Below, piece after piece: positions 1 to 64,000 of a stretch of DNA of 64,000 bases. The DNA is taken from assembly GCA_007376405.1 (NCBI GenBank), contig VMGD01000006.1, forward strand, positions 19,337 to 83,336. Direction: 5' to 3'. How positions within the stretch are numbered: position 1 is the first letter of the stretch; the number at the start of each line of letters is the position of its first letter. Under the pieces are notes generated by a model that was not told the origin of the DNA, did no database searches, and was given only the letters and a program-made list of their open reading frames with translations. The stretch comes from Microgenomates group bacterium Gr01-1014_7. Its GTDB lineage: Bacteria > Patescibacteriota > Microgenomatia > Daviesbacterales > UBA10151. Both the position numbers and the translations under genes were made by a program.

Positions 1-2
1 AG

Positions 3-41
3 CTCGTCAAATTCGACGACTTAATGGCAATCTTGGAGTAA
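3..41 (+). CDS. groES: co-chaperonin GroES, C-terminal fragment (gene begins upstream of the window)
   Basis: Reading frame ends ...[12 protein letters not shown] followed by TAA at 39-41, immediately upstream of groEL; resembles a GroES C-terminus. Confidence 0.5.
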
Positions 42-45
42 AAAT

Positions 46-1665
46 ATGGCTAAGATATTAAGATTTGATAGTGAGGCTAGAGAAAAGTTATTAAAGGGTG
101 TAAATATCCTAACTGAGGCTGTGGCGACAACGCTGGGGCCAAAGGGCAGAAATGTGGCTATTGATAAAAAATGGGGCGCTCCTAATGTGGTCCATGACGG
201 AGTAACAGTTGCCAAGGAAATAGAACTGGAAGATCCATTTGAAAACATGGGGGCCCAGCTTATTAAAGAAGCAGCTTCTAAAACCTCGGATGTGGCCGGA
301 GACGGTACCACCACTGCCACCATTTTGGCTCAGGCTATGGTTTCCGAAGGTTTAAAAAACATTCAGGCTGGCAGCAATCCCATGATTTTGAAAAAGGGCA
401 TGGAAAAGGCAGTTTCCGCGCTTGTAGATGAACTGCGTAAGATGAGCAAAAAGATTACCACCCAGGAAGAGATAGCCCAAGTTGCTACAATTGCCGCTTC
501 AGACCCGGAGATTGGAAGACTGATTGCGGAAGCCTTGCAAAGAGTGGGTAAAGACGGGGTAGTGACAGTTGAAGAAGGCAAAACCATGGAAATGGCCGTT
601 GATTATAAAGAAGGAATGGAGTTTGATAAAGGTTTTGTATCGCCTTATTTTGTGACTGATACTGATAAGATGGAGGCTTCGATTGAAGATGTTTATATTT
701 TAATTACAGATAAAAAAATATCCAGCGCTTCGGATTTAGTGCCGTTTTTAGAAAAATTTGTGGCTGTTTCCAAAAACTTGGTCATTATTGCAGATGAAGT
801 TGAAGGCGAGGCGCTGGCCCTTTTGGTTGTAAACAAACTGCGCGGAACTTTTAATGTTTTGGCAGTTAAAGCCCCCGGATTTGGTGATAGAAGAAAAGAA
901 AGCTTGGAGGATATAGCTATTCTTACTGGTGGGACTGTCCTAAGCGAGGATACGGGTAAAAAATTTGAATCGGTTGAAGTGACGGATTTGGGTCAGGCTG
1001 CAAGGGTTACATCGGATAAAGATCACACTCTCATAGTAGACGGTAAAGGTTCAAAGGCCAAAATTGAGGGAAGAATTGCTCAAATAAGAAGAGAGCTGGC
1101 AGGAAGCGATTCCGAATTTGACAAGGAAAAACTGCAGGAAAGATTGGCCAAGTTAACCGGAGGAGTGGCTGTTGTTAATGTTGGAGCTGCAACAGAGGTT
1201 GAGCTAAAAGAGAAAAAGGAAAGGGTGATTGATGCTGTTGCTGCAACAAAAGCTGCAATTGAGGAAGGAATTGTGGCAGGAGGAGAAGTCACATTTCTGC
1301 GGGTGGCAAAAGTTTTAGAGCTAATAGTTGCTGAGGGTGAAGAAAAAGTAGGAGTTGAGATTGTAAAAAGAGCCCTGGAGCAGCCCTTCAGGCAGCTTAT
1401 TAAAAATGCGGGAATGGATGACGGGGTAGCACTGGCCAAAGTAAGGGATGGTAGCGGATCAATGGGCATTGATGTATTGGATGGAGTTGTGAAAGATTTG
1501 GTCAAGTCAGGTATTATTGATCCTGTTAAAGTAACCCGCTCTGCTTTGCAAAACGGCGCATCTGTTGCAGTAATGATCATGTCAACAGAAGTTCTTATTA
1601 GTGACAAACCGGAACCTCCGGCTCCAACTCCTCCAATGCCTCCAGGTGGAATGGGTGAATATTAA
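46..1665 (+). CDS. groL: chaperonin GroEL (Cpn60)
   Basis: 539-aa ORF starting MAKILRF; contains [26 protein letters not shown] and a GGM-type C-terminal tail; unmistakable GroEL. Confidence 0.95.
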
Positions 1666-1688
1666 AAACTTTTGGTAAAATATTCTTA

Positions 1689-2078
1689 ATGGCAAAACTT
1701 TCCATTAAAACTTCTAAGAAAAAGGAAGTAATTGATATCACTGATCTAATTAACCAAGAGCTGGAAAAGCAAAATTTTAAAAATGGGGTTTGTCATTTAT
1801 TTTTAACTCATACAACAGCGGCTTTAACTACAGCAGATTTGGATCCCGGAACTGATCAGGATTATCTGGATGCATTTGAGGATTTAATCCCTAAATTAAA
1901 TTATCAACATCCTCATGATCCATCTCATACTCCTGACCATATTTTATCCTCCTTAATTGGTACATCCCTGACACTACCTGTTGAAAATGGAAAGTTGGTT
2001 TTAGGCACTTGGCAAAGGTTAGTTTTAATAGAACTGGATGGCCCCCGCGAAAGACAAGTAGTTTTAACTATGTTATAA
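1689..2078 (+). CDS. YjbQ/UPF0047 family protein (secondary thiamine-phosphate synthase-like)
   Basis: 129 aa; HLFLTHTTAALT...DPGTDQD and TGEWQ-like motifs typical of the YjbQ family. Confidence 0.75.
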   Translation: MAKLSIKTSKKKEVIDITDLINQELEKQNFKNGVCHLFLTHTTAALTTADLDPGTDQDYLDAFEDLIPKLNYQHPHDPSHTPDHILSSLIGTSLTLPVENGKLVLGTWQRLVLIELDGPRERQVVLTML

Positions 2079-2086
2079 TAACTGGT

Positions 2087-2344
2087 ATGACAAAGATTAT
2101 TTCCAACCCCAAAATTTTAGGAGGTAAGCCAGTAATTGCAGGAACCAGAATTTCTGTGGAGCTTATTATGAACTTTTTGGCAGCAGGAATGAGTGTTGAT
2201 GATATCATAAAAGAGTATATAGAGCTTAGAAAAGTTGAGGTTTTGTCGGCAATTGATTATGCTAAAAAACTGGTTAACAAGTCGCAAGTTAAATACCGGC
2301 CAGATGCTACTGTACAAATAGCTCTCCATGAAATTACTCGCTGA
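2087..2344 (+). CDS. DUF433 domain protein (antitoxin-like partner of DUF5615)
   Basis: ISNPKILGGKPVIAGTRISVELIMNFLAAGMSVDDIIKEY matches the DUF433 consensus. Start placed at the internal ATG (2087) after the yjbQ stop. Overlaps the downstream DUF5615 gene by 17 nt. Confidence 0.65.
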   Translation: MTKIISNPKILGGKPVIAGTRISVELIMNFLAAGMSVDDIIKEYIELRKVEVLSAIDYAKKLVNKSQVKYRPDATVQIALHEITR

Positions 2345-2672
2345 TGAAAATTTTCCTCCTACTTTAATTTCCTATTTGCAAAAGAAAAGGCATGATATAA
2401 AAAGAATCCAAAGATCAGCAAAAGGAATTGTAGATTTAAGCGTTTCGGAAAAAGCATTAAAAGAAAGCAGAATTGTCGTTACCTTTGATAAGGATTTTTT
2501 GAAATCAGAACAAGATAGTCAAAATGTAAGGGTGATGATTTTTGATTTTCCCAATATGACACCGGAAGAAATTACCCCATATTTAGATGGTGCAGTTGCA
2601 GTAATAAATAAATTAAGAAAAAAGAAAAAACCATTTATGGTGATTTATTCTAAAGAGGGAATAGCAATATAG
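2328..2672 (+). CDS. DUF5615 family PIN-like protein (toxin-like partner of DUF433)
   Basis: N-terminus MKLLADENFP and the motif TFDKDF are typical of DUF5615. Translationally coupled to the DUF433 gene. Confidence 0.65.
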   Translation: MKLLADENFPPTLISYLQKKRHDIKRIQRSAKGIVDLSVSEKALKESRIVVTFDKDFLKSEQDSQNVRVMIFDFPNMTPEEITPYLDGAVAVINKLRKKKKPFMVIYSKEGIAI

Positions 2673-2725
2673 GATTTGACGGGCCAAGGGAAAGACAAAT
2701 AATTTTGAATTTGATATTATTTTAA

Positions 2726-4219
2726 TTAATAGGGTGCAATTGCTTCTTTCGATAATTCATGAAAGTTTTTACTTTGAGTTCGGGCAGCTGCTCTTCTCTT
2801 GAGTACTCGTCTTTTCATTTCTCTATAAAGCTTAGCTAATGCTAAATCTTCATATGTAATCTTGCTATCCATATATTTTTTCTCAATTTCCCCTTTCTTA
2901 TTATTTCTAGGATTAAAGCGGTAAAGTCCATATTTACGATATTCATCATATTCTTCCCATGTAGCAAATACAGGGCGAGGTGTTTTTGGAATTTGATACG
3001 GATTAACTCTCTGAGGCGTTACAGCATCCTGCCAGTAACCCTCTGGTACAAAAGGGAGAAAATCTCTTTCGTAATCGTAAGCTTTAGCAAGCTCTTGAAG
3101 CAATCTTGTTTCTTCTTCTGGATTATCCGGCACTACGTATGTTTTAAATCTTCCTGCACCAGGATATATTTCTTCTGGAGGCTGGGTAGATTTTTCCTTA
3201 AATTCGTCGTAGTGTTCTATAGTGCCGGAACGTTCCTTTCTAATTGCGCTTTCGATATACTCCTTTCTTTCTTGAGCAGTTGGTGTATTCGTAATTTGGT
3301 TGTAAAAATGGATTAATCGATCCAAAGGCCAAGTACTTAAATCTTCCCAAATAATATTTTCGTTTGGTCCATCTATTTGATCGGTCAGTTCTGTTTGGAA
3401 TTGCGTCATGTTTGCAAGGGGATTAAAATCTCTGGCTGAAAATCTTGGCGGATAAGTAGAAATACGCAATCTGTAAGCAAGACCATGCTGTAGGGTATCA
3501 ATATAGTAATTGCGATGAGGGGTATCCAGTTGCAGGATATTTAAAATATCCAAATTAGGGATAAATAATGGATTTTTGTCCTCTTCACGTCTCAAGCTAT
3601 GGTCAGCAATATTTGAAAGATAAATTACATTATTTAAGTTTTGGAAATCAGGAAGCTGTGCTATATGATGTATAAAATCCGGGTTATTGAATTCCGCTCT
3701 GGCGATAACTAAGTTTCCTTCAGCAGCCAATTTATGTAGTAAAGAAGCATATTTTTTTAGTGCATTTTGATAATACGCCGGATAAGAAGGATCAAATATT
3801 CTTTCTCCATAATCTAATTTGATTGAAGGATCTGCAAGGGTAGTTCTAAATGCCTGAATCATTCTTTCTCCGGCCGCAACAACTTCTGGGTCAATATCAA
3901 ATAAAATGATTGCCCTGGGCTCTACCCCTTCTGGGAAAGCTTCTAGCATAGAGAACACATTAGCAGCGCCAACACCAATCAAATATCCATTCGGGGCTTG
4001 TGGTTGATTTCTAACTTTTTCAAAAAGATTAGGATCGCCGGTTTCGTTTGTTCCACCAATTGCTTCAACTCCGACTTTCTCAAAGTCAGGAGTTTCAATC
4101 ATTGCACCGCTTTGTTTTAGTTTAGCAACGAAAGTCTCGCCGATTCCGGTTTGACGGCCAGCACTTTCCTTAAATTCTATCCCTCCTGCCCCTTGTTCGC
4201 TCATATCTTCATGATACAA
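2726..4219 (-). CDS. hypothetical protein (497 aa, no recognisable family)
   Basis: Long uninterrupted ORF with a normal-looking composition. No motif I can assign. Confidence 0.5.
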   Translation of the reverse strand: MYHEDMSEQGAGGIEFKESAGRQTGIGETFVAKLKQSGAMIETPDFEKVGVEAIGGTNETGDPNLFEKVRNQPQAPNGYLIGVGAANVFSMLEAFPEGVEPRAIILFDIDPEVVAAGERMIQAFRTTLADPSIKLDYGERIFDPSYPAYYQNALKKYASLLHKLAAEGNLVIARAEFNNPDFIHHIAQLPDFQNLNNVIYLSNIADHSLRREEDKNPLFIPNLDILNILQLDTPHRNYYIDTLQHGLAYRLRISTYPPRFSARDFNPLANMTQFQTELTDQIDGPNENIIWEDLSTWPLDRLIHFYNQITNTPTAQERKEYIESAIRKERSGTIEHYDEFKEKSTQPPEEIYPGAGRFKTYVVPDNPEEETRLLQELAKAYDYERDFLPFVPEGYWQDAVTPQRVNPYQIPKTPRPVFATWEEYDEYRKYGLYRFNPRNNKKGEIEKKYMDSKITYEDLALAKLYREMKRRVLKRRAAARTQSKNFHELSKEAIAPY

Positions 4220-4227
4220 TACTTTTA

Positions 4228-4821
4228 ATGGCCAAGTTACATTACAAGGAATCTCCTACTCAAAAGCAAAAGGATGCTTTTAAAAAGTATTTATCAGAAG
4301 ATGAGGAGCTGATTTTGGTTACCAGTTTTAGCAAAGCTTACATCCGCTCCAAATTTGTTATTTATCTTTTATTCCCGGGAATTATTTTTTTTGGAGCGGG
4401 TTTGGGATTGGCTTGGCTTTTGGGTTTGAGTAAAGTGTGGGCACTGACTTTAGGTTTTATTTTAATATTTTTATCAGCACTGCTTAAAACAATGCACGTA
4501 TATCATTCAAACCGCTATCTTCTAACAACAAGGAGAGTAATTATTAAAAAGGGTTTATTTTCTGTTAAATTAAATGTAGCACTTTTTGACAAAATCACCC
4601 ATCTGGAAGTTGATCAGTCAATAATTGACAGAATGCTTTTGCATCATGGAACAATTATTGTTAATACTGCCGGATTAAATAAAGGAGAGATAATTTTGAA
4701 ATATGTGGATTATCCGCTGGAGTTAAAGAATTTGCTGGAAAGATTAATAAATCGTGAAAGAGAGCAGTTCGGTCTTACAGGTGTGACTTTAACTGAAGTT
4801 GAAGGGGAAATCATTTCTTAG
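4228..4821 (+). CDS. membrane protein with bacterial PH (bPH_2/YdbS-like) domain
   Basis: Two transmembrane helices followed by a region (TTRRVIIKKGLFSVKLNVALFDKITHLEVDQSIIDRMLLHHGTIIVNTAG) resembling the YdbS/YdbT bPH_2 fold. Confidence 0.5.
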   Translation: MAKLHYKESPTQKQKDAFKKYLSEDEELILVTSFSKAYIRSKFVIYLLFPGIIFFGAGLGLAWLLGLSKVWALTLGFILIFLSALLKTMHVYHSNRYLLTTRRVIIKKGLFSVKLNVALFDKITHLEVDQSIIDRMLLHHGTIIVNTAGLNKGEIILKYVDYPLELKNLLERLINREREQFGLTGVTLTEVEGEIIS

Positions 4822-5425
4822 CCAGGTTATCTTTTGGCATGTCGGGGATTTCCGGAAGGAGTTTTTGCGGATCAAGGTAATTTCCGTTTTTGGTTATTTC
4901 CAGGTGTGTATGGGGTCCGGATGTAGCTCCACTCACTCCAACTTGTCCAAGAGTATTTTCGGATGAAATAGCATTTCCCTTTTTAACATAAATTTTGCCC
5001 AGATGAGCATATTTTGATTTAAAGCCGTTTTCATGAGCAACAACTACATAATTTCCCAAACCAAAGATATCCCGACCTACATCTTCAATTACCCCATCTA
5101 GAATTGGATGAAGCGGCAGACCCAGCCCGGCAGCAATATCTATGCCCGGATGATAGTTTGAGTATCTGGTGGATAAGTAACCCGGATGAGGTAACCTTAA
5201 TGGTTTGGAAAAAGAGTTGGAGATAACCTCTCCCTTTTCTTCCAAAGCTTGAGCAAAGACTCCCACTTTCTTAATTGGTGGAAACTCAAGGGTTGGGTAG
5301 TAACCCAGGAAATTTATTAAAATGATAACAACAAAGGAAAGTGTTACTTTCCTGGGCAGAGGATAATGTATTTGAATTTTCAAAACAAACTCCGATATAC
5401 ATCGGAGGGACGCAAAGGATAGCAA
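4811..5425 (-). CDS. M23 family metallopeptidase (LytM-like)
   Basis: HPGIDIAAG...D motif and C-terminal GATSGPHTHLEI (HxH) typical of M23/LytM peptidases. Confidence 0.75.
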   Translation of the reverse strand: MLSFASLRCISEFVLKIQIHYPLPRKVTLSFVVIILINFLGYYPTLEFPPIKKVGVFAQALEEKGEVISNSFSKPLRLPHPGYLSTRYSNYHPGIDIAAGLGLPLHPILDGVIEDVGRDIFGLGNYVVVAHENGFKSKYAHLGKIYVKKGNAISSENTLGQVGVSGATSGPHTHLEITKNGNYLDPQKLLPEIPDMPKDNLAKK

Positions 5426-5464
5426 ATTTTGCTCTGAAAGTCAAAAATAGAATATAATAGATGA

Positions 5465-6268
5465 ATGAAAAAAATACTAGTTTGGATTTTGGTTTTGATA
5501 AGTATTGCGGCAATTTTTGTAAGATACAGTAATAACATTGCTGAAGTGATCTTTGGCATCAAACAAAAAAGCGGGATCTCGATTCAATCTAGCCCAAACG
5601 AAGCGATAGTTTACCTGGATGAAGTTGCTGTCGGCAAAACTCCGTATGAAGATAAAGATCTGGGAAAAAAAGAATATTTGATTAAACTGGAAAGTGAAGG
5701 CGCTTCCTGGCAGGCAAGAGTTAAGCTCGAGTCCGGAACAGTTACCATTATAAACCGGGATTTGGCTAGGGAAGAGGCTTCCTCTGCAGGAGAAATATTG
5801 AGTTTGGAAAAAGGCCGGGGAATAACTGTTGTTTCAAATCCGTCCGATTCGGAAGTTGAAATTGACGGTAAAGCCTATGGTAAAACTCCCATTAGTATAA
5901 ACTTAGCCGCAGGAGATCACACCCTCACCATTACTCACAAAAACTATTTAAATAGAAGTATAAGAGCAAATCTGCATGAGGGTTTTAATCTGACTGTTTC
6001 GGTTGATCTTGCTTTATCCGAGGCGGATTTAACAAGCATTTCCGCTCCGGTAATTAGTCAAACTCCAGAGGTTGTAGTAAAGCAAACCCCAACAGGATTT
6101 TTGCGGGTGAGGGATAAGGCCTCTCTTTCGGGAAAAGAGATTGGTAGGGTTAATGTCGGAGAAAAATTGGTTTTGCTGGAGGAAACTGAGGGCTGGGATC
6201 GGGTCAGACTTTCAGATGGATCAGAAGGCTTTGTTTCCTCTGCTTATGTTGAAAAGAAAACTCCCTGA
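5465..6268 (+). CDS. PEGA domain protein with C-terminal SH3b domain
   Basis: N-terminal signal/TM helix; two PEGA-like segments (VYLDEVAVGKTPYE; VEIDGKAYGKTPISINLAAGDHTLTI); C-terminal SH3_3-like GFLRVRDKASLSGKEIGRVNVGEKLVLLEETEGWDRVRL. Confidence 0.6.
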   Translation: MKKILVWILVLISIAAIFVRYSNNIAEVIFGIKQKSGISIQSSPNEAIVYLDEVAVGKTPYEDKDLGKKEYLIKLESEGASWQARVKLESGTVTIINRDLAREEASSAGEILSLEKGRGITVVSNPSDSEVEIDGKAYGKTPISINLAAGDHTLTITHKNYLNRSIRANLHEGFNLTVSVDLALSEADLTSISAPVISQTPEVVVKQTPTGFLRVRDKASLSGKEIGRVNVGEKLVLLEETEGWDRVRLSDGSEGFVSSAYVEKKTP

Positions 6269-6283
6269 TGTTATATTTTATTT

Positions 6284-6544
6284 ATGGAAGACCACGACCG
6301 CGATATAGAATTGAGCAACCAGGCTGCCCAGAGAGCAAGTGGTAGGATTCCAGAAGGGGAGTTTGAAAATATGAATATAAATAGTTATATCGCGTCCCTC
6401 ACTGATATTGCTAATGCCCCACGTACTGTACAAGCCTTTCCTGAAAACAAAAAAAGTCTAGATCGAGCCGCAGGTATGTATGCTTATCTTAGAGACAAGC
6501 ATCATGCTCAAACTGTTGGAGATGCTTTTCAAAGTTTGGCCTGA
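6284..6544 (+). CDS. small hypothetical protein
   Basis: 86-aa ORF, no recognisable motif. Confidence 0.3.
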   Translation: MEDHDRDIELSNQAAQRASGRIPEGEFENMNINSYIASLTDIANAPRTVQAFPENKKSLDRAAGMYAYLRDKHHAQTVGDAFQSLA

Positions 6545-6635
6545 CGAGAAGTTGACCCCAAAGTTGTAGGACTCTGGGTTAGCGAGGAAATGGCGGTGAA
6601 TCCTGGACCATTTAATGCCATAGCCTGAAAATTGT

Positions 6636-6672
6636 CTTATACTTAATACTCCATACTATATACTAAATACTA
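6636..6672. repeat. direct repeat (tatacttaatact...atact periodic) upstream flank of the standalone four-helix-bundle gene
   Basis: cttatacttaatactccatactatatactaaatacta; partner copy at 7040-7085 shares the core ttatacttaatact. Confidence 0.7.
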
Positions 6673-7038
6673 ATTAGTCTTTAGGGATTTGATCAGGCCG
6701 TTGATTAATTTACTGACTTGGACTGATTGTTCTGCTATTTTATTAAAATCTTCTTTTGGCAGATAACCTACGTCTCTGGCTACCAGTAATTGATTTTGCA
6801 GTTCGGTTAATGAACCTTTGGCCATATAATAAAACTGCAATTTTTCCTTTTTAGTTTGCCTTGAGAAGCCTTCAGCAATATTGGAACTAATCGAAACCGC
6901 GCATCTCCTCATCTGGTCAATGAGCGAATACAATTCCTGTCTAGGGAATCTATCTGTAATTCGATAAATCATCAGTACTAAATTATGTGCCTCTTTCCAC
7001 GCTATCAGATCGGTGAATGAGCTTATTTTTGGCCTCAT
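6670..7038 (-). CDS. four-helix-bundle protein (TIGR02436 / 23S rRNA IVS protein family; Avd-like)
   Basis: 122 aa; DLIAWKEAHNLVLMIYRITDRFPRQELYSLIDQMRRCAVSISSNIAEGFSRQ...FYYMAKGSLTELQNQLLVARDVGYL matches the four-helix-bundle/Avd family consensus. Confidence 0.8.
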   Translation of the reverse strand: MRPKISSFTDLIAWKEAHNLVLMIYRITDRFPRQELYSLIDQMRRCAVSISSNIAEGFSRQTKKEKLQFYYMAKGSLTELQNQLLVARDVGYLPKEDFNKIAEQSVQVSKLINGLIKSLKTN

Positions 7039-7039
7039 G

Positions 7040-7085
7040 TTTTATACTTAATACTATATACTTAATACTCTATACTCTTATACCC
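7040..7085. repeat. direct repeat, downstream flank of the standalone four-helix-bundle gene
   Basis: tttatacttaatactatatacttaatactctatactcttatac; contains the ttatacttaatact core twice. Confidence 0.7.
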
Positions 7086-8010
7086 CTAAATAGTAGATAA
7101 TTCCCACCACCAGGATGATCCAGATGATTGTAGCTGTAAATAAAGGTTTGTCCGAAAGCAAAACCCTCTCCGGGCTCTCCCCCTCTTTTTTCTCATAGAT
7201 AATATAGAGGTATCTCATTACAGCATAAATCACAACAGGTACAGTTGCCATTAAATATTTAGCTTCGGTTAAAGGCAGCTCAAATCCTCCTAAAAGCGTG
7301 GAAATAGATGATCTTGTCTGGATAGGTGGTTGCAAAAAAGCAAAAAAAGCATATGTTAACCAGGCAGATGTTGCAAACATACTTGTTAAAATATCCAGTA
7401 AATTTTCAGGGTAATGTAGTAGGGTTTCCCTATGTTGAGGCGCTGCAGCTTCCATTAAAGTCCTCTCTGACCTTCTTTTTCCGATCGCTAAAAAGAGAGC
7501 AAATGAAGTAATAGATAGTAAAAACCAGACATTAAGATGAGCATCAATTACCCATACTCCGGCGTATACCCTCAAAACAAACCCGGCCGCAATAACTAAA
7601 ACATCCAGTAAAATTATTTTTTTAAGATAAGCGGAATAAAAAAGCTGCAAAACAAGGTATGTAAGGCAGGCAAAGAAAAAAGCCGGTGAAAGCTTATAAG
7701 ATAGGGGAAGAAAGATTACAATGGAACCAAAGGCTAAAGTTACAGCCAGGCTTACCGGAACAATGCCCGATGCGATTGGCCGTTTTTTCTTAAAGGGATG
7801 AAGTAAATCTTTCTCAATGTCAAAAACATCATTTAATAAATAGGTACTGGATGAGAAAATACAAAAAAGCCCGAAAGCCTGCAAGATTTTAATCTGGCTG
7901 CCTAGGTCAAATAAATTTCCTGAAAAAATAAGGGCTGCAAAAACCGCAAAGTTTTTTATCCATTGTCTGGGGCGCGCTGCTTTAAGAATTGCCCAAAAAA
8001 ATTTAACCAT
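7078..8010 (-). CDS. UbiA-family prenyltransferase, decaprenyl-phosphate phosphoribosyltransferase-like
   Basis: N-terminus LKAARPRQWIKNFAVFAALIFSG and NDVFDIEKD aspartate-rich motif; polytopic membrane protein. Its N-terminus overlaps the 3' end of the upstream GT4 gene. Confidence 0.7.
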   Translation of the reverse strand: MVKFFWAILKAARPRQWIKNFAVFAALIFSGNLFDLGSQIKILQAFGLFCIFSSSTYLLNDVFDIEKDLLHPFKKKRPIASGIVPVSLAVTLAFGSIVIFLPLSYKLSPAFFFACLTYLVLQLFYSAYLKKIILLDVLVIAAGFVLRVYAGVWVIDAHLNVWFLLSITSFALFLAIGKRRSERTLMEAAAPQHRETLLHYPENLLDILTSMFATSAWLTYAFFAFLQPPIQTRSSISTLLGGFELPLTEAKYLMATVPVVIYAVMRYLYIIYEKKEGESPERVLLSDKPLFTATIIWIILVVGIIYYLGV

Positions 8011-9026
8011 AAAATACCTCCCAGGATGATACCTCCAACAAGTAGTGCTGCAAACAATTTGCCTTGAGAGGATAAGCTCAGGGCTGCTGCACCCAGAATA
8101 ACACTTCCCAATATATAAAACAAGGAGATTTGAGAGTGACTAAAACCCTGCTCTAAAAGCTTATGGTGCAAATGTCCACTATCTCCCCAGACAGGAGATT
8201 TACCCTGCAGGATTCGGCGCAAAAATGTATAGGTAAAATCGGCTGCTGGGATTAAAAGCACCAGTCCTGCTGTTGCCACTTTCGCACCGGATAAAATAGC
8301 CAAAACAGCAATCATAAATCCCAGGATAGTTGAGCCGGAAAAACCGGGAAAAATTTTGGCCGGGTACCAGTTAAAAACTAAAAGACCCAAAGAGGAGCCA
8401 GCTGTAATAAAGGCCAGTTTGGCCACATTTACTTGGGAGGGGTCTTGCAGAAAAGTAAATTTTAAAGATAGTAAACCTAAGATAACTGCTGCCACGCTAA
8501 CTATTCCGGGCATTTGCCCGTCAACCCCCTTTGACCAGTTAATCATATTCATTACCCAGACAATCCAGATTATTGCCAACAGTTGGGGTAAGTATTGAAA
8601 TATATCCAGATGAATAATTCCACCCAGAGGATTGGTCACAAAATTAATTCCGATTCCACTGACAACAACCACAGCTGCGGCTATAAATTGACTAACAAGT
8701 CGAATGTAAGGGGATAAATTTTGATATTTATCATCTAAAAGTCCAATGAAAAGAAGAATAAATAAAGAAATTAAAATTCCCAAAGTAGTTGCTTGCAAAG
8801 GGATAAAAGCAAATATCGCAACAAAAAGTGCAATAAATACCGGCAAACCTCCTGCTCTTGGAACAATTCTCTGCTGGGTATGAGCGGGGTGAGGTCTAAT
8901 CTTTGGATTGTCCAAGAGATTAAATCTTTTAGCCAAACTAATGGTTGGATGAATTGCAAAAATTGTGATCAAAAAAGCTATGATTGCAGGTAAGAAAAAT
9001 TCCATTTTATAAGAAAAAAATTCCAT
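7956..9026 (-). CDS. glycosyltransferase family 4, MraY/WecA-like phospho-sugar transferase
   Basis: Polytopic membrane protein; DDKYQNLSPYIRL and NMINWSKGVDG (NxxNxxDGxDG-like) motifs. Start may be the first ATG (9026) or the duplicated second ATG (9005). Confidence 0.7.
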   Translation of the reverse strand: MEFFSYKMEFFLPAIIAFLITIFAIHPTISLAKRFNLLDNPKIRPHPAHTQQRIVPRAGGLPVFIALFVAIFAFIPLQATTLGILISLFILLFIGLLDDKYQNLSPYIRLVSQFIAAAVVVVSGIGINFVTNPLGGIIHLDIFQYLPQLLAIIWIVWVMNMINWSKGVDGQMPGIVSVAAVILGLLSLKFTFLQDPSQVNVAKLAFITAGSSLGLLVFNWYPAKIFPGFSGSTILGFMIAVLAILSGAKVATAGLVLLIPAADFTYTFLRRILQGKSPVWGDSGHLHHKLLEQGFSHSQISLFYILGSVILGAAALSLSSQGKLFAALLVGGIILGGILWLNFFGQFLKQRAPDNG

Positions 9027-9036
9027 TTTATAAGAA
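8995..9036. repeat. perfect 21-bp tandem duplication (aaaaattccattttataagaa x2) spanning the start of the GT4 gene
   Basis: Read directly from sequence. On the minus strand it duplicates the start codon plus 6 codons (MEFFSYK-MEFF...). Confidence 0.9.
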
Positions 9037-9342
9037 TATTAATACTATTTTTACAAATGTAATAGTTAAAATTAAGCTGACAAGCAAAGAGCAAAATTGC
9101 AAAATCTTTTTAAAAAGGTTTTGAGTTGTATGCAGCTGCCAGGAAATGATTAGATTAAAAAGCGAAATTAAGGCTATGCTTGCCGGCAGTATTAGCAGTT
9201 GTTGAATATTTACCAGTTGACTATCTCCCCATGGAAGAGAGTAAAAAAGAGGTAGTCTTGGTGGTAAAATCCGGGCAAAGATCGCAATAAAAAGAGCAAT
9301 AATTAAAGCAAGTAGCAGAGGTAAGGTAAAAAATTTACTCAT
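9028..9342 (-). CDS. small hydrophobic membrane protein, hypothetical
   Basis: 104-aa ORF with three predicted transmembrane helices, tightly packed between the GT4 and GT2 genes. Confidence 0.35.
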   Translation of the reverse strand: MSKFFTLPLLLALIIALFIAIFARILPPRLPLFYSLPWGDSQLVNIQQLLILPASIALISLFNLIISWQLHTTQNLFKKILQFCSLLVSLILTITFVKIVLIFL

Positions 9343-9346
9343 AACT

Positions 9347-11122
9347 TTATGCCTTTTCTAATAATCGGGCCTTATTGGTTACACGAAACTCAAGTTTTCT
9401 GCCAAACATTAAGGAGGTTTGAGCGTCAATTGCCGGAAGAGATGAAATAGTAATAAGAATAATAGGTACCAAAAGCCACTGCATATATGACCAGATTTTT
9501 TTAAAAATGGACCAATTTTTCGGTCTTTTGGGAACTGTTTTTTCATGAACATAAATGGTGGCAAAAAGTCCAAAAAAGGCAGCAGTCAGTATCCAGGAGG
9601 AAACAATCGGCAAATTTACCGAAAGGACGGAAGCTTTAAAGTTGGGATTAACTAAGGGAATAAGCAAACTGCCAAATGTCACAAAAATAGCCAAAAACCC
9701 CCATTTCAAATCCCCCCAAACTTTAAAGAGTACTCGATCGGTTTTATTCCAGAAATCTATCTCTTTAGTAAAGTATTGTTTGATAATGTAAGGTATATGT
9801 TCAACTCCATATGCCCATCTTTTAATTTGCAAATACTGATTTTGGAAAGTTTTTAAAAGGGTTGTATCTTGAACAGCATCTGCAGAAATAGGCAGAAAAT
9901 GCGGAACAACCTTATAATCTCCGTTAAAATGAAAGTAGGCTTTCCAGTAAAAGCCGTTATCATCATTAACTTTATCAGGAATCCAGCCGCCAATATCCAA
10001 AAGCGCTTTTAGCGAAATAGACATTGAAGAGTAATTCATATATTTGTCAGAACCGACCATTTCGGCCAATTGCCAGAATGAAGTGCCGGCTGCCATCAGT
10101 CTCATCGGGGTAGGAGTCTGCCAATAATTATTATGATATAAAAATACTCCGGTAAAGGTGCGTTTATCTCTTTCGCCCTGAGATAGGGATAAGTATTTAT
10201 GTAAAGCTCCTGCCAGAAACTGTTGATGAATTACAAAATCAGCATCGAGAGTGGTTACAAAAACATCTTCTATTTCGATCCCTTTTGTTTTTAACTGCGG
10301 AACTATTTTATTTATCATCCAGTTTTTATTTGAACCCTGACCTGCTACTTCACCAGGTAAGTTATAAGGATGAATGGTGGTAAAAACCCCGGCAATTTTT
10401 CTCCCTATTTTTTTAAGATACTGCTTTGTCTCAGCAATTTTTTGTGGATTATCCCTTTCTTCAAATCCTACAGCCAAAAGTATTTTATCTTCGGGATACT
10501 TTGAATTTATAATGCCCTCAAAAGTGGGTCCAAGAATATATAATGCTTCTTTGTAAGTTGGGATTAATATTAAATGGTAGTATTTTCCCCAAACACCCGG
10601 AAAATCATTTTGTAAAAGTTGTAACCAATCCTTATCTTTAGCTGATTCCATTTTTTTATATCCGACTATAATTAAAACCCCGATTCGCAGAGCAGTCAGA
10701 AACCAATAAACATCGGCAATCAAAATTAGATAGGCAACCGCGTAGGGAAGAGTGAACGAGAGCCAGACAGGAGAAGTTAAGGCCAGCCAGGTCAAGGCTC
10801 CGGGTAAAATCTCCAAAAATCTTTCAAAGCCGTCTTCATGTTTTAAAACGAACTCTCTTTCCAGATTTCGGAAAAGAATAAATTTTCTGGAAAGAAGGTG
10901 ATGAGAAGTTATTCCCAAACCTGCCCCAATTAAAAAAAAGGCAGCCAGAACATTGACTCCGCCCTCAAGCAATCCTGCGCCAAAAAAACCTGTACAAAAC
11001 CCCGCGATTATAAATATAAATCCAATCAGGCTGTATTTGATATCCTTAATCAGTCTTTGGATTACTTCCGATATATAAAAAAATGACAAAAAGCCAATAA
11101 AAAAGGTCAGTAAAATACGCAT
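9347..11122 (-). CDS. membrane-bound family 2 glycosyltransferase (cellulose-synthase-like topology)
   Basis: N- and C-terminal TM bundles around a cytoplasmic domain containing TTLDADFV (DxD) and QxxRW-like RWAYG. Confidence 0.6.
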   Translation of the reverse strand: MRILLTFFIGFLSFFYISEVIQRLIKDIKYSLIGFIFIIAGFCTGFFGAGLLEGGVNVLAAFFLIGAGLGITSHHLLSRKFILFRNLEREFVLKHEDGFERFLEILPGALTWLALTSPVWLSFTLPYAVAYLILIADVYWFLTALRIGVLIIVGYKKMESAKDKDWLQLLQNDFPGVWGKYYHLILIPTYKEALYILGPTFEGIINSKYPEDKILLAVGFEERDNPQKIAETKQYLKKIGRKIAGVFTTIHPYNLPGEVAGQGSNKNWMINKIVPQLKTKGIEIEDVFVTTLDADFVIHQQFLAGALHKYLSLSQGERDKRTFTGVFLYHNNYWQTPTPMRLMAAGTSFWQLAEMVGSDKYMNYSSMSISLKALLDIGGWIPDKVNDDNGFYWKAYFHFNGDYKVVPHFLPISADAVQDTTLLKTFQNQYLQIKRWAYGVEHIPYIIKQYFTKEIDFWNKTDRVLFKVWGDLKWGFLAIFVTFGSLLIPLVNPNFKASVLSVNLPIVSSWILTAAFFGLFATIYVHEKTVPKRPKNWSIFKKIWSYMQWLLVPIILITISSLPAIDAQTSLMFGRKLEFRVTNKARLLEKA

Positions 11123-11152
11123 AAGTTATCCTTAAGTTTAATTAATTCAAAG

Positions 11153-11965
11153 CTATAAAGCAAATGACCGGACCACATTTTCAGTGGTCTGAGTGGCCAC
11201 CTCATCCAAAGATACCCCTTTTAACTCAGCAACAAGCTGAGCAATCTCTAACATATTGGCCGGTTCGTTTCGCTGTCCCCGTTTTGATTGAGGAGGTAAA
11301 AATGGACAATCAGTTTCCAGGACAATCCGCTCAAGTGGCAGTAATTTGGCAGCTTCCCGTAAATAATCATTTTTTGGGTAAGTCAGATTACCGGCAAAAG
11401 AAACTAAAAAGTTGGTAGTTTGTAGTATGTAGTTGGTAGTATGGGGTAAGCCGGAATAACAATGATAAATTCCAAAGTGATCTTTGGTCATTTCAATAGT
11501 ATCATCCCAAGCCTGTCTACAGTGTACTATTAGCGGAAGCTTTATTTTTTTAGCTAAGTTTATTTGAGCTTTAAACAGTGCTTTCTGTTTGTTTTTTAAG
11601 TTATAAACATTATGACCTTTATAATCGTTATAATTATTATTCTCATAATAATCCAGCCCGCACTCACCAACAGCAACTACTGTTTTGGGATCACTTAGAT
11701 AAATCTGTTCAAGTTGCTCTATTTGATCGTAAGAAAATGTAGAGGATTCGTGTGGATGGATGCCAATGGTAGAGTAAACTTTAAGACCGGGAATATTTGC
11801 AAGTTTACCCTGAACTTGTCGAAGGGCCTCTTTGGATTTTTCAACCTCAACTCCAACATTAATAATAGTAGTAATTCCGGCATTAATAGCGCGCTTAATT
11901 ACTTCATCAAAATCCTCTTTAAAATCCTCCCAATATAAATGTGCATGTGTATCAGTTAGATTCAT
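11153..11965 (-). CDS. tatD: TatD family metal-dependent DNase/hydrolase
   Basis: MNLTDTHAHL, VAVGECGLDYY, HCYSG and LETDCPFL motifs. Contains an unusual repetitive segment LPHTTNYILQTTN. Confidence 0.9.
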   Translation of the reverse strand: MNLTDTHAHLYWEDFKEDFDEVIKRAINAGITTIINVGVEVEKSKEALRQVQGKLANIPGLKVYSTIGIHPHESSTFSYDQIEQLEQIYLSDPKTVVAVGECGLDYYENNNYNDYKGHNVYNLKNKQKALFKAQINLAKKIKLPLIVHCRQAWDDTIEMTKDHFGIYHCYSGLPHTTNYILQTTNFLVSFAGNLTYPKNDYLREAAKLLPLERIVLETDCPFLPPQSKRGQRNEPANMLEIAQLVAELKGVSLDEVATQTTENVVRSFAL

Positions 11966-13374
11966 ATACGGGGAAAAAGTGGCGGAGCTGATTTAATTTG
12001 GCCACTAAATTGTTTTAAGATTTTTTCTGCAGTTTCAGGTAAAAATGGCTGTAGATTAAAAGCTATAATTCTTATTTTTCCCACTAGATATAAAAGGATT
12101 TTTTTTACCTCTTCTCCTTCTAACTCCCACGGTTTTTCTTGATTAATTTTTTTATCTGCGTCGGTAATTTCTCCCCAAATATGAGTTAAAGCCTCATTAA
12201 ACTTAAATTCCAATAAAGATTTCTCCATATCTGGATCAAACTGCGTTGGTGGTTCCGGGGCACTAATACTGTTTTGCTCACAAAGCCTGGCTACTCGGGC
12301 CACTAAATTACCTAAACCATTGGCCAAATCCGCATTATAAATTTCTTTAAATCGCTCAATTGTAAAATCACCATCAGTATCAATCGGTATTTGTGAGAGC
12401 ATATAATATCTCAGTGGTTCTAATCCAAATTCTTTGACAAAATCCTGGGGTGAAATAACATTACCCAAAGACTTACTAATTTTTGCGCCTTTAAGATTGA
12501 CAAATCCGTGGATTAAAATTTGTTTTGGTAAGGGTAGTTTTGCGGATAAAAGCATGGCCGGCCAATATACAGTATGGAACCTGTTAATATCTTTCCCGAT
12601 AATATGCAAATCTGCCGGCCACCATTTTTTCCATTTTTCGCCGTCCCACCCAAAGCCGATTCCTGTCATATAAATATTTAAAGCATCGTACCAAACATAA
12701 ATTTTCTGATTGGTATCTCCCGGGACAGGCACTCCAACTCCTCTTGCCCGCTCATTTGATCTGGAAATACTGAAATCCTCAAGACCGGATTTAATAAACG
12801 AGAGAGCTTCAGCCCGTTTATTTTCTGGAATTATTTTTAATTGATTGCCTTCTATTAATTTAATTAGCTGCTTTTGGTATTTTGAAAGTTTAAAAAAATA
12901 ATTTTCTTCGGAAACTTGCTGCGGTTTTGTCTGATGCTGGGGACACAAGCCACCAACTAATTCTCCTCTGGTTTTAAAAGCTTCGCATCCAACACAATAC
13001 AAACCCTCGTATGCCTTTTTATAAATGTCTCCGGCTGTATCGCACAGTTTCCAGAGTTTTTGTACGCCGGGCCAGTGCTTATGCTTATCCGAACCTCTTT
13101 GAAAAAAGTCTAAATGTACTCCTAAAAATTCATAAGTATCATGCCAGATTTTGGAATTACGGTCTAAGAACTGCTGAACTGGGATTCCTTCTTTTTCTGC
13201 AGCCTGTACATTTTTTAGAGCATTTTCATCTGCCCCTGAAAGAAGCAGGGTTTCATAACCGATCAACTGGTAATATTTTCTGATAGTATCTGCCTGGAAA
13301 TATTCCAGAGAATGGCCAATATGAGGTAGTCCATTTACGTATGGTATAGCTGTTGTTAAATAGAACTTTTTCAT
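11962..13374 (-). CDS. metG: methionine--tRNA ligase (short form)
   Basis: PYVNGLPHIGHSLEY (HIGH), zinc knuckle CVGCEAF...CPQH, KISKSLGN (KMSKS). Confidence 0.95.
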   Translation of the reverse strand: MKKFYLTTAIPYVNGLPHIGHSLEYFQADTIRKYYQLIGYETLLLSGADENALKNVQAAEKEGIPVQQFLDRNSKIWHDTYEFLGVHLDFFQRGSDKHKHWPGVQKLWKLCDTAGDIYKKAYEGLYCVGCEAFKTRGELVGGLCPQHQTKPQQVSEENYFFKLSKYQKQLIKLIEGNQLKIIPENKRAEALSFIKSGLEDFSISRSNERARGVGVPVPGDTNQKIYVWYDALNIYMTGIGFGWDGEKWKKWWPADLHIIGKDINRFHTVYWPAMLLSAKLPLPKQILIHGFVNLKGAKISKSLGNVISPQDFVKEFGLEPLRYYMLSQIPIDTDGDFTIERFKEIYNADLANGLGNLVARVARLCEQNSISAPEPPTQFDPDMEKSLLEFKFNEALTHIWGEITDADKKINQEKPWELEGEEVKKILLYLVGKIRIIAFNLQPFLPETAEKILKQFSGQIKSAPPLFPRI

Positions 13375-13382
13375 AGTGTGGA

Positions 13383-13730
13383 TTATACTCTAATCTCTCT
13401 AATCCTTCTAATCCGTCTATTCCTTCTGAAATAACTCACCAGCAGCCCCACAGCAGTTATAATTATTATAACCGTTATAATATTTATCGAATTTAAAGCC
13501 TTTAGCATTAGCAGCAAGAGTGTCCCTAAAGATAGAGATGAAGATATGAAAATATTTTTAAAGATTAAATTTAAACTAAAGGATATTGCCAAAAAAAGCG
13601 GAATAAAAAATGAAATTAGCTGAAAACCGGAAGCCCCTGCTAAATTATCAGGATAAGGAATCTGAAAAACAACTAAAACAAAAATCCCCCAAAAAATTAA
13701 TGCTGGAATTAATTTCAGGATTATATTCAT
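13383..13730 (-). CDS. small membrane protein, hypothetical
   Basis: 115 aa, mostly hydrophobic with a basic C-terminus. Confidence 0.35.
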   Translation of the reverse strand: MNIILKLIPALIFWGIFVLVVFQIPYPDNLAGASGFQLISFFIPLFLAISFSLNLIFKNIFISSSLSLGTLLLLMLKALNSINIITVIIIITAVGLLVSYFRRNRRIRRIREIRV

Positions 13731-13766
13731 TATAACTATTATGATAATTATATAATTTATTCTTGA

Positions 13767-15926
13767 TCAGGTGCCAACCACTTCAAAGGTAGAGCCACCT
13801 GAGTTTTTGGAAACTTCAATTCTGACCGGGAATTCTTCTTTCAGTTCTTCCAGATGGGTGATGATAAGAATTTTTTCAAAGTCATTTTTTATTGTATCCA
13901 GCACTTCTACAATTCTGGTCCGACCCTCTGCATCTTGTGTTCCAAACCCTTCATCAATTACCAAAAATTGCAATTTTGCCCCGGCTCTTCTGGTTAAAAG
14001 TTTCGACAGAGCAATTCGGATTGCAAAATTTACCCTGAACGCTTCCCCTCCTGAATATAAAGAATACTCTCGTTCGCCCATCTCATCGGAAATAATAATG
14101 TCCAGGGTTTCCACAATTCCTTTTTCCCCGTCCTCCATTTTAGTTTTGGTTTCTTTTTGGGTTTGCAAGCGTATATTCATCCGGCCGGAAGTTAGTTTAG
14201 CCAGCAGTCTGTTGGCTTCCGTCTCTATTTCAGGAATGGCAGTTTCAATAATCATGGCCTGAATCCCCTTTTTTCCAAAAGCCAAAGTTAGCTCCTCAAA
14301 GCCTCCTTTTTCTTTTTCCAGATTATTTTTTTCGAGTTTTTTTTGCTCAAATAATTTTTCCAGCTGCTCGGAGCGGCTAATCAGTTCGGTTGCCTGTCCC
14401 AGTAAATTTCTGGCTTCTTTTTCTTCTGTCCTTAATTTGTTTAACTCCAGCTCTTTTTGATTAACTTGAATTTCCAGTTTAGTTAAATCATCAGCCAAAT
14501 TAGGCAGTTTATTTAAATCCTGCTCCAATTTTTCAATTTGGGATTTTTTATTTTTAAACAGTTCCCGCAGCTCTACCACCACTTTTTTCTCGGATTCTAG
14601 CGTTGCCTGGTCAGCAATCAGTTTTTCTCTTTTACCCTGCAGAAGTGAGATTTCCTGAAGTTTTTTTAAGGTTTCCTGGTATTTATGGTCATCTAATTTT
14701 ATGGAACTGCTTTCCGTTTGAAGTTTTAGGATTGCTTTTTCTTCATCATCAGTTTTAATCCCGCTGATAATTTTTTCTAATTCTTTAATCTTTAATCTTA
14801 AATCTTTAATCACTTTGTGCTTATTATCTTTTCCAATTTCTTGTCCGCAAGTTGGGCAATTGGCAAATTCTTTGCTCAAAGCTTCAAGATGGGATTTAAT
14901 TTCCTCTAATTTTTTTCCTAAATTTTCTCTTTCCTGGTTTTTTAAAGCCAGTGCCGATTTTATTTTAGTTAATTTATTTTCCAGCTCTAATTTTTTTTGG
15001 GAGAAAGTTGTATATTCTTCTTTTTCTTTTTCTAAAATCTTTAGTTTTTTTAATTTTTCCTCAAAGCCCGGCAGTTCTTCCAATTCTTTTTCCAGAGTTT
15101 TTATTTTGCCTGCTCTCATCTTTCCCTGGGAAAGAATCTCATTTAGCTCGGTTTGTAAACCAGTTAGAGTTTGTTTTAATTTATTCTGCTGTCCATAGGT
15201 GGCATTTAAGGCAGCTTTTGTTTCAATTTGGCTTTTTAACTCTTTTTCTAAAGAGCTAATTTTTATCTCTATTTCAGTTATTTTTTTCTCCGCTAAAATT
15301 TTCTTTTCTTGACTGGCTTCTTTTTGGGACAGTTCTGCCTCTATTTCCAAAAATTGGTATTCCAAAAGTTTTAATTTACTTGTCAAATCTTTAACTTTCT
15401 CTTTGGCTTTTTCTTCCAGCTTGTCATAATGGGATAGTCCCAAAATATCTGCCAAAATCCTTTTCCTGTCGGTTGGACCTTTGGTGGTAAATTCATCGGC
15501 ATGTCCCTGACGCAGGAATGAGGAATTGGTAAAAGTTTCAAAAGTAAGATGCAGAGTATCAATAATTTTTTGCTGGGTGGTTTTGATGATTCCTTCTGTT
15601 AAATTATTTTTGCCTGACCAAAATTCCAGCGCGCTTGAGCCCCCATGTTTTAGCGACCGCTGTCTTTTTACAATGAATGTATGTCCATCCAGTGAAAAGC
15701 TAAATTCGACAAACATATTTTGAGCGCCAAGATGGACAAGCTGGTCGGATGAATCCCCGGCCCGTGATGTCCCCCAAAGACACCAGGTTATTGCATCCAG
15801 CAGAGAGGATTTCCCGGCTCCGTTTGGTCCGGAAATAGCAGCCAGATGAAATTTAGTAAATCTAAGTTCCGGTACATTTTCTCCGTAACTTGTAAAATTT
15901 GATAACGTTAATTTAACTGGTATCAT
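13767..15926 (-). CDS. sbcC: SbcC-like SMC-family ATPase (exonuclease SbcCD subunit C)
   Basis: Walker A SGPNGAGKSSLLDAI, long coiled coil with central CPTCGQ zinc hook, signature SGGEAFRVNFAIRIAL, Walker B LVIDEGFG. Confidence 0.85.
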   Translation of the reverse strand: MIPVKLTLSNFTSYGENVPELRFTKFHLAAISGPNGAGKSSLLDAITWCLWGTSRAGDSSDQLVHLGAQNMFVEFSFSLDGHTFIVKRQRSLKHGGSSALEFWSGKNNLTEGIIKTTQQKIIDTLHLTFETFTNSSFLRQGHADEFTTKGPTDRKRILADILGLSHYDKLEEKAKEKVKDLTSKLKLLEYQFLEIEAELSQKEASQEKKILAEKKITEIEIKISSLEKELKSQIETKAALNATYGQQNKLKQTLTGLQTELNEILSQGKMRAGKIKTLEKELEELPGFEEKLKKLKILEKEKEEYTTFSQKKLELENKLTKIKSALALKNQERENLGKKLEEIKSHLEALSKEFANCPTCGQEIGKDNKHKVIKDLRLKIKELEKIISGIKTDDEEKAILKLQTESSSIKLDDHKYQETLKKLQEISLLQGKREKLIADQATLESEKKVVVELRELFKNKKSQIEKLEQDLNKLPNLADDLTKLEIQVNQKELELNKLRTEEKEARNLLGQATELISRSEQLEKLFEQKKLEKNNLEKEKGGFEELTLAFGKKGIQAMIIETAIPEIETEANRLLAKLTSGRMNIRLQTQKETKTKMEDGEKGIVETLDIIISDEMGEREYSLYSGGEAFRVNFAIRIALSKLLTRRAGAKLQFLVIDEGFGTQDAEGRTRIVEVLDTIKNDFEKILIITHLEELKEEFPVRIEVSKNSGGSTFEVVGT

Positions 15927-16037
15927 ATAAAGGTATGAATTTTATCAATTAAAAATCCTTCCATTGTTTTGCAAGTATAATCAACAAAGAGATATTTGAC
16001 AACGGTCCTATAATGTGATAGTATTGCAGTATTAAAT

Positions 16038-16628
16038 ATGCTAGAAACAGGAAATTATATTTTCCTTCCATATACTGATGCTGAAAAAGAAATCCTTATT
16101 GCAGATGGAGCTGCAGTTTATTTATTGGAAGGACAATCTATCGGTAGTCAAAGAAGGGGTGGAAGAAGGTTTTGGTCAGATTGGCACAAAGGCCATCCAA
16201 TAGAAGATATAACCTCAAGGATTTATGAAGTAGCTATTTGGCCAAATGATTTCTTTGTCCCCAGAACTTTTAATGAACCCAAACTCGAACAGGAAGAATT
16301 AGTTAGAGTTAATAGGGAGGAAACTCGATTAAGGTTAGGAATTCCAAATTATACAGAAATTCTACCGGAAGCCCCAGAGGTAACTGAAGTTCTATTTAAA
16401 CACTTTGATTTAACCAGAGTCCGTTTACTTGGGGCAAAATATAAAACAAAAGATGGACACTGGACTCACATTAGAACTAATACTGCTATTAATGAATCCG
16501 GTTCCGTCGTCGCCCATGTCGGTTGCTTCCGCGCTGTCTACGGTCCGGACGTCCACGACTGGTATGCCCGCGAGGGCGATCCTGATCTTGCTGCCGCCCG
16601 CTGGGGAGTGAAATTATTAAGGACTTGA
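16038..16628 (+). CDS. DGR1 target (variable) protein; VR at C-terminus
   Basis: 196-aa ORF whose last ~36 codons (16498-16605) are the variable repeat paired with the TR at 16928-17035. Confidence 0.8.
   Translation: MLETGNYIFLPYTDAEKEILIADGAAVYLLEGQSIGSQRRGGRRFWSDWHKGHPIEDITSRIYEVAIWPNDFFVPRTFNEPKLEQEELVRVNREETRLRLGIPNYTEILPEAPEVTEVLFKHFDLTRVRLLGAKYKTKDGHWTHIRTNTAINESGSVVAHVGCFRAVYGPDVHDWYAREGDPDLAAARWGVKLLRT
16498..16605 (+). repeat. DGR1 variable repeat (VR)
   Basis: 108-bp repeat at the 3' end of the target ORF. Differs from the TR at 16 positions: 15 where the TR has A, plus 1 non-A at the 5' edge. Ends in the GC-rich IMH-like gctgccgcccgctggg. Confidence 0.85.
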
Positions 16629-16927
16629 ATTTTGGTTTCTTGGTAATTTTGGATTTTTACTTCTTGGTTTTCCGAATTTTTTCTGATAAATTATCTAAAG
16701 TAGGCAGTGAGGAGTTAAACAAGTTTTTAGCTTCCGCCTATTTCTAGAATCTTTCATAGCCGGAGCCATGCACCAATTGGTTTATGGGGGTGCTTAAGGA
16801 AATTTTACTAGACACTCCGGATATTTCTCTTTGTTCTTGTACCAGACGGTGCAGGGCGGATAAAATACAGTGGAAAGAGCGATCAATCCACAGTGAGTTT
16901 TTGTACGGAGAGATATTCTGTAAACGG

Positions 16928-17035
16928 CCGGTTCCTACGTCGCCAATGTCGGTTACTTCAACGCTGACAACGGTCCGAACGTCAACAACTGGAATGCCCG
17001 CAAGAGCAATCCTAATCTTGCTGCCGCCCGCTGGG
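16928..17035 (+). repeat. DGR1 template repeat (TR)
   Basis: Non-coding copy of the VR. In the VR frame it reads GSYVANVGYFNADNGPNVNNWNARKSNPNLAAARW, with many AAC/AAT codons. Carries A wherever the VR differs. Confidence 0.85.
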
Positions 17036-17059
17036 TAGTTTCTAGAAATTTTAAAAGAT

Positions 17060-17420
17060 TCAGGGTAAGTTTTGCTTGGTGGAACGAATCCATCCGCCAA
17101 GCATCTTGCCTATTTCTTGCAAGTATCCTTGCAGCTCCAAATAATGCTTATCTTTTAAAGCAAGGCTATCTTTGGCAAGTCTTAAAAGAATTTTTAATAA
17201 ATCTAGTTTTATGCTTATTTGTTGTAAGGTAGATATTTTGTTATTTGAGGTTGGAATTGATAAAAGCAGTTCAAAGATTTCCAGGGTTAAATTATCCAAT
17301 TTTTGACCAAGAGTATACTTTTTAGTTTTAGGAAATTTAATGATTAAATAACTTAGGTTTTGATAAAAATCGTAGAGTTTAGCAAAAATCGGGATGTCAA
17401 GGCTAGAGACAGGCAGTGTG
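17060..17420 (-). CDS. avd: DGR1 accessory variability determinant (Avd-like four-helix-bundle protein)
   Basis: Frame open from about 17420 to 17060. Reads ...LDIPIFAKLYDFYQNLSYLIIKFPKTKKYTLGQKLDNLTLEIFELLL...YLELQGYLQEIGKMLGGWIRS, matching the four-helix-bundle/Avd consensus. No canonical in-frame ATG; the ORF caller started it at a TTG (17299). Confidence 0.6.
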
Positions 17421-17428
17421 TGTGTGTG
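17416..17428. repeat. (GT)6.5 dinucleotide microsatellite in the avd1-RT1 divergent intergenic region
   Basis: gtgtgtgtgtgtg lies directly downstream (minus sense) of an out-of-frame ATG (17432-17430). One extra unit would put that ATG in frame with avd1. Confidence 0.9.
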
Positions 17429-17442
17429 GCATTCTTTAAAAG

Positions 17443-18426
17443 ATGATTACTCATAAATCGTATTCTCAACTTACATCAGTAGAAAATTTATTTCAAGCTT
17501 GGAGTGAATTTAAGGTAGGCAAAAGAAAAAGAAAAGATGTGCAAGAGTTTGAAAGAAATCTGGAAGATAATCTATTTGATTTACGTTTTAAATTAAAAAC
17601 CAAAACATACAGACACGGAAACTATTTTGCATTTTATGTGCATGATCCAAAACAAAGGCATATTCATAAAGCATCGGTACAAGATAGGGTAGTTCACCAC
17701 CTGCTTTATCAATATTTATACACCCTATTTGATAGTAGTTTTACTTTTGATTCATATTCATGCAGGTTGGAAAAAGGAACTCATAAAGGGATATTACGGC
17801 TTGAGAATTTTTTGCGGAAAGTGAGCAGAAATTATACAGGGTCTTGCTGGGCGCTAAAACTGGATATAAGGAAGTTTTTTGCAAATGTTGACCACGATAT
17901 TTTAATGGAACTTTTAAAGAGAAAAATTAATGATAAAGATCTTTTGCGGCTGCTTAAAGAAGTAATTGATAGTTTTCCTCAGGGCATTCCTCTTGGTAAT
18001 CTAACATCCCAGATATTTGCCAATATTTATATGAATGAATTAGACCGGTTTATTAAACATAAACTTAAGATCAAATATTATATCCGCTATGCAGATGACT
18101 TTTTAATACTGTCTATTAATAAAAATAATTTGCAGTCTCTAATTAAACCAGTTGATAAATTCCTGCAAGAAAAATTAAAACTCGAACTTCATCCTAAAAA
18201 GATTATCCTAAAGAGATTTGATTGGGGAATAGATTTTCTAGGGTATATTGTTCTGCCTCAGTATATTTTACCAAGGACCAAAACTAAGAAGAGGATGTTT
18301 AGAAAATTAAAAGAGAAATTAGAGTCAGAAAATTTTAATCAGTCGCTGCAATCTTATATTGGGTATTTAAGTCATGCTAATGCATATAATTTATCGAACA
18401 AGATTGCCACGCAACGCTTCCAATGA
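17443..18426 (+). CDS. DGR1 reverse transcriptase
   Basis: 327 aa. RT motifs include IRYADDFLIL (YxDD) and the DGR-diagnostic PLGNLTSQIFANIYM (IGxxxSQ instead of the group II intron QGxxxSP). Confidence 0.9.
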   Translation: MITHKSYSQLTSVENLFQAWSEFKVGKRKRKDVQEFERNLEDNLFDLRFKLKTKTYRHGNYFAFYVHDPKQRHIHKASVQDRVVHHLLYQYLYTLFDSSFTFDSYSCRLEKGTHKGILRLENFLRKVSRNYTGSCWALKLDIRKFFANVDHDILMELLKRKINDKDLLRLLKEVIDSFPQGIPLGNLTSQIFANIYMNELDRFIKHKLKIKYYIRYADDFLILSINKNNLQSLIKPVDKFLQEKLKLELHPKKIILKRFDWGIDFLGYIVLPQYILPRTKTKKRMFRKLKEKLESENFNQSLQSYIGYLSHANAYNLSNKIATQRFQ

Positions 18427-18436
18427 CGAGTTGTTA

Positions 18437-18511
18437 ACTTTCTAAAATTTGGGCGGCGAATTTTTCCAGACTCTTTATTTTTTCCGCAGAGAATTTTTTG
18501 GCTTTAAAGTA
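18437..18511 (-). pseudogene. duplicated 3' fragment of sbcD (last 25 codons)
   Basis: Minus-strand translation YFKAKKFSAEKIKSLEKFAAQILES* vs intact SbcD C-terminus YFKAKKFSAEKIKTLEKFAAQLLES* (19119-19196). About 85% nt identity over ~75 bp. Confidence 0.65.
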
Positions 18512-18874
18512 TTAATTACCTGTTTTTCCGGTGATAATAGTGAGTTTTCCAATAAGAGATTTTCTGGTAGATTTATTTAGAAGAGATGTTAATTTTTTAT
18601 CTATCTGTTCAAGTGTTAAATTTGCAGACACTCCAATAACTCCGGTTGATTTACTTGTCGGGGCTAATGTTTTAAAATCTTTAATATTGAGAGTGACTAG
18701 GATTCTACTTTCCTTACCCGCGAACTGATAGACTTTAGGGTCTGGTAAGGCGCTTTGCCCATAATCACCGGTAATATGTTTAACATCAAATCGGCTATTT
18801 GTAATAGGCAAGCTTTGACGAAAGTAAAATCCCTCATCCAGCAATAGCTTGTGTTTGTAAAATCTCCGAGTCAT
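18512..18874 (-). CDS. DUF5615 family PIN-like protein (second copy)
   Basis: KLLLDEGFYF N-terminus and TLNIKDFK motif, similar to the 2328-2672 gene. Confidence 0.6.
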   Translation of the reverse strand: MTRRFYKHKLLLDEGFYFRQSLPITNSRFDVKHITGDYGQSALPDPKVYQFAGKESRILVTLNIKDFKTLAPTSKSTGVIGVSANLTLEQIDKKLTSLLNKSTRKSLIGKLTIITGKTGN

Positions 18875-19103
18875 TCCTAGATTGGCTTAAATCCTCAACC
18901 AATTCACTAATTGCGCCCTCAATAGTTTTTAGCGGTACCCAAGGATAGCCATCATGAATTGATTCAACAGTACAGCCTTCTTTTAAACGTTGAACTATAA
19001 CAGCAATTGGTATCCTGGTGCCTGCAATGCATGGTGCGCCACCCATAATATCTGATTTAGATAATATATAAGCTTTTTTCTTCATATGTTTATTATACCA
19101 CAT
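18834..19103 (-). CDS. DUF433 domain protein (second copy)
   Basis: ILSKSDIMGGAPCIAGTRIPIAVIVQRLKEGCTVESI matches DUF433. Overlaps the downstream DUF5615 gene by 41 nt. Confidence 0.6.
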   Translation of the reverse strand: MWYNKHMKKKAYILSKSDIMGGAPCIAGTRIPIAVIVQRLKEGCTVESIHDGYPWVPLKTIEGAISELVEDLSQSRNDSEILQTQAIAG

Positions 19104-19118
19104 TAATAGTATGACAAA

Positions 19119-20267
19119 CTAAGATTCAAGCAGTTGGGCAGCGAATTTTTCCAAAGTTTTTATTTTTTCAGCAGAGAATTTTTTTGCTTTAAAGTAACTC
19201 TGCAACGCCTCAACAGGAGTTAATCTTTCAACTTCTTCTTGTCCGTCTATTTTTAACCTTTCTTTTCTTTCAACATTCCGGGAAATTCCGGCAATGTAAT
19301 GAGCAGAGGATAGAGCCTTTTTAATTTTATCCATCTCCAAATTTTGCTCTAAATCAGCAGGGATATTTAAAGTTAGTCTAACGACTTTATCAGCTACATC
19401 ATGTTTTGAAATTTCATCTAAAATAGTTTGGGTAGGATTGGAATCGTTAGCTTTTAAGTCAATATCAATAGACAAAAACCTACGACAATTAGTAGGGATA
19501 AATTGGAAGTTAGTGGTCTTTGCAATTTCCACCAGACATATTCCTTTTTCTTCTTTTTCTTCGCCAAAATCAATCCTATGAGGGGAGCCGGCGTAAACTA
19601 CTAAAGGATCCTTGGATAAAACCTGGTGTTTGTGAATATGACCCAAAGCCACATAAGATAATCTTCTGTCTTGAAGTAAAGGTAGGGGGACTGTGACATC
19701 ATTTCCAATTGCCATACCTTTTTCTGAACCATAACTTGCGCCTTCTACCTCGCAATGCGATAAAAATATGGCAGGGGATTTTGGTGTAATTTTGTCATAT
19801 AAAGATTTTAATTTATCTCCAACGGTTTTGTATTCGTCTTTGTGTAACCAGGGTAAAGTTATAACTTGCAGAGTGCCTGATTTAGTGGGTATTTTTAAAA
19901 GTTCGGGTTTTCGGGAAACCCAGACATTATCTATTTCCAGGGCAGAGTAAATATCCAGAGTATTGGCTTTGCCCTCTGCATTGGGAGTGTCATGATTGCC
20001 TACAACTAAAACCACGGGAATTCCGGCTTTGGCAATTTTTTTAATTCTCTCTCCAAACCCCCTTTGCTGGGTTGGATTTGGATCACGGGTTTTGTAAGCA
20101 TCTCCTGCAAAAACCACAGCATCAACTTGATTTTCTATTGCCGTATCAACAATAAAATCAAAGGTTTTTAGAAAATCCAAAAGGCGGGTAGATAAACCTG
20201 TTTGCGGATCCAGTTTGGCATAATTTTCCATGCCAATATGAATATCCGCAAAGTGTAATAATTTCAT
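19119..20267 (-). CDS. sbcD: exonuclease SbcCD subunit D (Mre11-like metallophosphoesterase)
   Basis: MKLLHFADIHIG, GDAYKTRDP, GNHD and GHIHKHQ phosphoesterase motifs. Start placed at MKLL (20267); the 15 upstream in-frame codons are encoded by a GC-rich hairpin and are probably 5' UTR. Confidence 0.9.
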   Translation of the reverse strand: MKLLHFADIHIGMENYAKLDPQTGLSTRLLDFLKTFDFIVDTAIENQVDAVVFAGDAYKTRDPNPTQQRGFGERIKKIAKAGIPVVLVVGNHDTPNAEGKANTLDIYSALEIDNVWVSRKPELLKIPTKSGTLQVITLPWLHKDEYKTVGDKLKSLYDKITPKSPAIFLSHCEVEGASYGSEKGMAIGNDVTVPLPLLQDRRLSYVALGHIHKHQVLSKDPLVVYAGSPHRIDFGEEKEEKGICLVEIAKTTNFQFIPTNCRRFLSIDIDLKANDSNPTQTILDEISKHDVADKVVRLTLNIPADLEQNLEMDKIKKALSSAHYIAGISRNVERKERLKIDGQEEVERLTPVEALQSYFKAKKFSAEKIKTLEKFAAQLLES

Positions 20268-20377
20268 GTTTGGATTACGTCCCCCGAAGGCGGGAGGCAA
20301 GGTTCTGCACACGCGAAGTATAATATATCACATACTGAAGCGTGAAGCAGGTCCTTATATCATGGTAAAATGGGCAA

Positions 20378-21490
20378 ATGTTTGAACACAGAATAAAAAA
20401 ACTTAAAAATCAATTAGCAGAAGAAAATCTGGACGCGGTTTTGGTTTCTTCAGTTTCAAATATTACATACTTTACAGGGTATTCCAATTTTTCCAAAGAT
20501 GAACGGGAGGCGTATTTAATAATTAGCAAAGATTTTCAGTATGTTATTACTGACGGACGCTACACGGAAGCGGTAAAAAAACAAATTTCCCATTTTAGGG
20601 TTGCCGAAAGAAGTTTGTTTAAGGATTTAAAAATTGTAAGACTTGGGGTAGAAGAAAATAGTCTTACAGTTTCAGAACATAAGTTTTTCAAGAAGTATTT
20701 TAAAAAAATAAAAAAATTTAATGTTAGTAGAAGCATTAAAAGCGGAGATGAAATTAAGAAAATAGAAGATGCTGCAAAATTGGGGGACCGTGCTTTTGAA
20801 TTTGTTTTGAAAAAGATTAAAGAAGGCATTAGTGAGAAAGAATTAGCTTTTGAAATAGAACTTTATATTAAGAAAAACGGAGGAGATTTATCTTTCCCAA
20901 TAATTGTGGCTTTTGGTAAAAATTCATCAGTACCTCATCATCAGACTGGAGAAACTAAATTAGGTCCTTCGACTCCCTTCGGTCGCTCAGGACGAGGAGG
21001 ACAAATAATCCTCCTCGATTTCGGAGTAAAAGTTGATGAATATTGTTCCGATATGACCAGAACAGTTTTTTTTGGGAAAGCAACAGAGAAACAAAGAAAA
21101 ATTTATCAAACTGTTTTAGAATCACAAAAAAGGACTGTTGATTTTATTAATGAATCTATTAAAAATGGGAAACAAGTTCAAGCTAAAGATGTAGATAAAG
21201 TGGCAAGGAATTATATTATTTCCCGGGGATTCCCGTCTATACCTCATTCACTGGGGCATGGAGTTGGACTTGAGATTCATGAACATCCTCACTTATCACC
21301 TAAAAGCAAAGAAGAACTCAAAGAGGGAATGGTATTTTCCATAGAGCCGGGGATTTACATCCCGGGATTTGGCTCGCCTCGCTCGACGCGAGTCGAAGCG
21401 GGAGGAGTAAGAATTGAAGATTTATTTGTTTATCAAAGACAGGGCTTGAAACAAACTACCAATTCCCCAAAAGAAATAATTGAGATATAA
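20378..21490 (+). CDS. M24 family Xaa-Pro aminopeptidase-like peptidase
   Basis: LDFGVKVDEYCSDMTRT, HSLGHGVGLEIHE and EPGIYIPG...GGVRIED motifs. Carries two GC-rich in-frame insertions (20963-21000, 21371-21405). Confidence 0.85.
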   Translation: MFEHRIKKLKNQLAEENLDAVLVSSVSNITYFTGYSNFSKDEREAYLIISKDFQYVITDGRYTEAVKKQISHFRVAERSLFKDLKIVRLGVEENSLTVSEHKFFKKYFKKIKKFNVSRSIKSGDEIKKIEDAAKLGDRAFEFVLKKIKEGISEKELAFEIELYIKKNGGDLSFPIIVAFGKNSSVPHHQTGETKLGPSTPFGRSGRGGQIILLDFGVKVDEYCSDMTRTVFFGKATEKQRKIYQTVLESQKRTVDFINESIKNGKQVQAKDVDKVARNYIISRGFPSIPHSLGHGVGLEIHEHPHLSPKSKEELKEGMVFSIEPGIYIPGFGSPRSTRVEAGGVRIEDLFVYQRQGLKQTTNSPKEIIEI

Positions 21491-22112
21491 TTCACCCTCC
21501 ATGAATAAATGGAATCAACTGGTAAATAAAGAGTCAATAGATAAAGCTATTAAAGCTTTAAAGGCAAATGGCATTGATGCTAAATTTGTTGAAACTGCCA
21601 ATGAAGCAAAAAAAGAAGTTTTATCTTTAATCCCGGAAGGCGCAGAAGTTATGAACATGACCTCTGTCACTTTGGATACATTAGGTTTGCCGAATGAATT
21701 AAATGAATCAGGTAAATATAATTCTATCCGTAATAAATTAAACGCAATGGATTGGGCAACCCAAAGTTTAGAAATGCAAAAAATGGGGGCAGCGCCGGAG
21801 TGGGCAGTTGGTAGTGTCCATGCGCTAACAGAAGACGGACATGTGTTAATTGTTTCCAATAGCGGAAGTCAATTGCCGGCTTATGTTTACGGAGCAGGCC
21901 ATGTTATTTGGGTTGTGGGAGCACAAAAAATAGTTAAAAATACCGATGAGGGCATAAAAAGAATTTATGAATATGTACTGCCCCTGGAGGATGAAAGAGC
22001 CCAAAAAGCTTACGGGGTCGGAAGTGGAGTTAGTAAACTGTTGATTATCAATAAAGAAAAAACATCAGGTAGAATTACTATGATTATAGTTAATGAAGTA
22101 TTGGGTTTTTAA
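21480..22112 (+). CDS. LUD domain (YkgG/LutC-like) protein
   Basis: WAVGSVHALTEDGHVLIVSNSGSQLP resembles the LUD/DUF162 core. Weak assignment. Confidence 0.45.
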   Translation: MRYNSPSMNKWNQLVNKESIDKAIKALKANGIDAKFVETANEAKKEVLSLIPEGAEVMNMTSVTLDTLGLPNELNESGKYNSIRNKLNAMDWATQSLEMQKMGAAPEWAVGSVHALTEDGHVLIVSNSGSQLPAYVYGAGHVIWVVGAQKIVKNTDEGIKRIYEYVLPLEDERAQKAYGVGSGVSKLLIINKEKTSGRITMIIVNEVLGF

Positions 22113-22688
22113 TTAAACCCGGTAAATCCAGAAATCCCCTTCATATTGATTTTTACCAAGTAGGGTATTTGGCATATTTTTTTGCTTTAAAAAAATCTTT
22201 TTATATGGCTTCCAGTTTTTAAAGTGAAAAGTTTGAGTGATTACTTTTGCCCCTCTCTTTAAATTTTTCTTTAAAAGTGGCTCTAATTTATCAACTCCTT
22301 TAGGGAGAAGAAAAATAAATATGGCATCAGAGTTATAGTAGTTATAATAATTATGATCTTTATAATATTTATTCTTAAATATGTTTCCATGAATGAATTT
22401 AGCGTTAGGTAATTTTCTGACTTTCCATTTAGAATATAAAACTCTTATTAAAGATTGCTCAATGCCAAAAGCTTTTGCTCCCATTTTTGCTGCTTCTATT
22501 ACTACTCTTCCATCTCCACTGCCTAATTCATAGAAAACTTGCCCTTTTTTTAATCCGGCCAGCGTAAGAATTTTTCTAATTCTGGATAATTTTGTAGCAA
22601 CATATGGAGCATCTGATCCGGCAAACCAGGAAAGAGCTAGTAAACAACCCAAAAGAATGCCTAAAGATAAAATTAATGTGAGATCCAT
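22113..22688 (-). CDS. class I SAM-dependent methyltransferase (putative)
   Basis: Motif I-like VFYELGSGDGRVVIEAAKMGAKAFGIE; N-terminal TM helix. Confidence 0.5.
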   Translation of the reverse strand: MDLTLILSLGILLGCLLALSWFAGSDAPYVATKLSRIRKILTLAGLKKGQVFYELGSGDGRVVIEAAKMGAKAFGIEQSLIRVLYSKWKVRKLPNAKFIHGNIFKNKYYKDHNYYNYYNSDAIFIFLLPKGVDKLEPLLKKNLKRGAKVITQTFHFKNWKPYKKIFLKQKNMPNTLLGKNQYEGDFWIYRV

Positions 22689-23665
22689 TTTAAAAGAAAT
22701 ACTTTCAGTGGCATAAGTTTATCTATGAATGTAAAGATTAAATAGATGGGCCAATTAAATACCAAATCAAAAGTTCCAATATATTCCACCAGTTTACCTC
22801 TGTAACCGGCTTTAAATTTATGAAATCCACGCCGGGAATCCGCTCCCCACATATCAAAGCTTTTTAAACCCATTTTTTTGCCAAGTTTTATGGCTTCCCA
22901 GGCAATTAGATTATTGGCCATAACTTCTTTATGTTCTACGGATGATCCGCCATAAGGATAGTAAAGTGTGTCTTTAAAATTTAATAACATCCAGGCAGTT
23001 AGAGGTTTATTTTTAAATGATGCAATCAGCAGCCTGGCCATGCCCATATCTTTCAATGTATCCCAGATTTTTTGATGGTAATTTTCATTATGTCCATGAT
23101 AGCCTTGACGGCGAGTGGTTTCAAAATAGAGTCTTAAATAGACTCTGAATGCTTCGTCATCAACGCTTTCTTTAACAGTTACTTTGTGTTTTTGGGCAAC
23201 CAGGATATTGTATCTTGTTTTTGGATGCATGTTTTTCAAAAGCTCATCTTCTGACTTTGTGAGATCAACTATAAAGTTATATTTAGTAAAAAGAGGCTTA
23301 GGTGATAGATGAAAAACTTTTGGGATAGATTGCTTCGCTTCGCTCGCAATGACGCTGGGTTCCAGCTTTATGAATGCGCATTTGTGCGCCTTCCCAATTG
23401 CCTTTAAGGCATTGGTAAAAGCACCATCTGGAAATGGCCCTTTTGGCAAATAACCAACATTAAAATTAGTAAATGGAATTTTATGTAGTATTAATTGAAA
23501 AGCAGTTTTAAGCTTGTCATTGGCAAAAATGCCATAGCGAAAAACAGGAGTTCCCAAAGCTTTCCTGGCCTCCCCCCATTCCCAGCTCTGCATTACATGG
23601 GTAGCTATTTTATTATATTGAGATTTTTGTTTTTCAGTAATCGGCCGCAAGTCTAAAATTTTCAT
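22673..23665 (-). CDS. FemAB-family peptidoglycan aminoacyltransferase (putative)
   Basis: 330 aa; GNAT-like tandem fold pattern (YLPKGP..., YYPYGGSSVEHKEVMANNLIAWEAIKLGKKMGLKSFDMWGA) consistent with FemX/FemAB-like enzymes. Confidence 0.55.
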   Translation of the reverse strand: MKILDLRPITEKQKSQYNKIATHVMQSWEWGEARKALGTPVFRYGIFANDKLKTAFQLILHKIPFTNFNVGYLPKGPFPDGAFTNALKAIGKAHKCAFIKLEPSVIASEAKQSIPKVFHLSPKPLFTKYNFIVDLTKSEDELLKNMHPKTRYNILVAQKHKVTVKESVDDEAFRVYLRLYFETTRRQGYHGHNENYHQKIWDTLKDMGMARLLIASFKNKPLTAWMLLNFKDTLYYPYGGSSVEHKEVMANNLIAWEAIKLGKKMGLKSFDMWGADSRRGFHKFKAGYRGKLVEYIGTFDLVFNWPIYLIFTFIDKLMPLKVFLLKWISH

Positions 23666-24213
23666 TTTTTCTTTTTCCTAATTGACTTTTTAGTAGGTTT
23701 ATGATATCTTTTATTTGTAGACCGAGCCTGAGCGTCGACCAGAGTTGAAATACATTCTCTTAAACGCCCATCGGTCTTTTTTATTGCTTTAATAATATCT
23801 TCCAAGTTCAAAATTTTATCCGGTTTTATTTTCTTATCAAAAACATCCTTTGCTGCATAATGAGCAGGTGGCCTATTACCAATTCTGGCAAAGCTTATTT
23901 CATGTTCTATCTTATTATTATTCTTGAGTAAAGAAGTAGCAAACTGTTTGATAATTTTATCTTTTCCAGGGTATTCAGTATCAATAGTAACGCTAGATTT
24001 TTCTTTAAGGTTGCTTAATAGATAAAATACTCCTACTGAAAACAGATAATAGACAAAAAGTGAGGTAAAACCATGAAGACGAAAGATCTCCTGAACTTTA
24101 CGTTTTAATCTTCTTGGAACTACTACTGCAAATTTAGTACCGTTAGAATAGGCAATTACTGTATCCTTACTTGTTTGCTCAATCTTTCCAGACTGATCAA
24201 TTTGGTAGGTCAT
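23662..24213 (-). CDS. hypothetical membrane-anchored protein
   Basis: 183-aa ORF with one TM helix. Confidence 0.35.
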   Translation of the reverse strand: MTYQIDQSGKIEQTSKDTVIAYSNGTKFAVVVPRRLKRKVQEIFRLHGFTSLFVYYLFSVGVFYLLSNLKEKSSVTIDTEYPGKDKIIKQFATSLLKNNNKIEHEISFARIGNRPPAHYAAKDVFDKKIKPDKILNLEDIIKAIKKTDGRLRECISTLVDAQARSTNKRYHKPTKKSIRKKKK

Positions 24214-24281
24214 ATTCTAGGAATTATAACAAAATATTGACATTTACCCACCCCCGTGCTAATCTGAAAATAGTTTTAACT

Positions 24282-25073
24282 ATGGAAAAGGTAAATGCTG
24301 AGCTGAAAACGAAACCAGAAGATCCTGCGGAGGTTGAAAGGGGGAAGCGCGTTAATCTTTTAGTTAGACTTGACTTTTTAGGTAGAACAATTGATAAGGT
24401 GGCACCGGATCTTAGGATGTTTGTTAAACTTCCGGGAGGTTACGAAGGCGATACCATTGTTTTTCTTACAAAACGGAAAAAGCCGGGACAGGTAACTTAT
24501 CCGAATGGTCAATCAACGGAGTATCAAAAGGATGAAACATTTGTTCTAAGACCTTCGTGGGGAGATAACGTTGATATTCATCCACCTATAATGAATGAGT
24601 TTACAGGAGATGCCAAAACAAGTCTGGTAGATCCGATTATAGAAGAGGCTGCTGCTAAAGGCCTTTCCTGGGAGGAATTTGAAGATAGAATGAAACGCTC
24701 GGGTGGAAAAATAGAAAGACTCTATCCCGCGAGAGTTAAAAAACCATTTAGTGAAATAGAGAGGGATGCTGCACGATTTTTATCAACTGGTGTATACGGA
24801 GGAAGAAATACTCCTTATAAACCATTGAATATGGAGAATAGGCCATTTCCGGAGCAGTTATTAGTGGGAAATTTTTATTTTTATAAGAAACCTCTTCAAA
24901 AGGGTGAAACTCTAACGCAAAGAATAGAGGAAACTGATAGAGCGCTAAATAAATGGTATAGAGATCAGCAGGATTTACAAAGACGTCAAGCAGAAACTCC
25001 AGTAGAAACCCCTGAACAACCAAGTAGGGGAGGTTTGCTCCAGGCTGTAAGAAGAGCTATTACGCGACGCTAA
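24282..25073 (+). CDS. hypothetical protein
   Basis: ORF from MEKVNAELKT. The longer ORF starting at 24171 would overlap the divergent upstream gene. Confidence 0.4.
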   Translation: MEKVNAELKTKPEDPAEVERGKRVNLLVRLDFLGRTIDKVAPDLRMFVKLPGGYEGDTIVFLTKRKKPGQVTYPNGQSTEYQKDETFVLRPSWGDNVDIHPPIMNEFTGDAKTSLVDPIIEEAAAKGLSWEEFEDRMKRSGGKIERLYPARVKKPFSEIERDAARFLSTGVYGGRNTPYKPLNMENRPFPEQLLVGNFYFYKKPLQKGETLTQRIEETDRALNKWYRDQQDLQRRQAETPVETPEQPSRGGLLQAVRRAITRR

Positions 25074-25759
25074 AAAATCTGGATTTTTGCTTTTTGGCGG
25101 AGTTCCTGGAATTTTTGGCTGAAGATTTGAGAAAGTTTTTGCTGTTTTAGCGTATCTCCAGCTTCTTTTTGCTGGTTGGCAGAATCTGTGGCTTTTAAAA
25201 CTTCTTTATTTTGTTCTATAAACTTTGTTACCTCATCTGCAGAAATAGTTGCTTCTTTATCATAAAGCTTGGCGATAGCAAGCTGGACTCTAATCTGATC
25301 TCTTAAGGTTTGTCTTGTTTGGCCTTGCTGGGCAAGAAGATTATCCAGCATATCTTTTCCCCCAACATTTGTTTCCAGTTCCGAGATTTTTTTATTGATT
25401 TCTTCTTCTGTTGGTATTGCTCCACTCTTTGCGGCTTCTCCAAGAATTATTTTCTCGTTAATTAGCTGATTTAGGGTTTGAGTGCGGAATTGCTGATTAA
25501 GTTTTGATTGGAGCTCTAAATTTGTGAGAGGGGAGTTATTGACGGTTGCGGCAATAAACCAATTTTTTTTGTACATCGCCAAAATTAAAATTATGGCGAT
25601 TAGAGCTATAATATAGATAGTTTTGGAACGCTTAAAATTTAAAATTTTCTCGGAAAAAGTATTTAAAAAGTTGTTGAGCCTGCCTCCGGGAATTGTATTT
25701 ACACTCTGCACTCTTTTCGCCATTGGCCGATAATAACAGAATAAATTGTATTTTTGCAA
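25070..25759 (-). CDS. SurA N-terminal-domain-like periplasmic chaperone (putative)
   Basis: TM anchor followed by a helical Gln/Lys-rich domain resembling SurA_N/PpiD-type chaperone domains. No PPIase domain. Confidence 0.4.
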   Translation of the reverse strand: MQKYNLFCYYRPMAKRVQSVNTIPGGRLNNFLNTFSEKILNFKRSKTIYIIALIAIILILAMYKKNWFIAATVNNSPLTNLELQSKLNQQFRTQTLNQLINEKIILGEAAKSGAIPTEEEINKKISELETNVGGKDMLDNLLAQQGQTRQTLRDQIRVQLAIAKLYDKEATISADEVTKFIEQNKEVLKATDSANQQKEAGDTLKQQKLSQIFSQKFQELRQKAKIQIF

Positions 25760-25767
25760 GGACTAAT

Positions 25768-26514
25768 TTACAAAAGATATATGTCAATAAATCTAGCTGT
25801 CCAGCCGGCAGTGCGGGCATCATCAAATCCTAAATCAATAATATTTCCTTTGATTGCTCCTCCGGTATCTCCGGCAACAGCAACCCCATATCCCGGAATA
25901 TAAACCTTACTTCTCAAGGGGATAACTTTTGGGTCAACTGCAATTACACCTTTGCCTGCCCGTATGCCGGTAGCTGTCCACTCATTACAACCGGGACAAT
26001 GAGAATCATAATGAGTGGCATAAACCCGCATTTTCTTCCAGTACTTCATTTCTGTGTCAGCAATGGATAAAGTTTTCCAGATAATTTTGGTGCCCCGCAA
26101 AATCTTTTTATCTTTGGCAGGTATAGTTTCCGAAGAAATAATTTCTCTGGAATATTCTTCGCTGGGGCTCACCTCGAAGGAGTCAGAGCCCACTCTCGAG
26201 GTGTTTGCTGGTTTTGAATAGGTGATTTTTACAATTTTTGTTTTCTTGCCGTCCACACCTTCTTCCAAAACTTTTTCTTCACCTGCTTCTACCTCGGGGT
26301 CATCTTCATAGATTGTTTTTTTAGAAATAACTTCTGTTTCTTCCTTTAAGCTTTCAGTAAAAGAAGACTGGGTTGTGACTGGCTGATCTATAGGTAGTGT
26401 TTCAGCAGGCGAGGGACTGGACTGCCCAAGTACAGCCGAGGCTTGCCCCGCCAGAGGCGGGGCAAAAATGGTAAGTAAGGCTATTAAAATAATACCTAAA
26501 TATCTTTCAAGCAT
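25768..26514 (-). CDS. 3D domain protein (MltA-like 3D fold, G5-like linker)
   Basis: C-terminal YATHYDSHCPGCNEWTATGIRAGKGVIAVDPKVIPLRSKVYIPGYGVAVAGDTGGAIKGNIIDL is a clear 3D domain; signal peptide at N-terminus. Confidence 0.65.
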   Translation of the reverse strand: MLERYLGIILIALLTIFAPPLAGQASAVLGQSSPSPAETLPIDQPVTTQSSFTESLKEETEVISKKTIYEDDPEVEAGEEKVLEEGVDGKKTKIVKITYSKPANTSRVGSDSFEVSPSEEYSREIISSETIPAKDKKILRGTKIIWKTLSIADTEMKYWKKMRVYATHYDSHCPGCNEWTATGIRAGKGVIAVDPKVIPLRSKVYIPGYGVAVAGDTGGAIKGNIIDLGFDDARTAGWTARFIDIYLL

Positions 26515-28324
26515 TCAACCAGTCTTCCTGATCACGGAAATTGTTGTTACTGATTATTAATTCTTCCGGAATATCAGCCAAAAACCGGGAAACCGGATTA
26601 TTGGATCTTTGCCCGAAAAATAATCTTTGTCTGGCATAAGTTAAAAAAAGCTTTTCTTTGGCCCGGGTAATACCGACATAACAAAGACGGCGCTCTTCTT
26701 CCAGCTCTTGCGGATCAAGCATAGCCCGGGAATGGGGGAATAATCCTTCTTCCATGCCGACTATAAAAACAACTGGGAATTCCAAGCCCTTGGCATTATG
26801 TAAAGTCATTAAAGTAACAGCACTGCTTTGATCGTTGGCTGCCCGGCGCCTGGGATTATCCCCGGCTTCCATCAGAGCAACATTTTCCAAAAATGCCTGC
26901 AAAGAAGGAAATTCTTCTGCTACCGAGCGGAGTTCCTTAACATTTTCAATTCTGCCTAATCCTTCCTCTGTTTTATCATCCAGGTAGTCCAGATAATTGG
27001 TTTTAACAACCACCATATCCAGCAATTCTAGCGTAGTGTATTGATCTAATCTATTTGCTACTTCAGTATAAAGGTCCATTAGAGATTTTAACCTTGTCTT
27101 TCCGATTTTTTCAGCCCGTTTTAGAGAAACTGAATCTTCCGGATTTTGTAATAGCCGTAAATATGAAATTACGTCTTTAATTTCTTTTCTCTGGTAAAAA
27201 CTGGTTCCACCCACCAGTTTGTAGGGAATGCCGCTTTTTAAAAATTGTTCTTCTAAAGCACGAGATTGAGCATTGGTTCTGTAAAGTATTGCATAATTTG
27301 ATAAGCGAGCTTGATTTATTTGAGATAAAATAAACAAAGCTTCCTCTACCTCACTCCTTACTTCTACTATCTGTATTTTTTCTCCTCCTCCATTTTCTGT
27401 CCATAATTTAAGAATAGGGTGGGAAGTATTTTTGGAAATAATGGCAGTGGCAGCATCCAAAATGGTTTGAGTTGAGCGGTAATTTTGTTCCAGGTTAAAA
27501 ACTAAAGCACCCCGATAATCCTTTTGGAAATTTAAAATATTACGGTAATCAGCATTTCTGAATGAATATATACTCTGTGAAGCATCCCCGACAACACAGA
27601 TATTTTTATGGCGGTTAGCTAAATATTTTGAAATCAGATATTGCGCGGCATTGGTATCCTGGTATTCATCAATTAAGATATAACGGAACTGAATTTGATA
27701 ACGGGTTAGAGTTGTAGGATCATTCTGGAAAAGCTTAATAGTTAATAAAAGCAGGTCGTCAAAATCCAATGCTTTGTTTTTTTCCAGGATTTTTTGATAT
27801 TCAATATAAATTCTGGCAACTGTTTCCTGGAAAAACCCTCTGGCATATTGGGGGTATTCCACAGCAGATATAAGTTCGTTTTTTGCTCCCGATATAGTTG
27901 TACGCACTTTGTGCGGGGCAGTTTTCTCAGTGGGGAGGCCTAAATTACCCATGGCTTCCTTGATAGCGTCCATTGCATCGCCTTCATCATAAATTGTAAA
28001 GTATGGAGACAGTCCGATTACTCCTCCGTCTTTTCGCAGTATTTTTGCACAGAAGCTATGAAATGTTCCCATCATTGGTTGAGTGGATAAACTGCCAACT
28101 AATTTTTTAATTCGCTGAATCATTTCCATACTGGCTTTATTTGTAAAGGTGAGGCATAGAATATTTTCCGGGGGTATTTTTTTCTCGGCAATCAGGTAAG
28201 CCACGCGGTAAGTTAATACTCTGGTTTTGCCGGAACCGGCCCCGGCTAAAATTAATACGGGGCCCTCCGTAGCCGTCACAGCTTCCTGTTGCTGTGGGTT
28301 TAAATCATCGAGGAGTGCGGGCAT
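26507..28324 (-). CDS. UvrD/PcrA-family ATP-dependent DNA helicase (compact)
   Basis: LNPQQQEAVTATEGPVLILAGAGSGKTRVLTYRVAYLI (Walker A), DEYQDTN, and downstream helicase motifs. Confidence 0.9.
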   Translation of the reverse strand: MPALLDDLNPQQQEAVTATEGPVLILAGAGSGKTRVLTYRVAYLIAEKKIPPENILCLTFTNKASMEMIQRIKKLVGSLSTQPMMGTFHSFCAKILRKDGGVIGLSPYFTIYDEGDAMDAIKEAMGNLGLPTEKTAPHKVRTTISGAKNELISAVEYPQYARGFFQETVARIYIEYQKILEKNKALDFDDLLLLTIKLFQNDPTTLTRYQIQFRYILIDEYQDTNAAQYLISKYLANRHKNICVVGDASQSIYSFRNADYRNILNFQKDYRGALVFNLEQNYRSTQTILDAATAIISKNTSHPILKLWTENGGGEKIQIVEVRSEVEEALFILSQINQARLSNYAILYRTNAQSRALEEQFLKSGIPYKLVGGTSFYQRKEIKDVISYLRLLQNPEDSVSLKRAEKIGKTRLKSLMDLYTEVANRLDQYTTLELLDMVVVKTNYLDYLDDKTEEGLGRIENVKELRSVAEEFPSLQAFLENVALMEAGDNPRRRAANDQSSAVTLMTLHNAKGLEFPVVFIVGMEEGLFPHSRAMLDPQELEEERRLCYVGITRAKEKLFLTYARQRLFFGQRSNNPVSRFLADIPEELIISNNNFRDQEDWLNA

Positions 28325-28417
28325 GGTGGATATATTAACACCTTTATAATATTTATGACAATAATTTGAGGCTGGAAGATTGAAAATTGCGCTGTTTAAT
28401 CATTGAAATCTTACACA

Positions 28418-28915
28418 CTAAAGCTCTGAAGCAAGTTTGAAGCCAAGTTTGGTATACCATTCATCAGTTGAAAAAATAATCCTGGTGTTAAGTTTTTTTG
28501 CCGTTGCAACAACCAATGCGTCAAAAAGTGTGTTTTTCTTACTTCCTTTTGGGTCAAAAACTATCAGTGCCTCATCCAGCATTTTTGTATCTACGTTTTC
28601 AATTGAAAGCGCACCACCGGTTATTTGGGCAATTACGGATACAACAAGATCAGGTTTATTTAGTTTACGCTTTAAGGTAGTGATAGTTTCCGTAATGGAA
28701 GTTATTGGAAAGACGGTTTGAGCGTCAAGCTGTAAAAGTTTTGTAGCTGTAGCAACTGCCTTTTTATGATTACTATCTTCTTTGGAGAGAATTGCTATCA
28801 GTCCGTCAGTGTCGCCGACAGCAATTATCTGGCTAGTCCCATGTGTACTCATTATGTTTCCTGGATAAATCTGCGGGTAGACCGCTGCCTTTGGGAATAA
28901 TGCCCGCAAGATCAA
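28418..28915 (-). CDS. PIN-like domain protein (putative VapC-type toxin)
   Basis: IIAVGDTDGLIAIL...FDALVVATAKKLNTRIIFSTD pattern of PIN acidic residues. Overlaps the upstream antitoxin-like gene. Weak. Confidence 0.4.
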   Translation of the reverse strand: MILRALFPKAAVYPQIYPGNIMSTHGTSQIIAVGDTDGLIAILSKEDSNHKKAVATATKLLQLDAQTVFPITSITETITTLKRKLNKPDLVVSVIAQITGGALSIENVDTKMLDEALIVFDPKGSKKNTLFDALVVATAKKLNTRIIFSTDEWYTKLGFKLASEL

Positions 28916-29105
28916 GAAGGGTTTTGGTAGATTGTTTATTTTTCAAAAGCTGTAAGTTTTCCAGATCAGCAAGAGGGATAATTGCTACTTGAGGTTTTCT
29001 TTGAGCTATTACAACCGCAGGCTGTTTGGTTTTCTTAACCCTCTCAAAAACCTGCTTATAGTTTCTTATCATCTCTCTTGCCGTTACGGTATTGGGAGTT
29101 AACAT
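28833..29105 (-). CDS. Phd/YefM-like antitoxin (putative)
   Basis: TVTAREMIRNYKQVFERVKKTKQPAVVIAQRKPQVAIIPLADLENLQ resembles type II antitoxin N-terminal domains. Confidence 0.4.
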   Translation of the reverse strand: MLTPNTVTAREMIRNYKQVFERVKKTKQPAVVIAQRKPQVAIIPLADLENLQLLKNKQSTKTLLDLAGIIPKGSGLPADLSRKHNEYTWD

Positions 29106-29176
29106 AATATATATTATACATTAAGACACCATATTTGTCAAGTATTTTGTTGACATAATTTATGACAATTTACTGA

Positions 29177-29878
29177 TTAAATAATAAACTGGTTAACTGG
29201 GGAATTTAGGTAGTCTTTGTTTATGCGGGAGTTGATTTTTTTAATCCACTCAAGATCAATATGTAACTGCTCTGCAATCTCTTCCGGCTTAAGTGTTTTT
29301 TCTGTTAATAAATAAAGTATTTGATCTACTTTTTCCCACTGATTTGTTTTGGGGATAAATTGCTCGGGTAAATTTAGCAATTTGGCCAGCTCAATAATTT
29401 CTGTTTTATACAAAGAATAAAAAGGCATTATCTGGCCGTAAAAACCTTGCGGTCTTGTGCCTGCTAACCTGTCACTTTTATCAATAATATCAACAAGGAC
29501 CGCTTTCATATTATCTGCCTGGATTAATAAGTGGTAATTTATAAAACGGTTATAAAAATTCCTGACAGCCTCCGGTTGATGCGGGTGATAGCTGGATAGT
29601 TCGCTGCGATAAGCTACTCCCCGTTTTAGTATATAAGTATTTAAAGATAGGTTTTGGCAGAATGCTGTTAGGCTGTTTGTCCTGGCAGCTTCGTCAAAAT
29701 CAAAAATCAAAGCTACAGCTTTTTCTCCCAGGGCCCTTTGCAGTGCCGCCGCAGCTACCAGGGAATTTAAATCACCATTAATTCCAACCATTACTTTAGA
29801 AAAATTTTTATGAGAATATTTAATAAAGTTAATTAATTTATCAACCAGCTGTTGGTCAATTCTTTTAGGCAGGTTCAT
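29177..29878 (-). CDS. NAD synthetase-like PP-loop protein with degenerate SGGxDS motif
   Basis: VGINGDLNSLVAAAAL in place of the PP-loop; GFYGQIMPFYSLYKTEIIELAKLLNLP resembles the NadE C-terminal region. Confidence 0.35.
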   Translation of the reverse strand: MNLPKRIDQQLVDKLINFIKYSHKNFSKVMVGINGDLNSLVAAAALQRALGEKAVALIFDFDEAARTNSLTAFCQNLSLNTYILKRGVAYRSELSSYHPHQPEAVRNFYNRFINYHLLIQADNMKAVLVDIIDKSDRLAGTRPQGFYGQIMPFYSLYKTEIIELAKLLNLPEQFIPKTNQWEKVDQILYLLTEKTLKPEEIAEQLHIDLEWIKKINSRINKDYLNSPVNQFII

Positions 29879-29912
29879 TGTTGTAAAGCTTTAATAATAG
29901 TATACTAATTTC

Positions 29913-30794
29913 ATGGATAATCTGCCTCCTCCAATTCAGGTTACCCGGGGTGATAGTGGCGGTAAACCTCCGCCGTCCGATGATTCACTGGTAGAATTTA
30001 AAGTTAAAAATCCTTTTCAGAAATTTTTCAACTGGATTATCAGTTTCATGAAGAGAAATGCCAATATCACTATCAAGATACCGCTCATAGGCATCTTCAT
30101 AGCGCTTTTTGGTGCAGGTTATACCATTGGTTTTAACAACGCGATTTCTAAATTCTTTCCTGATTCTTCTCCGCTTTTTCACAGAGCCATTTCAGTTGAG
30201 GGTATTATCCAAAGGGGCAGTTCAGGCAAATTTTATCTAAAATCAGGAGATAATACCTGGACTTTAAAACCAGTAAATCAGGAAATTAATCCGGCAGATT
30301 ATATGGATCAGGAAGTAACAATCAAGGGTAATTTAAGCAGTCAAAAGGGAGTTATTGAAGTTGCGGAGGTTATCTCTACTACGCCGGCTCCTCCTGCTGA
30401 ACCTGTCATTCCTGCTCCTTTATCTAATCCTCCTATTTCTTCTAATTCTTCTAATTTTTCTGACCTTCCTGTTTTATATTCCGGTCTTCAGTGGGAAACC
30501 AGTCAAAAAAAGCTTTTAACTTTTACTTCCGGAAAAAGAAGGATAGAGGAACAGGGGATATATTTTGAATCTGCTATGATAAATCAGTTCCCCCAGGAAT
30601 TTATTAATTATTATCTGGAAGATTTAAACGGCAAAGGTTTTAAAGAAACTTTAAATTCCATTAATCCTGATGGAATTACCATCACTTATTCCAAAGATAA
30701 TTTGTTTTTAACTTTTGGAGTTAAATATAAATATTCCGGGTCAGGAGATAAAAAACAATTTACAGGTTACAAAGCCTTTATAGAACATAACTAA
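29913..30794 (+). CDS. hypothetical secreted/membrane-anchored protein
   Basis: 293 aa, TM anchor near residue 55, Pro-rich linker. Confidence 0.4.
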   Translation: MDNLPPPIQVTRGDSGGKPPPSDDSLVEFKVKNPFQKFFNWIISFMKRNANITIKIPLIGIFIALFGAGYTIGFNNAISKFFPDSSPLFHRAISVEGIIQRGSSGKFYLKSGDNTWTLKPVNQEINPADYMDQEVTIKGNLSSQKGVIEVAEVISTTPAPPAEPVIPAPLSNPPISSNSSNFSDLPVLYSGLQWETSQKKLLTFTSGKRRIEEQGIYFESAMINQFPQEFINYYLEDLNGKGFKETLNSINPDGITITYSKDNLFLTFGVKYKYSGSGDKKQFTGYKAFIEHN

Positions 30795-31147
30795 ATTACC
30801 AGTTTTGCCGGGTGGAGTTTTCTTTCAAACGGGTCAAGAACCAAACCCATTGCTTCAAGAGTTAATACCCCCAAAAGCGGAGAGTCGCCTGCTTTTCCTA
30901 GGACTACAGGGGATGCGGTTCTTCTCCCCCCAAATTTAATATAGGCACTTCCAACCGGGCGGGTGATACTTCTTCCATCAGCCAGGCTAAATTGTTGTTT
31001 AAAGTCAGGTTTTAAGTCAAGTTTTTTAACCATTCTCTGTGGCAAAACCGTATAAGCTGCTCCACTGTCAACTAAAAATTCTCCCCTTACCGCTTTAGTC
31101 TGGTCTTCAGGATTCGTTATTTCTAAAACAACAGTAGTAAGTCCCAT
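30791..31147 (-). CDS. retropepsin-like aspartic protease
   Basis: FLVDSGAAYTVLP (D-S-G-A active site) in a 118-aa protein. Confidence 0.7.
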   Translation of the reverse strand: MGLTTVVLEITNPEDQTKAVRGEFLVDSGAAYTVLPQRMVKKLDLKPDFKQQFSLADGRSITRPVGSAYIKFGGRRTASPVVLGKAGDSPLLGVLTLEAMGLVLDPFERKLHPAKLVI

Positions 31148-31190
31148 ATGCGATTGTATTTTAACAAAAATCCTGCTATTATTCCAGTCT

Positions 31191-31451
31191 ATGGCAGTTA
31201 AACTTTTAGACTACTTCGCTCCCTGGTGCGGCCCGTGCCATGTAATGGCTCCAGTTTTGGAAGAAATTGAGAAGGAATTGGTGGGTAAAGTAGAGGTTGT
31301 CAGAATCAATGTAGATAAACAGCCTGCAGAAGCACAAAAATATGGGGTGCTGAGTATTCCCACGTATATAATTGAAAAAGATGGTCAGGAAGTTGGCCGC
31401 AAAATAGGAGTTACCCCCAAAGCAGAACTAATTAAACTTTTAGGCGTTTAA
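31191..31451 (+). CDS. trxA: thioredoxin
   Basis: FAPWCGPCHVMAP active site; 86 aa. Confidence 0.9.
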   Translation: MAVKLLDYFAPWCGPCHVMAPVLEEIEKELVGKVEVVRINVDKQPAEAQKYGVLSIPTYIIEKDGQEVGRKIGVTPKAELIKLLGV

Positions 31452-31750
31452 TGGACTTCAAGGATAAAGTCATTCAGATAGTTAAACAAATCCCGTATGG
31501 AAAAGTTACGACCTATGGTACTATTTCTACTTTGGCGGGTTTACCCAGAGGAGCGAGGCTTGTTGGAGGGATACTTCACTTTAATATTGAGAAATCTCCA
31601 TGGCATAGAGTTATAAATAGAAATGGATTTATTTCCACTAAATGTTTAGAACACCCAAAAGCTTTGCAAAAAACTTTACTTGAGCAAGAGGGCATTGAGG
31701 TCTCAAAAGATTTCATGGTAGACTTGAAAAGGTATGGCTGGTTCGGGTAG
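31451..31750 (+). CDS. atl: alkyltransferase-like (ATL) protein, MGMT DNA-binding domain with PWHRV
   Basis: IPYGKVTTYGTIS...PWHRVINRNG. Tryptophan replaces the catalytic cysteine of PCHRV, as in Atl1/YbaZ. Confidence 0.75.
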   Translation: MDFKDKVIQIVKQIPYGKVTTYGTISTLAGLPRGARLVGGILHFNIEKSPWHRVINRNGFISTKCLEHPKALQKTLLEQEGIEVSKDFMVDLKRYGWFG

Positions 31751-32423
31751 TAATATGAAAAACATTTGGATTATAGCTAACTGGAAAAGCAACAAAACAA
31801 TTGCTGAAGCCCTTGACTGGGTGTCCAAAGTTGGACCGGCAATTCCCAAGAGGGATGGTCTGAAAGTAGTGATTTGCCCAACTTTTAGTTGTATTTCCGA
31901 AGTAAAAAAAGCTGTGACTGTGGGAAATTTTCCCTTAATGGTAGGGGTGCAAGATCTTTCCCCTTTTGGAGTAGGGGCTTATACAGGGGAAGAGCCTGCA
32001 AAGCTTCTTGAAGATTATGTTAACCTGGCTATTTTAGGTCATTCCGAAAGAAGACAAAATTTTGGTGAAACTGACGAGATGGTTGCAAAGAAAGCAGAGC
32101 AGGCATTGGCAAATAGCACAATACCGCTTATATGTGTGCAGAACGAAGAAACTCCTGTACCGGAAGATTGTAAGCTGGTGGCTTATGAACCTGTTTGGGC
32201 CATAGGAACTGGTAATCCTGATACTCCGCAAAATGCCGCTGATGTAGCAAAAAAATTAAAACAAAAATACGGCGGGGAATTACAGGTGCTTTATGGGGGA
32301 AGTGTAACTTCACAAAACGTAAAAAGCTTTGTAAGTCAGGAAAATATTGACGGAGTGCTGGTGGGCAATGCCTCTTTGGATGCAGAAGAATTCATCAAGA
32401 TAGTAAAGGGGTGTGAGGAGTAA
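31734..32423 (+). CDS. tpiA: triosephosphate isomerase
   Basis: IIANWKSNKT, GHSERR, YEPVWAIGTG, GGSV motifs. Confidence 0.9.
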   Translation: MAGSGSNMKNIWIIANWKSNKTIAEALDWVSKVGPAIPKRDGLKVVICPTFSCISEVKKAVTVGNFPLMVGVQDLSPFGVGAYTGEEPAKLLEDYVNLAILGHSERRQNFGETDEMVAKKAEQALANSTIPLICVQNEETPVPEDCKLVAYEPVWAIGTGNPDTPQNAADVAKKLKQKYGGELQVLYGGSVTSQNVKSFVSQENIDGVLVGNASLDAEEFIKIVKGCEE

Positions 32424-32428
32424 ACTTT

Positions 32429-33664
32429 GTGAAACGGATTAATTTGCAACCGGGTGAACGTTCAAATCCCATTAAAGTAAGAAAAGTTAAAAGGATAATT
32501 ACCAAGCTGTTCCCCTTTGTTTTGGTAATCAGTCTTTTAACCGTACTGTCCATTTTTCTAATTACTCTTTCCGGTTCCAATACTGTTATTAATTTTAACT
32601 GGCCGGGAAATCCTTTTAAGTCTACCGGTGGCAGAGTAAATATTTTACTTTTAGGCATTGCCGGAGGGACGCATGACGGAAGTAACTTAACCGATACAAT
32701 TATGGTTGCCTCATATAATTTTAAAACCAGTCAAGTATATCTTATATCTATCCCGAGAGATTTGTGGCTGCCTGCTTTAAGAACCAAAGCTAATGCGGTT
32801 TATCAGATGGGCATGAATCAAAATAACGGGTTAGGTTTTAGCAAAACTATTATGGGAAATGTTTTGGGAATTCCAATTCACTATGGTTTAAGGATAGATT
32901 TTAGAGGTTTTGTTGCGGCAATAAATACCTTGGATGGAATAGATGTTTTAGTGGATCGCTCCTTTGATGATTATAATTATCCGATTGAAGGCAAGGAAAA
33001 TGATCTATGCGGATTTGAGGAAAAAGAAATTGATTTTTCGGAGAATCAAGCCAAACAGTTAAATATCGATCCGGGTAAAAGAAAAGTGTTTGTGGCCCCG
33101 GATGGAAAAATCGCCACAGATTCGGCTGAAGAAGATAAAGGTATTCAGTATTTTTCCTGCAGGTATGAGCACGTTAGCTTTAAGGAGGGCTTGACCCATA
33201 TGGACGGGGAAACTGCCTTAAACTTTGTCAGATCAAGGCACGGAACCAATGGGGAAGGGTCTGATTTTGCTAGGTCCAAAAGACAGGAGAAGGCTTTACA
33301 AGCCACCAGAGAAAAAGCGTTATCCCTGGAAACGCTTTTTAATCCAGAGAAAATTTCTGGACTGATAAAAACTCTGGGTAAAAGCATAGACACGGATATT
33401 TCTGTTAAAGAAGGGTTGGAGTTTTATAAACTATTGAAAAACTTAAATAAAACTCATAATTTTGTTTTGGATGACTCTTTAAGAACCGGTTTTCCGTTAG
33501 GTAGAAGTTCTTTATTAATACATCCGCCTGCTTCAGATTATGGAGGGGCTTATGTTTTAGTGTCCCAGGATGATGACTTTTCAATCATACAAGGGTATAT
33601 TAGAAAGTTATTAAACGGGGAGGTAGAAAATGAAAGCAGTGCTTCTGCACGGTCCGGTAATTAG
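32429..33664 (+). CDS. LytR-CpsA-Psr (LCP) family protein
   Basis: TM anchor, NILLLGIAGGTHDGSNLTDTIMVASYN, ISIPRDLW, and a C-terminal LytR_C-like region. Confidence 0.85.
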   Translation: MKRINLQPGERSNPIKVRKVKRIITKLFPFVLVISLLTVLSIFLITLSGSNTVINFNWPGNPFKSTGGRVNILLLGIAGGTHDGSNLTDTIMVASYNFKTSQVYLISIPRDLWLPALRTKANAVYQMGMNQNNGLGFSKTIMGNVLGIPIHYGLRIDFRGFVAAINTLDGIDVLVDRSFDDYNYPIEGKENDLCGFEEKEIDFSENQAKQLNIDPGKRKVFVAPDGKIATDSAEEDKGIQYFSCRYEHVSFKEGLTHMDGETALNFVRSRHGTNGEGSDFARSKRQEKALQATREKALSLETLFNPEKISGLIKTLGKSIDTDISVKEGLEFYKLLKNLNKTHNFVLDDSLRTGFPLGRSSLLIHPPASDYGGAYVLVSQDDDFSIIQGYIRKLLNGEVENESSASARSGN

Positions 33665-34289
33665 CTCATCCAGAGGCAAACTTATTGACATTAAAAAAAA
33701 GTTTGACCCAAATAATGTGGTTGTCTTTGACCCTTCGGCAAGCTCTGGGCAAATAATGGCAAGTTTACAGACGGTACCAATGTTTTCCGATGATCGCCTG
33801 ATTATTATTGAAAACCCACAGGAAGATTTTGTTTTACCCTATACCCTATACTCTATACCCTATACCCTTATCTTATGGTTTGATCATGAAATTGATCCCA
33901 AAAAATATCCCCAAGCTGAAATTCTATTTTTCCCGGAAGGGAAAGAAATTTCTGCCTTCCCATTTCTGGATCTCTTGGCCTCTAAAAATGAGCAAAGCTC
34001 TACTGCGTATAAAAATGCCTTTTTAGAACTGGAAAAGCTTAAAAATGCCGGTTTTGATACGCAATATATAATCACGATGGTTTTTTATCTCCTGAGAAGT
34101 TTAATTTATCTTCCTAAAAAAGCTCATCCGTATGTTATGCAAAAAGTAGCCAAGCAAAGAAAAAATTTCTCTCAGGGTGAAATAATTTCCCTTTATAGAT
34201 TTATTTTGGATTCGGATTTTAAAATAAAAAAAGGGCTCTTGGAAACAGGTCATGCAGAATTTTTACTGGTTAATTTGTTTTGCCATTAA
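33630..34289 (+). CDS. DNA polymerase III delta subunit (HolA)-like, short
   Basis: N-terminal pattern LLHGPVISSS...SGQIMASLQTVPMFSDDRLIIIEN resembles HolA. Weak. Contains the 34-bp tataccct element (33837-33870). Confidence 0.4.
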   Translation: MKAVLLHGPVISSSRGKLIDIKKKFDPNNVVVFDPSASSGQIMASLQTVPMFSDDRLIIIENPQEDFVLPYTLYSIPYTLILWFDHEIDPKKYPQAEILFFPEGKEISAFPFLDLLASKNEQSSTAYKNAFLELEKLKNAGFDTQYIITMVFYLLRSLIYLPKKAHPYVMQKVAKQRKNFSQGEIISLYRFILDSDFKIKKGLLETGHAEFLLVNLFCH

Positions 34290-35165
34290 ATCCAGGTCCT
34301 CTTGATCAACTACCCCATCTTTATTTAAATCAGCCCTTTTGTCCTTTAGGTTTGGGCCGAAATTTTGCAAAATAATGGCATTGTCCGCAGCATTTATTTT
34401 GCCATCCCCGTTTAAATCATATTTACTCGTATCGTAATTGGAGGTAGTAAGGTCCAAATCAGCACCCAGGCTGATAGGAGGTAACCCTTCCTTTGCATCT
34501 TCCAGTTTAAACAAGGCGCTGGCCTGTCCTTTTCCGGATATAATGGTTAGTTTTGCAATTGCCGCATCTGTTAGCGGGAAGCTGTCAGATAAATCCGCTT
34601 TTCTTAATTGAGATATGGGGATTAGGAAATTACCCGAATTTTTAGCTAAAGCGGACTCTGTAGTTGCATCAGCAATGGAGAGATAAACAATAGCTTCATC
34701 CACAGGGGTATTGTTATCAAGCACCGATCCGATGATGGGCTGAAATCCGGTTTGAGCGAAAAGAGGAGCGGCTGTTGTAAATTTTAGAGTTTCGGTTGAA
34801 ATTTTACTTGTGATAATTTTGTACTGATAGGTAGTTTTAGGAAGAAGATTTTTTATTGTTACATAATGCATAGTATGAGGTTTTGGACTGCCGGTATCCC
34901 GCTCATCCAGAATAGTTTGCTCGTCAGGGTTTGATTGGCCAAAACTAATAAAAGATACAGTCGGAGCAGATGTTTGCCAGGAAATATTAATAGAATCATC
35001 AGATATATTTGATAGTGTAATATTTTGCGGAGTTGAATCGGGGGATGCTTTAGAGATGAAACTTTGTTCTTTTAGGGTGAGAAACACTCCGGCTCCTATC
35101 CCAATAATTATAATACCCAGTCCTAAAAGGGTAGGTATCTTAAACTTATTTATAAAATTCTTCAT
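34263..35165 (-). CDS. secreted FN3-like / dockerin-like repeat protein
   Basis: TM/signal, FN3-like ITLSNISDDSINISWQT, C-terminal dockerin-type Ca-binding repeats DLNGDGKINAADNAII and DLNKDGVVDQEDL. Confidence 0.45.
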   Translation of the reverse strand: MKNFINKFKIPTLLGLGIIIIGIGAGVFLTLKEQSFISKASPDSTPQNITLSNISDDSINISWQTSAPTVSFISFGQSNPDEQTILDERDTGSPKPHTMHYVTIKNLLPKTTYQYKIITSKISTETLKFTTAAPLFAQTGFQPIIGSVLDNNTPVDEAIVYLSIADATTESALAKNSGNFLIPISQLRKADLSDSFPLTDAAIAKLTIISGKGQASALFKLEDAKEGLPPISLGADLDLTTSNYDTSKYDLNGDGKINAADNAIILQNFGPNLKDKRADLNKDGVVDQEDLDLMAKQINQ

Positions 35166-35334
35166 GGTGTTACTTTCAATCCGGAGATATCAAACTCAGG
35201 ACTGATTGGTTCAATCAACTCCTTTGTTTTTGAAGGAATTTCAACTTGAGCGCGGGTATGCAATATATCAAATACTACCCAGGCACAGATTGTTAAAAAT
35301 GTTAAAATTGCGGCAACCAGCCACTCTTTCCTGC

Positions 35335-35940
35335 TCATTTTAGGTAATATGCCTTTCCGGAAAGGGACATTACGAGTCCTCCTCCTTCACTAAGCTTTGA
35401 TAAAGATAAGTTATCTATCGAGATTAACCTACCACTACTTTTTAAATCCTGCAATATGGAAATAAGTTTTGCGTACTCACCCTCAACATTGAAAATAAAG
35501 GAAATTTCCGCAAGATTACTTACTTTATCCTCCTCCTTTGCAGCTATCGTTAGAGGTTGAATTTGTAAGGCCGAGATTGAAGCCTCGTATTTTTTGGCTG
35601 TTTGCTCAAGTGTTTGGATGACAGATTTAAGCTCGGCAGTATCAGGGATGGCTGATGAAATTCTGATTTTGATGTTTGGATCCAGGTTATCATAATTTTG
35701 TTTACCTTTTGATAGATTTTCCGCTTTTTGATTAACTTTTTCCAAGACTTGCGTTGAGTTGGCCAGTTTTTTTTGCAGAACCAGAATTGTTTCAACAGTG
35801 GGCTTTATTGCGTAAATAATGAATATAACCATAATCACAAGAGTAAAAATGGTTGAACCGTAAGTTTTTATAATCGGAAGTTTTGTAATAGGTTTTATAT
35901 AGGTAAAATATCTGGAATATCTTGATGATTTATCTCTCAT
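35335..35940 (-). CDS. PilO-like pilus assembly protein (putative)
   Basis: N-terminal TM, coiled coil, C-terminal ferredoxin-like region; paired with the upstream PilN-like gene. Confidence 0.3.
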   Translation of the reverse strand: MRDKSSRYSRYFTYIKPITKLPIIKTYGSTIFTLVIMVIFIIYAIKPTVETILVLQKKLANSTQVLEKVNQKAENLSKGKQNYDNLDPNIKIRISSAIPDTAELKSVIQTLEQTAKKYEASISALQIQPLTIAAKEEDKVSNLAEISFIFNVEGEYAKLISILQDLKSSGRLISIDNLSLSKLSEGGGLVMSLSGKAYYLK

Positions 35941-36527
35941 GAACTTTTTCCTCCTGAAGGATTTGAATTTGCCTGGGCACTAACACTAAAATTTAAACTG
36001 CCCTTTTCAAAACCAATACTGGTAACCGCAACATCAGAGAAGCTTTGATCATCTTTTAGCCCCTGGATAAAGGTAGATAAAGCATTATTATTTTCCGCTT
36101 GAGCATTCAAATTAACAGTAACTTTATTGCCGTTTTTTTCTAAGTTAAGACTAATTATTTTTACACCGATTGGGGTTTGAGCGGCAATCCTTTTTAAAAT
36201 TTGAGGATAATCGGCATAGTTTGAATAGAAAGATGAAATAGCTGAAAGTTTAAGCTGGGTTTGTCGGATTAAAATTTCCACAGGCTTTAAACTCTCAATA
36301 TAGGGAATTTGTTGCTCAATTGCTTCTTTTTTGGAAGCTAAATCGTCATCCAATTTAAATCTGGAAATAAAAACAATCAAAACCAAGGCTTCCACAAAAA
36401 TAAATATATAGCGGCCGGTAGAAAGAAGCCAGCGGAGCAGTCTACTAAAAAGCTTTTCCGGACTACTTTGCGGCCTTAGCAAATCCAAGTTAATAGCAGG
36501 AAACTTAATAATCTTTGCTTTGGGCAT
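35937..36527 (-). CDS. PilN-like pilus assembly protein (putative)
   Basis: Short cytoplasmic N-terminus, TM, periplasmic domain; overlaps the pilO-like start by 4 nt. Confidence 0.3.
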   Translation of the reverse strand: MPKAKIIKFPAINLDLLRPQSSPEKLFSRLLRWLLSTGRYIFIFVEALVLIVFISRFKLDDDLASKKEAIEQQIPYIESLKPVEILIRQTQLKLSAISSFYSNYADYPQILKRIAAQTPIGVKIISLNLEKNGNKVTVNLNAQAENNNALSTFIQGLKDDQSFSDVAVTSIGFEKGSLNFSVSAQANSNPSGGKSS

Positions 36528-36540
36528 GCATTAATTATAC

Positions 36541-36804
36541 TTAATTTTTCGCCGCTTTTTTAGGGGCTGTTTGTTTAACTGTTTTACTTAATCTTGATTT
36601 AAGTCTGGCTGCTTTGTTGGGGTGGATCAGTTTGACTTTGGTTGCTTTGTCTAAAGCGGAAAAAACTGCTTGAAGGTCTTTGGCAGATTTTGAGGTTCGC
36701 ACCCTTTTTATTAAAATCTTTAAAGCTAACTCCCGTTTTTTATTACGGGCTGTTCGAACTTTATCTTTCCTGACCTTTTTAATTGCCGAGCGTATTATTG
36801 GCAT
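36541..36804 (-). CDS. rpsT: 30S ribosomal protein S20
   Basis: MPIIRSAIKKVRKDKVRTARNKKRE...KATKVKLIHPNKAARLKSRL matches bS20. Confidence 0.85.
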   Translation of the reverse strand: MPIIRSAIKKVRKDKVRTARNKKRELALKILIKRVRTSKSAKDLQAVFSALDKATKVKLIHPNKAARLKSRLSKTVKQTAPKKAAKN

Positions 36805-36895
36805 GGTTGTTCCCTTGTCAAAAATTATCGTTTAGACAATTTTTGCAAGTGGATCTCGCTCCTTCGGAGCTCCGATATGTTAACATATATAAAAT

Positions 36896-38552
36896 GGTAA
36901 AATCAATTTTCTCCCTTCTTTATTCAAGACAAACCTCAATTTTATCCGGAGCCTCAATTATTATGGTGACCATGATGTTGGCAAAGATATTGGGTCTTGT
37001 CAGAGACCGTTTGCTGGCTCACGTTTTCCCTCCCAACACTATTGATATTTTCTGGGCAGCTTTTAGATTACCGGATTTAATTTTTCAAATTGTAATTTTG
37101 GGGACTTTGTCTGTGGCTTTCATTCCGGTTTTTACTGAATATTTTGAGAATGAACGAAGTTCTTCTCCGAATAAAGGCAGGGAAAATGCCTTTGCTCTTG
37201 CCAGAGCGATTTTGAATGTTTCCCTCAGCATATTTATTTTGGCAGCAATTTTAATTTATATTTTTGCCCCTATTATTACTACCTTTATTGCTCCGGGATT
37301 TACTGCGGAAAAACAAGCTCAGGTAGTAGCTTTAACCAGAATAATTATTTTTGGCCAGGTACTGCTTGTTCTGGGATCTTTTTTTATTGGGATTTTACAG
37401 TCCTTTCAACGGTTTATTATTCCTGCTCTGGCGCCAGTTTTTTATAATTTTGGGATTATTTTGGGAATTGTTATATTTTCTAAAACCTGGGGAATTACGG
37501 GCGCGGCTTTTGGTGTAGTTATTGGCGCAGGGCTGCATGCGGCAGTTCAACTACCCTTAATCTGGTCATTGGGTTTTAGATTTAAATTTCCACTTGGTTT
37601 TTTCCACCCTGGAGTAAAAGAAATACTCCAACTTATGAGTGTAAGAACGCTAGGATTGGCTGCAGAGCAAATTAATGAAACTGTGGGACTGGCGCTGGCA
37701 TCTTTAGCATCAGTTGGGTCTGTCACCTATTTAACTTTTGCCCAGCACCTGCAGGTTGTGCCAATTGGGCTTTTTGGCGCAACTTTGGCGCAAGCAGCCC
37801 TACCAGTTCTTTCGTCCGAGAAAGCTCGGGGAAGAATTGACGAGTTTAAAATTACCCTTTTGACCACCATGCATCAAATATTATTTTTGGCTCTTCCGGC
37901 AACGGCAATTTTGATTGTAATGAGGATTCCGGTTGTCCGTCTGGTTTTCGGAGCGTCTCAGTTTGACTGGAAGGCCACTGTTTTAACAGGTGCAACTTTG
38001 GCTTTCCTTGCAATCGGGTTAGCTGCCCAAGCTGTTTCTCTACTTTTAGTTAGGGGGTTTTATGCTATGAAAGATACCAAAACCCCGGTAATTGTTTCAC
38101 TTATTGTAGTTTTAGTAAATATAGCTTTAAGTTTTTATTTTATTTTGGGACTTCATCTGGCAGTTTGGAGTATAGGACTTAGCTTTTCTATCTCTGCTAT
38201 TTTATCCGGGATTTTGCTTTTTTGGACGCTTCATTTTAAGGTTGGAAAGTTCAATTTAAAAGCAGTGCTTATTCCTTTGGCTAAAATGCTGATGGCCACA
38301 GCGATTATGGGGGTGGCATTGTATGTACCGATTAAGCTTTTGGATCAGGTGATTTTTGATACTACCAGGACCGTGAATTTATTAATTTTAACAGGAATTT
38401 CCTCAATTTTTGCTTTATCCGTTTATATTCTTTTGGTTTGGTTTTTAAGGGTTAGGGAACTACAAACTTATTCGGATTTGATAACCAGAATCGCCAAGTT
38501 CCAGCCCAAAATAAAATCAGAAGAAATCCTGCCGGAAAGTCACTCTGTTTGA
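36896..38552 (+). CDS. murJ: lipid II flippase MurJ (MviN)
   Basis: 14-TM protein with RDRLLAHVFP, LPDLIFQIVILGTLSVAFIP. Start placed at MVKSIFS (36896) rather than the ORF-track start. Confidence 0.85.
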
Positions 38553-40330
38553 ATCTTATGTATATTCGAAATTTTTCAATTATTGCCCATGTTGATCATG
38601 GCAAATCTACATTAGCTGATCGGTTCTTGGAAATTACCGGTACTGTTCCGAAGGATAAATTACAACCCCAAATTTTAGATTCTTTGGCTCTGGAGCGTGA
38701 ACGCGGAATTACTATCAAGCTTGCCCCCGTGCGCCTCAACTATACCCTAAACGCTATACCCTACACCCTAAATCTAATAGATACTCCGGGGCATGTAGAT
38801 TTTTCATACGAAGTTTCCCGGGCGCTGAATGCAGTTGAAGGGGCAATACTGCTGGTCGATGCTACTCAGGGAATTCAAGCTCAAACTTTATCACATGGTC
38901 TGTCAGCGCTGGAACAAAATTTGGTACTTATTCCGGTTATAAATAAAATAGACTTACCCAACGCAAATATTGAAAAAACAAAAAAAGAATTAGTGGACAG
39001 TTTTGGATTTAAAGAGAGTGAGGTGCTGCTGGTATCAGCTAAAACAGGAGAAGGAGTTGAGGAAATATTAAAAGCGGTGATTGAACGAATTCAGCCGCCC
39101 AAGGTGGATCCCGCACCATCCGGTGCGGGACTGCGAGCCCTTCGGGCTCTTGTATTTGATTCTTTCTTTGATTCATATAAAGGAGTGGTGGCTCAAATAA
39201 GAGTGATTGATGGGGAGGTAGGAAAGATTGGTTCAGAGATAAAATTTCTGGGTACTAAAGCAGAAGGTCAGGTATTGGAAGTGGGTTATTTTTCTCCGCA
39301 TTTAACACCTGCTGATCGGTTAGGAGCAGGAGAAATAGGCTATATTGCAACCGGTATTAAACAGCCTGATTTAGTTAGAGTCGGTGACACGATTAGCACC
39401 GATTCAGGAGCCCAGCCGCTGCCGGGATACAAACAAGTTAAACCTATGGTTTATGTGGGGTTTTATCCGCTGAATCAGGATGAGTATTATGATATTAAAG
39501 ATGCGCTGGATAGATTTAGATTAAACGACCCGGCATTTACTTTTGAGCCGGAGCATTCAACAGCCTTGGGCACAGGATTTCGGTGCGGGTTTTTAGGATT
39601 ACTGCATGCAGAGGTGGTGCAGGAGCGACTGTCGCAAGAGTTTGAAGCAAACTTAATTGCCACCACTCCATCTGTTGAATATTTGGTTGACGGAAAAGAA
39701 ATGACTAATCCCTCCGAACTGGACCCTTCACATACTGTAATAGAGGAACCGTGGGTTTCTTTAAAAATCTTTGTCCCTCAGACCTATATCGGATCAGTGA
39801 TGGAGTTGGTGCAGGATAAAAGGGGAGTATTTAAAAATATGCAGCATTTTGGAATACAGGTAGAACTAACCTATGAGATGCCTTTATCAGAGATGATCAC
39901 TGATTTTTATGACAAACTAAAAAGTGTTTCTTCCGGATTTGCATCGCTTGACTGGGAATTTTTAGATTTTAGAGAAGTGGATGGGGTAAGGGTGGATATT
40001 TTAGTGGGAGGGGAAAAAGTGGATGCACTGTCCACAATAGTGGTTCGCCAAAAAGCAGAATATATTGGCAGAAGAATGGTGGAAAAGTTAAAAGAGGTTT
40101 TGCCCAGGCAAAATTTTGAGGTGGCTTTGCAAGCTGCAATAGGAGGGAAAATTATTGCCAGGGAAACTTTGTCTAGCTTTAGAAAGGATGTTACAGCCAA
40201 ACTTTATGGAGGAGACAGGACCAGAAAAGATAAACTTCTGGAAAAGCAGAAAAAAGGAAAAAAGAAAATGAAAATGATCGGAAAAGTAGAAATTCCCCAG
40301 GAGGCTTTCTTAAGCATTTTAAAAAGCTGA
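38549..40330 (+). CDS. lepA: elongation factor 4 (LepA)
   Basis: IRNFSIIAHVDHGKSTL, DTPGHVDF, NKID, and the unique LepA C-terminal domain. Confidence 0.95.
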   Translation: MNLMYIRNFSIIAHVDHGKSTLADRFLEITGTVPKDKLQPQILDSLALERERGITIKLAPVRLNYTLNAIPYTLNLIDTPGHVDFSYEVSRALNAVEGAILLVDATQGIQAQTLSHGLSALEQNLVLIPVINKIDLPNANIEKTKKELVDSFGFKESEVLLVSAKTGEGVEEILKAVIERIQPPKVDPAPSGAGLRALRALVFDSFFDSYKGVVAQIRVIDGEVGKIGSEIKFLGTKAEGQVLEVGYFSPHLTPADRLGAGEIGYIATGIKQPDLVRVGDTISTDSGAQPLPGYKQVKPMVYVGFYPLNQDEYYDIKDALDRFRLNDPAFTFEPEHSTALGTGFRCGFLGLLHAEVVQERLSQEFEANLIATTPSVEYLVDGKEMTNPSELDPSHTVIEEPWVSLKIFVPQTYIGSVMELVQDKRGVFKNMQHFGIQVELTYEMPLSEMITDFYDKLKSVSSGFASLDWEFLDFREVDGVRVDILVGGEKVDALSTIVVRQKAEYIGRRMVEKLKEVLPRQNFEVALQAAIGGKIIARETLSSFRKDVTAKLYGGDRTRKDKLLEKQKKGKKKMKMIGKVEIPQEAFLSILKS

Positions 40331-40355
40331 TAAAAGCTGATATAATAAACTTTAA

Positions 40356-41399
40356 GTGAGCAGGGAATTTATGGAAGGATCAGAATCCGGAGAACAATTT
40401 TTACACAGAAAATACAAGGATTTAAATACAGACCCAACTGTAGTTTCTGCAGCCAACCGCCATGCAAGACGCCTGGGTATGGAACCTCCGGAAAAGGATG
40501 ATTACGGAACTCGAATAAAAAATTACCTCGATAGGTTAAGCGAGATCGTTAACCCTCCGAAAGTTGCAGGAGAACCGGATACTGAACAAGAGCGTAAAAG
40601 AGACAGAAATCTGTCGATGCTCAAAACTGCCCTTTATAATAATTTTGTTATAAAGCCGGGGAATATTCCTGAAAGCTACTTTGATGCAATAAAAAGGAAG
40701 CATCGTGAAGAAGGCTACGGTGATATTGAAATTCCGGATGATTACCGCCGTGAACTTTCCGAAACTATAATTGCCGATCAAAGAAACTCTCTAGACAACT
40801 GGGTTGATTATTTAGTCTCTGATGATGCGAAGTATCCAAATTGGCTAAAATATTTGGCTTTCCGCAGTGTGCTGCGTATGGGTAGGTATGATAAGCAAAG
40901 GAAAACTTTTACTGAAAGGACAAGTGGCGGCGGCACTGTCAGTCCTTTCCCCGAATTAAACCGTGAAGCCCTTTCAATTGTTCTTGGAGACATGGAGAAG
41001 AAAAATCTAGCTACTAAAGAATCACAAAGCAGCAGGTTGGATTTAGATTTTACATCACGTTTTGATATATCCCTGGAAGCAAAACAAAAATACATGCAAT
41101 CCCTAGACAACGGGAATTTTGCTCAAGCTTATGCCCTGGCGATAGAAGAGTTTAAACCGATAGCAGAAGAATTACTACAAATTACCCAAGGGGAATGGGT
41201 GAGATATCCAAGGGGTTCTGACCATCTGCCTCTGGTGAGGTCAATCTCCAATTATGGAACCGGCTGGTGTTTACGGGGAGAGGCAACTGCCCAAAGGTAC
41301 CTTACACGCGATAAAAATGATCTTTTTGTGTATTACTCTCTGGATTTAAATGGTAAACCAACTGTCCCTAGGGTATGTAATCGGAAATCTCAATTTTGA
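40356..41399 (+). CDS. hypothetical protein immediately upstream of the DGR2 target
   Basis: 347-aa ORF with no recognisable family. Confidence 0.45.
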   Translation: MSREFMEGSESGEQFLHRKYKDLNTDPTVVSAANRHARRLGMEPPEKDDYGTRIKNYLDRLSEIVNPPKVAGEPDTEQERKRDRNLSMLKTALYNNFVIKPGNIPESYFDAIKRKHREEGYGDIEIPDDYRRELSETIIADQRNSLDNWVDYLVSDDAKYPNWLKYLAFRSVLRMGRYDKQRKTFTERTSGGGTVSPFPELNREALSIVLGDMEKKNLATKESQSSRLDLDFTSRFDISLEAKQKYMQSLDNGNFAQAYALAIEEFKPIAEELLQITQGEWVRYPRGSDHLPLVRSISNYGTGWCLRGEATAQRYLTRDKNDLFVYYSLDLNGKPTVPRVCNRKSQF

Positions 41400-41608
41400 T
41401 ACTTTTAGGAAGTCTCAACTTTGAGAATTAAGCTGTAATAACTCGTCATTCTGGGGAACGAAGTGACACCAGAAATCAGATTGCTGAGGTTAGAGGTGTT
41501 GCCAAAGATGAACACCTTGATTCTTATATAGGTGAAGTTGTAGATGGTAAACTCTCTGAACCGGAATTTGAGAAAGAAGGCAGAGCCTGGAAGAAAAAGA
41601 GTCAGGAT

Positions 41609-42574
41609 ATGAAAAAACTAACTGAAATTGAGCAAAAAAGTAAATCAGGCCTTAAATTGTCACAGGATGAGCTGATCTTTTTATATGAAATAGATTCATC
41701 AATTGAGGGATTTGGATACGGCGATGATCCAAGAGTAAAGGAGCTGCGTTTTCAGAGAAAACCGGAAGAAGATATGCTAATTATTTTTGGTTCCGAGCCG
41801 GACCAGATTGCCGGATCAGCCGGGGGAATCACCGCAAATACCAGAGCATATGTTGGCCCACTGGAAAAAGGTATTTTTGACAAATTTGAACAATTTGGAA
41901 TAGAGCATATTTATACCTCTTTCCCTGAAGGAAAAATAAGAAGGGAAACTGTTGAAATTGGGGGAACAGACTTTAAGCAGATAGCTCAAGAATTAGAGGA
42001 TAAACTTAATATAATAGATACCCTAACTTGGGAGAAAACAGGAGAGATTCTTAAACAGGTTGAGGGCGGATCAGTTCAAATTAGTGCTGAGACTACTCAA
42101 TTTTTAAGGCAACTATTTGAAAGGCAGATCAATGTTTCAGGATATGCTCTAGATATGCTTAAAAATTCGGAATTCACCACCAGTCCCACACCTATAAACA
42201 TAGATACAGTTAGACTAAAAATTTCTGCACTGGACCTTAAGGGTACACCCACTACAGATCAAGTATATGCCAGAGCTAACGAACTAGGACTTGATCTTTG
42301 TCCAGCAGAAGTAGGTCCCCACAAAAGATTTAAAGATACTAATGAACCAATGGGAGATTGGGAATATATTGCTATGAAGCAAATGACTGACCGCGGTGGC
42401 CATCTGGATGTCTTCGTGCTCGGTCGTGATGGCCGTGGTTTGTGGTTGGCTGGCCGTTGGGCGGATCCTGACCATGGGTGGCCTCCCGAGGATGAGATTG
42501 TTTTTCGTCTCCGCAAGTCTGAAACTCAACCACTTAAACCCTCTGGATTCTTTTCCAGATTTTTGAGCCGTTGA
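41609..42574 (+). CDS. DGR2 target (variable) protein; C-terminal CLec-like VR
   Basis: 321 aa. The C-terminal TDRGGHLDVFVLGRDGRGLWLAGRWADPDHGWPPEDEIVFRLRK is the VR. Its frame is open upstream to 41432 without another start codon. Confidence 0.8.
   Translation: MKKLTEIEQKSKSGLKLSQDELIFLYEIDSSIEGFGYGDDPRVKELRFQRKPEEDMLIIFGSEPDQIAGSAGGITANTRAYVGPLEKGIFDKFEQFGIEHIYTSFPEGKIRRETVEIGGTDFKQIAQELEDKLNIIDTLTWEKTGEILKQVEGGSVQISAETTQFLRQLFERQINVSGYALDMLKNSEFTTSPTPINIDTVRLKISALDLKGTPTTDQVYARANELGLDLCPAEVGPHKRFKDTNEPMGDWEYIAMKQMTDRGGHLDVFVLGRDGRGLWLAGRWADPDHGWPPEDEIVFRLRKSETQPLKPSGFFSRFLSR
42386..42516 (+). repeat. DGR2 variable repeat (VR)
   Basis: 131 bp. Differs from the TR (42847-42977) at 20 positions, all with A in the TR. 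Confidence 0.9.
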
Positions 42575-42846
42575 TACTTTGAAACTTTGTTTGAAATTTT
42601 TATATAATTATTACGGATAGGTTGTTTTGAACGGCTACGGCTTTTTGAGGCCTTTCCGGCAAATGTAAATTGAGAACAAGTAAGGTTACGGCTTTGCCTG
42701 GAGTGATCTACATTCTGTCATTAAAAAAAGAAATACTTGGTGTGGTGTGCTTTTGCGGATTCATCCGCGGATAAAATACAGCCTGGCGTCTTCCGCCAGA
42801 TAGTGGATTACACAGGCAGTGAGGTTAGTAGGGCACATCATACATT

Positions 42847-42977
42847 ACTGACCGCGATGGCCATCTGAATGTCTTCAAGCTCAATCGTGATGGCAATGGT
42901 TTGTGGTTGAATGACAATTGGGCGAATCCTGACAATAGGTGGAATCCCGAGAATGAGATTGTTTTTCGTCTCCGAAA
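42847..42977 (+). repeat. DGR2 template repeat (TR)
   Basis: In the VR frame it reads TDRDGHLNVFKLNRDGNGLWLNDNWANPDNRWNPENEIVFRLRN, with eight AAT codons. Confidence 0.9.
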
Positions 42978-43334
42978 CTATTTCTTTCCGCGTCTAACCG
43001 GCGCGGTTTTTTGTAGACCTAAACTTCTCTTCCAGCCCCAAAGCATCTTTCCGATCTCATCCAGCTTAACTGCAATATCCCCATATTGTTTATGGGAAAT
43101 AAGTTTAGCTTCCCAAGCAGTAGAAATTAGGAATTTAATAATATCTACTATAAAAATACAATCGGATAATTTATCTGCCTTTTTCTCTTTTTCGGTAAAA
43201 TATGCAGTATATGATAATTCTAAAAGGTCGAGGAATTTATTTTCTATCCTTGAGCCTGTTGTAAACCGCCCGGACCGGGGAATATGAGGAGAAATATTCA
43301 TCCAAATCAAATATCCTTCCTTGATCCGGTTCAA
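42978..43334 (-). CDS. avd: DGR2 accessory variability determinant (Avd-like four-helix-bundle protein)
   Basis: 118 aa; C-terminal half FLISTAWEAKLISHKQYGDIAVKLDEIGKMLWGWKRS matches the four-helix-bundle/Avd family. Its stop codon abuts the TR end. Antisense to the TR and RT, as in DGR1. Confidence 0.7.
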   Translation of the reverse strand: MNRIKEGYLIWMNISPHIPRSGRFTTGSRIENKFLDLLELSYTAYFTEKEKKADKLSDCIFIVDIIKFLISTAWEAKLISHKQYGDIAVKLDEIGKMLWGWKRSLGLQKTAPVRRGKK

Positions 43335-43351
43335 TATGGAAGATTTTTCAT

Positions 43352-43370
43352 GAGAGAGAGAGAGAGAGAG
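43352..43370. repeat. (GA)9.5 dinucleotide microsatellite at the 5' end of DGR2 RT
   Basis: tgagagagagagagagagag directly follows an ATG at 43350. The RT reading frame runs through the tract but is +1 relative to that ATG. Confidence 0.9.
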
Positions 43371-43495
43371 TTAGGGAGCTTTTCCATGCCAGATATAATT
43401 CTATCATTTCACTGGAAAATTTACTGGAATCATGGCATGAATTTTTAAGAGGTAAGAAAAACAGAAAAGATATTGCAACTTTTTCAATCCGGTTT

Positions 43496-44362
43496 ATGGA
43501 TAATGTCCTTATTTTGAACGAGGAACTCTTAAAAAAGACATATCAGCACGGAGGTTACTATGCTTTTAAAATAAACGACCCGAAACCAAGGAATATCCAC
43601 AAGGCCAATGTAAGGGATCGGATTGTCCACCATGCCATCTTTAGAATTCTTTACCCTTACTTTGAGAAAAAATTTATCTTTGATTCATACTCCTGCAGAT
43701 TAAATAAAGGCACCCATAAATCTATTTACAGATTCAGGGATTTATCAAGGAAAGGGTCTGTAAATAATACAAAACCCCTTTGGTTATTAAAAGGAGACAT
43801 CAGGAAGTTTTTTGCCAATATTGACCACGATATTTTAAAAAATATTTTACAAAGATATATTATTGATGAAGAAATTTTGTGGTTGATGGGAGAAATTATT
43901 GATAGTTTCCGGCCTGGTCTGCCACTTGGCAATGTAACCAGTCAGCTTTTTATTAATATTTATTTAAATGAATTTGACCAGTTTGTTAAACGGGATTTGA
44001 AAGTTCACAGTTATATCCGATATTGTGATGATTTTGTGATTATTCACACGGATAAAGTTTATTTAGAAGGACTTATCCCTAAAATATCACAGTTTTTAGA
44101 AGATGAATTAAAACTTTCACTTCATCCGGATAAAGTTTTTATTAAAAGACTCTCTTTGGGAGTGGATTTTCTGGGATGGGTACATTTTTCCCATCATCGG
44201 GTTTTAAGAACTGCTACCAAAAAGAGGATGTTCAAAAGGCTCAAGGGTAATCAACCTAACGAGACGCTAGCCTCTTATTTGGGCTTACTGAAACATGGCG
44301 ATACCTATAAACTTGTAAAAAAATTAAGGATGATAACTACGGAAAATGATTTAAATCATTGA
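43496..44362 (+). CDS. DGR2 reverse transcriptase (intact ORF from an internal ATG; conserved N-terminal region continues upstream to about 43325)
   Basis: RPGLPLGNVTSQLFINIYL (DGR IGxxxSQ motif) and IRYCDDFVII (YxDD). Upstream in-frame codons ...FHARYNSIISLENLLESWHEFLRGKKNRK align with the N-terminus of RT1 (THKSYSQLTSVENLFQAWSEFKVGKRKRK) but lack an in-frame ATG in the reference sequence. Confidence 0.8.
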   Translation: MDNVLILNEELLKKTYQHGGYYAFKINDPKPRNIHKANVRDRIVHHAIFRILYPYFEKKFIFDSYSCRLNKGTHKSIYRFRDLSRKGSVNNTKPLWLLKGDIRKFFANIDHDILKNILQRYIIDEEILWLMGEIIDSFRPGLPLGNVTSQLFINIYLNEFDQFVKRDLKVHSYIRYCDDFVIIHTDKVYLEGLIPKISQFLEDELKLSLHPDKVFIKRLSLGVDFLGWVHFSHHRVLRTATKKRMFKRLKGNQPNETLASYLGLLKHGDTYKLVKKLRMITTENDLNH

Positions 44363-44370
44363 AACAGAGG

Positions 44371-44631
44371 TTAGCGATAAGTTTGGGTAGTACGGCGTTT
44401 GATATCAACAATAATAACCTCTTTATTTTCTTCATCAATAAAATAAAAAACTCGATAATCACCGACTCTGATTCTATATAATGGAGGAATCCTGGAGGCA
44501 ATTTTATCAAATCCTCTGGGTTTTGGATCATTTTTGAGCTGAACTATTTTTTTGGCAATTAGTAACTGATAATCTTTTGGAAATTTTTTTAAAGCTTTCT
44601 GTGCCCGAGGTGAGTAAACGAGGTTATGCAT
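44371..44631 (-). CDS. RelE/ParE family toxin
   Basis: 86 aa; KKFPKDYQLLIAKKIVQLKNDPKPRGFDKI...YRIRVGDYRVFYFIDEENKEVIIVDIKRR fits the RelE/ParE fold pattern. Confidence 0.75.
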   Translation of the reverse strand: MHNLVYSPRAQKALKKFPKDYQLLIAKKIVQLKNDPKPRGFDKIASRIPPLYRIRVGDYRVFYFIDEENKEVIIVDIKRRTTQTYR

Positions 44632-44929
44632 CTAATTTAAGCTTCTTCATCAACTTTTCATGAGAAATACCCTTGCCTTTTTTAACAACGTCGAGTTCTT
44701 TATATAAAGAATCAATATAACCGGGTTGAACCGTATCTTCTTGAATATCTACCAGCTCTAAATAGGTATTTAAATCCAGTAAAATAGCTTTAGGTTCGCC
44801 ATGTTGGGTAATAATAACTTGATTTCCTTTGCGAGGCATGTTATCTAGAATACCGCTTAAATCCCGACGCAGATCATCCGCACCGATAAAGTTCTTTTTA
44901 AGCATGTCGGACAGAGATATTTGTTGCAT
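44624..44929 (-). CDS. Phd/YefM family antitoxin
   Basis: LSGILDNMPRKGNQVIITQHGEPKAILLDLNTYLEL is a typical Phd/YefM N-terminal domain. Overlaps the toxin start. Confidence 0.7.
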   Translation of the reverse strand: MQQISLSDMLKKNFIGADDLRRDLSGILDNMPRKGNQVIITQHGEPKAILLDLNTYLELVDIQEDTVQPGYIDSLYKELDVVKKGKGISHEKLMKKLKLDA

Positions 44930-45025
44930 GAGGATATTCTTACATATTCCTTAGGACTTGTCAATACTTGATTTTATTTTTACATTATGAGTATGCTGGA
45001 GGTAGACAAAGAAGGGGGTGAGAGA

Positions 45026-45229
45026 ATGAAAATTTTACATATGGCATCTTATGCACTCCTTTGGGTTGGAGGTTTAAACTGGGGTTTGGTTGGCCTATTT
45101 AATATGAACCTGGTTGAGAATATTTTGGGTATGGGTATTGCAAAATTGGTTTATATCCTGGTAGGTGTAGCAGCTGTTTACACTGTTGCAACTCACATGG
45201 GTGAATGTAAAGTATGCGGCAAATCTTAA
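45026..45229 (+). CDS. DUF378 family small membrane protein
   Basis: MKILHMASYALLWVGGLNWGLVGLFNMNLV matches DUF378. Confidence 0.6.
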   Translation: MKILHMASYALLWVGGLNWGLVGLFNMNLVENILGMGIAKLVYILVGVAAVYTVATHMGECKVCGKS

Positions 45230-46143
45230 AACCTTCCAAACTGGAGATTGGGGATACGATTGGAATAGTCGCTTCTTCTTTGCCGGTTTTGCCATCCTTT
45301 AGGGAAAATTATGAAAGGGGTAAGAAGGTGATTGCCGATTTAGGATTTAAGATTAAAGAAGGTAAGACAATTGGCAAAACCCGCTGGTGGGCAGCGGGGA
45401 CACCGGAGGAAGTGGCCCAGGATATAAACAGTATGTTTGGCGATAAAAATATCAGAGCCATTATAGCCCAAGATGGAGGATATTCTGCTATTTCAGTTAT
45501 AGAGTATTTAGATTATGATCTGATCTCCAAAAATCCAAAGCCTTTCATGGGATTATCTGACATGACAATTTATCATCTGGCAATTCTGGCAAAAACCGGA
45601 ATGGTGGGATTTCATATGGATTATCTCTCATCTTTTACCGGTCAGTTTTTCTTACGGTTTTTAACCGGCAGTAACCCACCCGGGAAAATAGAGCCGCTGT
45701 CGGATTGGGAGGAATGGAAAAAGGGAGAAGCAAAAGGGCATTTGGTAGGTGGTCTGCTGGAGCGGATATCACTGCTGGCAGGGACAAAATATTTTCCGCC
45801 ACTTGAATACTTTGACGGGGCAATTCTTTTTTGGGAACATATTGGAGGGGACTTAAGTGATATTTACCAGTATCTTTTTAAGTTAAAAAATATGGGGATT
45901 CTGGAAAGAATTAACGGAATGATGATAGGTAAAATAAAATATCTAAAAAAAATGAGTGAAGAAATAGTTGAGCCTTCAGTTAGAGAAATAGTTCTGGAAA
46001 TCTTAAAGGATTATAAATTCCCCATAATGGCCAATATGGATTTTGGGCATTTTACAGTTAATATCCCCATGCCCATAGGGATAAAAGTTTCCTTTGATAC
46101 CTCCAAAAAGGAACTAAATTTCCTGGAAGGAGCGGTAATCTGA
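45214..46143 (+). CDS. LD-carboxypeptidase (S66 peptidase, LdcA/MccF-like)
   Basis: GDTIGIVASS, GGYSA nucleophile region, C-terminal MDFGH motif of family S66. Confidence 0.8.
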   Translation: MRQILKPSKLEIGDTIGIVASSLPVLPSFRENYERGKKVIADLGFKIKEGKTIGKTRWWAAGTPEEVAQDINSMFGDKNIRAIIAQDGGYSAISVIEYLDYDLISKNPKPFMGLSDMTIYHLAILAKTGMVGFHMDYLSSFTGQFFLRFLTGSNPPGKIEPLSDWEEWKKGEAKGHLVGGLLERISLLAGTKYFPPLEYFDGAILFWEHIGGDLSDIYQYLFKLKNMGILERINGMMIGKIKYLKKMSEEIVEPSVREIVLEILKDYKFPIMANMDFGHFTVNIPMPIGIKVSFDTSKKELNFLEGAVI

Positions 46144-46147
46144 TTCT

Positions 46148-46175
46148 TGACTTTTGTACAAATTTGTACTAATAT
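46148..46175 (+). promoter_or_regulatory. sigma70-like promoter TTGACT-17-TAATAT with embedded palindrome TGTACAAATTTGTAC (putative antitoxin operator)
   Basis: Read from sequence. The -10 ends 8 nt before the ATG at 46184, implying a leaderless or near-leaderless transcript. Confidence 0.45.
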
Positions 46176-46183
46176 GTACAAAT

Positions 46184-46492
46184 ATGACACAAGTAATGAA
46201 AGCGTCAGTTGTAAGGCAGCAATGGAGCCAACTGCTTAATCAGGTATTTACCGACCAAACAAGGATAGTGGTTGAAAAAAGCGGTATTCCTGTAGCAGCT
46301 GTTATTTCAGCTAAAGAGTTAGAGCGGCTTACTAGAATAGATGAACAAAGACAAGCACGTTTTAAGGTGCTGGATGAGATACGAGGAGCTTTTGAGAATA
46401 TACCTGTTAAGGAGCTCGAGAAAGAAGTAAACAAAGCGTTAGCGCAAGTCCGGGCAGAAAATCGGGCTAAAAGAGCATTAAATAAAAAGTGA
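46184..46492 (+). CDS. Phd/YefM-type antitoxin (VapB-like)
   Basis: MTQVMKASVVRQQWSQLLNQVFTDQTRIVVEKSGIPVAAVISAKELERL is an antitoxin fold; overlaps the downstream PIN gene by 4 nt. Confidence 0.6.
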   Translation: MTQVMKASVVRQQWSQLLNQVFTDQTRIVVEKSGIPVAAVISAKELERLTRIDEQRQARFKVLDEIRGAFENIPVKELEKEVNKALAQVRAENRAKRALNKK

Positions 46493-46914
46493 TTTCAGCA
46501 GTTTTAGATACTAATATTTTAGCCTCGGGTACTGTTACTGCCTTAACCCCTCCGGGACAGATACTTGATAGATGGTGTGACGGACAGTTTGAGCTAATTG
46601 TATCAGAGCATATTATTGAGGAATTGGAAAGCACCCTCAAAAAGCCATATTTTCAAAAACATCTTAGTACAAAGGCTAAAATAGCATATATGGAACTTTT
46701 ACAAACTGAAACAACCGTTACTCCAATAACTGTAAATGTTAAAGGGGTGGCTACCCACCCTGAAGATGATTTGGTGCTTGCAACAGCAATTTCCGCTAAA
46801 GCTGATTATCTGGTTACCGGGGATGGGCCGTTAATTAGAAAAGTTGGCAAAAAATATAAAGGCGTCACATTAATCAGTCCAACAGATTTTCTTGAAATAC
46901 TTAAAGAGCTGTAA
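46489..46914 (+). CDS. PIN domain toxin (VapC-like, TIGR00305 type)
   Basis: MISAVLDTNILASG..., conserved acidic residues ...EELES... and DYLVTGD. Confidence 0.75.
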   Translation: MISAVLDTNILASGTVTALTPPGQILDRWCDGQFELIVSEHIIEELESTLKKPYFQKHLSTKAKIAYMELLQTETTVTPITVNVKGVATHPEDDLVLATAISAKADYLVTGDGPLIRKVGKKYKGVTLISPTDFLEILKEL

Positions 46915-46968
46915 TTTAATTCTTGACGCTTTATAAAAAATCTGCTATTTTAAGCCAAGCCTATATTT

Positions 46969-47850
46969 ATGATTCAAAGGTTAATAAATCAAGCACGAGG
47001 TAGGGAAAGAGAACCTATTGCAACCTCATTACAACCAATAACTCCCCAGGCAGTAGAACTATGGAAAGCTATAGCCTCTAGAAGAAAACCTAATCGTGAA
47101 GAAACAGCAATTTATAAATTTGCTTTTGCACGCGAAGGAATAAAACCGGAAACTCCCAATCAGCATGCCTTCCTTGATTGTCTAAGGCGATATAATTATC
47201 CTTCAGTCGCAGGCGGGAATCCTTTTGAAGTTACCTTGTCTGTCAATCCTGATCCTGCCGACGTTTCATTATTAGTCAGTATTTGGTCACCTACCCCGCC
47301 AAAACTTGATCATCCTGTTCTTATTTTCCAAGAGTTTCCAGCAAGAGATGAATATAGACCGTTACAATTCCCATACAATATGATTATTACTGGAGAAGGG
47401 GATTCTATTTATACTGAAGCTTGCAGGTATGAACTTATGGGTTTTGATACAGATCAGAAAAAATTAATATGGCAGGAATCAGACGATAGAGAAGATTGGT
47501 TAGTTCGTCCTATTGGTGATGTTGAATTCCGAAGAGAGTTTGCAAGTGAGGCTTTAGCACTTCTTACAAAAGTCGCATTAACAGCTGATCCTGTTCGCGC
47601 AGCCGGGAAAGACAGTAGAGTGAGAACTGTTTTAGAGGATGTAAGGAAAGAAGGTATAACCAGATGGAGATCAAAAGCTTCATTTTGGAGCAGAATCCTT
47701 TCCGAACCAATTTTTTTCCAGCCCTGGTCAGTTGCAGCAGACAACTTTAAGGTTATGTGGTATAGAATGGATGTGGCAGATAAGGCTGGCGCTGCCGAAT
47801 ACATGAGAAAATATTATCCTCATAGTCTGCAACCAAGTCCAGTTGGATAA
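46969..47850 (+). CDS. hypothetical protein
   Basis: 293-aa ORF, no recognisable family. Confidence 0.45.
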   Translation: MIQRLINQARGREREPIATSLQPITPQAVELWKAIASRRKPNREETAIYKFAFAREGIKPETPNQHAFLDCLRRYNYPSVAGGNPFEVTLSVNPDPADVSLLVSIWSPTPPKLDHPVLIFQEFPARDEYRPLQFPYNMIITGEGDSIYTEACRYELMGFDTDQKKLIWQESDDREDWLVRPIGDVEFRREFASEALALLTKVALTADPVRAAGKDSRVRTVLEDVRKEGITRWRSKASFWSRILSEPIFFQPWSVAADNFKVMWYRMDVADKAGAAEYMRKYYPHSLQPSPVG

Positions 47851-47852
47851 AT

Positions 47853-48545
47853 TTAGCCTTTAATTATTTTGCAGTTGGGGCAGCGAAGGGTTGCAGGTTC
47901 ATAAATTTTGGCTGTCTGATCTGATAATTTAAATATTAACTCTGATCCTTCGTCTATATTAAAGATATCCCGGCTGTTATCAAAAGATAAGGTGGCTTTG
48001 CCCCTTTTTAAATTAAACGTAACAGTGTCTTTATCACCCAAGAAAACAGGCGGAACTTTTTCGGTAGTATTATTAAATGCTATCCCAAAACCGGCTTCAA
48101 ACTTCTTACCTGTTATGGATTTAAAATAACCGGTTGATCCAAAAATTGAAGCCACTACAATACCGTCACCAATGAAATATTTATCGTTTGCTAAAAATCT
48201 GATGGTATGGGTGGGATCGGAATTTCTGACTACAAAATCATTTAGAGCGTAAAAGTTTTTATATAAAACTATTGTTTCTAGCTTTTTATACTCTTTAAGT
48301 TGAAGGCGGCCGTCTAAAAGTTTTTTAAGCACTGTTTCATCCTCATGACTGGCGCATTTATTGCAAATCTGACTATTGCGTAAGGGTAGTTTCGGTATAC
48401 CTGGATACTGCCGTTCGGCAGATAAAAGTGTTCCGTCTCCGCCGAAACTTATTATGACCTCCGGATTTGAAGTTACTATCTCAAAGCCAAGCTCTTTTAC
48501 TAAAGGATCAATATTTTTAGATGCTTTTCCAAAAGTAAGAACTTT
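47853..48545 (-). CDS. nadK: NAD kinase
   Basis: GGDGTLL, NDFVV, DGIVVASIFGSTGY motifs. Start at MKVLTF. Confidence 0.8.
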   Translation of the reverse strand, partial: KVLTFGKASKNIDPLVKELGFEIVTSNPEVIISFGGDGTLLSAERQYPGIPKLPLRNSQICNKCASHEDETVLKKLLDGRLQLKEYKKLETIVLYKNFYALNDFVVRNSDPTHTIRFLANDKYFIGDGIVVASIFGSTGYFKSITGKKFEAGFGIAFNNTTEKVPPVFLGDKDTVTFNLKRGKATLSFDNSRDIFNIDEGSELIFKLSDQTAKIYEPATLRCPNCKIIKG

Positions 48546-48601
48546 CATTAAGCAAATTCTACTACAAAGAGGCAATTTAGGTTATACTTGTTATTTAATT
48601 A

Positions 48602-49833
48602 TGCCACCGAAAATTTCTCCCCTTTTGGCTTTAAAAGTAAGCCATTTTAGAAATTATTTATTTGGAGCATTTGTTTCTGATATAGGCAGCCAGATGCAAA
48701 TAGTAGCTGTTTCATGGCAAGTCTATGAGATGACCGGAAATCCGGCTTCGCTGGGTCTTATTGGTGTTGCCAATTTTGTACCAATCTTGCTTTTCTCTCT
48801 TGTTGGCGGGCTTGTTGCAGATAAAGTAGATAGAAAAAAACTTTTAATAATTACCTACAGTCTTCAAACAATTATTGCTTTTACTCTCTTTTTGCTTAGC
48901 TTTACTCATTTAATAAATCCCGCTTTAATATATTTAATTTTGGTTTTAGTATCAACCGTTCAATCCTTCTCTCTGCCCGGCAGACAAGCGGTTTTGCCAA
49001 ATCTTGTGCCAAAGAAATATTTTATGAATGCGGTTTCGCTGCAGACTCTGCAATTTCAAGGCGCAACCATGATCGGACCGGCCATTGCAGGAATATTAAT
49101 TGGCGGATTTGGAGTTCCATCGGTCTATCTTTTAAATGCTTTATCCTTCCTGTTTTTTATAGGTGTAGTATTTTCTTTAAAAATAGCTTTACAAAGCCAC
49201 GATAGAGAGGTTGAGTTTAGTTTAAGTTCTATTTCCGAAGGAGTGAAGTTTGTGGCAGGAGTGCCGATTCTTTATACCACCATGATTTTGGATTTTCTGG
49301 CTACTTTTTTTGGCACGGCCACTATTTTAATGCCTGTTTTTGCCAAGGACGTATTGCACGTCGGACCGCAGGGGCTGGGACTACTCTATTCGGCACCTGC
49401 TATAGGAGGAGTGCTGGCAGGGTTTGTACTGTCATCCTGGCATCAAGTTAAAAACCAGGGGAAAGTAATTATTACTTCTATAATTTTATATGGACTGGCA
49501 ACTATTGGGTTTGGGTTGTCAAATGCTTTCCCGGTTTCAATATTCTTTTTAATTTTGGTTGGGTTTGGGGATATGCTGTCAACAATTATCAGAAATACCA
49601 TCAGACAAATGGTTACCCCGGATCATTTAAGAGGCAGGATGTCATCAGTAATGAGGATTTTCTTCCAGGGGGGACCCCAGCTGGGGGAAATTGAAGCGGG
49701 ATTTTTAGCCAAAGCCATTGGCGGCCCGGCCACAGTGGTAATTGGGGGAATGGGGGTTATTTTAATTACTTCGCTAGTAGCCTGGAAATCAAAGGAACTG
49801 CGTACTTACCACGGCAAAGAGCTGGCAGTTTAA
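48602..49833 (+). CDS. MFS transporter
   Basis: 12-TM protein; start placed at MPPKISP (the ORF track's start lies inside nadK on the other strand); typical MFS loop motifs. Confidence 0.75.
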
Positions 49834-49840
49834 ATGGGAC

Positions 49841-49877
49841 TTGACAAGGGTTAGCACTCGGTGTATTATACTGCTAA
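49841..49877 (+). promoter_or_regulatory. hrcA promoter (TTGACA-17-TATTAT) with overlapping CIRCE-like inverted repeat TTAGCACTC-N9-tACTGCTAA
   Basis: Read from sequence; the inverted-repeat halves match the CIRCE consensus 9/9 and 7/9. Confidence 0.6.
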
Positions 49878-50605
49878 TGGAATTGACTGACAGACAAAAA
49901 GCGCTTTTAAAAGCAATTATTGAGGAATATATTGACACTGCAGAGCCGGTGAGCTCGGAGGTGATTGAGCGTAAGTATGATCTGGGGGTTTCCCCTGCTA
50001 CTATCCGGATTGAGATGGTTCGTTTAACCGAGAGCGGCTACCTTCGCCAGCCTCATACTTCTGCCGGACGGGTGCCAACTTCAATGGGCTTTAAGCTGTA
50101 TGTTTCGGAGCTGATGAAGGAGCGGCAACTGCCTGTGACAGCTGAGGTTTCAATAAAAGAGCAGCTGATGCAAAAACGCCACAAACAGGAAACTTTGCTT
50201 AAAGAAGCGGTTAAGGCCCTGGCCAAGCAGTGTGATATGCTGGGTCTGGTAGTGGATGATGAGGGGCAAATATACTGGGCCGGTGCAGCCAATATTTTGG
50301 ACTGGCCGGAATTTTATGATATTGATGTAACTCGGTTTGTTTTAGGGTTATTTGATGAATTTCCACGCTTAAAGGAAATTATCGGCAGGGCAGTTGGACC
50401 TGATCCGGTACATATTTTATTTGGTGAGGATATGGAGTTTGAATATTTGCGGCCAACCAGTTTTGTTTTTACAAAGTATAATCCGCAGCCGGATAAGCCC
50501 GGTGTTATTGGTGTAATCGGACCGGCCAGAATGAATTTTGCTTATGTGCTGCCATATGTTAAATACATTAGAGACATGGTAACTGAGGCAATGGTTAGAC
50601 AATAG
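49877..50605 (+). CDS. hrcA: heat-inducible transcriptional repressor HrcA
   Basis: MELTDRQKALLKAIIEEYIDTAEPVSSEVI...; first gene of the hrcA-grpE-dnaK-dnaJ cluster. Confidence 0.85.
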   Translation: MELTDRQKALLKAIIEEYIDTAEPVSSEVIERKYDLGVSPATIRIEMVRLTESGYLRQPHTSAGRVPTSMGFKLYVSELMKERQLPVTAEVSIKEQLMQKRHKQETLLKEAVKALAKQCDMLGLVVDDEGQIYWAGAANILDWPEFYDIDVTRFVLGLFDEFPRLKEIIGRAVGPDPVHILFGEDMEFEYLRPTSFVFTKYNPQPDKPGVIGVIGPARMNFAYVLPYVKYIRDMVTEAMVRQ

Positions 50606-50630
50606 TATCAAGTAGTAGGTATTAAGTATT

Positions 50631-51167
50631 ATGGGAAAAAAGCAAGAAAACAAAGTAGAAGAATTAGAAAAAAAGGTATCTGATCTGGAGAAGAAGGTTA
50701 TCGATTACGATAATCAGCTCAAAAGAGCAGTGGCTGATTATCAGAATCTTGAAAAAAGGATTAGTGAAGGTCGTTCAGAGCTGACAAACTTTGTCGGTGG
50801 GGAACTGATAAAAAGGATGCTGCCGGTACTGGATCATTTAGAGCAAGCCTTAACTGGAGTATCTGAGCAGGAAAGGCAATCTGGATGGGCAAAAGGGGTT
50901 GAGTTAGCTGTTAAAGAGTTTACTCAAGTCCTTCAATCGGAAGGATTGGAAGAGATTGTAGTTTCGGGTGAGTTCAATCCTGCTCTGCAGGAGGCTGTTG
51001 ACACCCGTGAAGGAGATGATAATATAATTTTAGAAGTTGTCAGAAAAGGGTATACTTTAAATGGAAGGGTACTGAGACCTACCCAGGTTGTGGTAGGCAG
51101 GAAACAACCTGAAAAAGAAACGCAAGAGCAAATGGAAAAAACAGTAGATACAGGAGATTACGCATAA
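50631..51167 (+). CDS. grpE: nucleotide exchange factor GrpE
   Basis: Coiled-coil N-terminus, [11 protein letters not shown] and the C-terminal beta domain. Confidence 0.9.
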
Positions 51168-51168
51168 T

Positions 51169-53097
51169 ATGGCTAAGATTGTGGGGATTGATTTAGGAAC
51201 AACAAATTCAGTAGTGGCAGTCATGGAAGGTGGGAAGCCCAAAGTGATCCACTCTTCGGAGGGGGAAAATATTATTCCCTCTGTGGTTAATCCTGGAAAA
51301 AATATTGTGGGAAGAGTGGCCAAGCGGCAATCGATTGTTAACCCCAAAGAAACTATTTTTTCCATAAAGAGGCTAATGGGCCGGAAATTTAAAGACTCTG
51401 AGGTGCAAAGAGATATTAAGTGGCTTCCTTATGAGATTAAAGAGGGTAAAAACGGCATGGCAGTTGTGGAAGTAGAGGGCCATGAATATACTCCCCAGGA
51501 AATTTCCGCCCAGATTTTGCAAAAAATTAAAGCTGATGCCGAGTCCTATTTAGGGGAAAAAGTAACAGATGCTGTAATTACAGTTCCTGCTTACTTTGAT
51601 GATGCCCAGCGCCAGGCTACTAAACAGGCAGGGGAAATTGCAGGGCTTAATGTTTCTCGGATTATAAATGAACCAACTGCAGCAGCGCTGGCTTATGGCC
51701 TTGATAAATCCCATGCCCATACTATTGCGGTTTATGACCTGGGTGGTGGTACTTTTGATATTTCCATTCTGGAGCTTGGAGACGGAGTAATTGAAGTAAA
51801 AAGCACTAATGGCGATACTCACTTAGGAGGAGATGATTTTGATCAGATAATTTTAGATTTCTTGGCAGAAGAATTTAAAAAAACAGAAGGAATTGATTTA
51901 AAAGGAGACAGGCAGGCCTTGCAGAGACTGCGAGATGCAGCCGAGAAAGCCAAGGTTGAACTCTCATCTACTCAGGAAGCTGCAATCTCCATTCCCTTTG
52001 TCACTGCGAATGCTAGTGGTCCAAAGCATTTGGAAATGAAGTTAAGTAGGGCCAAGCTGGAGGCAATGGTTAAGCCTTTAATTGATAAAACCTTTGATGC
52101 TGTAAAAGCAGCCTTAAAAGATGCCAAGCTGGAAGCTTCTAAAATTGATGAGATAGTTCTGGTTGGAGGGATGACCCGTATGCCTTCTGTTCAAAAGTCG
52201 GTGCAGGACTTTTTTGGGAAAGAGCCACATAAGGGAATCAACCCGGATGAAGTGGTGGCAGTTGGAGCAGCAATCCAGGGAGGGGTGTTGGGCGGGGAAG
52301 TTAAAGACGTATTGCTTTTGGATGTAACCCCCTTAACTTTGGGAATTGAAACTTTGGGGGGTATCCGAACACCCCTGATAAACCGGAATACAACCATTCC
52401 AAGTTCAAAATCGGAAATTTTCTCAACAGCAGCGGATAATCAAACCTCAGTTGAAATAAATGTTTTACAAGGTGAAAGAGAGATGGCAGCTGATAATAAG
52501 TCTTTGGGTAGATTTATTCTGGATGGGATTCCACCTGCACCAAGGGGTGTTCCACAAATTGAAGTTACTTTTGATATTGATGCCAATGGGATTTTAAATG
52601 TTACGGCCCATGATAAAGCTACAGGCAAAAAGCAAAATATTACTATTACAGGCTCAACAGGTTTAAGTAAAGAAGAAGTAGAGAAAATGACTAAAGAGGC
52701 AGAAGCTCATGCGGAGGAAGATAAAAAAAGAAGGGAAGAAGTGGAAATCAGAAATCAGGCAGATACTCTGGTTTTTACAGCAGAAAGAAGTTTAAAAGAC
52801 GGCGGAGACAAAGTCCCGGCTGATGTAAGGACAGATGTTGAGCAAAAATTAAATGATCTTAAAGGCGTTGTCCAAACTGCGTCTCCGGAGGATTTAAAAC
52901 CCAAAATGGAAGCATTGTCTGAAGCGTTGCAAAAAGTTGGGGCTTCTATGTATGAAAAACAGGGTACAGGTGACAGTGGACAGGGTACAGCAGAACAAAC
53001 CCCTGGTGAAGAGCCAAAAACAGAGGACTCGTCCTCCGAAGCCTCGGCGAAGGAGGAGGCTGTTGAAGGGGAAGTGGTGGAAGAAGAAAAGAAATAG
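51169..53097 (+). CDS. dnaK: molecular chaperone DnaK (Hsp70)
   Basis: [30 protein letters not shown] and the C-terminal EEVD-like tail. The stop codon lies in the first unit of a 14-bp tandem repeat. Confidence 0.97.
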
Positions 53098-53166
53098 AAG
53101 AAAAGAAATAGAAGAAAAGAAATAGAAGAAAAGAAATAGAAGAAAAGAAATAGAAGAAAAGAAATA
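53083..53166. repeat. perfect tandem repeat, 6 x 14 bp (gaagaaaagaaata), between dnaK and dnaJ
   Basis: Read from sequence. The first unit contains the dnaK stop; the array ends 10 nt before the dnaJ ATG. Confidence 0.95.
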
Positions 53167-53176
53167 AGAGTAATGA

Positions 53177-54061
53177 ATGGCAAAAAAGGATTACTACGAA
53201 ATATTGGGAGTTTCTAAATCTGCCAGTGAGGCGGAAATTAAATCTGCTTATAGAAAACTTGCCCGAGCGCATCATCCTGATATAGACAAATCCTCCGGAG
53301 CAGCTGAACGATTTAAAGAAGTTTCCGAGGCCTACCAGGTTTTATCTGATCTTCAAAAGAAACAAAGTTATGACCAATTTGGCCATGCTGCATTTGACCC
53401 TTCGGCACGCTCAGGGCAAGCAGGTGGATGGCAAACATATTCCTGGTCAACAGGAGGCGGAAATCCCAACATCCAGTTTGACTTTGGCGGATTTGAAGAC
53501 CCCTTCGAATTATTTGAGCAAATCTTTGGCGGAGCAGGTTTTGGAGAAGCTTTTAGAAGACGCCCAACTTACCAGCTTAATTTAAGTTTTGATGAAGCAA
53601 TAAAAGGAGCGACCAAAGAAGTTGAAATTGAATCAAGGAATTCCCAGGGAAGATTGGAGAGAAAGAGGATGAAAATTAAGGTCCCGCCAGGCGTGGACAA
53701 TGGCACTAAAATGAGGTTTGGGGATTTGGATATTGTTTTTCAGGTCAATAGAAGTCCTGAATTTTTAAGAGAAGGGGCAGATATTTTTTCGGAAATCAAA
53801 GTAACTATCCCCCAGCTGGTATTAGGGGATGTGTTTGAAGTTTTGACTGTGCAGGGAAAAGTTAAGGTAAAGGTGCCGCCAGGCACCCAACCCGGGTCTT
53901 TGGTTAAACTTAAAGGAAAAGGCGCTCCCAGAATAGGCGGAGGTCATGGTGATCACTATGTCAGGGTCAATCTGGAAATCCCTCAAAACCCTTCCAAACA
54001 GGAAAAGCAACTTTATGAAGAGTTATATAATCTCGGTTCCAAGAAAAAAAGCTGGTTTTAA
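53177..54061 (+). CDS. dnaJ: J-domain co-chaperone (DnaJ/CbpA-like, no zinc-finger domain)
   Basis: [32 protein letters not shown] domain, G/F-rich linker, C-terminal substrate-binding domains. No CxxCxGxG repeats. Confidence 0.8.
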
Positions 54062-54846
54062 GCGCGTTTTGGCCAAAGCAAATTTATCCAGACTACTCCC
54101 AGGGTAATTATGGTTACCATGAAGGGGAAGCCGTAAATTAGTTCTATAACTAAACCTAAAGTTATGGCATAAAGTCCTGTCTTGTAAGAACTTCCGTAAG
54201 TTAAAGTCTGTTTAAAGAGCTTGCTTAAACCCCAGATTAGTATGGCAAGAAGTGCCAAGTAGATTAATCTGAAAATATAAGTTAAATAAATTCCCCCAAA
54301 AGCCAGCAGTAGAAGCACCGGACCGACAAATTTAAGCCAGGGAGTGATCATATTTGAATAAGATTTTAATGTTTCCTGGTTAAGCTTAAAATCTTTTATC
54401 TGGACCAGGTTGTATGAACTTGTTTCCAGATTATTCTTTTTGTAAAATATAGAATCTTTGGTTACCCAGGCCTCTACTTTGTATTCATTAAATTTTTGAG
54501 CGGAAAAAGAATTTTTGGTGTCAATAACTACCAGTTTTTGTTCACCGGCTGAGGGGTCGCAGTTGGAAATGAAATATGGTTCTTGCTGATTGCTGATGGT
54601 GTGGCCACCGGTTATTTTAATTTCCAAATCTTTTGGATAACAATTTACCACTTGCTGCACAATTTTTTGCAAACTCTTGGGAGCTTCAATCAACAAGGGG
54701 TTTATCAGGGTGATTAGGTGAATAGCGGTCAAGAGTAGGGTCAACAAAAGAAAATAGCCCAGGCTTTGTTTAAAAGATTTTTTAAAAATGCCGGAATAAA
54801 ATTGAGGTGAATAAATAGCCAGTCGGATTGTTTTAAAAAACTGCAT
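54058..54846 (-). CDS. hypothetical membrane protein
   Basis: 262 aa with multiple TM helices. Confidence 0.4.
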
Positions 54847-54936
54847 TAACTTAAATTAGCATATATTCTGCTTGACTTCAATTCTGCAGAAGAGTAGAAT
54901 AGGCTAAGGTGGGCTAGTCCCACCTTTTTAATTATT

Positions 54937-56040
54937 ATGGCACAAGCACGAACAGAATTTGCAGCTGCATTAAATCAAATAGCCTCTGAAAAGGGGGTAG
55001 AGGTGGAAGTGGTTTTGGATGCTATCCGCCAGGCTGCTTTGGCTGCTTATAAAAAAGATTTAACTTTGCGAAATGAGGAAGTTCCGGAAAACTTTGAGGA
55101 ATTTACCTCCAAGGTAGATCCTGTGATAGGTGAGATTTCTATTTTTGACGGTGATAAAAATGTCACCCCCCCGGGTTTTGCCCGAATTGCCGCCTCCATT
55201 GCCAAACAGGTAATCATGCAAAAGCTAAACGAGGCCGAGCGGGGGGCAATTTTGTCGGAATATGAAAGCAAAGTGGGGACTGTGGTATCCGGTGCCATTC
55301 AGCGGCAGGAAGGTAATACTTATTTTGTAGATTTGGGCCGGGCAGAGGGGATTTTGCCTCCGCCGGAACAGGTCCATACTGAAATTTACAGCCAGAACCA
55401 AAGATTAAAGTTTTTGATTAAAGAAATAAGAGAGGGTGGAAGAGGGTCTGAGGTGGTGGTTTCCAGGTCTGATCCGGCATTGGTTAAAGCTTTGTTTGCT
55501 TTGGAGGTACCGGAGATTCAATCAGGAGCAGTGGAAGTAAAAGTGATTGCCAGAGAGGCAGGTTCCAGAACCAAAATTGCCGCTATTTCAACTCAGGATG
55601 GGGTTGATCCTGTCGGCTCTATGGTTGGACAAAAAGGGGTGAGAGTGCAGGCCGTGATGAGTGAGCTGGGGGAGGAAAAAATAGATATTATTAGCTATTC
55701 TGATGACCCGGCCAGGTTTATTGCTGCAGCCCTGTCCCCTGCCAAGGATATTCAGGTCAAACTTAATGAAAAGGATAAGGTGACAACAGTGACTGTACCG
55801 CAAAACCAGCTATCTTTGGCTATAGGAAAAGGCGGGCAAAATGTCCGTCTGGCAGCCAAACTAACCGGCTGGAAGATTGATATTGAGGGGGCGGAAGAAG
55901 GTACAGCCGAGAAAAAAGAAGAACCATCCAGTGCTCCTGCTCAAGCAGCAACAGATGATACAGAAGAAGTTTCCGCCAAAGGCGGATTGGCCTCTGGCCA
56001 AAAAGAAGAGAAAAAAGAGGTAGAGCCTCAAGATAAGTAA
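54937..56040 (+). CDS. nusA: transcription termination/antitermination factor NusA
   Basis: N-terminal NusA domain, S1-like and two KH regions (GSRTKIAAISTQDGVDPVGSMVGQKGVRVQAV; LAIGKGGQNVRLAAKLTGWKIDI). Confidence 0.85.
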   Translation: MAQARTEFAAALNQIASEKGVEVEVVLDAIRQAALAAYKKDLTLRNEEVPENFEEFTSKVDPVIGEISIFDGDKNVTPPGFARIAASIAKQVIMQKLNEAERGAILSEYESKVGTVVSGAIQRQEGNTYFVDLGRAEGILPPPEQVHTEIYSQNQRLKFLIKEIREGGRGSEVVVSRSDPALVKALFALEVPEIQSGAVEVKVIAREAGSRTKIAAISTQDGVDPVGSMVGQKGVRVQAVMSELGEEKIDIISYSDDPARFIAAALSPAKDIQVKLNEKDKVTTVTVPQNQLSLAIGKGGQNVRLAAKLTGWKIDIEGAEEGTAEKKEEPSSAPAQAATDDTEEVSAKGGLASGQKEEKKEVEPQDK

Positions 56041-56041
56041 T

Positions 56042-57565
56042 ATGAGCTCAAGACCGCCGATTGTTACAATTTTAGGCCATGTTGATCATGGTAAAACGAG
56101 CCTTTTGGATTTTATCCGCAAATCTTCCGTTGCTGCAAAAGAACATGGGGGAATAACTCAGCACATTGGAGCCTACCAGATTGAGATTCCGCAGGAATCG
56201 AAATCCCGAGAGAGCGAAGCGAATCGAGAGATCCCTCGACAAGCTCGGGATGATTTTGCGGTAAGCCGCAAAATCACTTTTATAGATACTCCCGGCCATG
56301 TTGCTTTTGAAAAAATGCGCTCCAGGGGGGCTAAAGTAGCCGATATTGCGGTTTTGGTAGTGGCCGCAGATGATGGGATAATGCCTCAAACGATTGAGGC
56401 TATAAAACATATTCAAGAGGCAAAGGTCCCGCTTATTGTGGCAGTTAACAAAATTGATCTGCCGGGAATAAATCTTAAAGTCCAATTGGAAAAGATTAAA
56501 AAACAGCTCTCCGACAGAGAAATTCTGGCAGAGGAATATGGTGGGGATGTGCCAATTGTGCCTTTATCTGCCAAAACAGGTGAGGGAGTTGATAAACTTT
56601 TGGAAACTATTTTACTGGTAGCAGAACTAAATGAGATAAAAGCTGATCCAAATACTGCTGTGGCTGGGGTGGTGATTGAAGCTAATTTGGATAAATTTAA
56701 AGGTCCTGTGGCCACCATCCTTGTACGGAGCGGCACACTTAAGAAAGGGGATGAAATATTGATTGGAGGGGTAAAAAGTAAAATTCGTGGCCTGTTTGAT
56801 TTTTCAGGGAAAAGCGTGACTTTAGTTGGGCCTTCAACCCCGGTTGAGGTTTTAGGTTTGGAGGTTGTGCCGGCGGTGGGGGCCGTATTGGGAGAAGAAC
56901 CAAAGGCTGAAGAAGATTTAAGACAACAACAGACACAATCGCTGGTGGATAAATTAAAACAGGGTCCGGCCAAAACTTTAAAAGTAATTATCAAGGCTGA
57001 TAAGCAGGGGTCGCTGGAAGCTATTCAGGCATCTTTGGAAAAATTCAACGAGGAAAGCCAGGTTATTAATTTTATAGCTTTGGGTACAGGAGACATTGGT
57101 GAGGAAAATATAAAAATGGCAGCCACGGTTGGAGCAATTGTGATTGGATTTAATGTCAAAGTAACTCCCACTACTCAAAAATTGGCAGAAAATGAGCATG
57201 TACTGATCAGAACCTACAATATTATTTATGAACTGTTGGAAGATGTGGAAGAAGTGGTTAATACTTTGCTTGAGGTGGGACAGCTGGAAGAAGTTTTGGG
57301 AAAAGCCAATATTATTGCCGAGTTTCCATATGGTAAAAGTGATCGAGTTGCAGGCTGTAGAATGATTGGAGGAATTATTGCCAAAGGGCAAAGAATTAGA
57401 GTAATCAGGGAAGGTACTCTGATAGGTGAGACAAAACTTAAAGCTTTAAGGAAAGTTAAAGAAGAAGTTAATAAGGTGGAAAAAGGCAACGACTGCGGTA
57501 TGCTCTTTGATCCGCCGGTGGATTTCCAAACAGGAGATGTAATAGAATCTTTCAGGGTTATTTGA
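56042..57565 (+). CDS. infB: translation initiation factor IF-2 (G domain onward; no long N-terminal domain)
   Basis: [23 protein letters not shown]. Carries a roughly 80-nt GC-rich in-frame insertion (56193-56273) between G1 and G3. Confidence 0.9.
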
Positions 57566-57606
57566 AACTTGACTATTATGGGTTATGGGTGTAACATTGC
57601 AGCATA

Positions 57607-58638
57607 GTGAAATACGATCAGCAAATTATAGAGCTTAAAAATCTTCTGCCTACTGCCAAAAACATTTTAATTGCCACATCAGCCGGTGCCGATATAGATA
57701 AACTGGCCGCAGGCCTGGCTTTATTTTTAACTTTTGAGACTGCAGGAAAGCAAGTTAGTATTGCCAGTGATGATAATATCCTGGTTGGCCATACTCATCT
57801 TTTTGGAGTGGATCATGTCCAAAAAACTCTGCCCCAAACAGAAGGTGGGAATTTAACCCTGGTTTTGGAAGGAGTGGCAGCATCAGATAATACGGTTCCT
57901 GCTTTGGAAAAACTGGACTGGTATGCTGAAAACAGTAATTTAAATCTGGTTTTTCATGTTGCTCCTGGCCAAACTTTTCAGCCGGCCAAAATTATTCCCA
58001 AATATCAAGGGTCCGGCTTTAATTTAATTTTTACCGTGGGTGCAGTTAATTTAAATGCTTTGGGCAACATTTATTCAGCCAATATCCAGGCTTTTTCCGG
58101 AACGCATATTGTTAATGTAGATACACAATCGGCCAATACCAGCTTTGGCCAAACCAATGTTTTGGATAGTCAAGCCTCCTCCGTATCCGAAGTGATGGTT
58201 AATTTGCTGTCCGATTTGGGTTTTGCCATGGATGCAGATACTGCCAGTAATTTATTGGCCGGAATCTTTGAAGCAACCAAAGATTTAACGGATACTAAAG
58301 TGACTGCAGATACCTACATGGCTGTGGCCAATTGTTTGCGGGTAGGCGGGAGAAAACCACAGGCTTTGGATACAACTGCACCAACTAACTCAGGTCTGGA
58401 TTTATCCGCTTTGATACCAAAAACTCAAGCACAAACAGTTTCTGATTTTACAGCACCATCCCAACCTCCGATGGATGCCGGGGATCATATTCAACCAATC
58501 CAGCAAGCTGCACAGTCATCTCCCCCGATTCAATCGGGGTCTCCTGAGGAGCGTCCGATGGGAGAAAGAGTTATTTCCGAAACCGTTGAACCCGAATGGT
58601 TGACCCCCAAAATCTTCAAAGGCTCATCAATAGGGTAA
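57607..58638 (+). CDS. hypothetical protein, possibly a degenerate DHH/NrnA-like phosphoesterase
   Basis: Position after infB (where nrnA/rbfA usually lie) and an N-terminal ILIATSAGADIDKLAAGLAL pattern; DHH catalytic motifs not evident. Confidence 0.3.
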   Translation: MKYDQQIIELKNLLPTAKNILIATSAGADIDKLAAGLALFLTFETAGKQVSIASDDNILVGHTHLFGVDHVQKTLPQTEGGNLTLVLEGVAASDNTVPALEKLDWYAENSNLNLVFHVAPGQTFQPAKIIPKYQGSGFNLIFTVGAVNLNALGNIYSANIQAFSGTHIVNVDTQSANTSFGQTNVLDSQASSVSEVMVNLLSDLGFAMDADTASNLLAGIFEATKDLTDTKVTADTYMAVANCLRVGGRKPQALDTTAPTNSGLDLSALIPKTQAQTVSDFTAPSQPPMDAGDHIQPIQQAAQSSPPIQSGSPEERPMGERVISETVEPEWLTPKIFKGSSIG

Positions 58639-58685
58639 AATTTATCTGTATTGACAGGTTTTGTAGTCTTTGGTACAATTTAGTC

Positions 58686-58952
58686 ATGATTAGTAATCAA
58701 GATTTACCAAGAGTTTATACGCCCGAACAGATAGCTGAAATTTTACAGTTAAGTAAAAATACGGTTTACGACCTGATTTCCAGAGGGGAGATTATTGCCA
58801 AAAAGATAGGTAAAGTTTACCGTATACCTGCAAGGTCAATATCTTTTGTATTTTCCGGCTTGGATGATGATTTGTTAAAAGCTGAAAAAGAAGATTTAAA
58901 AAACCTTCCCCGTATTCAGAGGGAAATCTCCAAAATTAGATCAAAACAGTGA
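58686..58952 (+). CDS. excisionase-family helix-turn-helix DNA-binding protein (putative antitoxin of downstream PIN gene)
   Basis: YTPEQIAEILQLSKNTVYDLISRGEIIAKKIGKVYRI matches the MerR-like excisionase-family HTH (TIGR01764). Confidence 0.5.
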   Translation: MISNQDLPRVYTPEQIAEILQLSKNTVYDLISRGEIIAKKIGKVYRIPARSISFVFSGLDDDLLKAEKEDLKNLPRIQREISKIRSKQ

Positions 58953-59365
58953 AACGGAAAAGAGTATTTATCGACTCAAATGTAATTATTTCCTCACTTA
59001 TATCAGAAACAGGAGCTTCACATATTCTATTAAATAACCCAGAGTTGGAATTGTTTGTAACCGATAAATCTGTTGAAGAAATGGAAGAAGTGGCAGATAG
59101 GTTAAGTCTTAGCAAAAAGAAACTAAAGAATTTGATCAAAATGAAATTTAAAGCCATTAAATTAGGAGAATTCAAACAAGATATTGAAAATTATGTTTTG
59201 GATGCGGATGATGCTTTTATTCTGGCTGGATCAAAGAAAGCAAGAGCAAGATTTTTAATCTCGTACAATACTAGACACTTTAAGGCAGATAAGATTGCAC
59301 AGGATCTAAAAATTGTAGTATTAACCCCTGCCCAATTCTTACAGTATTTAAGGTCATTACAATAA
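58949..59365 (+). CDS. PIN domain protein (VapC-like toxin)
   Basis: VFIDSNVIIS, DADDAFILAG, ISYNTRHF with conserved acidic residues; overlaps the upstream HTH gene by 4 nt. Confidence 0.65.
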   Translation: MKRKRVFIDSNVIISSLISETGASHILLNNPELELFVTDKSVEEMEEVADRLSLSKKKLKNLIKMKFKAIKLGEFKQDIENYVLDADDAFILAGSKKARARFLISYNTRHFKADKIAQDLKIVVLTPAQFLQYLRSLQ

Positions 59366-59454
59366 GCGATTCAAGCTATACTTGCATATTTTAAAAGAGT
59401 TTGTTAAGATACGCGCAAATAGAGCAACGTCTTGGCACCGAGGTTGCATCTAGA

Positions 59455-59480
59455 CCCGCCTTCACTAAAGTTTCGGCGGG
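59455..59480 (+). promoter_or_regulatory. stem-loop in rpsO leader (cccgcc-N14-ggcggg), possible S15 autoregulatory element
   Basis: Read from sequence. 15 nt upstream of the rpsO ATG, next to the aggaagg Shine-Dalgarno. A TTGCAT-17-TAAGAT promoter-like sequence lies at 59382-59410. Confidence 0.3.
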
Positions 59481-59494
59481 CAAGGAAGGAAAAG

Positions 59495-59764
59495 ATGCCA
59501 CTTGATCCAAAAATTAAGCAGAAAATAATTAAGGAATTTGCCACAAAGAGCGGTGATACAGGTTCTCCTGAAGTTCAAGTTGCCCTGCTTTCTGAACAGA
59601 TTAAAAACTTAACTTCCCATTTAAAAGAACATACTCATGATATCCATTCAAGGAGGGGTCTTTTGTCTATGGTTAATAAAAGGAGAAGACTTTTGCAATA
59701 TCTTGTAAAAAAGGATGAAGAAAGGTACAAAGTAGTTATAGATAAGTTGGGACTATCAAAGTAG
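59495..59764 (+). CDS. rpsO: 30S ribosomal protein S15
   Basis: [70 protein letters not shown]. Confidence 0.9.
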
Positions 59765-59874
59765 CCCGGAATATGCTATAATTATTTAATTAAGAAAGAT
59801 TTGGGGATTGCAAAGAAATAATTAATCGGTTTAATTGTTTCTTCCACAGTTTCCAAATCCTCGAAAAAAATGTC

Positions 59875-59894
59875 ATTCCTGCAAAAGCAGGAAT
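59875..59894 (+). promoter_or_regulatory. perfect 8-bp stem-loop (attcctgc-aaaa-gcaggaat) sequestering the pnp Shine-Dalgarno
   Basis: Read from sequence. AGGA at 59889-59892 lies in the 3' arm; the pnp ATG is at 59899. Confidence 0.35.
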
Positions 59895-59898
59895 CCAT

Positions 59899-62256
59899 AT
59901 GAACAAAATAGTTACAAAAGAAATTGACCTTAATGGTCGTAAATTAAAACTAGAAACAGGCAAGCTTGCTACTCAGGCTAATGCTTCAGTAGTTGCCAGC
60001 TGGGGTGAAACTGTTGTTTTGGCAACCGCTACATCAGTGCCCCAGGCAGAAGATGTTGGTTATTTTCCACTTTCGGTCGAATTTGTAGAAAAACACTATG
60101 CCGGTGGGAGGATTTCTTCTTCCAGGTTCATTAAAAGGGAAGCCAGGCCCTCGGATGAGGCTACTTTAACAGGCAGGTTAATTGACCGCTCCATCCGCCC
60201 GCTTTTCCCTAAAGAATATCATGATGAAGTACAAGTGATAGTGACTGTTTTATCAATAGATCAAACAAATGACCCGGATATTTTAGGTTTAATTGCCGCT
60301 TCGGCTGCACTTTCTATCTCATCTGTTCCCTGGCATGGCCCTTTAGGTGTGGCCAGGATTGGTGAAGCCGAAGGCAAATTAATGATCAATCCCACCATAG
60401 AAGAGCTGGAAAATTCCAACCTGGATTTGTTTGTTGCTTCACGTAGCGATAAAGTGGCCATGATTGAAACTAAAGCTAATCAAGTTTCAGACGAGCTGGT
60501 TTTCAGCGCAATTCAAAAAGCTCATGAGCATTCTCAACCCATTATTTCTTTGATTGAGGAGTTTACAGCCGAAGCAGGTAAAGAAAAACAAAACTACTCA
60601 ACTGTGGCAGAAGAGGTCGAAGAAGCGCTACTTAAAGAAGTTAAGGAGATTACCAGAGAGCGGATTGAAAAAGCTTTATTTGATGAAAAAACCGCCTGGC
60701 ATGATTCAATGGCGGATCAAATCAAACAAGAGTTGACCACAAAATATACTGAAGTTTTAACTCCCTTAATTATCTCCGGAGTGTTTGATAAGGTGGCTAA
60801 AGAGATTATGAATGATCTGGTGCTAAAACAGGGGAAGCGGGTTGACAACAGAAAAATGGATGAGGTTAGGCCAATTGAAATTGAAGTTGGAATTTTACCC
60901 AGGACGCACGGTTCTGCTTTGTTTTCCAGAGGAGATTCACAAATATTATCAGTGGTTACCTTAGGCGCACCTTCCCTTGGTCAAACAATAGAGGGCATGG
61001 AAGGAGAGCGAATCAAGAGGTTTATGCATTATTACAATATGAGTATTAATCCTTTTTCAACAGGTGAGGTAAAAAGGATTGGCCCGCCCTCCCGCCGTGA
61101 TGTTGGTCATGGGGCACTGGGAGAAAAAGCGCTTGAGCCGGTTATACCAAAAGAGGATCAATTCCCCTACGCCATCAGGATTGTATCCGAGGTGTTGGGA
61201 GCTAATGCTTCCACTTCCCAGGCGGCAATTTGTGCCTCCAGCTTGGCACTTTTTGATGCCGGAGTTCCGATTGAACCGGTGGCCGGTATAGCTTTGGGTC
61301 TTTTATCGGATGGAGATAAGTTTCAGGTCATTACCGATATGCGGGCAGTGGAGGATTTTTACGGAGAAATGGATTTTAAAGTAGCCGGAACTAAAACCGG
61401 CATTACCGCAATTCAAATGGATACAAAACTGGAAGGGATTAGTTTTGACATTATTGAAGAAGCGCTTAAACAGGGTAAAGCTGCCAGGGAGTTTATTCTG
61501 GATAAGATGAGTAAAGCCATTGCTGTTCCGGGAGAGATGTCTCCTCATGCACCCCGTGTAGAAATTATTCATATTAAACCTGAAGATATTGGAGCTTTAA
61601 TTGGACCGGGAGGTAAAAATATTAATGGTATTATTGCCAAAACCGGAGCTCAAATTGATATTGAGGATGACGGAACAGTGATGGTTTCCGCAACCAATCC
61701 CGAAGCTATTAAAGCAGCAATGGAGGCCATAGAAGGTCAGTTCAAAGAAGTTACTGTTGGGGAAGAGTTTACCGGTAAAGTCGTAAGACTGGCTGCTTTT
61801 GGAGCTTTTGTTAATATTTTACCGGGCAAAGATGGACTGGTGCATATTTCCCAAATGGCTCCTGGCAGAGTGGAGCGAGCGGAAGATGTGGTATCGGAAG
61901 GCCAGGAGGTTAAAGTCAGGGTAACAGATGTCTCACCGGAAGGAAAAATTGGATTGAGCATGCTTTTTGGAGCGGATATTAAACCGGAAAGCGAGGGTAG
62001 GCCCTCAGGTGGAAGTCGCGGATTTGGTGACAGGCCCAGGTTTGGTGATAGACCTAGATTTGGACGACCAGCCTCTGGCTGGGGCGGAAGAGATAGGCGA
62101 CCATCAACCGGTGGGTTTAGAGATAGAGGTTCCGCGTCAGGTGGACGGGGATTTGGCGCTAGACCCTCTTTTGACAGAAGACCCTTCGATAGAACTCAGG
62201 GCAGGCGATCAGGTGGTGACAGAGGTCCCTCCCGCGGCGGACGCAGTGGATATTAA
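59899..62256 (+). CDS. pnp: polynucleotide phosphorylase with C-terminal RG/RGG-rich low-complexity tail
   Basis: Two RNase PH domains, KH (IGPGGKNINGII) and S1 (GKVVRLAAFGAFVNILPGKDGLVHISQM). The last ~90 residues are repeats of GGSRGFGDRPRFGDRPRFGRP...GGRSGY. Confidence 0.95.
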   Translation: MNKIVTKEIDLNGRKLKLETGKLATQANASVVASWGETVVLATATSVPQAEDVGYFPLSVEFVEKHYAGGRISSSRFIKREARPSDEATLTGRLIDRSIRPLFPKEYHDEVQVIVTVLSIDQTNDPDILGLIAASAALSISSVPWHGPLGVARIGEAEGKLMINPTIEELENSNLDLFVASRSDKVAMIETKANQVSDELVFSAIQKAHEHSQPIISLIEEFTAEAGKEKQNYSTVAEEVEEALLKEVKEITRERIEKALFDEKTAWHDSMADQIKQELTTKYTEVLTPLIISGVFDKVAKEIMNDLVLKQGKRVDNRKMDEVRPIEIEVGILPRTHGSALFSRGDSQILSVVTLGAPSLGQTIEGMEGERIKRFMHYYNMSINPFSTGEVKRIGPPSRRDVGHGALGEKALEPVIPKEDQFPYAIRIVSEVLGANASTSQAAICASSLALFDAGVPIEPVAGIALGLLSDGDKFQVITDMRAVEDFYGEMDFKVAGTKTGITAIQMDTKLEGISFDIIEEALKQGKAAREFILDKMSKAIAVPGEMSPHAPRVEIIHIKPEDIGALIGPGGKNINGIIAKTGAQIDIEDDGTVMVSATNPEAIKAAMEAIEGQFKEVTVGEEFTGKVVRLAAFGAFVNILPGKDGLVHISQMAPGRVERAEDVVSEGQEVKVRVTDVSPEGKIGLSMLFGADIKPESEGRPSGGSRGFGDRPRFGDRPRFGRPASGWGGRDRRPSTGGFRDRGSASGGRGFGARPSFDRRPFDRTQGRRSGGDRGPSRGGRSGY

Positions 62257-62305
62257 AATTTCCATTATACTTGACTATTCTTCTTAAATGTGAGAGACTG
62301 GAATC

Positions 62306-62653
62306 ATGTTTGATCCAGTTAAAAATGCCAAGGTATTGGGGGTAGTATATTTGGCATTGGGCTTAATTGGAATTCTTTTTAATGTGTTCTTCTTGGGTTT
62401 GAGTCAACTTTCTTTGGCTTCGGTAATTTCATTTTTATCAACGATTATGATGATGGTAGTAGCTTTTGGACTTTTTAAAACGAAGGCATGGGCGGTGTAT
62501 ACTATTGGGGTTTTGGCTTTCTTGAGTATTATAGGTTTAGTATATGTATACATTACTACTCAAAACATAGGCTCCAGAGATATATTTAACGTGGGTATAA
62601 ATGTGGGAATTTTTATCTGGTTTTATTCAGCTATAAATCGATTTAATAAATAA
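62306..62653 (+). CDS. hypothetical small membrane protein
   Basis: 115 aa, four hydrophobic segments. Confidence 0.4.
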   Translation: MFDPVKNAKVLGVVYLALGLIGILFNVFFLGLSQLSLASVISFLSTIMMMVVAFGLFKTKAWAVYTIGVLAFLSIIGLVYVYITTQNIGSRDIFNVGINVGIFIWFYSAINRFNK

Positions 62654-62654
62654 T

Positions 62655-63317
62655 TTGATTATAATGCTAAAATATATTGGAATTGCTATAGTTGTTGTTT
62701 TGGTGGTAGGTTATTTACTTTTAAATCTCACTATCTTTAAAAAAAGTAGTGAAGTTGCAAAAAATTACTCTTCAACTAAAACGGATCCTGAGGCTAATTT
62801 TAAAAGAAATACTCGTCAAATAGATGCTGGTGCATATTTGTTTGAGATGTTGCCAAATGGCAATATTAAGGTTACAAATAGCGACTACAAGATTGTTTTT
62901 GAGATGCCAGCGGATATGGTAGTTAATGTAACTGGAGGAAGTTCTTCCAATGATAAGCCCGGCGAAATTGTTAATAGAAATCTAGCCATACACTCAAATT
63001 ACAGTAGAAAGTACTATGCAAGCCCGATTATTTCATTTGTGGTGCTTCCTGATCCGACGGGTATTTATGTAGACAGTCGAAGAGATTTGATTGGAGCGAC
63101 ACCAGCTAAATTGGCAAGTTTGGAGGCCCTTAGGTTTACCAGTGAAGATGGAGGTGAAACAATTATTGCTAAAGGTAAAGGTTATTCTTTTTCGCTCGAA
63201 CTAAATCTGAAGCCGATTTTGATTAATGATGATAAACCTTTGACTGGAGATGATATTACGACAGGTAAGGCCGCATTTGAGTTAATAAAAGCAACATTTC
63301 AATATACCGGAAATTAA
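62655..63317 (+). CDS. hypothetical secreted/membrane-anchored protein
   Basis: 220 aa, N-terminal TM anchor. Confidence 0.4.
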   Translation: MIIMLKYIGIAIVVVLVVGYLLLNLTIFKKSSEVAKNYSSTKTDPEANFKRNTRQIDAGAYLFEMLPNGNIKVTNSDYKIVFEMPADMVVNVTGGSSSNDKPGEIVNRNLAIHSNYSRKYYASPIISFVVLPDPTGIYVDSRRDLIGATPAKLASLEALRFTSEDGGETIIAKGKGYSFSLELNLKPILINDDKPLTGDDITTGKAAFELIKATFQYTGN

Positions 63318-63330
63318 TCTATCTAATCAA

Positions 63331-63376
63331 GTCAGTACTTCGTCAGTACATTGTACTGACATAATGTGGTATAATA
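63331..63376 (+). promoter_or_regulatory. operator-like repeats (gtcagtac x2 direct, gtactgac inverted) followed by extended -10 TGgTATAAT
   Basis: Read from sequence. The -10 ends 8 nt before the ATG at 63384, implying a leaderless antitoxin mRNA. Confidence 0.4.
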
Positions 63377-63383
63377 TTTGCAT

Positions 63384-63620
63384 ATGTTTACCCAGAAATT
63401 ATACAAGAATGGAAATTCAGTAGTAGTGAGTATCCCTAAAGAATATTTAAAAAAATACAATTTAAGGGATGGAACGGAAGTGGTTGTAGAAGATAAAGAT
63501 GGAATTGTAGTAACGTCTAAGAAAAAGAATACAGCGTTTATTGATTCTAGATTTGCCAGAATGGTTGATGAATTTATTAATGATCACGAGGATGTTTTGG
63601 CAAAACTTGCAAAAAGGTGA
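63384..63620 (+). CDS. AbrB/MazE-type (SpoVT-AbrB fold) antitoxin
   Basis: MFTQKLYKNGNSVVVSIPKEYLKKYNLRDGTEVVVEDKDGIVV is a swapped-hairpin AbrB/MazE domain. Confidence 0.6.
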   Translation: MFTQKLYKNGNSVVVSIPKEYLKKYNLRDGTEVVVEDKDGIVVTSKKKNTAFIDSRFARMVDEFINDHEDVLAKLAKR

Positions 63621-63889
63621 AAACTTCTAAGGTTCAATATCTTACTGTAGTCCAGGTTTTATTTATTCACGATCAGATGGTTAAACGGTTTGGAGGTTCA
63701 TTTGGAGTTAGGGATTTAGGTTTAATCGAATCGGCTGTTGCCAGGCCAGAGGCCAGTTTTGATGGGCAAGATTTATACACGAATATTTTTGATAAGGCAG
63801 CGGCATTACTACAGTCTCTTCTTAAAAATCATCCCTTTGTGGATGGCAATAACAGCATTTACCTCTGGAGCAAATTTCCAAATGGCTAA
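63617..63889 (+). CDS. Doc/Fic-family death-on-curing toxin, apparently truncated after the HPFxDGN motif
   Basis: LIESAVARPEASFDGQDLY...NHPFVDGNNS resembles Doc (HxFx[DN]GNKR), but the ORF ends at 63889, far shorter than a typical Doc of about 125 aa. Confidence 0.5.
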   Translation: MKTSKVQYLTVVQVLFIHDQMVKRFGGSFGVRDLGLIESAVARPEASFDGQDLYTNIFDKAAALLQSLLKNHPFVDGNNSIYLWSKFPNG

Positions 63890-64000
63890 AAGAGCATTGT
63901 GTAAAATCTAAGAAATAAGTATTAGTTTTTCTTAAAATATTCAGGAAAAGTCCAGGATAAAGTTTTGGGATGAATAATGCCAATGCCTCTAAAAGTTTTA

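Follow-up and report, generated by a model that had tools for sequence, protein, structure and literature searches.

Diversity-generating retroelements (DGRs) of the Candidate Phyla Radiation (CPR) rank with the most abundant natural hypermutation systems, and the CPR clade is the largest environmental DGR clade. To our knowledge, no CPR DGR has been reconstituted. The closest described system, and the single DGR examined in depth, is the DGR of Bordetella phage BPP-1, whose RNA consists of the avd 3' end, the TR and a 140-nt Spacer and has been seen in a cryo-EM RNP (10.1101/2023.10.23.563531). In this RNA, a template:primer duplex forms between Sp47-56 and TR118-129, a stop duplex with a 12-nt strand (Sp59-70) follows 2 nt later, and the TR is looped out between the two. 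The chain continues with a short stem-loop, A80/A81, a single strand of 13 nt and a long stem-loop; an Avd stem-loop lies directly after the TR, and priming needs G57 (10.1101/2023.10.23.563531). Handa et al. found Avd-binding stem-loops after the TR in 207 of 278 DGRs and described CPR DGRs with phage-like downstream elements, working from 40 nt upstream and 100 nt downstream of the TR (10.1101/2023.10.23.563531). The phage RNA has an Rfam family, RF03022 (Phage_DGR), formerly the RT-10 motif. Many other RT-associated motifs have been suggested to be retrons, and some were speculated to serve DGRs (Weinberg et al., 2017; PMC5737381).

The stretch of DNA analysed here, 64 kb in length and called the window below, holds two DGR cassettes (DGR1 and DGR2), in which Pfam bAvd and RVT_1 match. 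The order VR, a spacer of about 300-450 nt, TR on the + strand, about 400 nt and RT on the + strand is found in 66 of 80 RT-anchored CPR loci, and a TR with a cognate VR and adenine-specific differences is likewise present in 66 related loci. Where TR1 and VR1 differ, the TR has an A at 15 of 17 mismatches; for TR2 and VR2 this holds at 20 of 21, with the last A-to-N change 2 nt before ACT. The elements of DGR1, in part predicted from modelling, are:

16664..16692, + strand: promoter-like site, TTGGTT-17-TAAATT, the best sigma-70-like match upstream of the fold
16703..16712, + strand: GGCAGTGAGG box, close to where the DGR1 RNA is predicted to start, one of two copies in the window
16766..16787, + strand: predicted P0 leader hairpin (RNAalifold, 30 leaders), followed by GGGTG
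16806..16816, + strand: a1 strand TACTAGACACT, with ACT at 16814-16816, pairing with a2 and followed by a 2-nt linker (16817-16818)
16819..16830, + strand: P1 5' strand GGATATTTCTCT, forming a 12-bp helix with 16907-16918
16835..16856, + strand: P2 hairpin, in the MFE fold a stem of 8-9 bp with the loop AGAC
16857..16869, + strand: unpaired strand J2/3, CGGATAAAATACA, forming the core of the 15-mer (16856-16870)
16870..16891, + strand: P3 hairpin GTGGA ... TCCAC, its modelled pairs all compensatory
16892..16906, + strand: J3/1 strand AGTGAGTTTTTGTAC, containing the rest of CAGTGAG
16907..16918, + strand: P1 3' strand GGAGAGATATTC, ending 9 nt before TR1
16928..17039, + strand: TR1, a 112-nt repeat 85% identical to VR1 (16498-16609)
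17037..17045, + strand: a2 strand AGTTTCTAG, beginning at the last 3 nt of TR1
17074..17102, + strand: post-TR hairpin GCTTGGTGG / CCGCCAAGC, with a 9-bp stem and an 11-nt loop, in the antisense avd1 3' end

Those of DGR2 are:

42579..42608, + strand: promoter-like site, TTGAAA-18-TATAAT, with 11 of 12 consensus matches
42677..42701, + strand: predicted P0 leader hairpin (RNAalifold leaders), followed by GGAGTGA
42727..42737, + strand: a1 strand AAAGAAATACT, with ACT at 42735-42737, followed by the linker TG (42738-42739)
42740..42751, + strand: P1 5' strand GTGTGGTGTGCT, forming 12 bp with 42832-42843, three of them G.U pairs
42755..42768, + strand: P2 hairpin GCGGA-TTCA-TCCGC
42769..42780, + strand: unpaired strand J2/3, GGATAAAATACA, forming the core of the 15-mer (42767-42781)
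42781..42817, + strand: P3 with the closing stem GCCTG / CAGGC, its interior extended and branched in the centroid fold
42818..42831, + strand: J3/1 strand AGTGAGGTTAGTAG
42832..42843, + strand: P1 3' strand GGCACATCATAC, abutting TR2
42844..42979, + strand: TR2, whose VR2 lies at 42383-42516 (134-nt repeat)
42977..42987, + strand: a2 strand ACTATTTCTTT, pairing with a1 at 42727..42737
42988..43012, + strand: GC hairpin CCGCG / CGCGG (42988-43006) and T6 (43007-43012), in the antisense avd2 3' end

Upstream of the TR both cassettes carry the 15-mer GCGGATAAAATACAG, as the original prediction held. It occurs exactly twice in the window, both times on the + strand and 2 nt from the positions first given (16856-16870 and 42767-42781), and ends 57 nt before TR1 (16928) and 62 nt before TR2 (42844). 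At two or fewer mismatches, four matches to GCGGATAAAATACAG are found in the window vs 0.14 expected from shuffles. The CAGTGAG predicted to follow it is also present in both, at 16891 in DGR1 and 42817 in DGR2, which is 20 and 35 nt past the 15-mer, and the composite pattern ATAAAATNCAR-N12-42-YRGTG marks these two sites only in the window, with 0.16 expected. The 10-mer GGCAGTGAGG, overlooked in the earlier reading, likewise has two copies only in the window (16703 and 42815), in non-equivalent positions. We rejected them as positional homologues: the DGR1 copy lies at the predicted RNA 5' end, while the DGR2 copy is J3/1. One could suppose that the shared boxes are a functionless residue of a cassette duplication in this genome, with the same architecture appearing twice within 64 kb. 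However, the RTs are 50% and the Avds 30% identical and the targets are unrelated, which marks the two cassettes as old paralogues on the basis of their sequences. In a global alignment of the two spacers the boxes were left unaligned, and the spacers are otherwise unalignable. Between such old paralogues with unalignable spacers, the 15-nt identity of the boxes points to selection and not to recent duplication. We regard this reading of the boxes as refuted, because motif and fold recur with compensatory changes in at least 65 independent loci from many CPR lineages, and the RT identities among homologous loci (48-69%) exclude assembly duplicates.

None of 80 homologous DGR loci from CPR/Patescibacteria carries the 15-mer letter for letter (0/80) and the exact GGCAGTGAGG likewise finds no match, but a degenerate motif (ATAAAATNCA ... 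RGTG) is nearly invariant and keeps its structural context. Hence, the expectation that the motif recurs in other CPR DGRs fails for the exact 15-mer and is borne out for its degenerate form. This form emerged on inspection of the TR-upstream sequences of the homologous loci. Modelling of the TR-flanking regions, the check that had been suggested along with the original prediction, revealed a covarying three-way junction. RNAalifold on a sequence-only MAFFT alignment of 36 loci predicted the helices P1, P2 and P3, with compensatory changes in 22 of 23 predicted junction pairs: P1 has 12 bp with 95% of cells paired and compensatory changes in 11 of 12 pairs, P2 has them in all four modelled pairs and P3 in every modelled pair. 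Overall, 92.7% of the junction cells are paired vs 55.0 +/- 1.3% after shuffling (reached in 0 of 500 shuffles) and 43-49% with the partners slid, and the covariation score is 1.01 vs 0.18-0.24 in the controls. Strand and molecule are indicated by many G.U pairs and by the fold z-scores, which are -2.7 and -4.0 on the + strand vs -0.03 and -1.8 on the - strand. In the full-length folds, P1 has pair probabilities of 0.69-0.98 in DGR1 and 0.92-0.98 in DGR2. P3 opens with a pair between the last G of the 15-mer and the C that begins CAGTGAG, a pair that is GC in 21 sequences and AU in 11; the 15-mer thus comprises J2/3 plus the first base of P3, and CAGTGAG the last base of P3 plus J3/1. Within J2/3, ATAAAAT.CA is invariant or nearly so, both in the 36 MAFFT-aligned sequences and in 67 model-aligned elements, and the GTG of J3/1 is present in 66-67 of 67. 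Covariation thus shows that P1, P2 and P3, together with the a1:a2 helix described below, exist as selected RNA pairings, and it identifies the boxes as the conserved unpaired junction strands J2/3 and J3/1 of a folded RNA domain of about 115 bases directly 5' of the TR. The end of P1 lies 0-9 nt from the TR across the family, with a mode of 4. Two further hairpins had been pointed out in the DGR2 spacer. That at 42755-42768 is helix P2 of the conserved fold, whereas CTGGCG-TCTTC-CGCCAG at 42783-42799 is a local alternative that is not conserved and competes with the closing stem of P3.

With a covariance model of the domain (R1), the window yields no site at E<=10 besides these two, and 67 elements are recovered from the 80 loci, each of them + strand and abutting the TR, among them loci outside the seed alignment; in the resulting alignment of the 67 elements 94.5% of cells pair. 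In a motif-only metagenome scan, 72 of the 80 matches listed were chance matches without fold or RT, so that the sequence pattern alone is not diagnostic. Eight loci among the matches listed were model-positive, seven of them with a homologous RT, and in all five model-positive metagenome loci tested an A-to-N TR abuts the element, one of these (L149) being inverted relative to the RT. No Rfam family matches the element at its gathering score, and none of RT-1 to RT-19 does. The element resembles these motifs in being a structured RNA beside a bacterial RT gene. A weak sub-threshold match to RT-9 at 42675-42738 (20 bits vs a gathering score of 46), the sole match that permissive thresholds brought up, overlaps P0 of DGR2 and lies outside the three-way junction. 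RF03022 matches neither the window nor any of 16 related loci, and relaxing the cut-off to E<=10 for the TR regions changes nothing; on BPP-1, as a control, it scores 104.7 bits, with a gathering score of 50 bits. Given this mismatch to RF03022, the likeness of the elements may be one of analogy and not of homology. No prior description of the 5' domain came up in the literature searched, which included Handa et al. as a preprint but not Paul et al. 2017.

Next to the junction lies a further helix that reaches across the TR. Its 5' strand, a1, is the 11 nt before P1, and its partner a2 starts at the last 3 nt of the TR. RNAduplex on long flanks gave over-extended, noisy duplexes and was replaced by a comparison of short a1 strands with their own and foreign partners and by a gapless, independently anchored alignment. 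Duplex energies average -12.3 kcal/mol within a locus vs -8.1 kcal/mol across loci (p<1e-4), and in the gapless alignment 76.1% of the a1:a2 cells are paired vs 59.2% in shuffles (0/500) and 35-47% when slid. The a1 strand ends in ACT in 63-65 of 67 elements, and the linker to P1 is exactly 2 nt long and paired with the base after P1 in only 1 of 67. The fourth pair of a1:a2 is often mismatched. In DGR1, a2 pairs with 16808-16816 with one C.U mismatch, and a1:a2 is not part of the MFE fold of the full-length RNA. Where VR2 and most relatives read AGT, TR2 reads ACT, which places one C.C mismatch inside ACU:ACU, as also in L015 and L032. The MFE fold of the full-length DGR2 RNA contains a1:a2, with a probability of 0.88-0.96 at 8 of 11 positions; pair probabilities are 0.73-0.96 except at the C.C mismatch and the neighbouring terminal U-A pair (0.14). 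The helix coincides with the edge of the mutagenized region. Among the 47 loci examined, 14 show A-to-N changes as far as position -1 from AGT and 9 as far as -2, and TR/VR homology stops at AGT. A-mutagenesis thus borders directly on the a1:a2 helix. In four loci the AGT of the TR is matched by GGT in the VR, and the register of initiation may therefore differ by a base. With P1 on its other side, the TR is closed by these pairings into a loop between two adjacent helices whose partner strands are contiguous, 2 nt apart. Three features of a DGR template RNA are present: a TR with cognate VR, a helix joining the TR 3' end to a distal strand and a second helix just 5' of the TR.

Where the RNA begins bears on a different reading of the 15-mer, namely as a DNA-level promoter in which GATAAAAT would be a -10 box starting the TR transcript about 50 nt upstream, the boxes marking the RNA 5' boundary. 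TAAAAT does fit the -10 consensus at five of six positions, and the box is A/T-rich and invariant. The promoter scan, however, calls no site at the 15-mer, and there is no -35 element 16-18 bp upstream, where the covarying P2 hairpin sits. Moreover, a1 and the P1 5' strand lie upstream of the 15-mer and covary with strands downstream of it, so that all must lie on one transcript starting further upstream. Better promoter-like sites exist about 125 nt upstream of a1, and this distance is conserved. We therefore consider a promoter in the 15-mer very unlikely. The original prediction had offered the elements as structures and boundaries of the TR-containing RNA; they hold up as structures, on the + strand, but not as boundaries. 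The distance from the end of the -10 element to the T of ACT is 124 nt in DGR1 and 129 nt in DGR2, and in subgroup-A relatives the best promoter-like site lies at an equal distance (115-140 nt). The RNA would start from these promoter-like sites. The GGCAGTGAGG box of DGR1 is conserved as AGGCAGTGAR, 8-12 nt after the -10 element, in its relatives L003, L008, L016, L002, L006 and L044. Within the leader, RNAalifold on 30 sequences predicts P0 with all 12 pairs compensatory, the stem being flanked by ..GAG and GAGTG.

At the other end, post-TR hairpins are found in about 52 of 68 loci, about 43 of them with a T-run (27 scored by script and about 16 added by reading of stems). The DGR2 hairpin satisfies the terminator scan with 7 pairs, 6 of them GC, a 5-nt loop and then TTTTTT. 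It fits the terminator consensus, sits at the site of the Avd stem-loop of Handa et al. and is embedded in the antisense avd coding end; we regard it as a candidate for both an intrinsic-terminator-like element and an Avd-binding stem-loop. The discrete, terminated TR RNA postulated for DGR2 from its T-run is consistent with these findings. The GC hairpin reported for DGR1 is present as well, 1 nt from the position first given, but it is 35 nt further on than that of DGR2 and is kept in the closest relatives only (L003, L008, L016 and, imperfectly, L012). The codons MLGGW, conserved in Avd, are encoded antisense to its 3' arm. No T-run was found after it (tail TCTTGCCT), and the terminator scan calls none in 16400-17600; DGR1 and its closest relatives are without a terminator-like T-run after the TR. 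A role of this subgroup-restricted hairpin as a conserved terminator is thus not supported.

Taken together, it is likely that both DGRs encode a separate + strand template ncRNA of about 400 nt, whose 5' domain would be the RT-recruiting and self-priming equivalent of the phage elements in circularly permuted form. Such an RNA would run from the promoter through a leader of about 110 nt (P0 and others), a1 ending in ACU, the 2-nt linker and the junction to the TR, a2 and the GC hairpin, with a U-run after it in DGR2 and most relatives. The junction itself would follow the order P1 5' strand, P2, J2/3 (CGAAUAAAAUACA), P3, J3/1 (RGUGA..GAU) and P1 3' strand. We infer priming, termination and protein contacts from topology alone. 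The a1:a2 helix would serve as template:primer duplex, the cDNA being cis-primed from a 2'-OH of the U of ACU or of its neighbour and starting on the base 5' of AGU, while P1 would act as the cPRT Stop duplex and halt cDNA synthesis at the TR 5' end. P2 would correspond to the short stem-loop of the phage RNA, J2/3 to the A-minor adenosines and the single-stranded Thumb Ring segment read by the RT, and P3 to the RT-binding stem-loop; the post-TR hairpin could be the Avd-binding stem-loop and double as terminator. The stop-duplex assignment of Handa et al. in CPR DGRs differs from the P1 assignment made here.

The BPP-1 RNA and this RNA have several traits in common. Both are DGR template RNAs acting with an RT plus Avd, both loop out the TR between adjacent helices with contiguous partner strands 2 nt apart, and in both one helix starts at the TR 3' end, where cDNA synthesis begins in the phage and is predicted to begin here, and the other, just 5' of the TR, has a 12-nt strand. 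That strand is followed by a stem-loop, about 13 nt of A-rich single strand and a longer stem-loop, while directly 3' of the TR-side strand comes a GC stem-loop. The single strands share GAA.A...UACA in register: J2/3 GAAUAAAAUACAG agrees at 8 of 13 positions with the phage segment GAACACGUUACAC and the RF03022 consensus aAAuACAuuacua. In contrast to BPP-1, the proposed recognition and priming domain lies 5' and not 3' of the TR. The chain break thereby falls between post-TR hairpin and primer strand, and J3/1 joins what are free ends in the phage RNA. The cyclic order is thus identical with the 5' and 3' ends moved, a circular permutation that yields the linear order of a retron ncRNA. Further differences are the predicted own promoter and terminator, where BPP-1 makes an avd-TR-brt transcript, the antisense avd that here occupies the TR-RT interval, and a primer strand that ends in ACU instead of GUCA-G, the next nucleotide not being a conserved G. 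The additional leader of about 110 nt and the invariant GUG in J3/1 are without phage counterpart.

These extra parts are one reason to consider that the fold is real in the TR RNA and has another role, in stability or processing, cDNA hand-off or riboswitch-like gating, with the priming elements elsewhere, for example in the antisense-avd RNA. Invariant strands in a three-way junction resemble ligand- or protein-binding pockets, the RNA of DGR1-type loci may run into the antisense avd region as these have no T-run, and Handa et al. place the CPR elements downstream of the TR. We nevertheless judge this unlikely: a1:a2 ends exactly at the limit that A-mutagenesis and TR/VR homology share, and its 2-nt distance from P1 is that of the phage priming geometry. 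The terminator-like hairpin leaves about 30-50 nt of RNA 3' of the TR in most loci, too little for a phage-like 140-nt spacer, and the downstream sequence is constrained as Avd coding. The resemblance to retrons raises the question whether the element is a retron-type ncRNA (msr-msd) that makes msDNA and not a DGR template RNA. It shares with retron ncRNAs the linear order of a 5' inverted-repeat strand (a1), a priming nucleotide, conserved RT-recognition hairpins, the template and a 3' inverted-repeat strand (a2), the predicted cis-priming from an internal 2'-OH beside the a1/a2 helix, and an autonomous ncRNA gene adjoining the RT. The view of Weinberg et al. that many RT-associated motifs are retrons (PMC5737381) would also fit. 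However, the "template" is a TR that looks protein-coding and has a cognate VR, in which the 3' end of a protein gene carries adenine-specific (A-to-N) changes. The RT belongs to the DGR clade and is flanked by a gene of the bAvd family, and its product is presumed to be a homing cDNA and not msDNA. A conserved branching G after a1 is missing; ACU is conserved instead, followed by a variable 2-nt linker. A retron identity is therefore exceedingly improbable, and the permuted DGR template RNA is the reading that we follow.

The outcome is a probable complete template RNA, with its ends, helices, invariant strands and predicted priming nucleotide, and a covariance model that locates TRs directly. 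On balance we lean, if only slightly, towards the more general view that CPR elements (DGR clade 2) use a circularly permuted DGR RNA, with primer strand, stop-duplex strand, thumb-ring-like strand and RT-binding hairpin all 5' of the template, expressed from a portable gene of about 400 nt that is autonomous through a promoter and terminator of its own. The permutation would account for the antisense position of avd between TR and RT in this clade. If this holds true, the published assumption of a functional RNA downstream of the TR in CPR DGRs needs revision, and surveys that seek the spacer there would mis-assign the functional RNA in this clade. The ncRNA gene would be portable and even invertible relative to the RT, as in L149, and could aid the engineering of compact DGR mutagenesis tools. 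It would also mean that the priming topologies of DGRs and retrons are linked and that the architecture of the Bordetella phage RNP is conserved while the RNA connectivity is free to change. A retroelement RNP would then keep its three-dimensional logic while its RNA chain is re-threaded.

The layout of genes and elements is the same in the two diversity-generating retroelement (DGR) cassettes of the window, and Pfam confirmed their bAvd and RVT_1 domains.

Elements of the two cassettes (window positions, strand, element)
16038-16628, +, target gene of DGR1
16498-16609, variable repeat (VR) of DGR1
16928-17039, +, template repeat (TR) of DGR1
17060 to about 17400, -, accessory gene avd of DGR1
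17443-18426, +, reverse transcriptase (RT) of DGR1
41609-42574, +, target gene of DGR2
42383-42516, VR of DGR2
42844-42977, +, TR of DGR2
42978-43334, -, avd of DGR2
about 43376-44362, +, RT of DGR2

The RTs share 50% and the Avds 30% identity and the targets are unrelated; DGR1 and DGR2 are old paralogues. TR/VR mismatches read on the + strand have A in the TR in 15/17 (DGR1) and 20/21 (DGR2) cases, hence the template RNA is of + sense. It had been proposed that a 15-mer common to both cassettes, GCGGATAAAATACAG, and a CAGTGAG that follows it are candidate boundaries of this RNA. Exactly two copies of the 15-mer occur in the window, both on the + strand and 2 nt away from where they had been placed (16856-16870 and 42767-42781), ending 57 nt (DGR1) and 62 nt (DGR2) ahead of the TR. 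When up to two mismatches are tolerated, the window contains 4 matches (0.14 expected), and the composite ATAAAATNCAR-N12-42-YRGTG matches at the two cassette sites only (0.16 expected). Since the cassettes are this diverged and the remainder of their spacers cannot be aligned, the 15 identical bases argue for selection. The four hairpins named alongside the boxes were all found, with coordinates within 1-2 nt.

Scanning one genome per species with the RT as anchor gave 80 related loci, all from CPR/Patescibacteria MAGs, with RT identities of 48-69%. Self-BLAST with an adenine-bias filter detected a VR/TR pair in 68 sequences, nearly all arranged as VR, spacer of about 300-450 nt, TR (+), about 400 nt and RT (+). 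Exact-string searches found the 15-mer and GGCAGTGAGG in 0/80 loci; the box is shared with other CPR DGRs in degenerate form, within a common plan in the 130 nt upstream of the TRs: a hairpin, (R)AATAAAATWCAR, a variable hairpin and YRGTGA. When 36 loci were aligned with MAFFT on sequence only, the core aligned cleanly with ATAAAAT.CA and GTG invariant, and RNAalifold returned a three-way junction in which P1 (12 bp) closes the domain and P2 (at least 4 bp) and P3 (5+2 bp) are the inner helices. Structure modelling of the TR flanks, as the original prediction had suggested, thus recovered a fold with compensatory changes in 22/23 predicted pairs. Paired cells amount to 92.7%, compared to 55.0 +/- 1.3% after shuffling (none of 500 shuffles reaches 92.7%) and 43-49% with partners slid, and the covariation score is 1.01 versus 0.18-0.24 in controls. 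P3 opens with the final G of the 15-mer, which pairs with the C of CAGTGAG (21 sequences have GC and 11 have AU at this pair). The boxes thus form the junction strands J2/3 and J3/1 and do not delimit the RNA. Common G.U pairs and fold z-scores of -2.7 (DGR1) and -4.0 (DGR2) on the + strand, compared to -0.03 and -1.8 on the - strand, identify the fold as an RNA feature of the + strand. The predicted element is real and more substantial than was proposed.

A covariance model (R1; 108 positions, 21 pairs) matched the window at E<=10 at 16806-16924 and 42727-42849 only. Over the 80 loci it found 67 elements, all on the + strand and all ending at the TR, among them a second subgroup with an additional hairpin in J2/3 and elements at loci without a previously detected TR. 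In their alignment 94.5% of the cells are paired, ACT lies directly ahead of P1 in 63-65 and the GTG of J3/1 is present in 66-67 of the 67. R1 did not match the Bordetella phage BPP-1. Conversely, when metagenomes were scanned for the exact pattern, 8 among the 80 matches listed were R1-positive; a homologous RT lay near 7 of these 8, and an A-biased TR abutted the element in 5/5 tested. The 72 R1-negative ones among the matches listed showed no fold and, with one distant exception, no RT. At the R1-positive locus L149 (1586-1808) RNA element and TR are inverted relative to avd and RT, and L084 (5324-5566) has element, TR and VR with no RT detected within the 10.9-kb locus; the ncRNA gene thus behaves as a separable module.

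A further covarying helix spans the TR. Its 5' strand a1, roughly 11 nt ahead of P1 and ending in ACT, is complementary to a2, which begins at the last three TR bases (AGT) and extends 8-12 nt past the TR/VR homology.

Examples of a1 and a2 (locus, a1, a2)
L010, GCAAGACACT, AGTGTCTTGC
L026, AAGAAGATACT, AGTATCTTCTT
DGR1, CTAGAcACT, AGTtTCTAG
DGR2, AAAGAAATAcT, AcTATTTCTTT

The mean duplex energy is -12.3 kcal/mol within a locus versus -8.1 with foreign partners (permutation p<1e-4). In a gapless alignment with each side anchored independently, paired cells reach 76.1%, compared to 59.2% shuffled (0/500) and 35-47% slid, and the covariation score is 0.43 versus 0.13-0.17. Exactly 2 nt separate a1 from P1, with only 1/67 elements forming the next possible pair, and the distance from the end of P1 to the TR is 0-9 nt (mode 4). 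The minimum free energy structure of the predicted full-length DGR2 RNA (42615-43012) contains a1:a2 (probability 0.88-0.96 over 8/11 positions), P1-P3 and the terminator hairpin; the predicted DGR1 RNA fold has P1-P3 and lacks a1:a2. Adenine-specific VR/TR differences run up to the base directly 5' of AGT in 14 and up to the second base in 9 of 47 loci examined, and the homology ends at AGT or just past it. Because mutagenesis reaches AGT and homology stops there, cDNA initiation maps to the edge of a1:a2. At this edge the base just 5' of AGT is T (or C) in several TRs and G in the VR, and the DGR2 TR has ACT where the VR has AGT (17036 and 42978; L003, L010, L021, L040, L009, L026). Such non-adenine differences may be analogous to the IMH/IMH* asymmetry that sets homing direction.

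At the predicted 5' end of the RNA, promoter-like sequences are TTGGTT-17-TAAATT at 16664-16692 (DGR1) and TTGAAA-18-TATAAT at 42579-42608 (DGR2, 11/12 consensus matches); the best such site precedes ACT by 115-140 nt in the subgroup of DGR1 and DGR2 and by 58-79 nt in the second subgroup. AGGCAGTGAR is conserved after the -10 element in the closest relatives of DGR1, which explains the GGCAGTGAGG copy at 16703. The two GGCAGTGAGG copies were considered as equivalents and this was rejected, as the one at 16703 follows the -10 element and that of DGR2 is J3/1. The leader, a stretch of roughly 110 nt ahead of a1, is structured and holds at least one further covarying hairpin, P0. The DGR2 leader has two copies of a (G)GYTACGGCTTT motif (42634-42645 and 42686-42697, the second overlapped by a sub-threshold Rfam RT-9 match), which is found again in leader hairpin loops of L072, L071, L036, L053, L079 and L010. 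In many loci, arrays of 3-5 YTTRR units (CTTGG, CTTTG, CTTAA), 7-9 nt apart, occupy the first ~100 nt after the VR, just ahead of the TR-RNA promoter (16623-16670 and about 42575-42600; L072, L041, L079, L071, L026, L060); they may bind protein, act as an UP-like promoter element or belong to the homing site. A hairpin TCTGGA-TTCTTT-TCCAGA followed by TTTTTGAG (42542-42559), 26 nt past the DGR2 VR and still within the target ORF, close to its end, is placed like the GC-rich inverted repeat/cruciform after the IMH in the Bordetella DGR, to which it might be analogous; alternatively it may be a target-gene terminator.

After the TR, about 52 of 68 loci have a hairpin. A script counted a T-run after the stem in 27, and by manual reading of stems about 16 further hairpins resemble A-tract/T-tract bidirectional terminators. 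The suggestion that hairpin and T-run terminate the DGR2 TR RNA is borne out insofar as 42988-43006 plus T6, within the last codons of the antisense avd2, matches the terminator consensus. The DGR1 hairpin (17074-17102) has no T-run, is common only to the nearest relatives, and its 3' arm is antisense to the conserved Avd codons MLGGW.

The conserved N-terminus of RT2 (ELFHARYNS..., aligning with RT1 residues 1-9; 43350-43380) has no in-frame start codon. The sole upstream ATG (43350) is separated from it by a (GA)10 tract and is 2 nt off its frame, so that loss of one GA unit would bring the two into frame; a mechanical ORF list begins RT2 at 43496, dropping about 40 conserved residues. The homologous N-terminus of avd1 has no ATG, GTG or TTG nearby (17380-17407, - strand; frame ...SSLDIPIFAKLYDFY) and may use a non-canonical start, e.g. 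ATC or ATT. Repeats of (GT)n or (GA)n/(CT)n, 6-28 units long, lie in the divergent avd/RT intergenic zone in 17/68 CPR DGR loci (17408-17421 and 43351-43370 in the window; L002, L003, L006, L007, L012, L016, L019, L036, L053, L060, L065, L070, L071, L072, L075), which is 17 of the 24 such dinucleotide repeats across all loci DNA. The variation in repeat length suggests that RT or Avd expression may be switched on and off by strand slippage.

Neither the window nor 16 related loci matched Rfam 15 at gathering scores, and permissive thresholds added only the 20-bit RT-9 match in the DGR2 leader; the positive control, BPP-1 on RF03022, scored 104.7 bits. Some RT-associated motifs have been speculated to serve DGRs (Weinberg et al. 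2017, PMC5737381). RNA structure is not a topic of Wu et al. 2018 or Roux et al. 2021. Our literature search found no description of a 5' domain or a permutation of DGR RNA. Phage-like downstream elements have been reported in CPR DGRs from an analysis of only 40 nt upstream and 100 nt downstream of the TR (Handa et al., bioRxiv 10.1101/2023.10.23.563531). The post-TR stem-loop of that analysis is consistent with the post-TR hairpin described here. Its stop-duplex assignment cannot agree with P1, which has both of its strands ahead of the TR.

In the Bordetella phage RNP, cDNA is cis-primed from A56 of the Spacer (Sp) downstream of the TR; Sp47-56 pairs with TR118-129, adjoining the first template base G117, and, two nucleotides on, Sp59-70 and the avd segment immediately ahead of the TR pair to form the cPRT Stop duplex (bioRxiv 10.1101/2023.10.23.563531). 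The TR is thus looped out between two helices. A short stem-loop, A80/A81 (A-minor contacts), a 13-nt single-stranded Thumb Ring and an RT-binding stem-loop follow, and an Avd-binding stem-loop stands directly after the TR (bioRxiv 10.1101/2023.10.23.563531). In the CPR RNA, a1:a2 would correspond to the template:primer duplex, with cis-priming near ACU, the 2-nt linker to Sp57-58, and P1 (12 bp) to the cPRT Stop duplex with its stop function. P2 would be the short stem-loop, J2/3 the A-minor adenosines plus Thumb Ring, P3 the putative RT-binding and the post-TR hairpin the putative Avd-binding stem-loop. J2/3 (GAAUAAAAUACAG) has 8/13 positions in the same register in common with phage GAACACGUUACAC and the Rfam consensus aAAuACAuuacua, a likeness that is suggestive only. 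By this mapping the cyclic order of elements is identical, whereas the chain ends differ, the free ends of the phage RNA being joined by J3/1 and its Sp34-46 connection cut; the CPR RNA would therefore be a circular permutation of the phage RNA, which in turn has no counterpart of the CPR 5' leader. We infer homology with the phage RNA rather than convergence. In its linear order of a1, predicted priming nucleotide, recognition domain, template and a2, the CPR RNA equals retron ncRNA. Among retroelement RNAs, the CPR element represents a known kind in a new structural form.

Follow-up and report, generated by a model that had tools for sequence, protein, structure and literature searches.

A dinucleotide repeat in the 5' coding end of avd as a candidate contingency-type switch of CPR/Patescibacteria DGRs

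Why should an otherwise intact avd gene be out of frame with its own start? If a DGR mutated its target without pause, useful variants would be lost as quickly as they arose. A repeat switch on avd, in some elements also on the RT gene, would be a simple and testable answer to how natural hosts regulate DGR activity. Here, we analysed a 64,000-nt stretch of DNA from Microgenomates group bacterium Gr01-1014_7 (hereafter the window). It carries two DGRs with a common gene order, namely a target gene with VR (plus strand), TR (plus), avd (minus) and RT (plus), and in each a dinucleotide tract lies at the junction of the divergent avd and RT genes.

In the first element (DGR1), the template repeat TR1 (16928..17039, plus strand) is paired with VR1 (16498..16609, plus strand), which forms part of the 3' end of the target gene at 16038-16628. 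The TR1/VR1 mismatches are 15 at TR adenines together with one T-to-G at each edge. The DGR reverse transcriptase RT1 (17443..18426, plus strand; 327 aa) starts at the canonical position and matches PF00078 (E=9e-24). The avd1 open frame occupies 17060..17446 on the minus strand, including its stop at 17060-17062. Its bAvd four-helix-bundle body is intact (Pfam PF22296, E=2.3e-20) and shows no other lesion. Between the two genes lies the tract GTGTGTGTGTGTG at 17416..17428, reading (GT)6.5 on the plus strand and (CA)6.5 on the avd sense strand, exactly where the original prediction had placed it; it is within the 5' coding end of avd1, and the RT1 ATG sits 14 nt downstream of it, while VR1 is 800-930 nt away.

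At 6.5 units the avd1 frame has no canonical in-frame start before the fold. This part of the original prediction stood, but the frame is open not merely from about 17420 as had been stated; it extends to 17446, with its upstream limit at the TAA at 17449-17447. The first ATG, GTG or TTG of the frame is a TTG at 17299, inside the four-helix fold, from which a product of only 79 aa would be made. Two minus-strand ATGs precede the tract. ATG-B (17430..17432) is directly 5' of the (CA)n repeat and, as had been claimed, out of frame with Avd, reading MPHTHTACL* at 6.5 units; at 4.5, 7.5 and 10.5 units it would give MP(HT)nLPVSS... in frame. ATG-A (17452..17454), which is new relative to the original prediction and precedes the tract by 9 codons, opens the third frame (MSNHLLKNATHTH...) and would give MSNHLLKNA(TH)nTLPVSS... 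in frame at 5.5 and 8.5 units. Starting from ATG-A, avd1 and RT1 form a divergent 12-nt overlap that takes in the RT1 start codon, and this overlap (ATGAGTAAYCAT) is kept in loci L010, L011 and L024. Moreover, the homologues P0006 and P0007 begin MSNHLLK... and MSNHHLK..., matching the ATG-A start.

Tract lengths were varied in silico in both DGRs and the reading frames of avd and RT were rescored for each length. DGR1 has three length classes because the two upstream start codons occupy two different frames. With 4.5 or 7.5 units Avd1 is read from ATG-B, with 5.5 or 8.5 units from ATG-A, and with 6.5 or 9.5 units there is no ATG-initiated Avd1; RT1 is unaffected by tract length throughout. 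The 6.5/9.5 class is the sole OFF class, the other two giving in-frame Avd, and the window, at 6.5 units, falls within it. One added CA unit gives MPHTHTLPVSSLDIPIF..., a 124-aa Avd1 from ATG-B, in line with the full-length protein foreseen for such a change. The N-terminal Avd1 peptides expected are MPHTHT... or MSNHLLKNATHT..., depending on the start.

The second element (DGR2) differs in that its tract is common to both genes. TR2 (42847..42972, plus strand) pairs with VR2 (42386-42512) in a target gene at 41609-42574, and 19/19 mismatches are at TR adenines. The tract (43352..43370) reads (GA)9.5 on the plus strand and (TC)n on the avd2 strand and is counted as (GA)9 in the length series. 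It sits between the minus-strand ATG at 43387 and the plus-strand ATG at 43350, inside a 38-bp overlap of the divergent avd2 and RT2 5' coding ends. The avd2 gene (42978..43387, minus strand; PF22296 bAvd, E=4.1e-14) starts at ATG 43387-43385 as MEKLPN(SL)n... and is out of frame at (GA)9. RT2 (43284..44362, plus strand; PF00078, E=3e-20) has a conserved N-terminal region from about 43391 that has no in-frame start at (GA)9, leaving a 288-aa product from ATG 43496. At (GA)8 or 11 both proteins are full length, Avd2 from ATG 43387 and RT2 from ATG 43350 or 43284; at (GA)7 or 10 Avd2 is read from an alternative ATG (MIELYLAW...) and RT2 is truncated; at (GA)6, 9 or 12, the class of the window, both are truncated. 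The same change of -1 unit, to (GA)8, therefore restores both genes in silico. The original prediction had noted an off-frame tract for the RT of this element, and the case proves stronger than was thought, as avd2 and RT2 both have the tract within their 5' coding ends.

Homologues support these assignments. Avd2 homologues have N-termini of the form M..(SL)1-6..ASILNRIKEGYL, and P0134 (MEKPPNSLSLSLSLKNSIL) closely matches the frame-corrected Avd2, which shows ATG 43387 to be the real avd2 start. The RT2 homologues found are DGR-type RTs of CPR bacteria; the closest homologue of RT2 (P0241 in the homologue set), P0242, begins MEFSERERERVKRPCHITFNSIISLENLL, and other relatives carry (ER)5, or GGG, the complement of the avd poly-C. 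We set aside MRRNIHPNQISLF, a stretch conserved upstream of the RT2-type tract, as proof of RT coding there. Its conservation is uninformative because the opposite strand of this stretch encodes the conserved Avd helix 1.

It had been argued that finding both DGRs one unit from in-frame was unlikely to be coincidence. This argument is arithmetically empty, since any out-of-frame dinucleotide tract is either +1 or -1 unit from being in frame. The location of the tracts is a separate matter. The 64-kb window contains only two dinucleotide tracts of at least 6 units, each at the avd/RT junction of one DGR, where a back-of-envelope estimate gives about 0.05 such tracts expected in the window. The DGR1 tract is therefore not a chance feature. 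An alternative genetic code for the window was considered and rejected, as long ORFs throughout read normally with table 11. A scan of 16000-18600 against Rfam returned no meaningful match.

Does the tract vary in nature? An exact-protein look-up with RT1 led to a 61-kb ENA contig (ERZ27284378:k139_116835) on which the tract is (GT)7.5, ATG-B is in frame and the gene caller reports a 124-aa bAvd (P0001). Thus the protein and DNA predicted for one extra CA unit exist, exactly, in an independent assembly of the same strain. Over window positions 14445-21874 (7.4 kb) the two genotypes show only three differences, one GT unit and two adjacent VR1 bases. The latter, at 16578-16579, lie opposite the TR adenines 17008-17009; the window has GA at these VR1 positions, the ENA contig CT. 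Both genotype differences therefore fall at the two predicted hypermutable sites, the tract and VR1; the VR1 change at two TR-adenine positions, a single event, is consistent with recent DGR1 activity and retrohoming. All tract lengths reported here derive from consensus assemblies, and one same-strain pair covers the window's own tract. A related strain, L088 (ERZ27284375; Avd 97% identical), also has 6.5 units. Elsewhere, three Hainich groundwater assemblies with 100% identical flanks carry tracts of 6.5, 7.5 and 9.5 units, at a contig coverage of 1-2x; the 7.5-unit allele starts at an ATG, and the 6.5- and 9.5-unit alleles start at a GTG in another frame. An exact-flank pattern search for further copies of the DGR1 tract in JGI metagenome contigs gave 0 matches, and a second assembly covering the DGR2 tract (ENA contig k139_281945) is identical at (GA)9, with no length polymorphism seen there.

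Clusters of avd at a minimum of 90% identity unite full-length, +/-3-unit, alternative-upstream-frame and truncated alleles. By contig count, truncated calls outnumber the other alleles in these clusters, and they are candidates for the OFF state. For instance, the 90-aa P0429 is present on 29 contigs, compared with 7 contigs in total for four 147-149-aa forms.

These observations bear on the idea that the 6.5-unit tract is an assembler error, or that avd1 is a pseudogene in a dying DGR. The data are metagenome consensus sequences, in which repeats are error-prone, and both DGR2 genes are out of frame as well. However, 6.5 units recur in two independent assemblies (the window and L088) and 7.5 in one, Illumina sequencing is easily accurate enough for a dinucleotide run of 13 nt, and differences of 2 and 3 units occur in another population. 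The pattern is moreover repeated in 55 loci from unrelated studies (see below). Decay of the element fits poorly with an avd body free of other lesions, with TR/VR pairs that are almost entirely A-specific, and with a VR1 that has changed at TR adenines between two assemblies. We consider artefact or decay a very improbable explanation.

We then turn to the wider family. A search with in-frame Avd1 yielded 501 relatives, the named ones being Curtissbacteria, Blackburnbacteria or Patescibacteria. Most of the 120 relatives listed of these 501 carry (HT)2-5 at the N-terminus just before a conserved DIPIF motif. A sizeable class of truncated calls of 95-99 aa are again candidate OFF alleles. The homologous Avds begin at an ATG or GTG upstream of the tract and are translated through it as (HT)n. 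The comparison with homologous DGRs suggested in the original prediction thus finds tracts beside avd and RT starts, Avds that start upstream of the tract, and lengths that differ between near-identical genomes, the reverse of what would have counted against it.

For a census that would not depend on gene calls, we collected loci by tblastn searches of GTDB species representatives and of JGI/ENA metagenomes. The searches reported roughly 550 and 570 loci, and the census comprises 145 de-duplicated loci in which the motif is preceded by 130 nt or more of sequence. At one place, about 5-27 codons 5' of DIPIF, three repeat types occur: (CA)4-20, (AG)12, and poly-C of 8-11 bases. Dinucleotide tracts were present at 36 loci, 12 of them ON (having an in-frame canonical start) and 24 OFF, and poly-C tracts at 19 (8 ON, 11 OFF), whereas 89 of the 90 loci with no repeat were ON and 1 was OFF. 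Accordingly, a canonical in-frame start ahead of the fold is missing from 35/55 avd genes with a repeat, compared with 1/90 without one (Fisher p=3e-18). In 35/35 of the repeat-bearing OFF loci an upstream ATG, itself out of frame, can be read unbroken into the tract and no stop interrupts the Avd frame across it, so that slippage could restore all of them. Frame use in the 36 dinucleotide loci is 12:14:10, which is uniform (chi-square p=0.72). The repeat therefore keeps its position across the family with its frame randomised.

One might suppose that the repeat is kept for its peptide, the (HT)n tail having a function in Avd such as metal binding and its length variation being neutral. Most close homologues have the tail, and it hardly varies in alignment A1, where H3, T4, H5 and T6 are conserved at 90% or more. 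Yet this alignment was built from called, in-frame proteins only, and two thirds of the unbiased DNA loci are out of frame. Furthermore, other clades have SL or ER encoded by (TC/GA)n, PPP encoded by poly-C, or nothing at the same place, which leaves a peptide function scarcely credible. The repeat types are unrelated, as are the peptides they encode (HT, SL/ER, PPP), their position is the same and repeat-less relatives exist. Hence, what selection maintains seems to be the repeat DNA itself and not the peptide that it encodes, as far as compared sequences can tell.

The tract could instead be a 5'-UTR, with Avd1 starting downstream of it at a non-canonical codon, for example CTG 17416-17414 or the ATC/ATT in DIPIF. 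Its length would then be frame-neutral and would at most tune translation or RT1 expression. Repeat-less homologues have only 1-5 residues ahead of DIPIF (M-x(1-4)-DIPIF), which makes the N-terminal tail of Avd dispensable and shows that the fold does not need it. Some repeat-bearing homologues (P0441, P0448) have a TTG immediately before DIPIF which gene callers use. The tract is also only 14 nt from the RT1 ATG, and if the promoter-like site at 17360-17389 were used, the tract would belong to the RT1 5'-UTR. But a promoter and terminator scan of 16600-17800 gave four promoter-like sites where 3.8 are expected by chance, none of them spanning the tract. Since no predicted promoter straddles the tract, the earlier suggestion that its length may alter promoter spacing also finds no support. 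Nor does the coding sequence fit a downstream start: the window has no in-frame ATG, GTG or TTG before codon 40 of the fold, no alternative start downstream of the tract is conserved, and the residues that follow the tract vary among homologues (LP, QD, PIV, AYS, DSN). ON alleles, on the other hand, are translated through the tract from an ATG or GTG, and an upstream ATG ORF enters the tract in every one of the OFF loci. A non-canonical start downstream of the tract is therefore, in our judgement, quite unlikely.

A third reading takes the out-of-frame arrangement as normal. Under constitutive recoding, RNA-polymerase slippage or ribosomal +/-2 slippage would set a low level of Avd, and DNA variation would be incidental. 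On (CA)n, a P-site tRNA that shifts by 2 nt can pair again without mismatch, and in other clades transcription could plausibly slip on the poly-C runs of 9-11 bases. The frame is off in about two thirds of the consensus genomes, and DGR2 has a clean A-specific VR/TR pattern despite both of its genes being out of frame. Moreover, seven loci of the closest subgroup, the window included, share an identical OFF frame, in which ATG-A precedes the DIPIF Ile codon by 59 nt. Fast random switching would predict less uniformity, and the shared frame could reflect either a favoured default or recoding. Against this, one third of the loci are plainly in frame, and programmed frameshifting predicts a conserved frame relation rather than frames distributed 12:14:10. 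The RNA downstream of the tract forms no stable structure (MFE -3.9 kcal/mol, z=+0.57 vs shuffles), and length polymorphism is directly observed at the DNA level. To our knowledge, no bacterial recoding mechanism that works by 2-nt slippage at dinucleotide repeats has been established. We therefore regard recoding as unlikely, albeit the most serious of the alternatives.

We favour a switch. As judged from the compared loci, the signature is that of classical translational phase variation by slipped-strand mispairing, and we think it probable that the (CA)n tract is a contingency-type repeat in avd1 through which mutagenic retrohoming into VR1 is turned ON and OFF, heritably and reversibly. 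Slipped-strand mispairing at replication would add or remove CA units in the 5' coding region of avd1, and each change would move the gene between the ATG-B, ATG-A and no-Avd classes. With avd OFF, VR1 retrohoming would stop and a useful variant of the target protein would be frozen; with avd ON, diversification of VR1 would resume. In DGR2 the (GA/TC)n tract would make a three-state switch (both genes on, avd only, both off), of which the window would represent both off. DGRs need Avd both to synthesise cDNA and to retrohome. In the reconstituted BPP-1 DGR, inactivation of Avd abolishes retrohoming, with activity falling to about 1e-9 (PMC12875486). Because Avd is needed for retrohoming there, an OFF avd should silence the DGR here, and by this analogy DGR activity would follow the state of the switch. 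We infer that OFF alleles make no functional Avd and that, within a population, the tract switches often and in both directions. The gating of avd by a contingency-type repeat, the core of the original prediction, is thus supported by tract polymorphism, by homologues that read through the tract and by the census, the effect on Avd and on DGR activity following by inference.

The data also support extending the original idea to two starts in two frames, to the shared tract of DGR2, to a family-wide device in CPR DGRs, and to OFF as the common state, which it appears to be. On balance we lean towards a general form of the proposal. Where the divergent 5' ends of avd and RT abut or overlap, hypermutable repeats of the (CA)n, (GA)n or poly-C type would constitute a conserved, lineage-wide control of CPR/Patescibacteria DGRs that is heritable, reversible and mostly OFF, is three-state where the tract is common to both genes, and decides which cells run targeted hypermutation.

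If this is true, a contingency locus would govern another diversity generator, which would explain how beneficial VR variants are locked in. It would be the first case found of one stochastic diversity mechanism controlled by another. Our literature searches on DGRs or Avd together with repeat-mediated switching, whose coverage leaves out many subscription-journal papers, found no paper linking the two. There are practical consequences as well. Being in the OFF phase, many CPR avd and RT genes are probably annotated wrongly as truncated or missing, and surveys would misjudge repeat-bearing clades if they rely on gene calls to score DGRs as 'complete' or 'active'. Conversely, the phase of the tract could serve as a population-level marker of DGR activity in metagenomes.

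How does such a switch compare with known systems? One close parallel is with SSR contingency loci, such as the poly-G/C tracts of Campylobacter and Neisseria and the dinucleotide or poly-C tracts of Helicobacter (PMC11868660, PMC3315296). They share a repeat in the 5' coding region after the start, ON/OFF control by frame, polymorphism between near-identical strains, scattered frames and an intact gene body. However, those loci are found in host-associated pathogens and the hosts of DGR1 and DGR2 are CPR/Patescibacteria. The gated gene here is an essential accessory protein of targeted hypermutation, and in DGR2 also the RT, rather than a surface, restriction-modification or glycosyltransferase gene. 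The arrangement is also distinct, with two starts in two frames such that 2/3 of length classes are ON for avd, and, in DGR2, with one tract common to two divergent overlapping genes.

Programmed frameshifting and transcriptional slippage, as in IS transposases and dnaX, likewise join upstream and downstream ORFs in different frames at a slippery repeat. In our case, by contrast, the frame relation is not conserved across the 36 dinucleotide loci, there is no stimulatory structure and the length of the DNA itself varies. Among DGRs, those of CPR bacteria have been surveyed (PMC5758913). The DGR of Bordetella phage BPP-1 (avd-TR-brt) has the same components, including RT, Avd, adenine-specific TR/VR mismatches and a VR at the 3' end of the target gene. 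Here, unlike in BPP-1, avd stands in inverted orientation between TR and RT, with a start that overlaps or adjoins that of RT, and a hypermutable repeat occupies the junction. In the DGR papers searched, neither avd nor RT is placed under the control of a repeat. Phasevarions, whose phase-variable mod methyltransferase genes control regulons, and phage contingency loci (bioRxiv 10.1101/2025.10.21.683753) likewise have a repeat switch atop a higher-order system; one slip changes a whole programme and the logic is that of bet-hedging. The difference is that the DGR repeat would act, not on gene expression or host range directly, but on a programme that is itself a generator of diversity, which would amount to second-order control of mutability.

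In the subgroup closest to the window, the avd ATG lies exactly 59 nt 5′ of the Ile codon of DIPIF, the conserved motif near the Avd N-terminus, at 7/7 loci (the window itself, L010, L011, L024, L093, L120 and L156). All seven are thus in the same OFF frame, in which avd has no in-frame canonical start, and this is a greater uniformity than random switching would predict. The shared spacing may reflect a modal length of the repeat tract 5′ of DIPIF, a favoured default-OFF state or recoding. In some repeat-bearing lineages, represented by the proteins P0441 and P0448 (members of the clusters of P0072 and P0058), a TTG immediately 5′ of DIPIF yields a 113-aa Avd regardless of the tract. This TTG-started protein, found on 26, 22 and 8 contigs, is the most frequent called form there. 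In these lineages the switch may be leaky or bypassed.

In other clades of Avd, a run of 9–11 C residues stands immediately after or close to the avd ATG and, when in frame, gives MPPP.... The loci with such a tract, situated ~20–60 nt 5′ of the DIPIF codon, are L009, L020, L021, L028, L033, L034, L040, L058, L066, L080, L097, L112, L119, L146 and L169. The nearby avd ATG is out of frame in most of them, and a few (L009, L033 and L058) have another in-frame start. Complementary to the avd poly-C, GGG is found at the RT N-termini of P0273, P0274 and P0287, among others.

In both DGRs avd is inverted, with the TR on one side and the RT on the other (window 16928–17443 in DGR1 and 42847–43350 in DGR2), and therefore a plus-strand TR transcript reading on into RT would be antisense through avd. 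Moreover, since the divergent avd and RT starts are separated by virtually no intergenic space in either element, the avd promoter must lie inside RT and the RT promoter inside avd.

Two matching contigs depart from the window in or next to these elements. The match of the ENA contig k139_281945, a second assembly across DGR2, ends upstream of the DGR2 target gene (L006 6658–6826 against window ~41474), where its gene call is 388 aa and that of the window 321 aa; either a structural variant or a break in the assembly beside the DGR2 target could account for this. The related-strain contig L088 (~500–655) diverges within the TR1 region, after '...GATTGCTCTTGC'; its TR could differ from TR1, or the end of the contig could be chimeric.

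Directly 3′ of the RT in both DGRs, on the opposite strand, is a toxin-antitoxin-like gene pair: DUF5615/DUF433 after RT1 (18512–19103, minus strand) and ParE/PhdYeFM after RT2 (44371–44929).

The DGR1 cassette and its DUF433/DUF5615 pair lie between an sbcC-like gene (13767–15926, minus strand) and an sbcD-like gene (19119–20312, minus strand), within window 13767–20312. As a rule sbcC and sbcD form one operon; parted here by DGR1, they make it look like a mobile DGR module that inserted between them.

What the first reader, a model, noticed from the sequence alone, without database searches (positions are those of the whole stretch)
41609..44362. Second DGR (DGR2) with the same unusual architecture and a CLec-like VR
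VR (42386-42516) and TR (42847-42977) differ at 20 positions, and every one has A in the TR (G/C/T in the VR). The TR encodes ...NRDGNGLWLNDNWANPDNRWNPENEIVFRLRN, with eight AAT codons. The C-terminal GxxFRLR resembles the C-type-lectin-fold VRs of known DGR targets. The layout is identical to DGR1: target(+), TR(+), avd(-), RT(+). Two DGRs with different targets 25 kb apart suggests a duplicated or co-opted hypervariation system. This is known in CPR lineages generally, but here both cassettes and their cis elements can be compared directly.
Basis: partly seen in the sequence, partly recalled or inferred. Interest (0 to 1): 0.85.

Follow-up and report, generated by a model that had tools for sequence, protein, structure and literature searches.

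The report
Repeat-switched hypermutation cassette in CPR bacterium
This is a genuine but standard-layout diversity-generating retroelement of a candidate-phyla-radiation bacterium, and the notable thing is that its helper genes are read through a slippery (GA)n repeat whose length sets their reading frame, a likely on/off switch for targeted hypermutation that I did not find described in the literature I could search.

Summary
VR 42386-42516 and TR 42847-42977 differ at 20 sites, all A in the TR (p~7e-15), and 19 are at codon positions 1 or 2.

The interpretation needs correcting:
- **Layout.** TR(+)-avd(-)-RT(+) is the published "B3" architecture, found in 90% of CPR DGRs.
- **Two DGRs.** They are distinct lineages (RTs ~50% identical), not duplicates.
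- **Target.** It is a longer gene (40356-42574), continuous in 78/78 relatives. Here a ~207-nt MITE-like insertion interrupts it.

The unexpected part is a simple-sequence repeat at the head-to-head avd/RT junction:
- It occurs in 93 of 115 B3 loci: poly-G 51, (GA)n 37, (GT)n 3, (CT)n 1 and poly-A 1. It occurs in 0 of ~70 other DGRs.
- It lies inside the 5' coding end of avd. Avd is in frame with an upstream ATG in 19/22 repeat-less loci but only 26/93 repeat-bearing loci.
- Otherwise identical contigs from different assemblies differ by whole repeat units, which toggles the frame.
- In this window, (GA)9G puts both avd2 and RT2 out of frame. Losing one unit restores both.

The best reading is a phase-variable DGR, with this copy OFF.

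The parts
40356..41375 (+). 5' part of the DGR2 target gene, up to ...GKPTVPRV. The last 8 nt, CTAGGGTA (41368-41375), are the left copy of the target-site duplication.
   Evidence: tblastn places this part directly upstream of, and in the same ORF as, the VR-bearing part in 78/78 related loci. Alignment A1.
41376..41473 (.). Left part of a MITE-like insertion that interrupts the target gene. The window assembly holds about 99 nt of it and lacks the right half plus about 27 nt of the gene.
   Evidence: The independent assembly L241 gives the right half and the intact junction ...TTAACA|CTAGGGTA|GTGATAGTTGTTAATGCAAATAATCAGATTGCT, which encodes RVVIVVNANNQIAEVRG. The merged element is 207 nt, with an 8-bp TSD, imperfect ~23-nt terminal inverted repeats (16/23 match) and a fold of -48 kcal/mol. 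Relatives have 27 nt here.
41474..42574 (+). 3' part of the target gene (NQIAEVRG... to the stop). Residues ~196-301 of that ORF form the C-type-lectin-like domain.
42386..42516 (+). Variable repeat (VR), residues 260-303 of the 321-aa ORF
   Evidence: 20/20 differences from the TR are opposite TR adenines.
42579..42608 (+). Promoter-like site TTGAAA-18-TATAAT (11/12), just after the target stop. Candidate promoter of the TR RNA.
   Evidence: In 18 of 44 relatives the best -35/-10 match lies 205-230 nt upstream of the TR. This is a consensus match only.
42609..42846 (+). Leader of the TR RNA, with conserved blocks (ATACTTGGTGTGGTG, GGATAAAATACAG, GGCAGTGAGG)
   Evidence: Alignment of 44 loci. 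GCGGATAAAATACAG and GGCAGTGAGG also occur between VR1 and TR1 of DGR1. No Rfam match.
42847..42977 (+). Template repeat (TR)
42988..43012 (+). Terminator-like hairpin CCGCG..CGCGG plus T6, 10 nt after the TR. It lies antisense to the 3' end of avd2.
   Evidence: A hairpin plus T-run sits at the same place in about 40 relatives, with different stem sequences that keep pairing.
42978..43387 (-). avd2. The body is 42978-43334 (118 aa from TTG). The conserved ATG at 43387-43385 lies upstream of the repeat and is out of frame in this assembly.
   Evidence: Pfam bAvd E=4e-14. Deleting one GA unit, or adding two, gives a 135-aa ORF MEKLPNSLSLSHEKSSILNRIKEGY.... Repeat-less relatives start at the equivalent ATG in frame.
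43352..43370 (.). (GA)9G simple-sequence repeat shared by the 5' ends of avd2 (read as Ser-Leu repeats) and RT2 (read as Arg-Glu repeats)
   Evidence: It is one of only two dinucleotide repeats of >=5 units in the 64-kb window; the other is at the DGR1 junction.
43350..44362 (+). RT2. ATG 43350 (and ATG 43284 in the same frame) lie upstream of the repeat. The RT frame runs 43371-44362. The listed ORF 43496-44362 lacks about 48 conserved N-terminal residues.
   Evidence: RVT_1 E=3e-20. N-terminal residues are invariant among 8 RTs. No ATG/GTG/TTG lies between the repeat and the conserved His codon 43385-43387. An in-silico change of -1 or +2 units fuses ATG 43350 to the RT frame. LGNVTSQ and YCDD motifs are in the ORF translation.
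17416..17428 (.). DGR1 counterpart: a (GT)6 repeat, read as (AC)n in avd1, between the avd1 body and its ATG (17432-17430). RT1 starts at 17443.
   Evidence: The independent assembly L242 has (GT)7, with avd1 in frame as a 124-aa bAvd protein.
16498..17039 (+). DGR1 VR (16498-16609) and TR (16928-17039)
   Evidence: 17 differences, 15 of them opposite TR-A. The two assemblies differ at 16578-16579, both opposite TR1 adenines.

Best explanation
DGR2 is a CPR-type diversity-generating retroelement of the published B3 layout.

**How the cassette works**
- A short non-coding RNA carries the template repeat. It has its own promoter-like site, a conserved ~230-nt leader, the 131-nt TR and a conserved terminator-like hairpin.
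- The RT, helped by Avd, copies this RNA with misincorporation opposite adenines.
- The cDNA replaces the VR at the 3' end of the target gene. This recodes 14 residues (13 within the VR as delimited, plus the boundary codon 42515-42517) of a C-type-lectin-like domain.

**The new element**
- avd and RT lie head to head, and a hypermutable simple-sequence repeat, here (GA)9G, sits in the 5' coding end of avd.
- In this clade the same repeat also lies between the only ATGs available to the RT and the RT body.
- Slipped-strand gain or loss of repeat units moves the start codons in and out of frame. Avd, and here the RT too, would therefore be switched ON or OFF stochastically and reversibly, like a contingency locus.

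**State of this copy**
- In this genome DGR2 sits in an OFF register. One unit fewer, or two more, would turn both genes ON.
- Its target gene is interrupted by a ~207-nt MITE-like insertion.
- DGR1 carries the analogous (GT)n switch in avd1.

**Shown versus inferred**
- Shown: the anatomy, the frame relations, the repeat-length polymorphism and the A-specific VR changes.
- Inferred: that frame determines protein expression and DGR activity, and that switching is frequent and reversible.

Sub-confidences: it is a B3 DGR, 0.97; the C-type-lectin-like VR domain, 0.8; the repeat acts as a phase-variation switch, about 0.7.
For: **DGR identity**
- 20/20 TR-A-specific differences, p=7e-15.
- bAvd and RVT_1 above the Pfam cut-offs. 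The LGNVTSQ motif is in the RT.
- Across 44 related loci, 816 of 852 VR/TR mismatches lie opposite TR-A.
- The B3 architecture is published.

**Fold**
- pLDDT 93.

**TR RNA unit**
- Promoter-like site and hairpin.
- The hairpin is conserved, with compensatory stem changes, in about 40 loci.
- Conserved leader blocks.

**Repeat switch**
1. A repeat is present in 38/38 DGR2-type loci and in 93/115 B3 loci overall. The motif is interchangeable at the same site: poly-G 51, GA 37, GT 3, CT 1, poly-A 1.
2. None of about 70 non-B3 DGR RT loci has a repeat within 200 nt upstream of the RT.
3. The only two dinucleotide repeats of >=5 units in the 64-kb window are the two avd/RT junctions.
4. Repeat-less B3 loci have avd in frame with an ATG in 19/22 cases. 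Repeat-bearing loci do so in 26/93, and 43/93 have no canonical start at all (Fisher p=6e-7). The three registers are roughly uniform, 19/33/28.
5. In in-frame loci the repeat is translated as (Ser-Leu)n or (Pro)n ahead of the conserved Avd helix 1.
6. Direct polymorphism, first case: assembly ERZ27284378 matches the window over 6,984 nt except for (GT)7 versus (GT)6. The extra unit makes avd1 a full 124-aa ORF. The only other changes are two adjacent substitutions in VR1 opposite TR1 adenines.
7. Direct polymorphism, second case: six contigs with an identical RT and identical flanks carry GA tracts of 19, 21 and 23 nt. Only the 23-nt allele gives ATG-initiated avd and RT ORFs.
8. In the window, an in-silico change of -1 or +2 units restores both avd2 (135 aa) and RT2.
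9. The RT N-terminal ~48 residues upstream of ATG 43496 are highly conserved, so the 288-aa ORF is not the functional product.
Against: - No expression data exist. The link from frame to protein is inferred.
- 22 of the 65 loci that lack an in-frame start upstream of the repeat have a possible start after it. Twenty of these are GTG or TTG. The window's own avd2 has a TTG at 43334. Some Avd could therefore be made regardless of register.
- One population (the P0206 group) keeps an out-of-frame 21-nt tract in 8 samples, yet one sample has a VR changed at 34 sites, 27 of them opposite TR-A. Consensus OFF therefore does not mean no activity.
- Within two populations the consensus tract length was constant across 8-9 samples. 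Switching is not so fast that every assembly differs.
- RNA-polymerase slippage on the repeat could restore the frame without any DNA change.
- Loci are not phylogenetically independent, so the p-values are optimistic.
- DGR2's VR and repeat are identical in the two assemblies, and its target is interrupted. This copy may simply be decaying.
- I could not read Paul et al. 2017, the main paper on CPR DGRs, so prior description cannot be excluded.
Confidence: 0.7

Rival explanations
1. This is an ordinary B3 DGR, and the repeat is only a tolerated low-complexity linker or spacer between divergent genes. Avd and RT start at non-canonical or downstream codons, so tract length has no regulatory effect.
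For: - 22 of the 65 repeat-bearing loci without an in-frame start upstream of the repeat have a start after it. The window's avd2 has a TTG at 43334.
- The P0206 population shows a large VR change although its consensus tract is out of frame.
- The registers are uniform, as expected if frame does not matter.
Against: - 43/93 loci have no ATG, GTG or TTG at all before the conserved Avd helix 1.
- Repeat-less relatives are in frame with an ATG in 19/22 cases.
- Protein-level conservation of Avd (ASILNRIKEGY) reaches to within 2-3 codons of the repeat.
- Different repeat motifs replace one another at the same site. This argues for selection on mutability rather than on sequence.
- A neutral, unstable repeat should be lost in small genomes. 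The window has only these two.
Confidence: 0.13
2. The frame is restored at the RNA or ribosome level, by transcriptional slippage on the poly-G or (GA)n tract or by programmed frameshifting. This would give constitutive low-level Avd and RT whatever the DNA register. The repeat would then act as an attenuator, not a heritable switch.
For: - Uniform registers and VR change in a population with an out-of-frame consensus fit this reading.
- From general knowledge, long homopolymer tracts are known slippage sites for RNA polymerase.
Against: - DNA-level alleles that differ by whole units do exist in otherwise identical contigs.
- To my knowledge, RNA-polymerase slippage on dinucleotide repeats is not established in bacteria.
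- The two mechanisms are not mutually exclusive.
Confidence: 0.1
3. DGR2 in this genome is a decaying, permanently inactive cassette. The target is pseudogenised by a MITE, and avd and RT are frameshifted. The repeat is incidental to that decay.
For: - The target is interrupted here but in 0/78 relatives. The interruption is confirmed by a second assembly.
- avd2 and RT2 are out of frame.
- The two assemblies show no VR2 or repeat difference, whereas DGR1 shows both.
Against: - There is no non-A mismatch in 131 nt between TR and VR, and all 9 AAT codons are diversified. Homing was therefore recent.
- The avd2 and RT2 bodies have no internal stops.
- The out-of-frame state is the commonest state in intact relatives.
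- The window's version of the insertion is partly collapsed, so its status in the population is uncertain.
Confidence: 0.25
4. The repeat is a cis-acting element of retrohoming, for example a polypurine primer or part of the DGR RNA, rather than a translational switch.
For: On the RT strand, (GA)n and poly-G are both purine-only, reminiscent of polypurine tracts.
Against: - (GT)n, (CT)n and poly-A occur at the same site.
- Repeat-less relatives exist.
- The TR RNA appears to end at a conserved terminator-like hairpin about 340 nt upstream of the repeat.
Confidence: 0.03

Closest known systems
CPR DGRs of architecture B3, TR-(avd)-RT (Wu et al. 2018, PMC5758913; DGR clade 2 of Roux et al. 2021, PMC8144416)
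   Same: - Same gene order and strands.
- Same host group (Microgenomates/Patescibacteria).
- Some relatives of this target carry a PcfJ-like domain. Wu et al. list PcfJ-like proteins as a CPR target category.
   Different: Neither of these two papers, nor any paper in the searchable library, mentions a simple-sequence repeat in avd or at the avd/RT junction. The head-to-head overlap of start codons and the repeat-dependent frames are described here for the first time, as far as I could check.
Bordetella phage BPP-1 DGR (mtd-avd-TR-brt)
   Same: - Adenine-specific mutagenic homing from TR to a 3'-terminal VR.
- Avd plus RT.
- AAY-rich TR.
   Different: - avd is on the opposite strand and lies after the TR.
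- The TR is followed directly by a terminator-like hairpin, not by a spacer running into the RT.
- A conserved leader lies upstream of the TR.
- No conserved hairpin follows the VR.
- The element is chromosomal and cellular, not in a phage tail-fibre gene.
Simple-sequence-repeat contingency loci: Neisseria opa (CTCTT)n, Haemophilus tetranucleotide repeats, Campylobacter poly-G tracts, phase-variable mod genes ("phasevarions"), and the Haemophilus hifA/hifB (TA)n repeat between divergent genes (general knowledge; reviews appear)
   Same: - The repeat sits near the 5' end of an ORF.
- Unit gain or loss shifts the frame.
- Alleles differing by one unit occur in otherwise identical DNA.
- Motifs are interchangeable at a fixed site.
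- As with hif, one repeat serves two divergent genes.
   Different: - The switched genes are the enzymes of another mutator system, so a random switch controls targeted hypermutation.
- The hosts are environmental CPR bacteria, not host-adapted pathogens.
- In the (GA)n clade one repeat is read on both strands as coding sequence of two overlapping genes.
Treponema denticola TvpA and formylglycine-generating-enzyme-type C-type-lectin folds
   Different: - No sequence-level match to Pfam, NCBIfam or PDB.
- The N-terminal ~190 residues and the upstream ~340-residue part have no recognised fold or function.

Membership tests
Diversity-generating retroelement | TR/VR near-repeat whose differences are confined to TR adenines | tested here: met
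   20/20 at TR-A, p=7e-15
Diversity-generating retroelement | Reverse transcriptase of the DGR type (RT domain with the [ILV]GxxxSQ motif) | tested here: met
   RVT_1 E=3e-20. LGNVTSQ and YCDD are in the ORF translation. About 50% identity to RTs of other TR/VR-bearing loci. There was no DGR-specific RT model among the NCBIfam matches; all hits were to other RT classes and below their cut-offs.
Diversity-generating retroelement | VR at the 3' end of a target ORF, with variable sites at codon positions 1 and 2 of AAY codons | tested here: met
   19/20 sites at positions 1 or 2. All 9 AAT codons varied.
Diversity-generating retroelement | Accessory variability determinant (Avd) | tested here: met
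   Pfam bAvd 53.4 bits, above the cut-off of 40. NCBIfam DivGenRetAVD 61.3 bits, below its cut-off of 80.
Diversity-generating retroelement | IMH/IMH* and a GC-rich inverted repeat after the VR | tested here: inconclusive
   Homology ends at 42516/42977, with an A-to-C difference 3 nt before the end. The hairpin 42542-42559 plus T-run follows the VR, but no hairpin is conserved at that place in relatives. Wu et al. find such repeats in only 34% of DGRs.
Diversity-generating retroelement | Ongoing VR diversification in the population | tested here: inconclusive
   VR2 is identical in the two assemblies. VR1 of DGR1 differs at two TR-A sites. A relative's VR differs at 34 sites, 27 opposite TR-A. 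Reads were not available.
Architecture B3 (Wu et al. 2018) | Order TR - avd on the reverse strand - RT | tested here: met
C-type-lectin-fold DGR variable domain | CLec/FGE-like fold holding the VR | tested here: met
C-type-lectin-fold DGR variable domain | Variable residues clustered on a solvent-exposed binding face | not tested
   The tools return no coordinates. Only the secondary-structure position is known: the VR spans strands 266-274, 277-284 and 296-301.
Simple-sequence-repeat contingency locus (phase variation) | Repeat tract within or just upstream of an ORF, such that unit changes alter the frame | tested here: met
Simple-sequence-repeat contingency locus (phase variation) | Tract-length polymorphism among otherwise identical sequences | tested here: met
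   (GT)6 versus (GT)7 across 6,984 nt that are otherwise identical except for two adjacent VR1 substitutions. GA tracts of 19, 21 and 23 nt in six contigs with identical flanks.
Simple-sequence-repeat contingency locus (phase variation) | High-frequency reversible switching with a change in protein expression or phenotype | not testable with these tools
   Needs reads, reporters or proteomics.
MITE (the insertion in the target gene) | Short non-coding element with terminal inverted repeats and a target-site duplication | tested here: met
   207 nt after merging the two assemblies, 8-bp TSD CTAGGGTA, TIRs match 16/23.
MITE (the insertion in the target gene) | Multiple copies in the genome | tested here: not met
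   The core motif occurs once in the 64-kb window. The rest of the genome was not searched.

The most novel reading that the evidence does not exclude
Hypermutable simple-sequence repeats (poly-G, (GA)n, (GT)n) in the 5' end of avd are a general, selected ON/OFF switch of the B3-type DGRs that dominate CPR bacteria. In the (GA)n clade the same repeat is shared with the overlapping 5' end of the RT gene. A stochastic, heritable and reversible contingency locus would then decide which cells run targeted hypermutation. This would be a two-tier bet-hedging system, and I did not find it described for any DGR.
Probability: 0.65. Interest if true: 0.85.

Novelty: new variant of a known kind. Interest (0 to 1): 0.78.

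Why it matters
- **Regulation of DGRs.** DGRs are the only known prokaryotic system of targeted protein hypermutation, and they are especially common in CPR bacteria. How their activity is regulated is essentially unknown, and uncontrolled mutagenesis of a target gene is costly.
- **What the switch would explain.** A slippery repeat that gates Avd, and here the RT, gives a simple heritable way to keep most cells OFF while a minority diversifies. It would explain why many assembled CPR avd and RT genes look truncated or lack start codons. It also means annotation pipelines mis-call them; RT relatives are called at about 285, 315 or 350 aa.
- **Testability.** The idea can be tested directly with existing metagenomic reads, by comparing tract-length spectra with VR diversity, and with simple reporter fusions.
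- **The finding as written.** The cassette itself is an ordinary member of a published class.

Tried and rejected
- **RNA and motif searches.** An Rfam scan of 40000-45000 at E<=1 gave no match. The palindromic core of the insertion was searched in the window and occurs once only.
- **Sequence searches on the targets.** Pfam and NCBIfam gave nothing for either target half. A PDB sequence-profile search gave nothing meaningful. Only a divergent subset of relatives has a PcfJ-like domain.
- **Fold libraries.** The afdb50 library was unavailable. Foldseek against PDB gave only non-significant lectin hits.
- **My own first assumptions, corrected.**
  - I first assumed that the avd start is always the ATG antisense to the RT's conserved His codon. 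This holds for DGR2-type loci but not for DGR1, where the in-frame ATG of the (GT)7 allele is at 17432-17430. I therefore redid the statistics with any in-frame start.
  - An early notebook entry gave the avd2 ATG as 43395. The correct position is 43387-43385.
  - A bug in the count of starts after the repeat was fixed.
- **Repeat as ribosome-binding site or promoter spacer.** (GA)n pairs poorly with the anti-Shine-Dalgarno sequence, and poly-G tracts lie up to 21 nt from the RT ATG. This is not excluded as a secondary effect.
- **Near-cognate RT starts after the repeat (ATC).** These are present in some loci but absent in others, including the window.
- **Weak or inconclusive scans.** The search for a conserved hairpin after the VR found none. 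Promoter conservation across loci is only weakly supported. Ungapped flank comparison for close pairs found only two pairs.
- **Literature.** Paul et al. 2017 could not be read.

Full report
**1. The observation**

At an offset of 461 nt, VR 42386-42516 and TR 42847-42977 differ at exactly 20 positions. All 20 are A in the TR, and 19 are at codon position 1 or 2 of ORF 41609-42574. There is no non-A mismatch. The TR has 34 A in 131 nt, so the chance of this pattern is 7e-15. The TR has 9 AAT codons and 1 AAC, and all 9 AAT codons are recoded in the VR. The repeat finder recovers the pair independently, and also the DGR1 pair at 16498-16609 / 16928-17039. The ORF on the minus strand at 42978-43334 is a bAvd-family protein. 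The plus-strand frame ending at 44362 is a reverse transcriptase with the DGR-type LGNVTSQ motif.

**2. What kind of DGR**

The window comes from "Microgenomates group bacterium Gr01-1014_7"; the target protein matches at 100% on a 98-kb contig.

The target family is widespread. 351 places in GTDB species representatives encode a relative. Around 45 of the 80 loci I fetched carry the same module, TR(+)-avd(-)-RT(+). It lies either downstream of the target or inverted as a block. In 44 loci with a recognisable TR, 816 of 852 VR/TR mismatches lie opposite TR adenines.

The layout is not unusual. Wu et al. 2018 define it as architecture B3, "TR-(avd)-RT". They state that it accounts for 90% of their CPR set, and they list PcfJ-like proteins among CPR targets (PMC5758913). 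A subset of relatives of this target does carry a PcfJ-like domain. Roux et al. 2021 place Patescibacteria DGRs in their own clade 2 and predict new C-type-lectin variants among their targets (PMC8144416).

The two DGRs in the window are not duplicates. The RTs are about 50% identical and the Avds about 30%. The targets gave no match to each other.

**3. The target**

- *One gene in relatives.* Relatives are single proteins of about 400-550 aa. Their N-terminal part corresponds to the upstream ORF 40356-41399. In 78 of 78 loci the two parts form one ORF with no stop. Only the window is interrupted.
- *An independent assembly.* Contig L241 (ENA ERZ27284378) is 100% identical to the window from 41474 to 47362. 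It begins inside an inserted element and shows the intact junction ...|CTAGGGTA|GTGATAGTTGTTAATGCAAATAATCAGATTGCT. This encodes RVVIVVNANNQIAEVRG, as in relatives.
- *The insertion.* Merging both assemblies gives a 207-nt element with an 8-bp target-site duplication (left copy at 41368-41375). It has imperfect terminal inverted repeats and strong internal pairing, so it is MITE-like. The window version lacks its right half and about 27 nt of the gene. I cannot tell whether this is a collapse during assembly or a real deletion.

**4. The TR as its own RNA unit**

- A strong promoter-like site, TTGAAA-18-TATAAT, lies at 42579-42608, just after the target stop.
- A GC hairpin plus T6 lies at 42988-43012, 10 nt after the TR.
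- The hairpin plus T-run is present at the same place in about 40 relatives. The stem sequences differ but keep pairing. It lies antisense to the avd 3' end.
- The ~230-nt leader has conserved blocks. Two of them, GGATAAAATACAG and GGCAGTGAGG, recur in the DGR1 leader.
- The template RNA is therefore probably a ~400-nt transcript that does not extend into the RT gene. This is inferred from consensus matches and covariation, not measured.

**5. The unexpected feature: a repeat at the avd/RT junction**

*The state of RT2 and avd2.* The RT frame is open well upstream of the listed ATG 43496. It encodes N-terminal residues that are invariant among eight RTs. There is no ATG, GTG or TTG between the repeat (GA)9G at 43352-43370 and the conserved His codon at 43385-43387. 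The ATGs at 43350 and 43284 lie upstream of the repeat and are out of frame. On the other strand, the ATG at 43387-43385 is antisense to that His codon. It is out of frame with the avd2 body by the same amount. Deleting one GA unit, or adding two, restores both genes. Avd2 becomes 135 aa (MEKLPNSLSLSHEKSSILNRIKEGY...), and RT2 starts MRERERVRELFHARYNSIISLENLL.

*DGR1 has the same design.* A (GT)6 repeat at 17416-17428 separates the avd1 body from its ATG at 17432-17430, and avd1 is out of frame.

*These repeats are rare locally.* They are the only two dinucleotide repeats of >=5 units in the 64 kb.

**6. Generality**

- All 38 DGR2-type loci with both genes carry (GA)n of 10-43 nt, or poly-G of 8-14 nt, at this site.
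- Adding RT-anchored loci from IMG/VR and JGI metagenomes gives 115 B3 loci. Of these, 93 have a repeat: poly-G 51, (GA)n 37, (GT)n 3, (CT)n 1 and poly-A 1.
- None of about 70 non-B3 DGR RT loci has a repeat within 200 nt upstream of the RT.
- In repeat-less B3 loci the two genes overlap head to head in an "ATG-N9-15-CAT" module, and avd is in frame with an ATG in 19/22 cases. One example is L085, MTSPISGLSNTSILNRIKDGYL.
- In repeat-bearing loci only 26/93 are in frame with an upstream ATG. Two have only an upstream GTG or TTG. Twenty-two have only a start after the repeat, mostly TTG or GTG. Forty-three have no canonical start at all (Fisher p=6e-7).
- The three registers occur 19/33/28 times, which does not differ from uniform.
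- When in frame, the tract is translated as (Ser-Leu)n or (Pro)n immediately ahead of the conserved Avd helix 1.
- In the (GA)n clade about two thirds of RTs lack a start after the repeat. In the register where avd is in frame, the RT is also in frame with an ATG that is antisense to a conserved His codon of avd.

**7. Direct polymorphism**

- *DGR1 in the window's own organism.* Contig L242 matches window 14445-21426 over 6,984 nt with only three changes. One extra GT unit makes avd1 a complete 124-aa bAvd ORF, MPHTHTLPVSSLDIPIF.... The other two changes are adjacent substitutions at 16578-16579 in VR1, both opposite TR1 adenines. The only differences between the two assemblies are therefore the switch and the DGR's own product.
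- *A DGR2-type relative.* Six contigs from six samples have an identical RT (P0201) and identical flanks around the junction. Their GA tracts are 19, 21 (four contigs) and 23 nt. Only the 23-nt allele gives ATG-initiated avd and RT ORFs.
- *Other populations.* In two further populations the consensus tract was constant across 8-9 samples. In one of these, which is out of frame but has a TTG alternative start, one sample has a VR changed at 34 sites, 27 opposite TR-A. An OFF consensus is therefore compatible with activity, either from minority ON cells or from leaky expression.

**8. Interpretation**

The best explanation is a B3-type DGR whose Avd is gated by a hypermutable repeat. In this clade the RT is gated too. 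This is a contingency-locus switch placed on top of a targeted mutator. In this genome DGR2 is in the OFF register and its target is interrupted. DGR1 is polymorphic for ON and OFF and is visibly diversifying.

The rivals are set out in the structured fields with evidence on each side:
- a neutral linker with alternative starts;
- frame restoration at the RNA level by slippage;
- simple decay of this copy;
- a cis role for the repeat in homing.

**9. Novelty**

I found no paper in the searchable library that links DGRs with simple-sequence repeats, phase variation, homopolymeric tracts or slippage. Wu et al. do not mention promoters, intergenic regions or dinucleotide repeats, and Roux et al. 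do not mention avd or frameshifts. Paul et al. 2017 is not held, so I cannot exclude prior notice there. I rate the whole finding as a new variant of a known kind.

Noticed in passing
window 17416-17432 and 16578-16579; L242: DGR1 has a (GT)6 tract in avd1, which is out of frame here. A second assembly of the same organism has (GT)7, which is in frame and gives a 124-aa Avd. That assembly also has two adjacent VR1 substitutions opposite TR1 adenines. These are the only differences in 6,984 nt.
   Followed up: yes
window 41368-41474; L241 1-147: A MITE-like 207-nt element is inserted in the DGR2 target gene. It has the TSD CTAGGGTA, imperfect TIRs, and the internal palindrome GTCATTCTGG...CCAGAATGAC. 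The window assembly holds only part of it, and the other assembly's contig breaks inside it.
   Followed up: partly
window 42609-42846 and 16629-16927; alignment of 44 loci: The region between VR and TR is a conserved leader, with the blocks ATACTTGGTGTGGTG, GGATAAAATACAG followed by a hairpin, and GGCAGTGAGG. The last two blocks are shared by the two unrelated-target DGRs of the window. This may be the RT/Avd recognition scaffold of the TR RNA. There is no Rfam family for it.
   Followed up: partly
window 42988-43012 and the same place in about 40 loci: A terminator-like hairpin plus T-run lies directly after the TR, with compensatory stem changes across loci. It is encoded antisense to the last codons of avd.
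   Followed up: partly
window 42575-42600 and downstream of the target stop in most related loci: Tandem copies of CTTTGA/CTTTGG at 9-11-nt spacing follow the target stop codon. In the window they overlap the -35 of the promoter-like site. They may be -35 elements or a regulator binding site.
   Followed up: no
window 43385-43387 / 43284-43286; B3 loci in general: There is a symmetric start-codon arrangement. The RT's conserved His codon is CAT, and its antisense is the ATG of avd. In the (GA)n clade, a conserved His codon of avd (in PHIP) is CAT, and its antisense is an ATG in the RT frame when the register is ON. CAT, never CAC, appears at the avd His position in every DGR2-type junction sequence printed (38 loci; read by eye, not tallied by a script).
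   Followed up: partly
one search hit list: Predicted RT relatives fall into length classes of about 280-300, 310-320 and 335-360 aa. This is as expected if gene callers start after the repeat, at an ATG next to the His codon, or upstream through the repeat. Many database RT and Avd entries of CPR DGRs are probably mis-started.
   Followed up: no
L040 (CAYJED010000004.1) 4160-10164: The target, TR and avd occur twice about 3.4 kb apart with identical scores. This is either a tandem duplication of the cassette or an assembly repeat.
   Followed up: no
L170: At the junction this locus has a 15-nt tandem repeat in place of a mono- or dinucleotide repeat. It is translated as QDRTGQDRTGQD, and avd is out of frame.
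   Followed up: no
window 44371-44929 and 46154-46914: Two toxin-antitoxin pairs lie directly downstream of RT2: ParE-like with PhdYeFM, and a PIN-domain protein with a PhdYeFM-like antitoxin (Pfam labels).
   Followed up: no
window 53054-53204: A 14-nt tandem repeat (AGAAGAAAAGAAAT) of about 8 copies.
   Followed up: no
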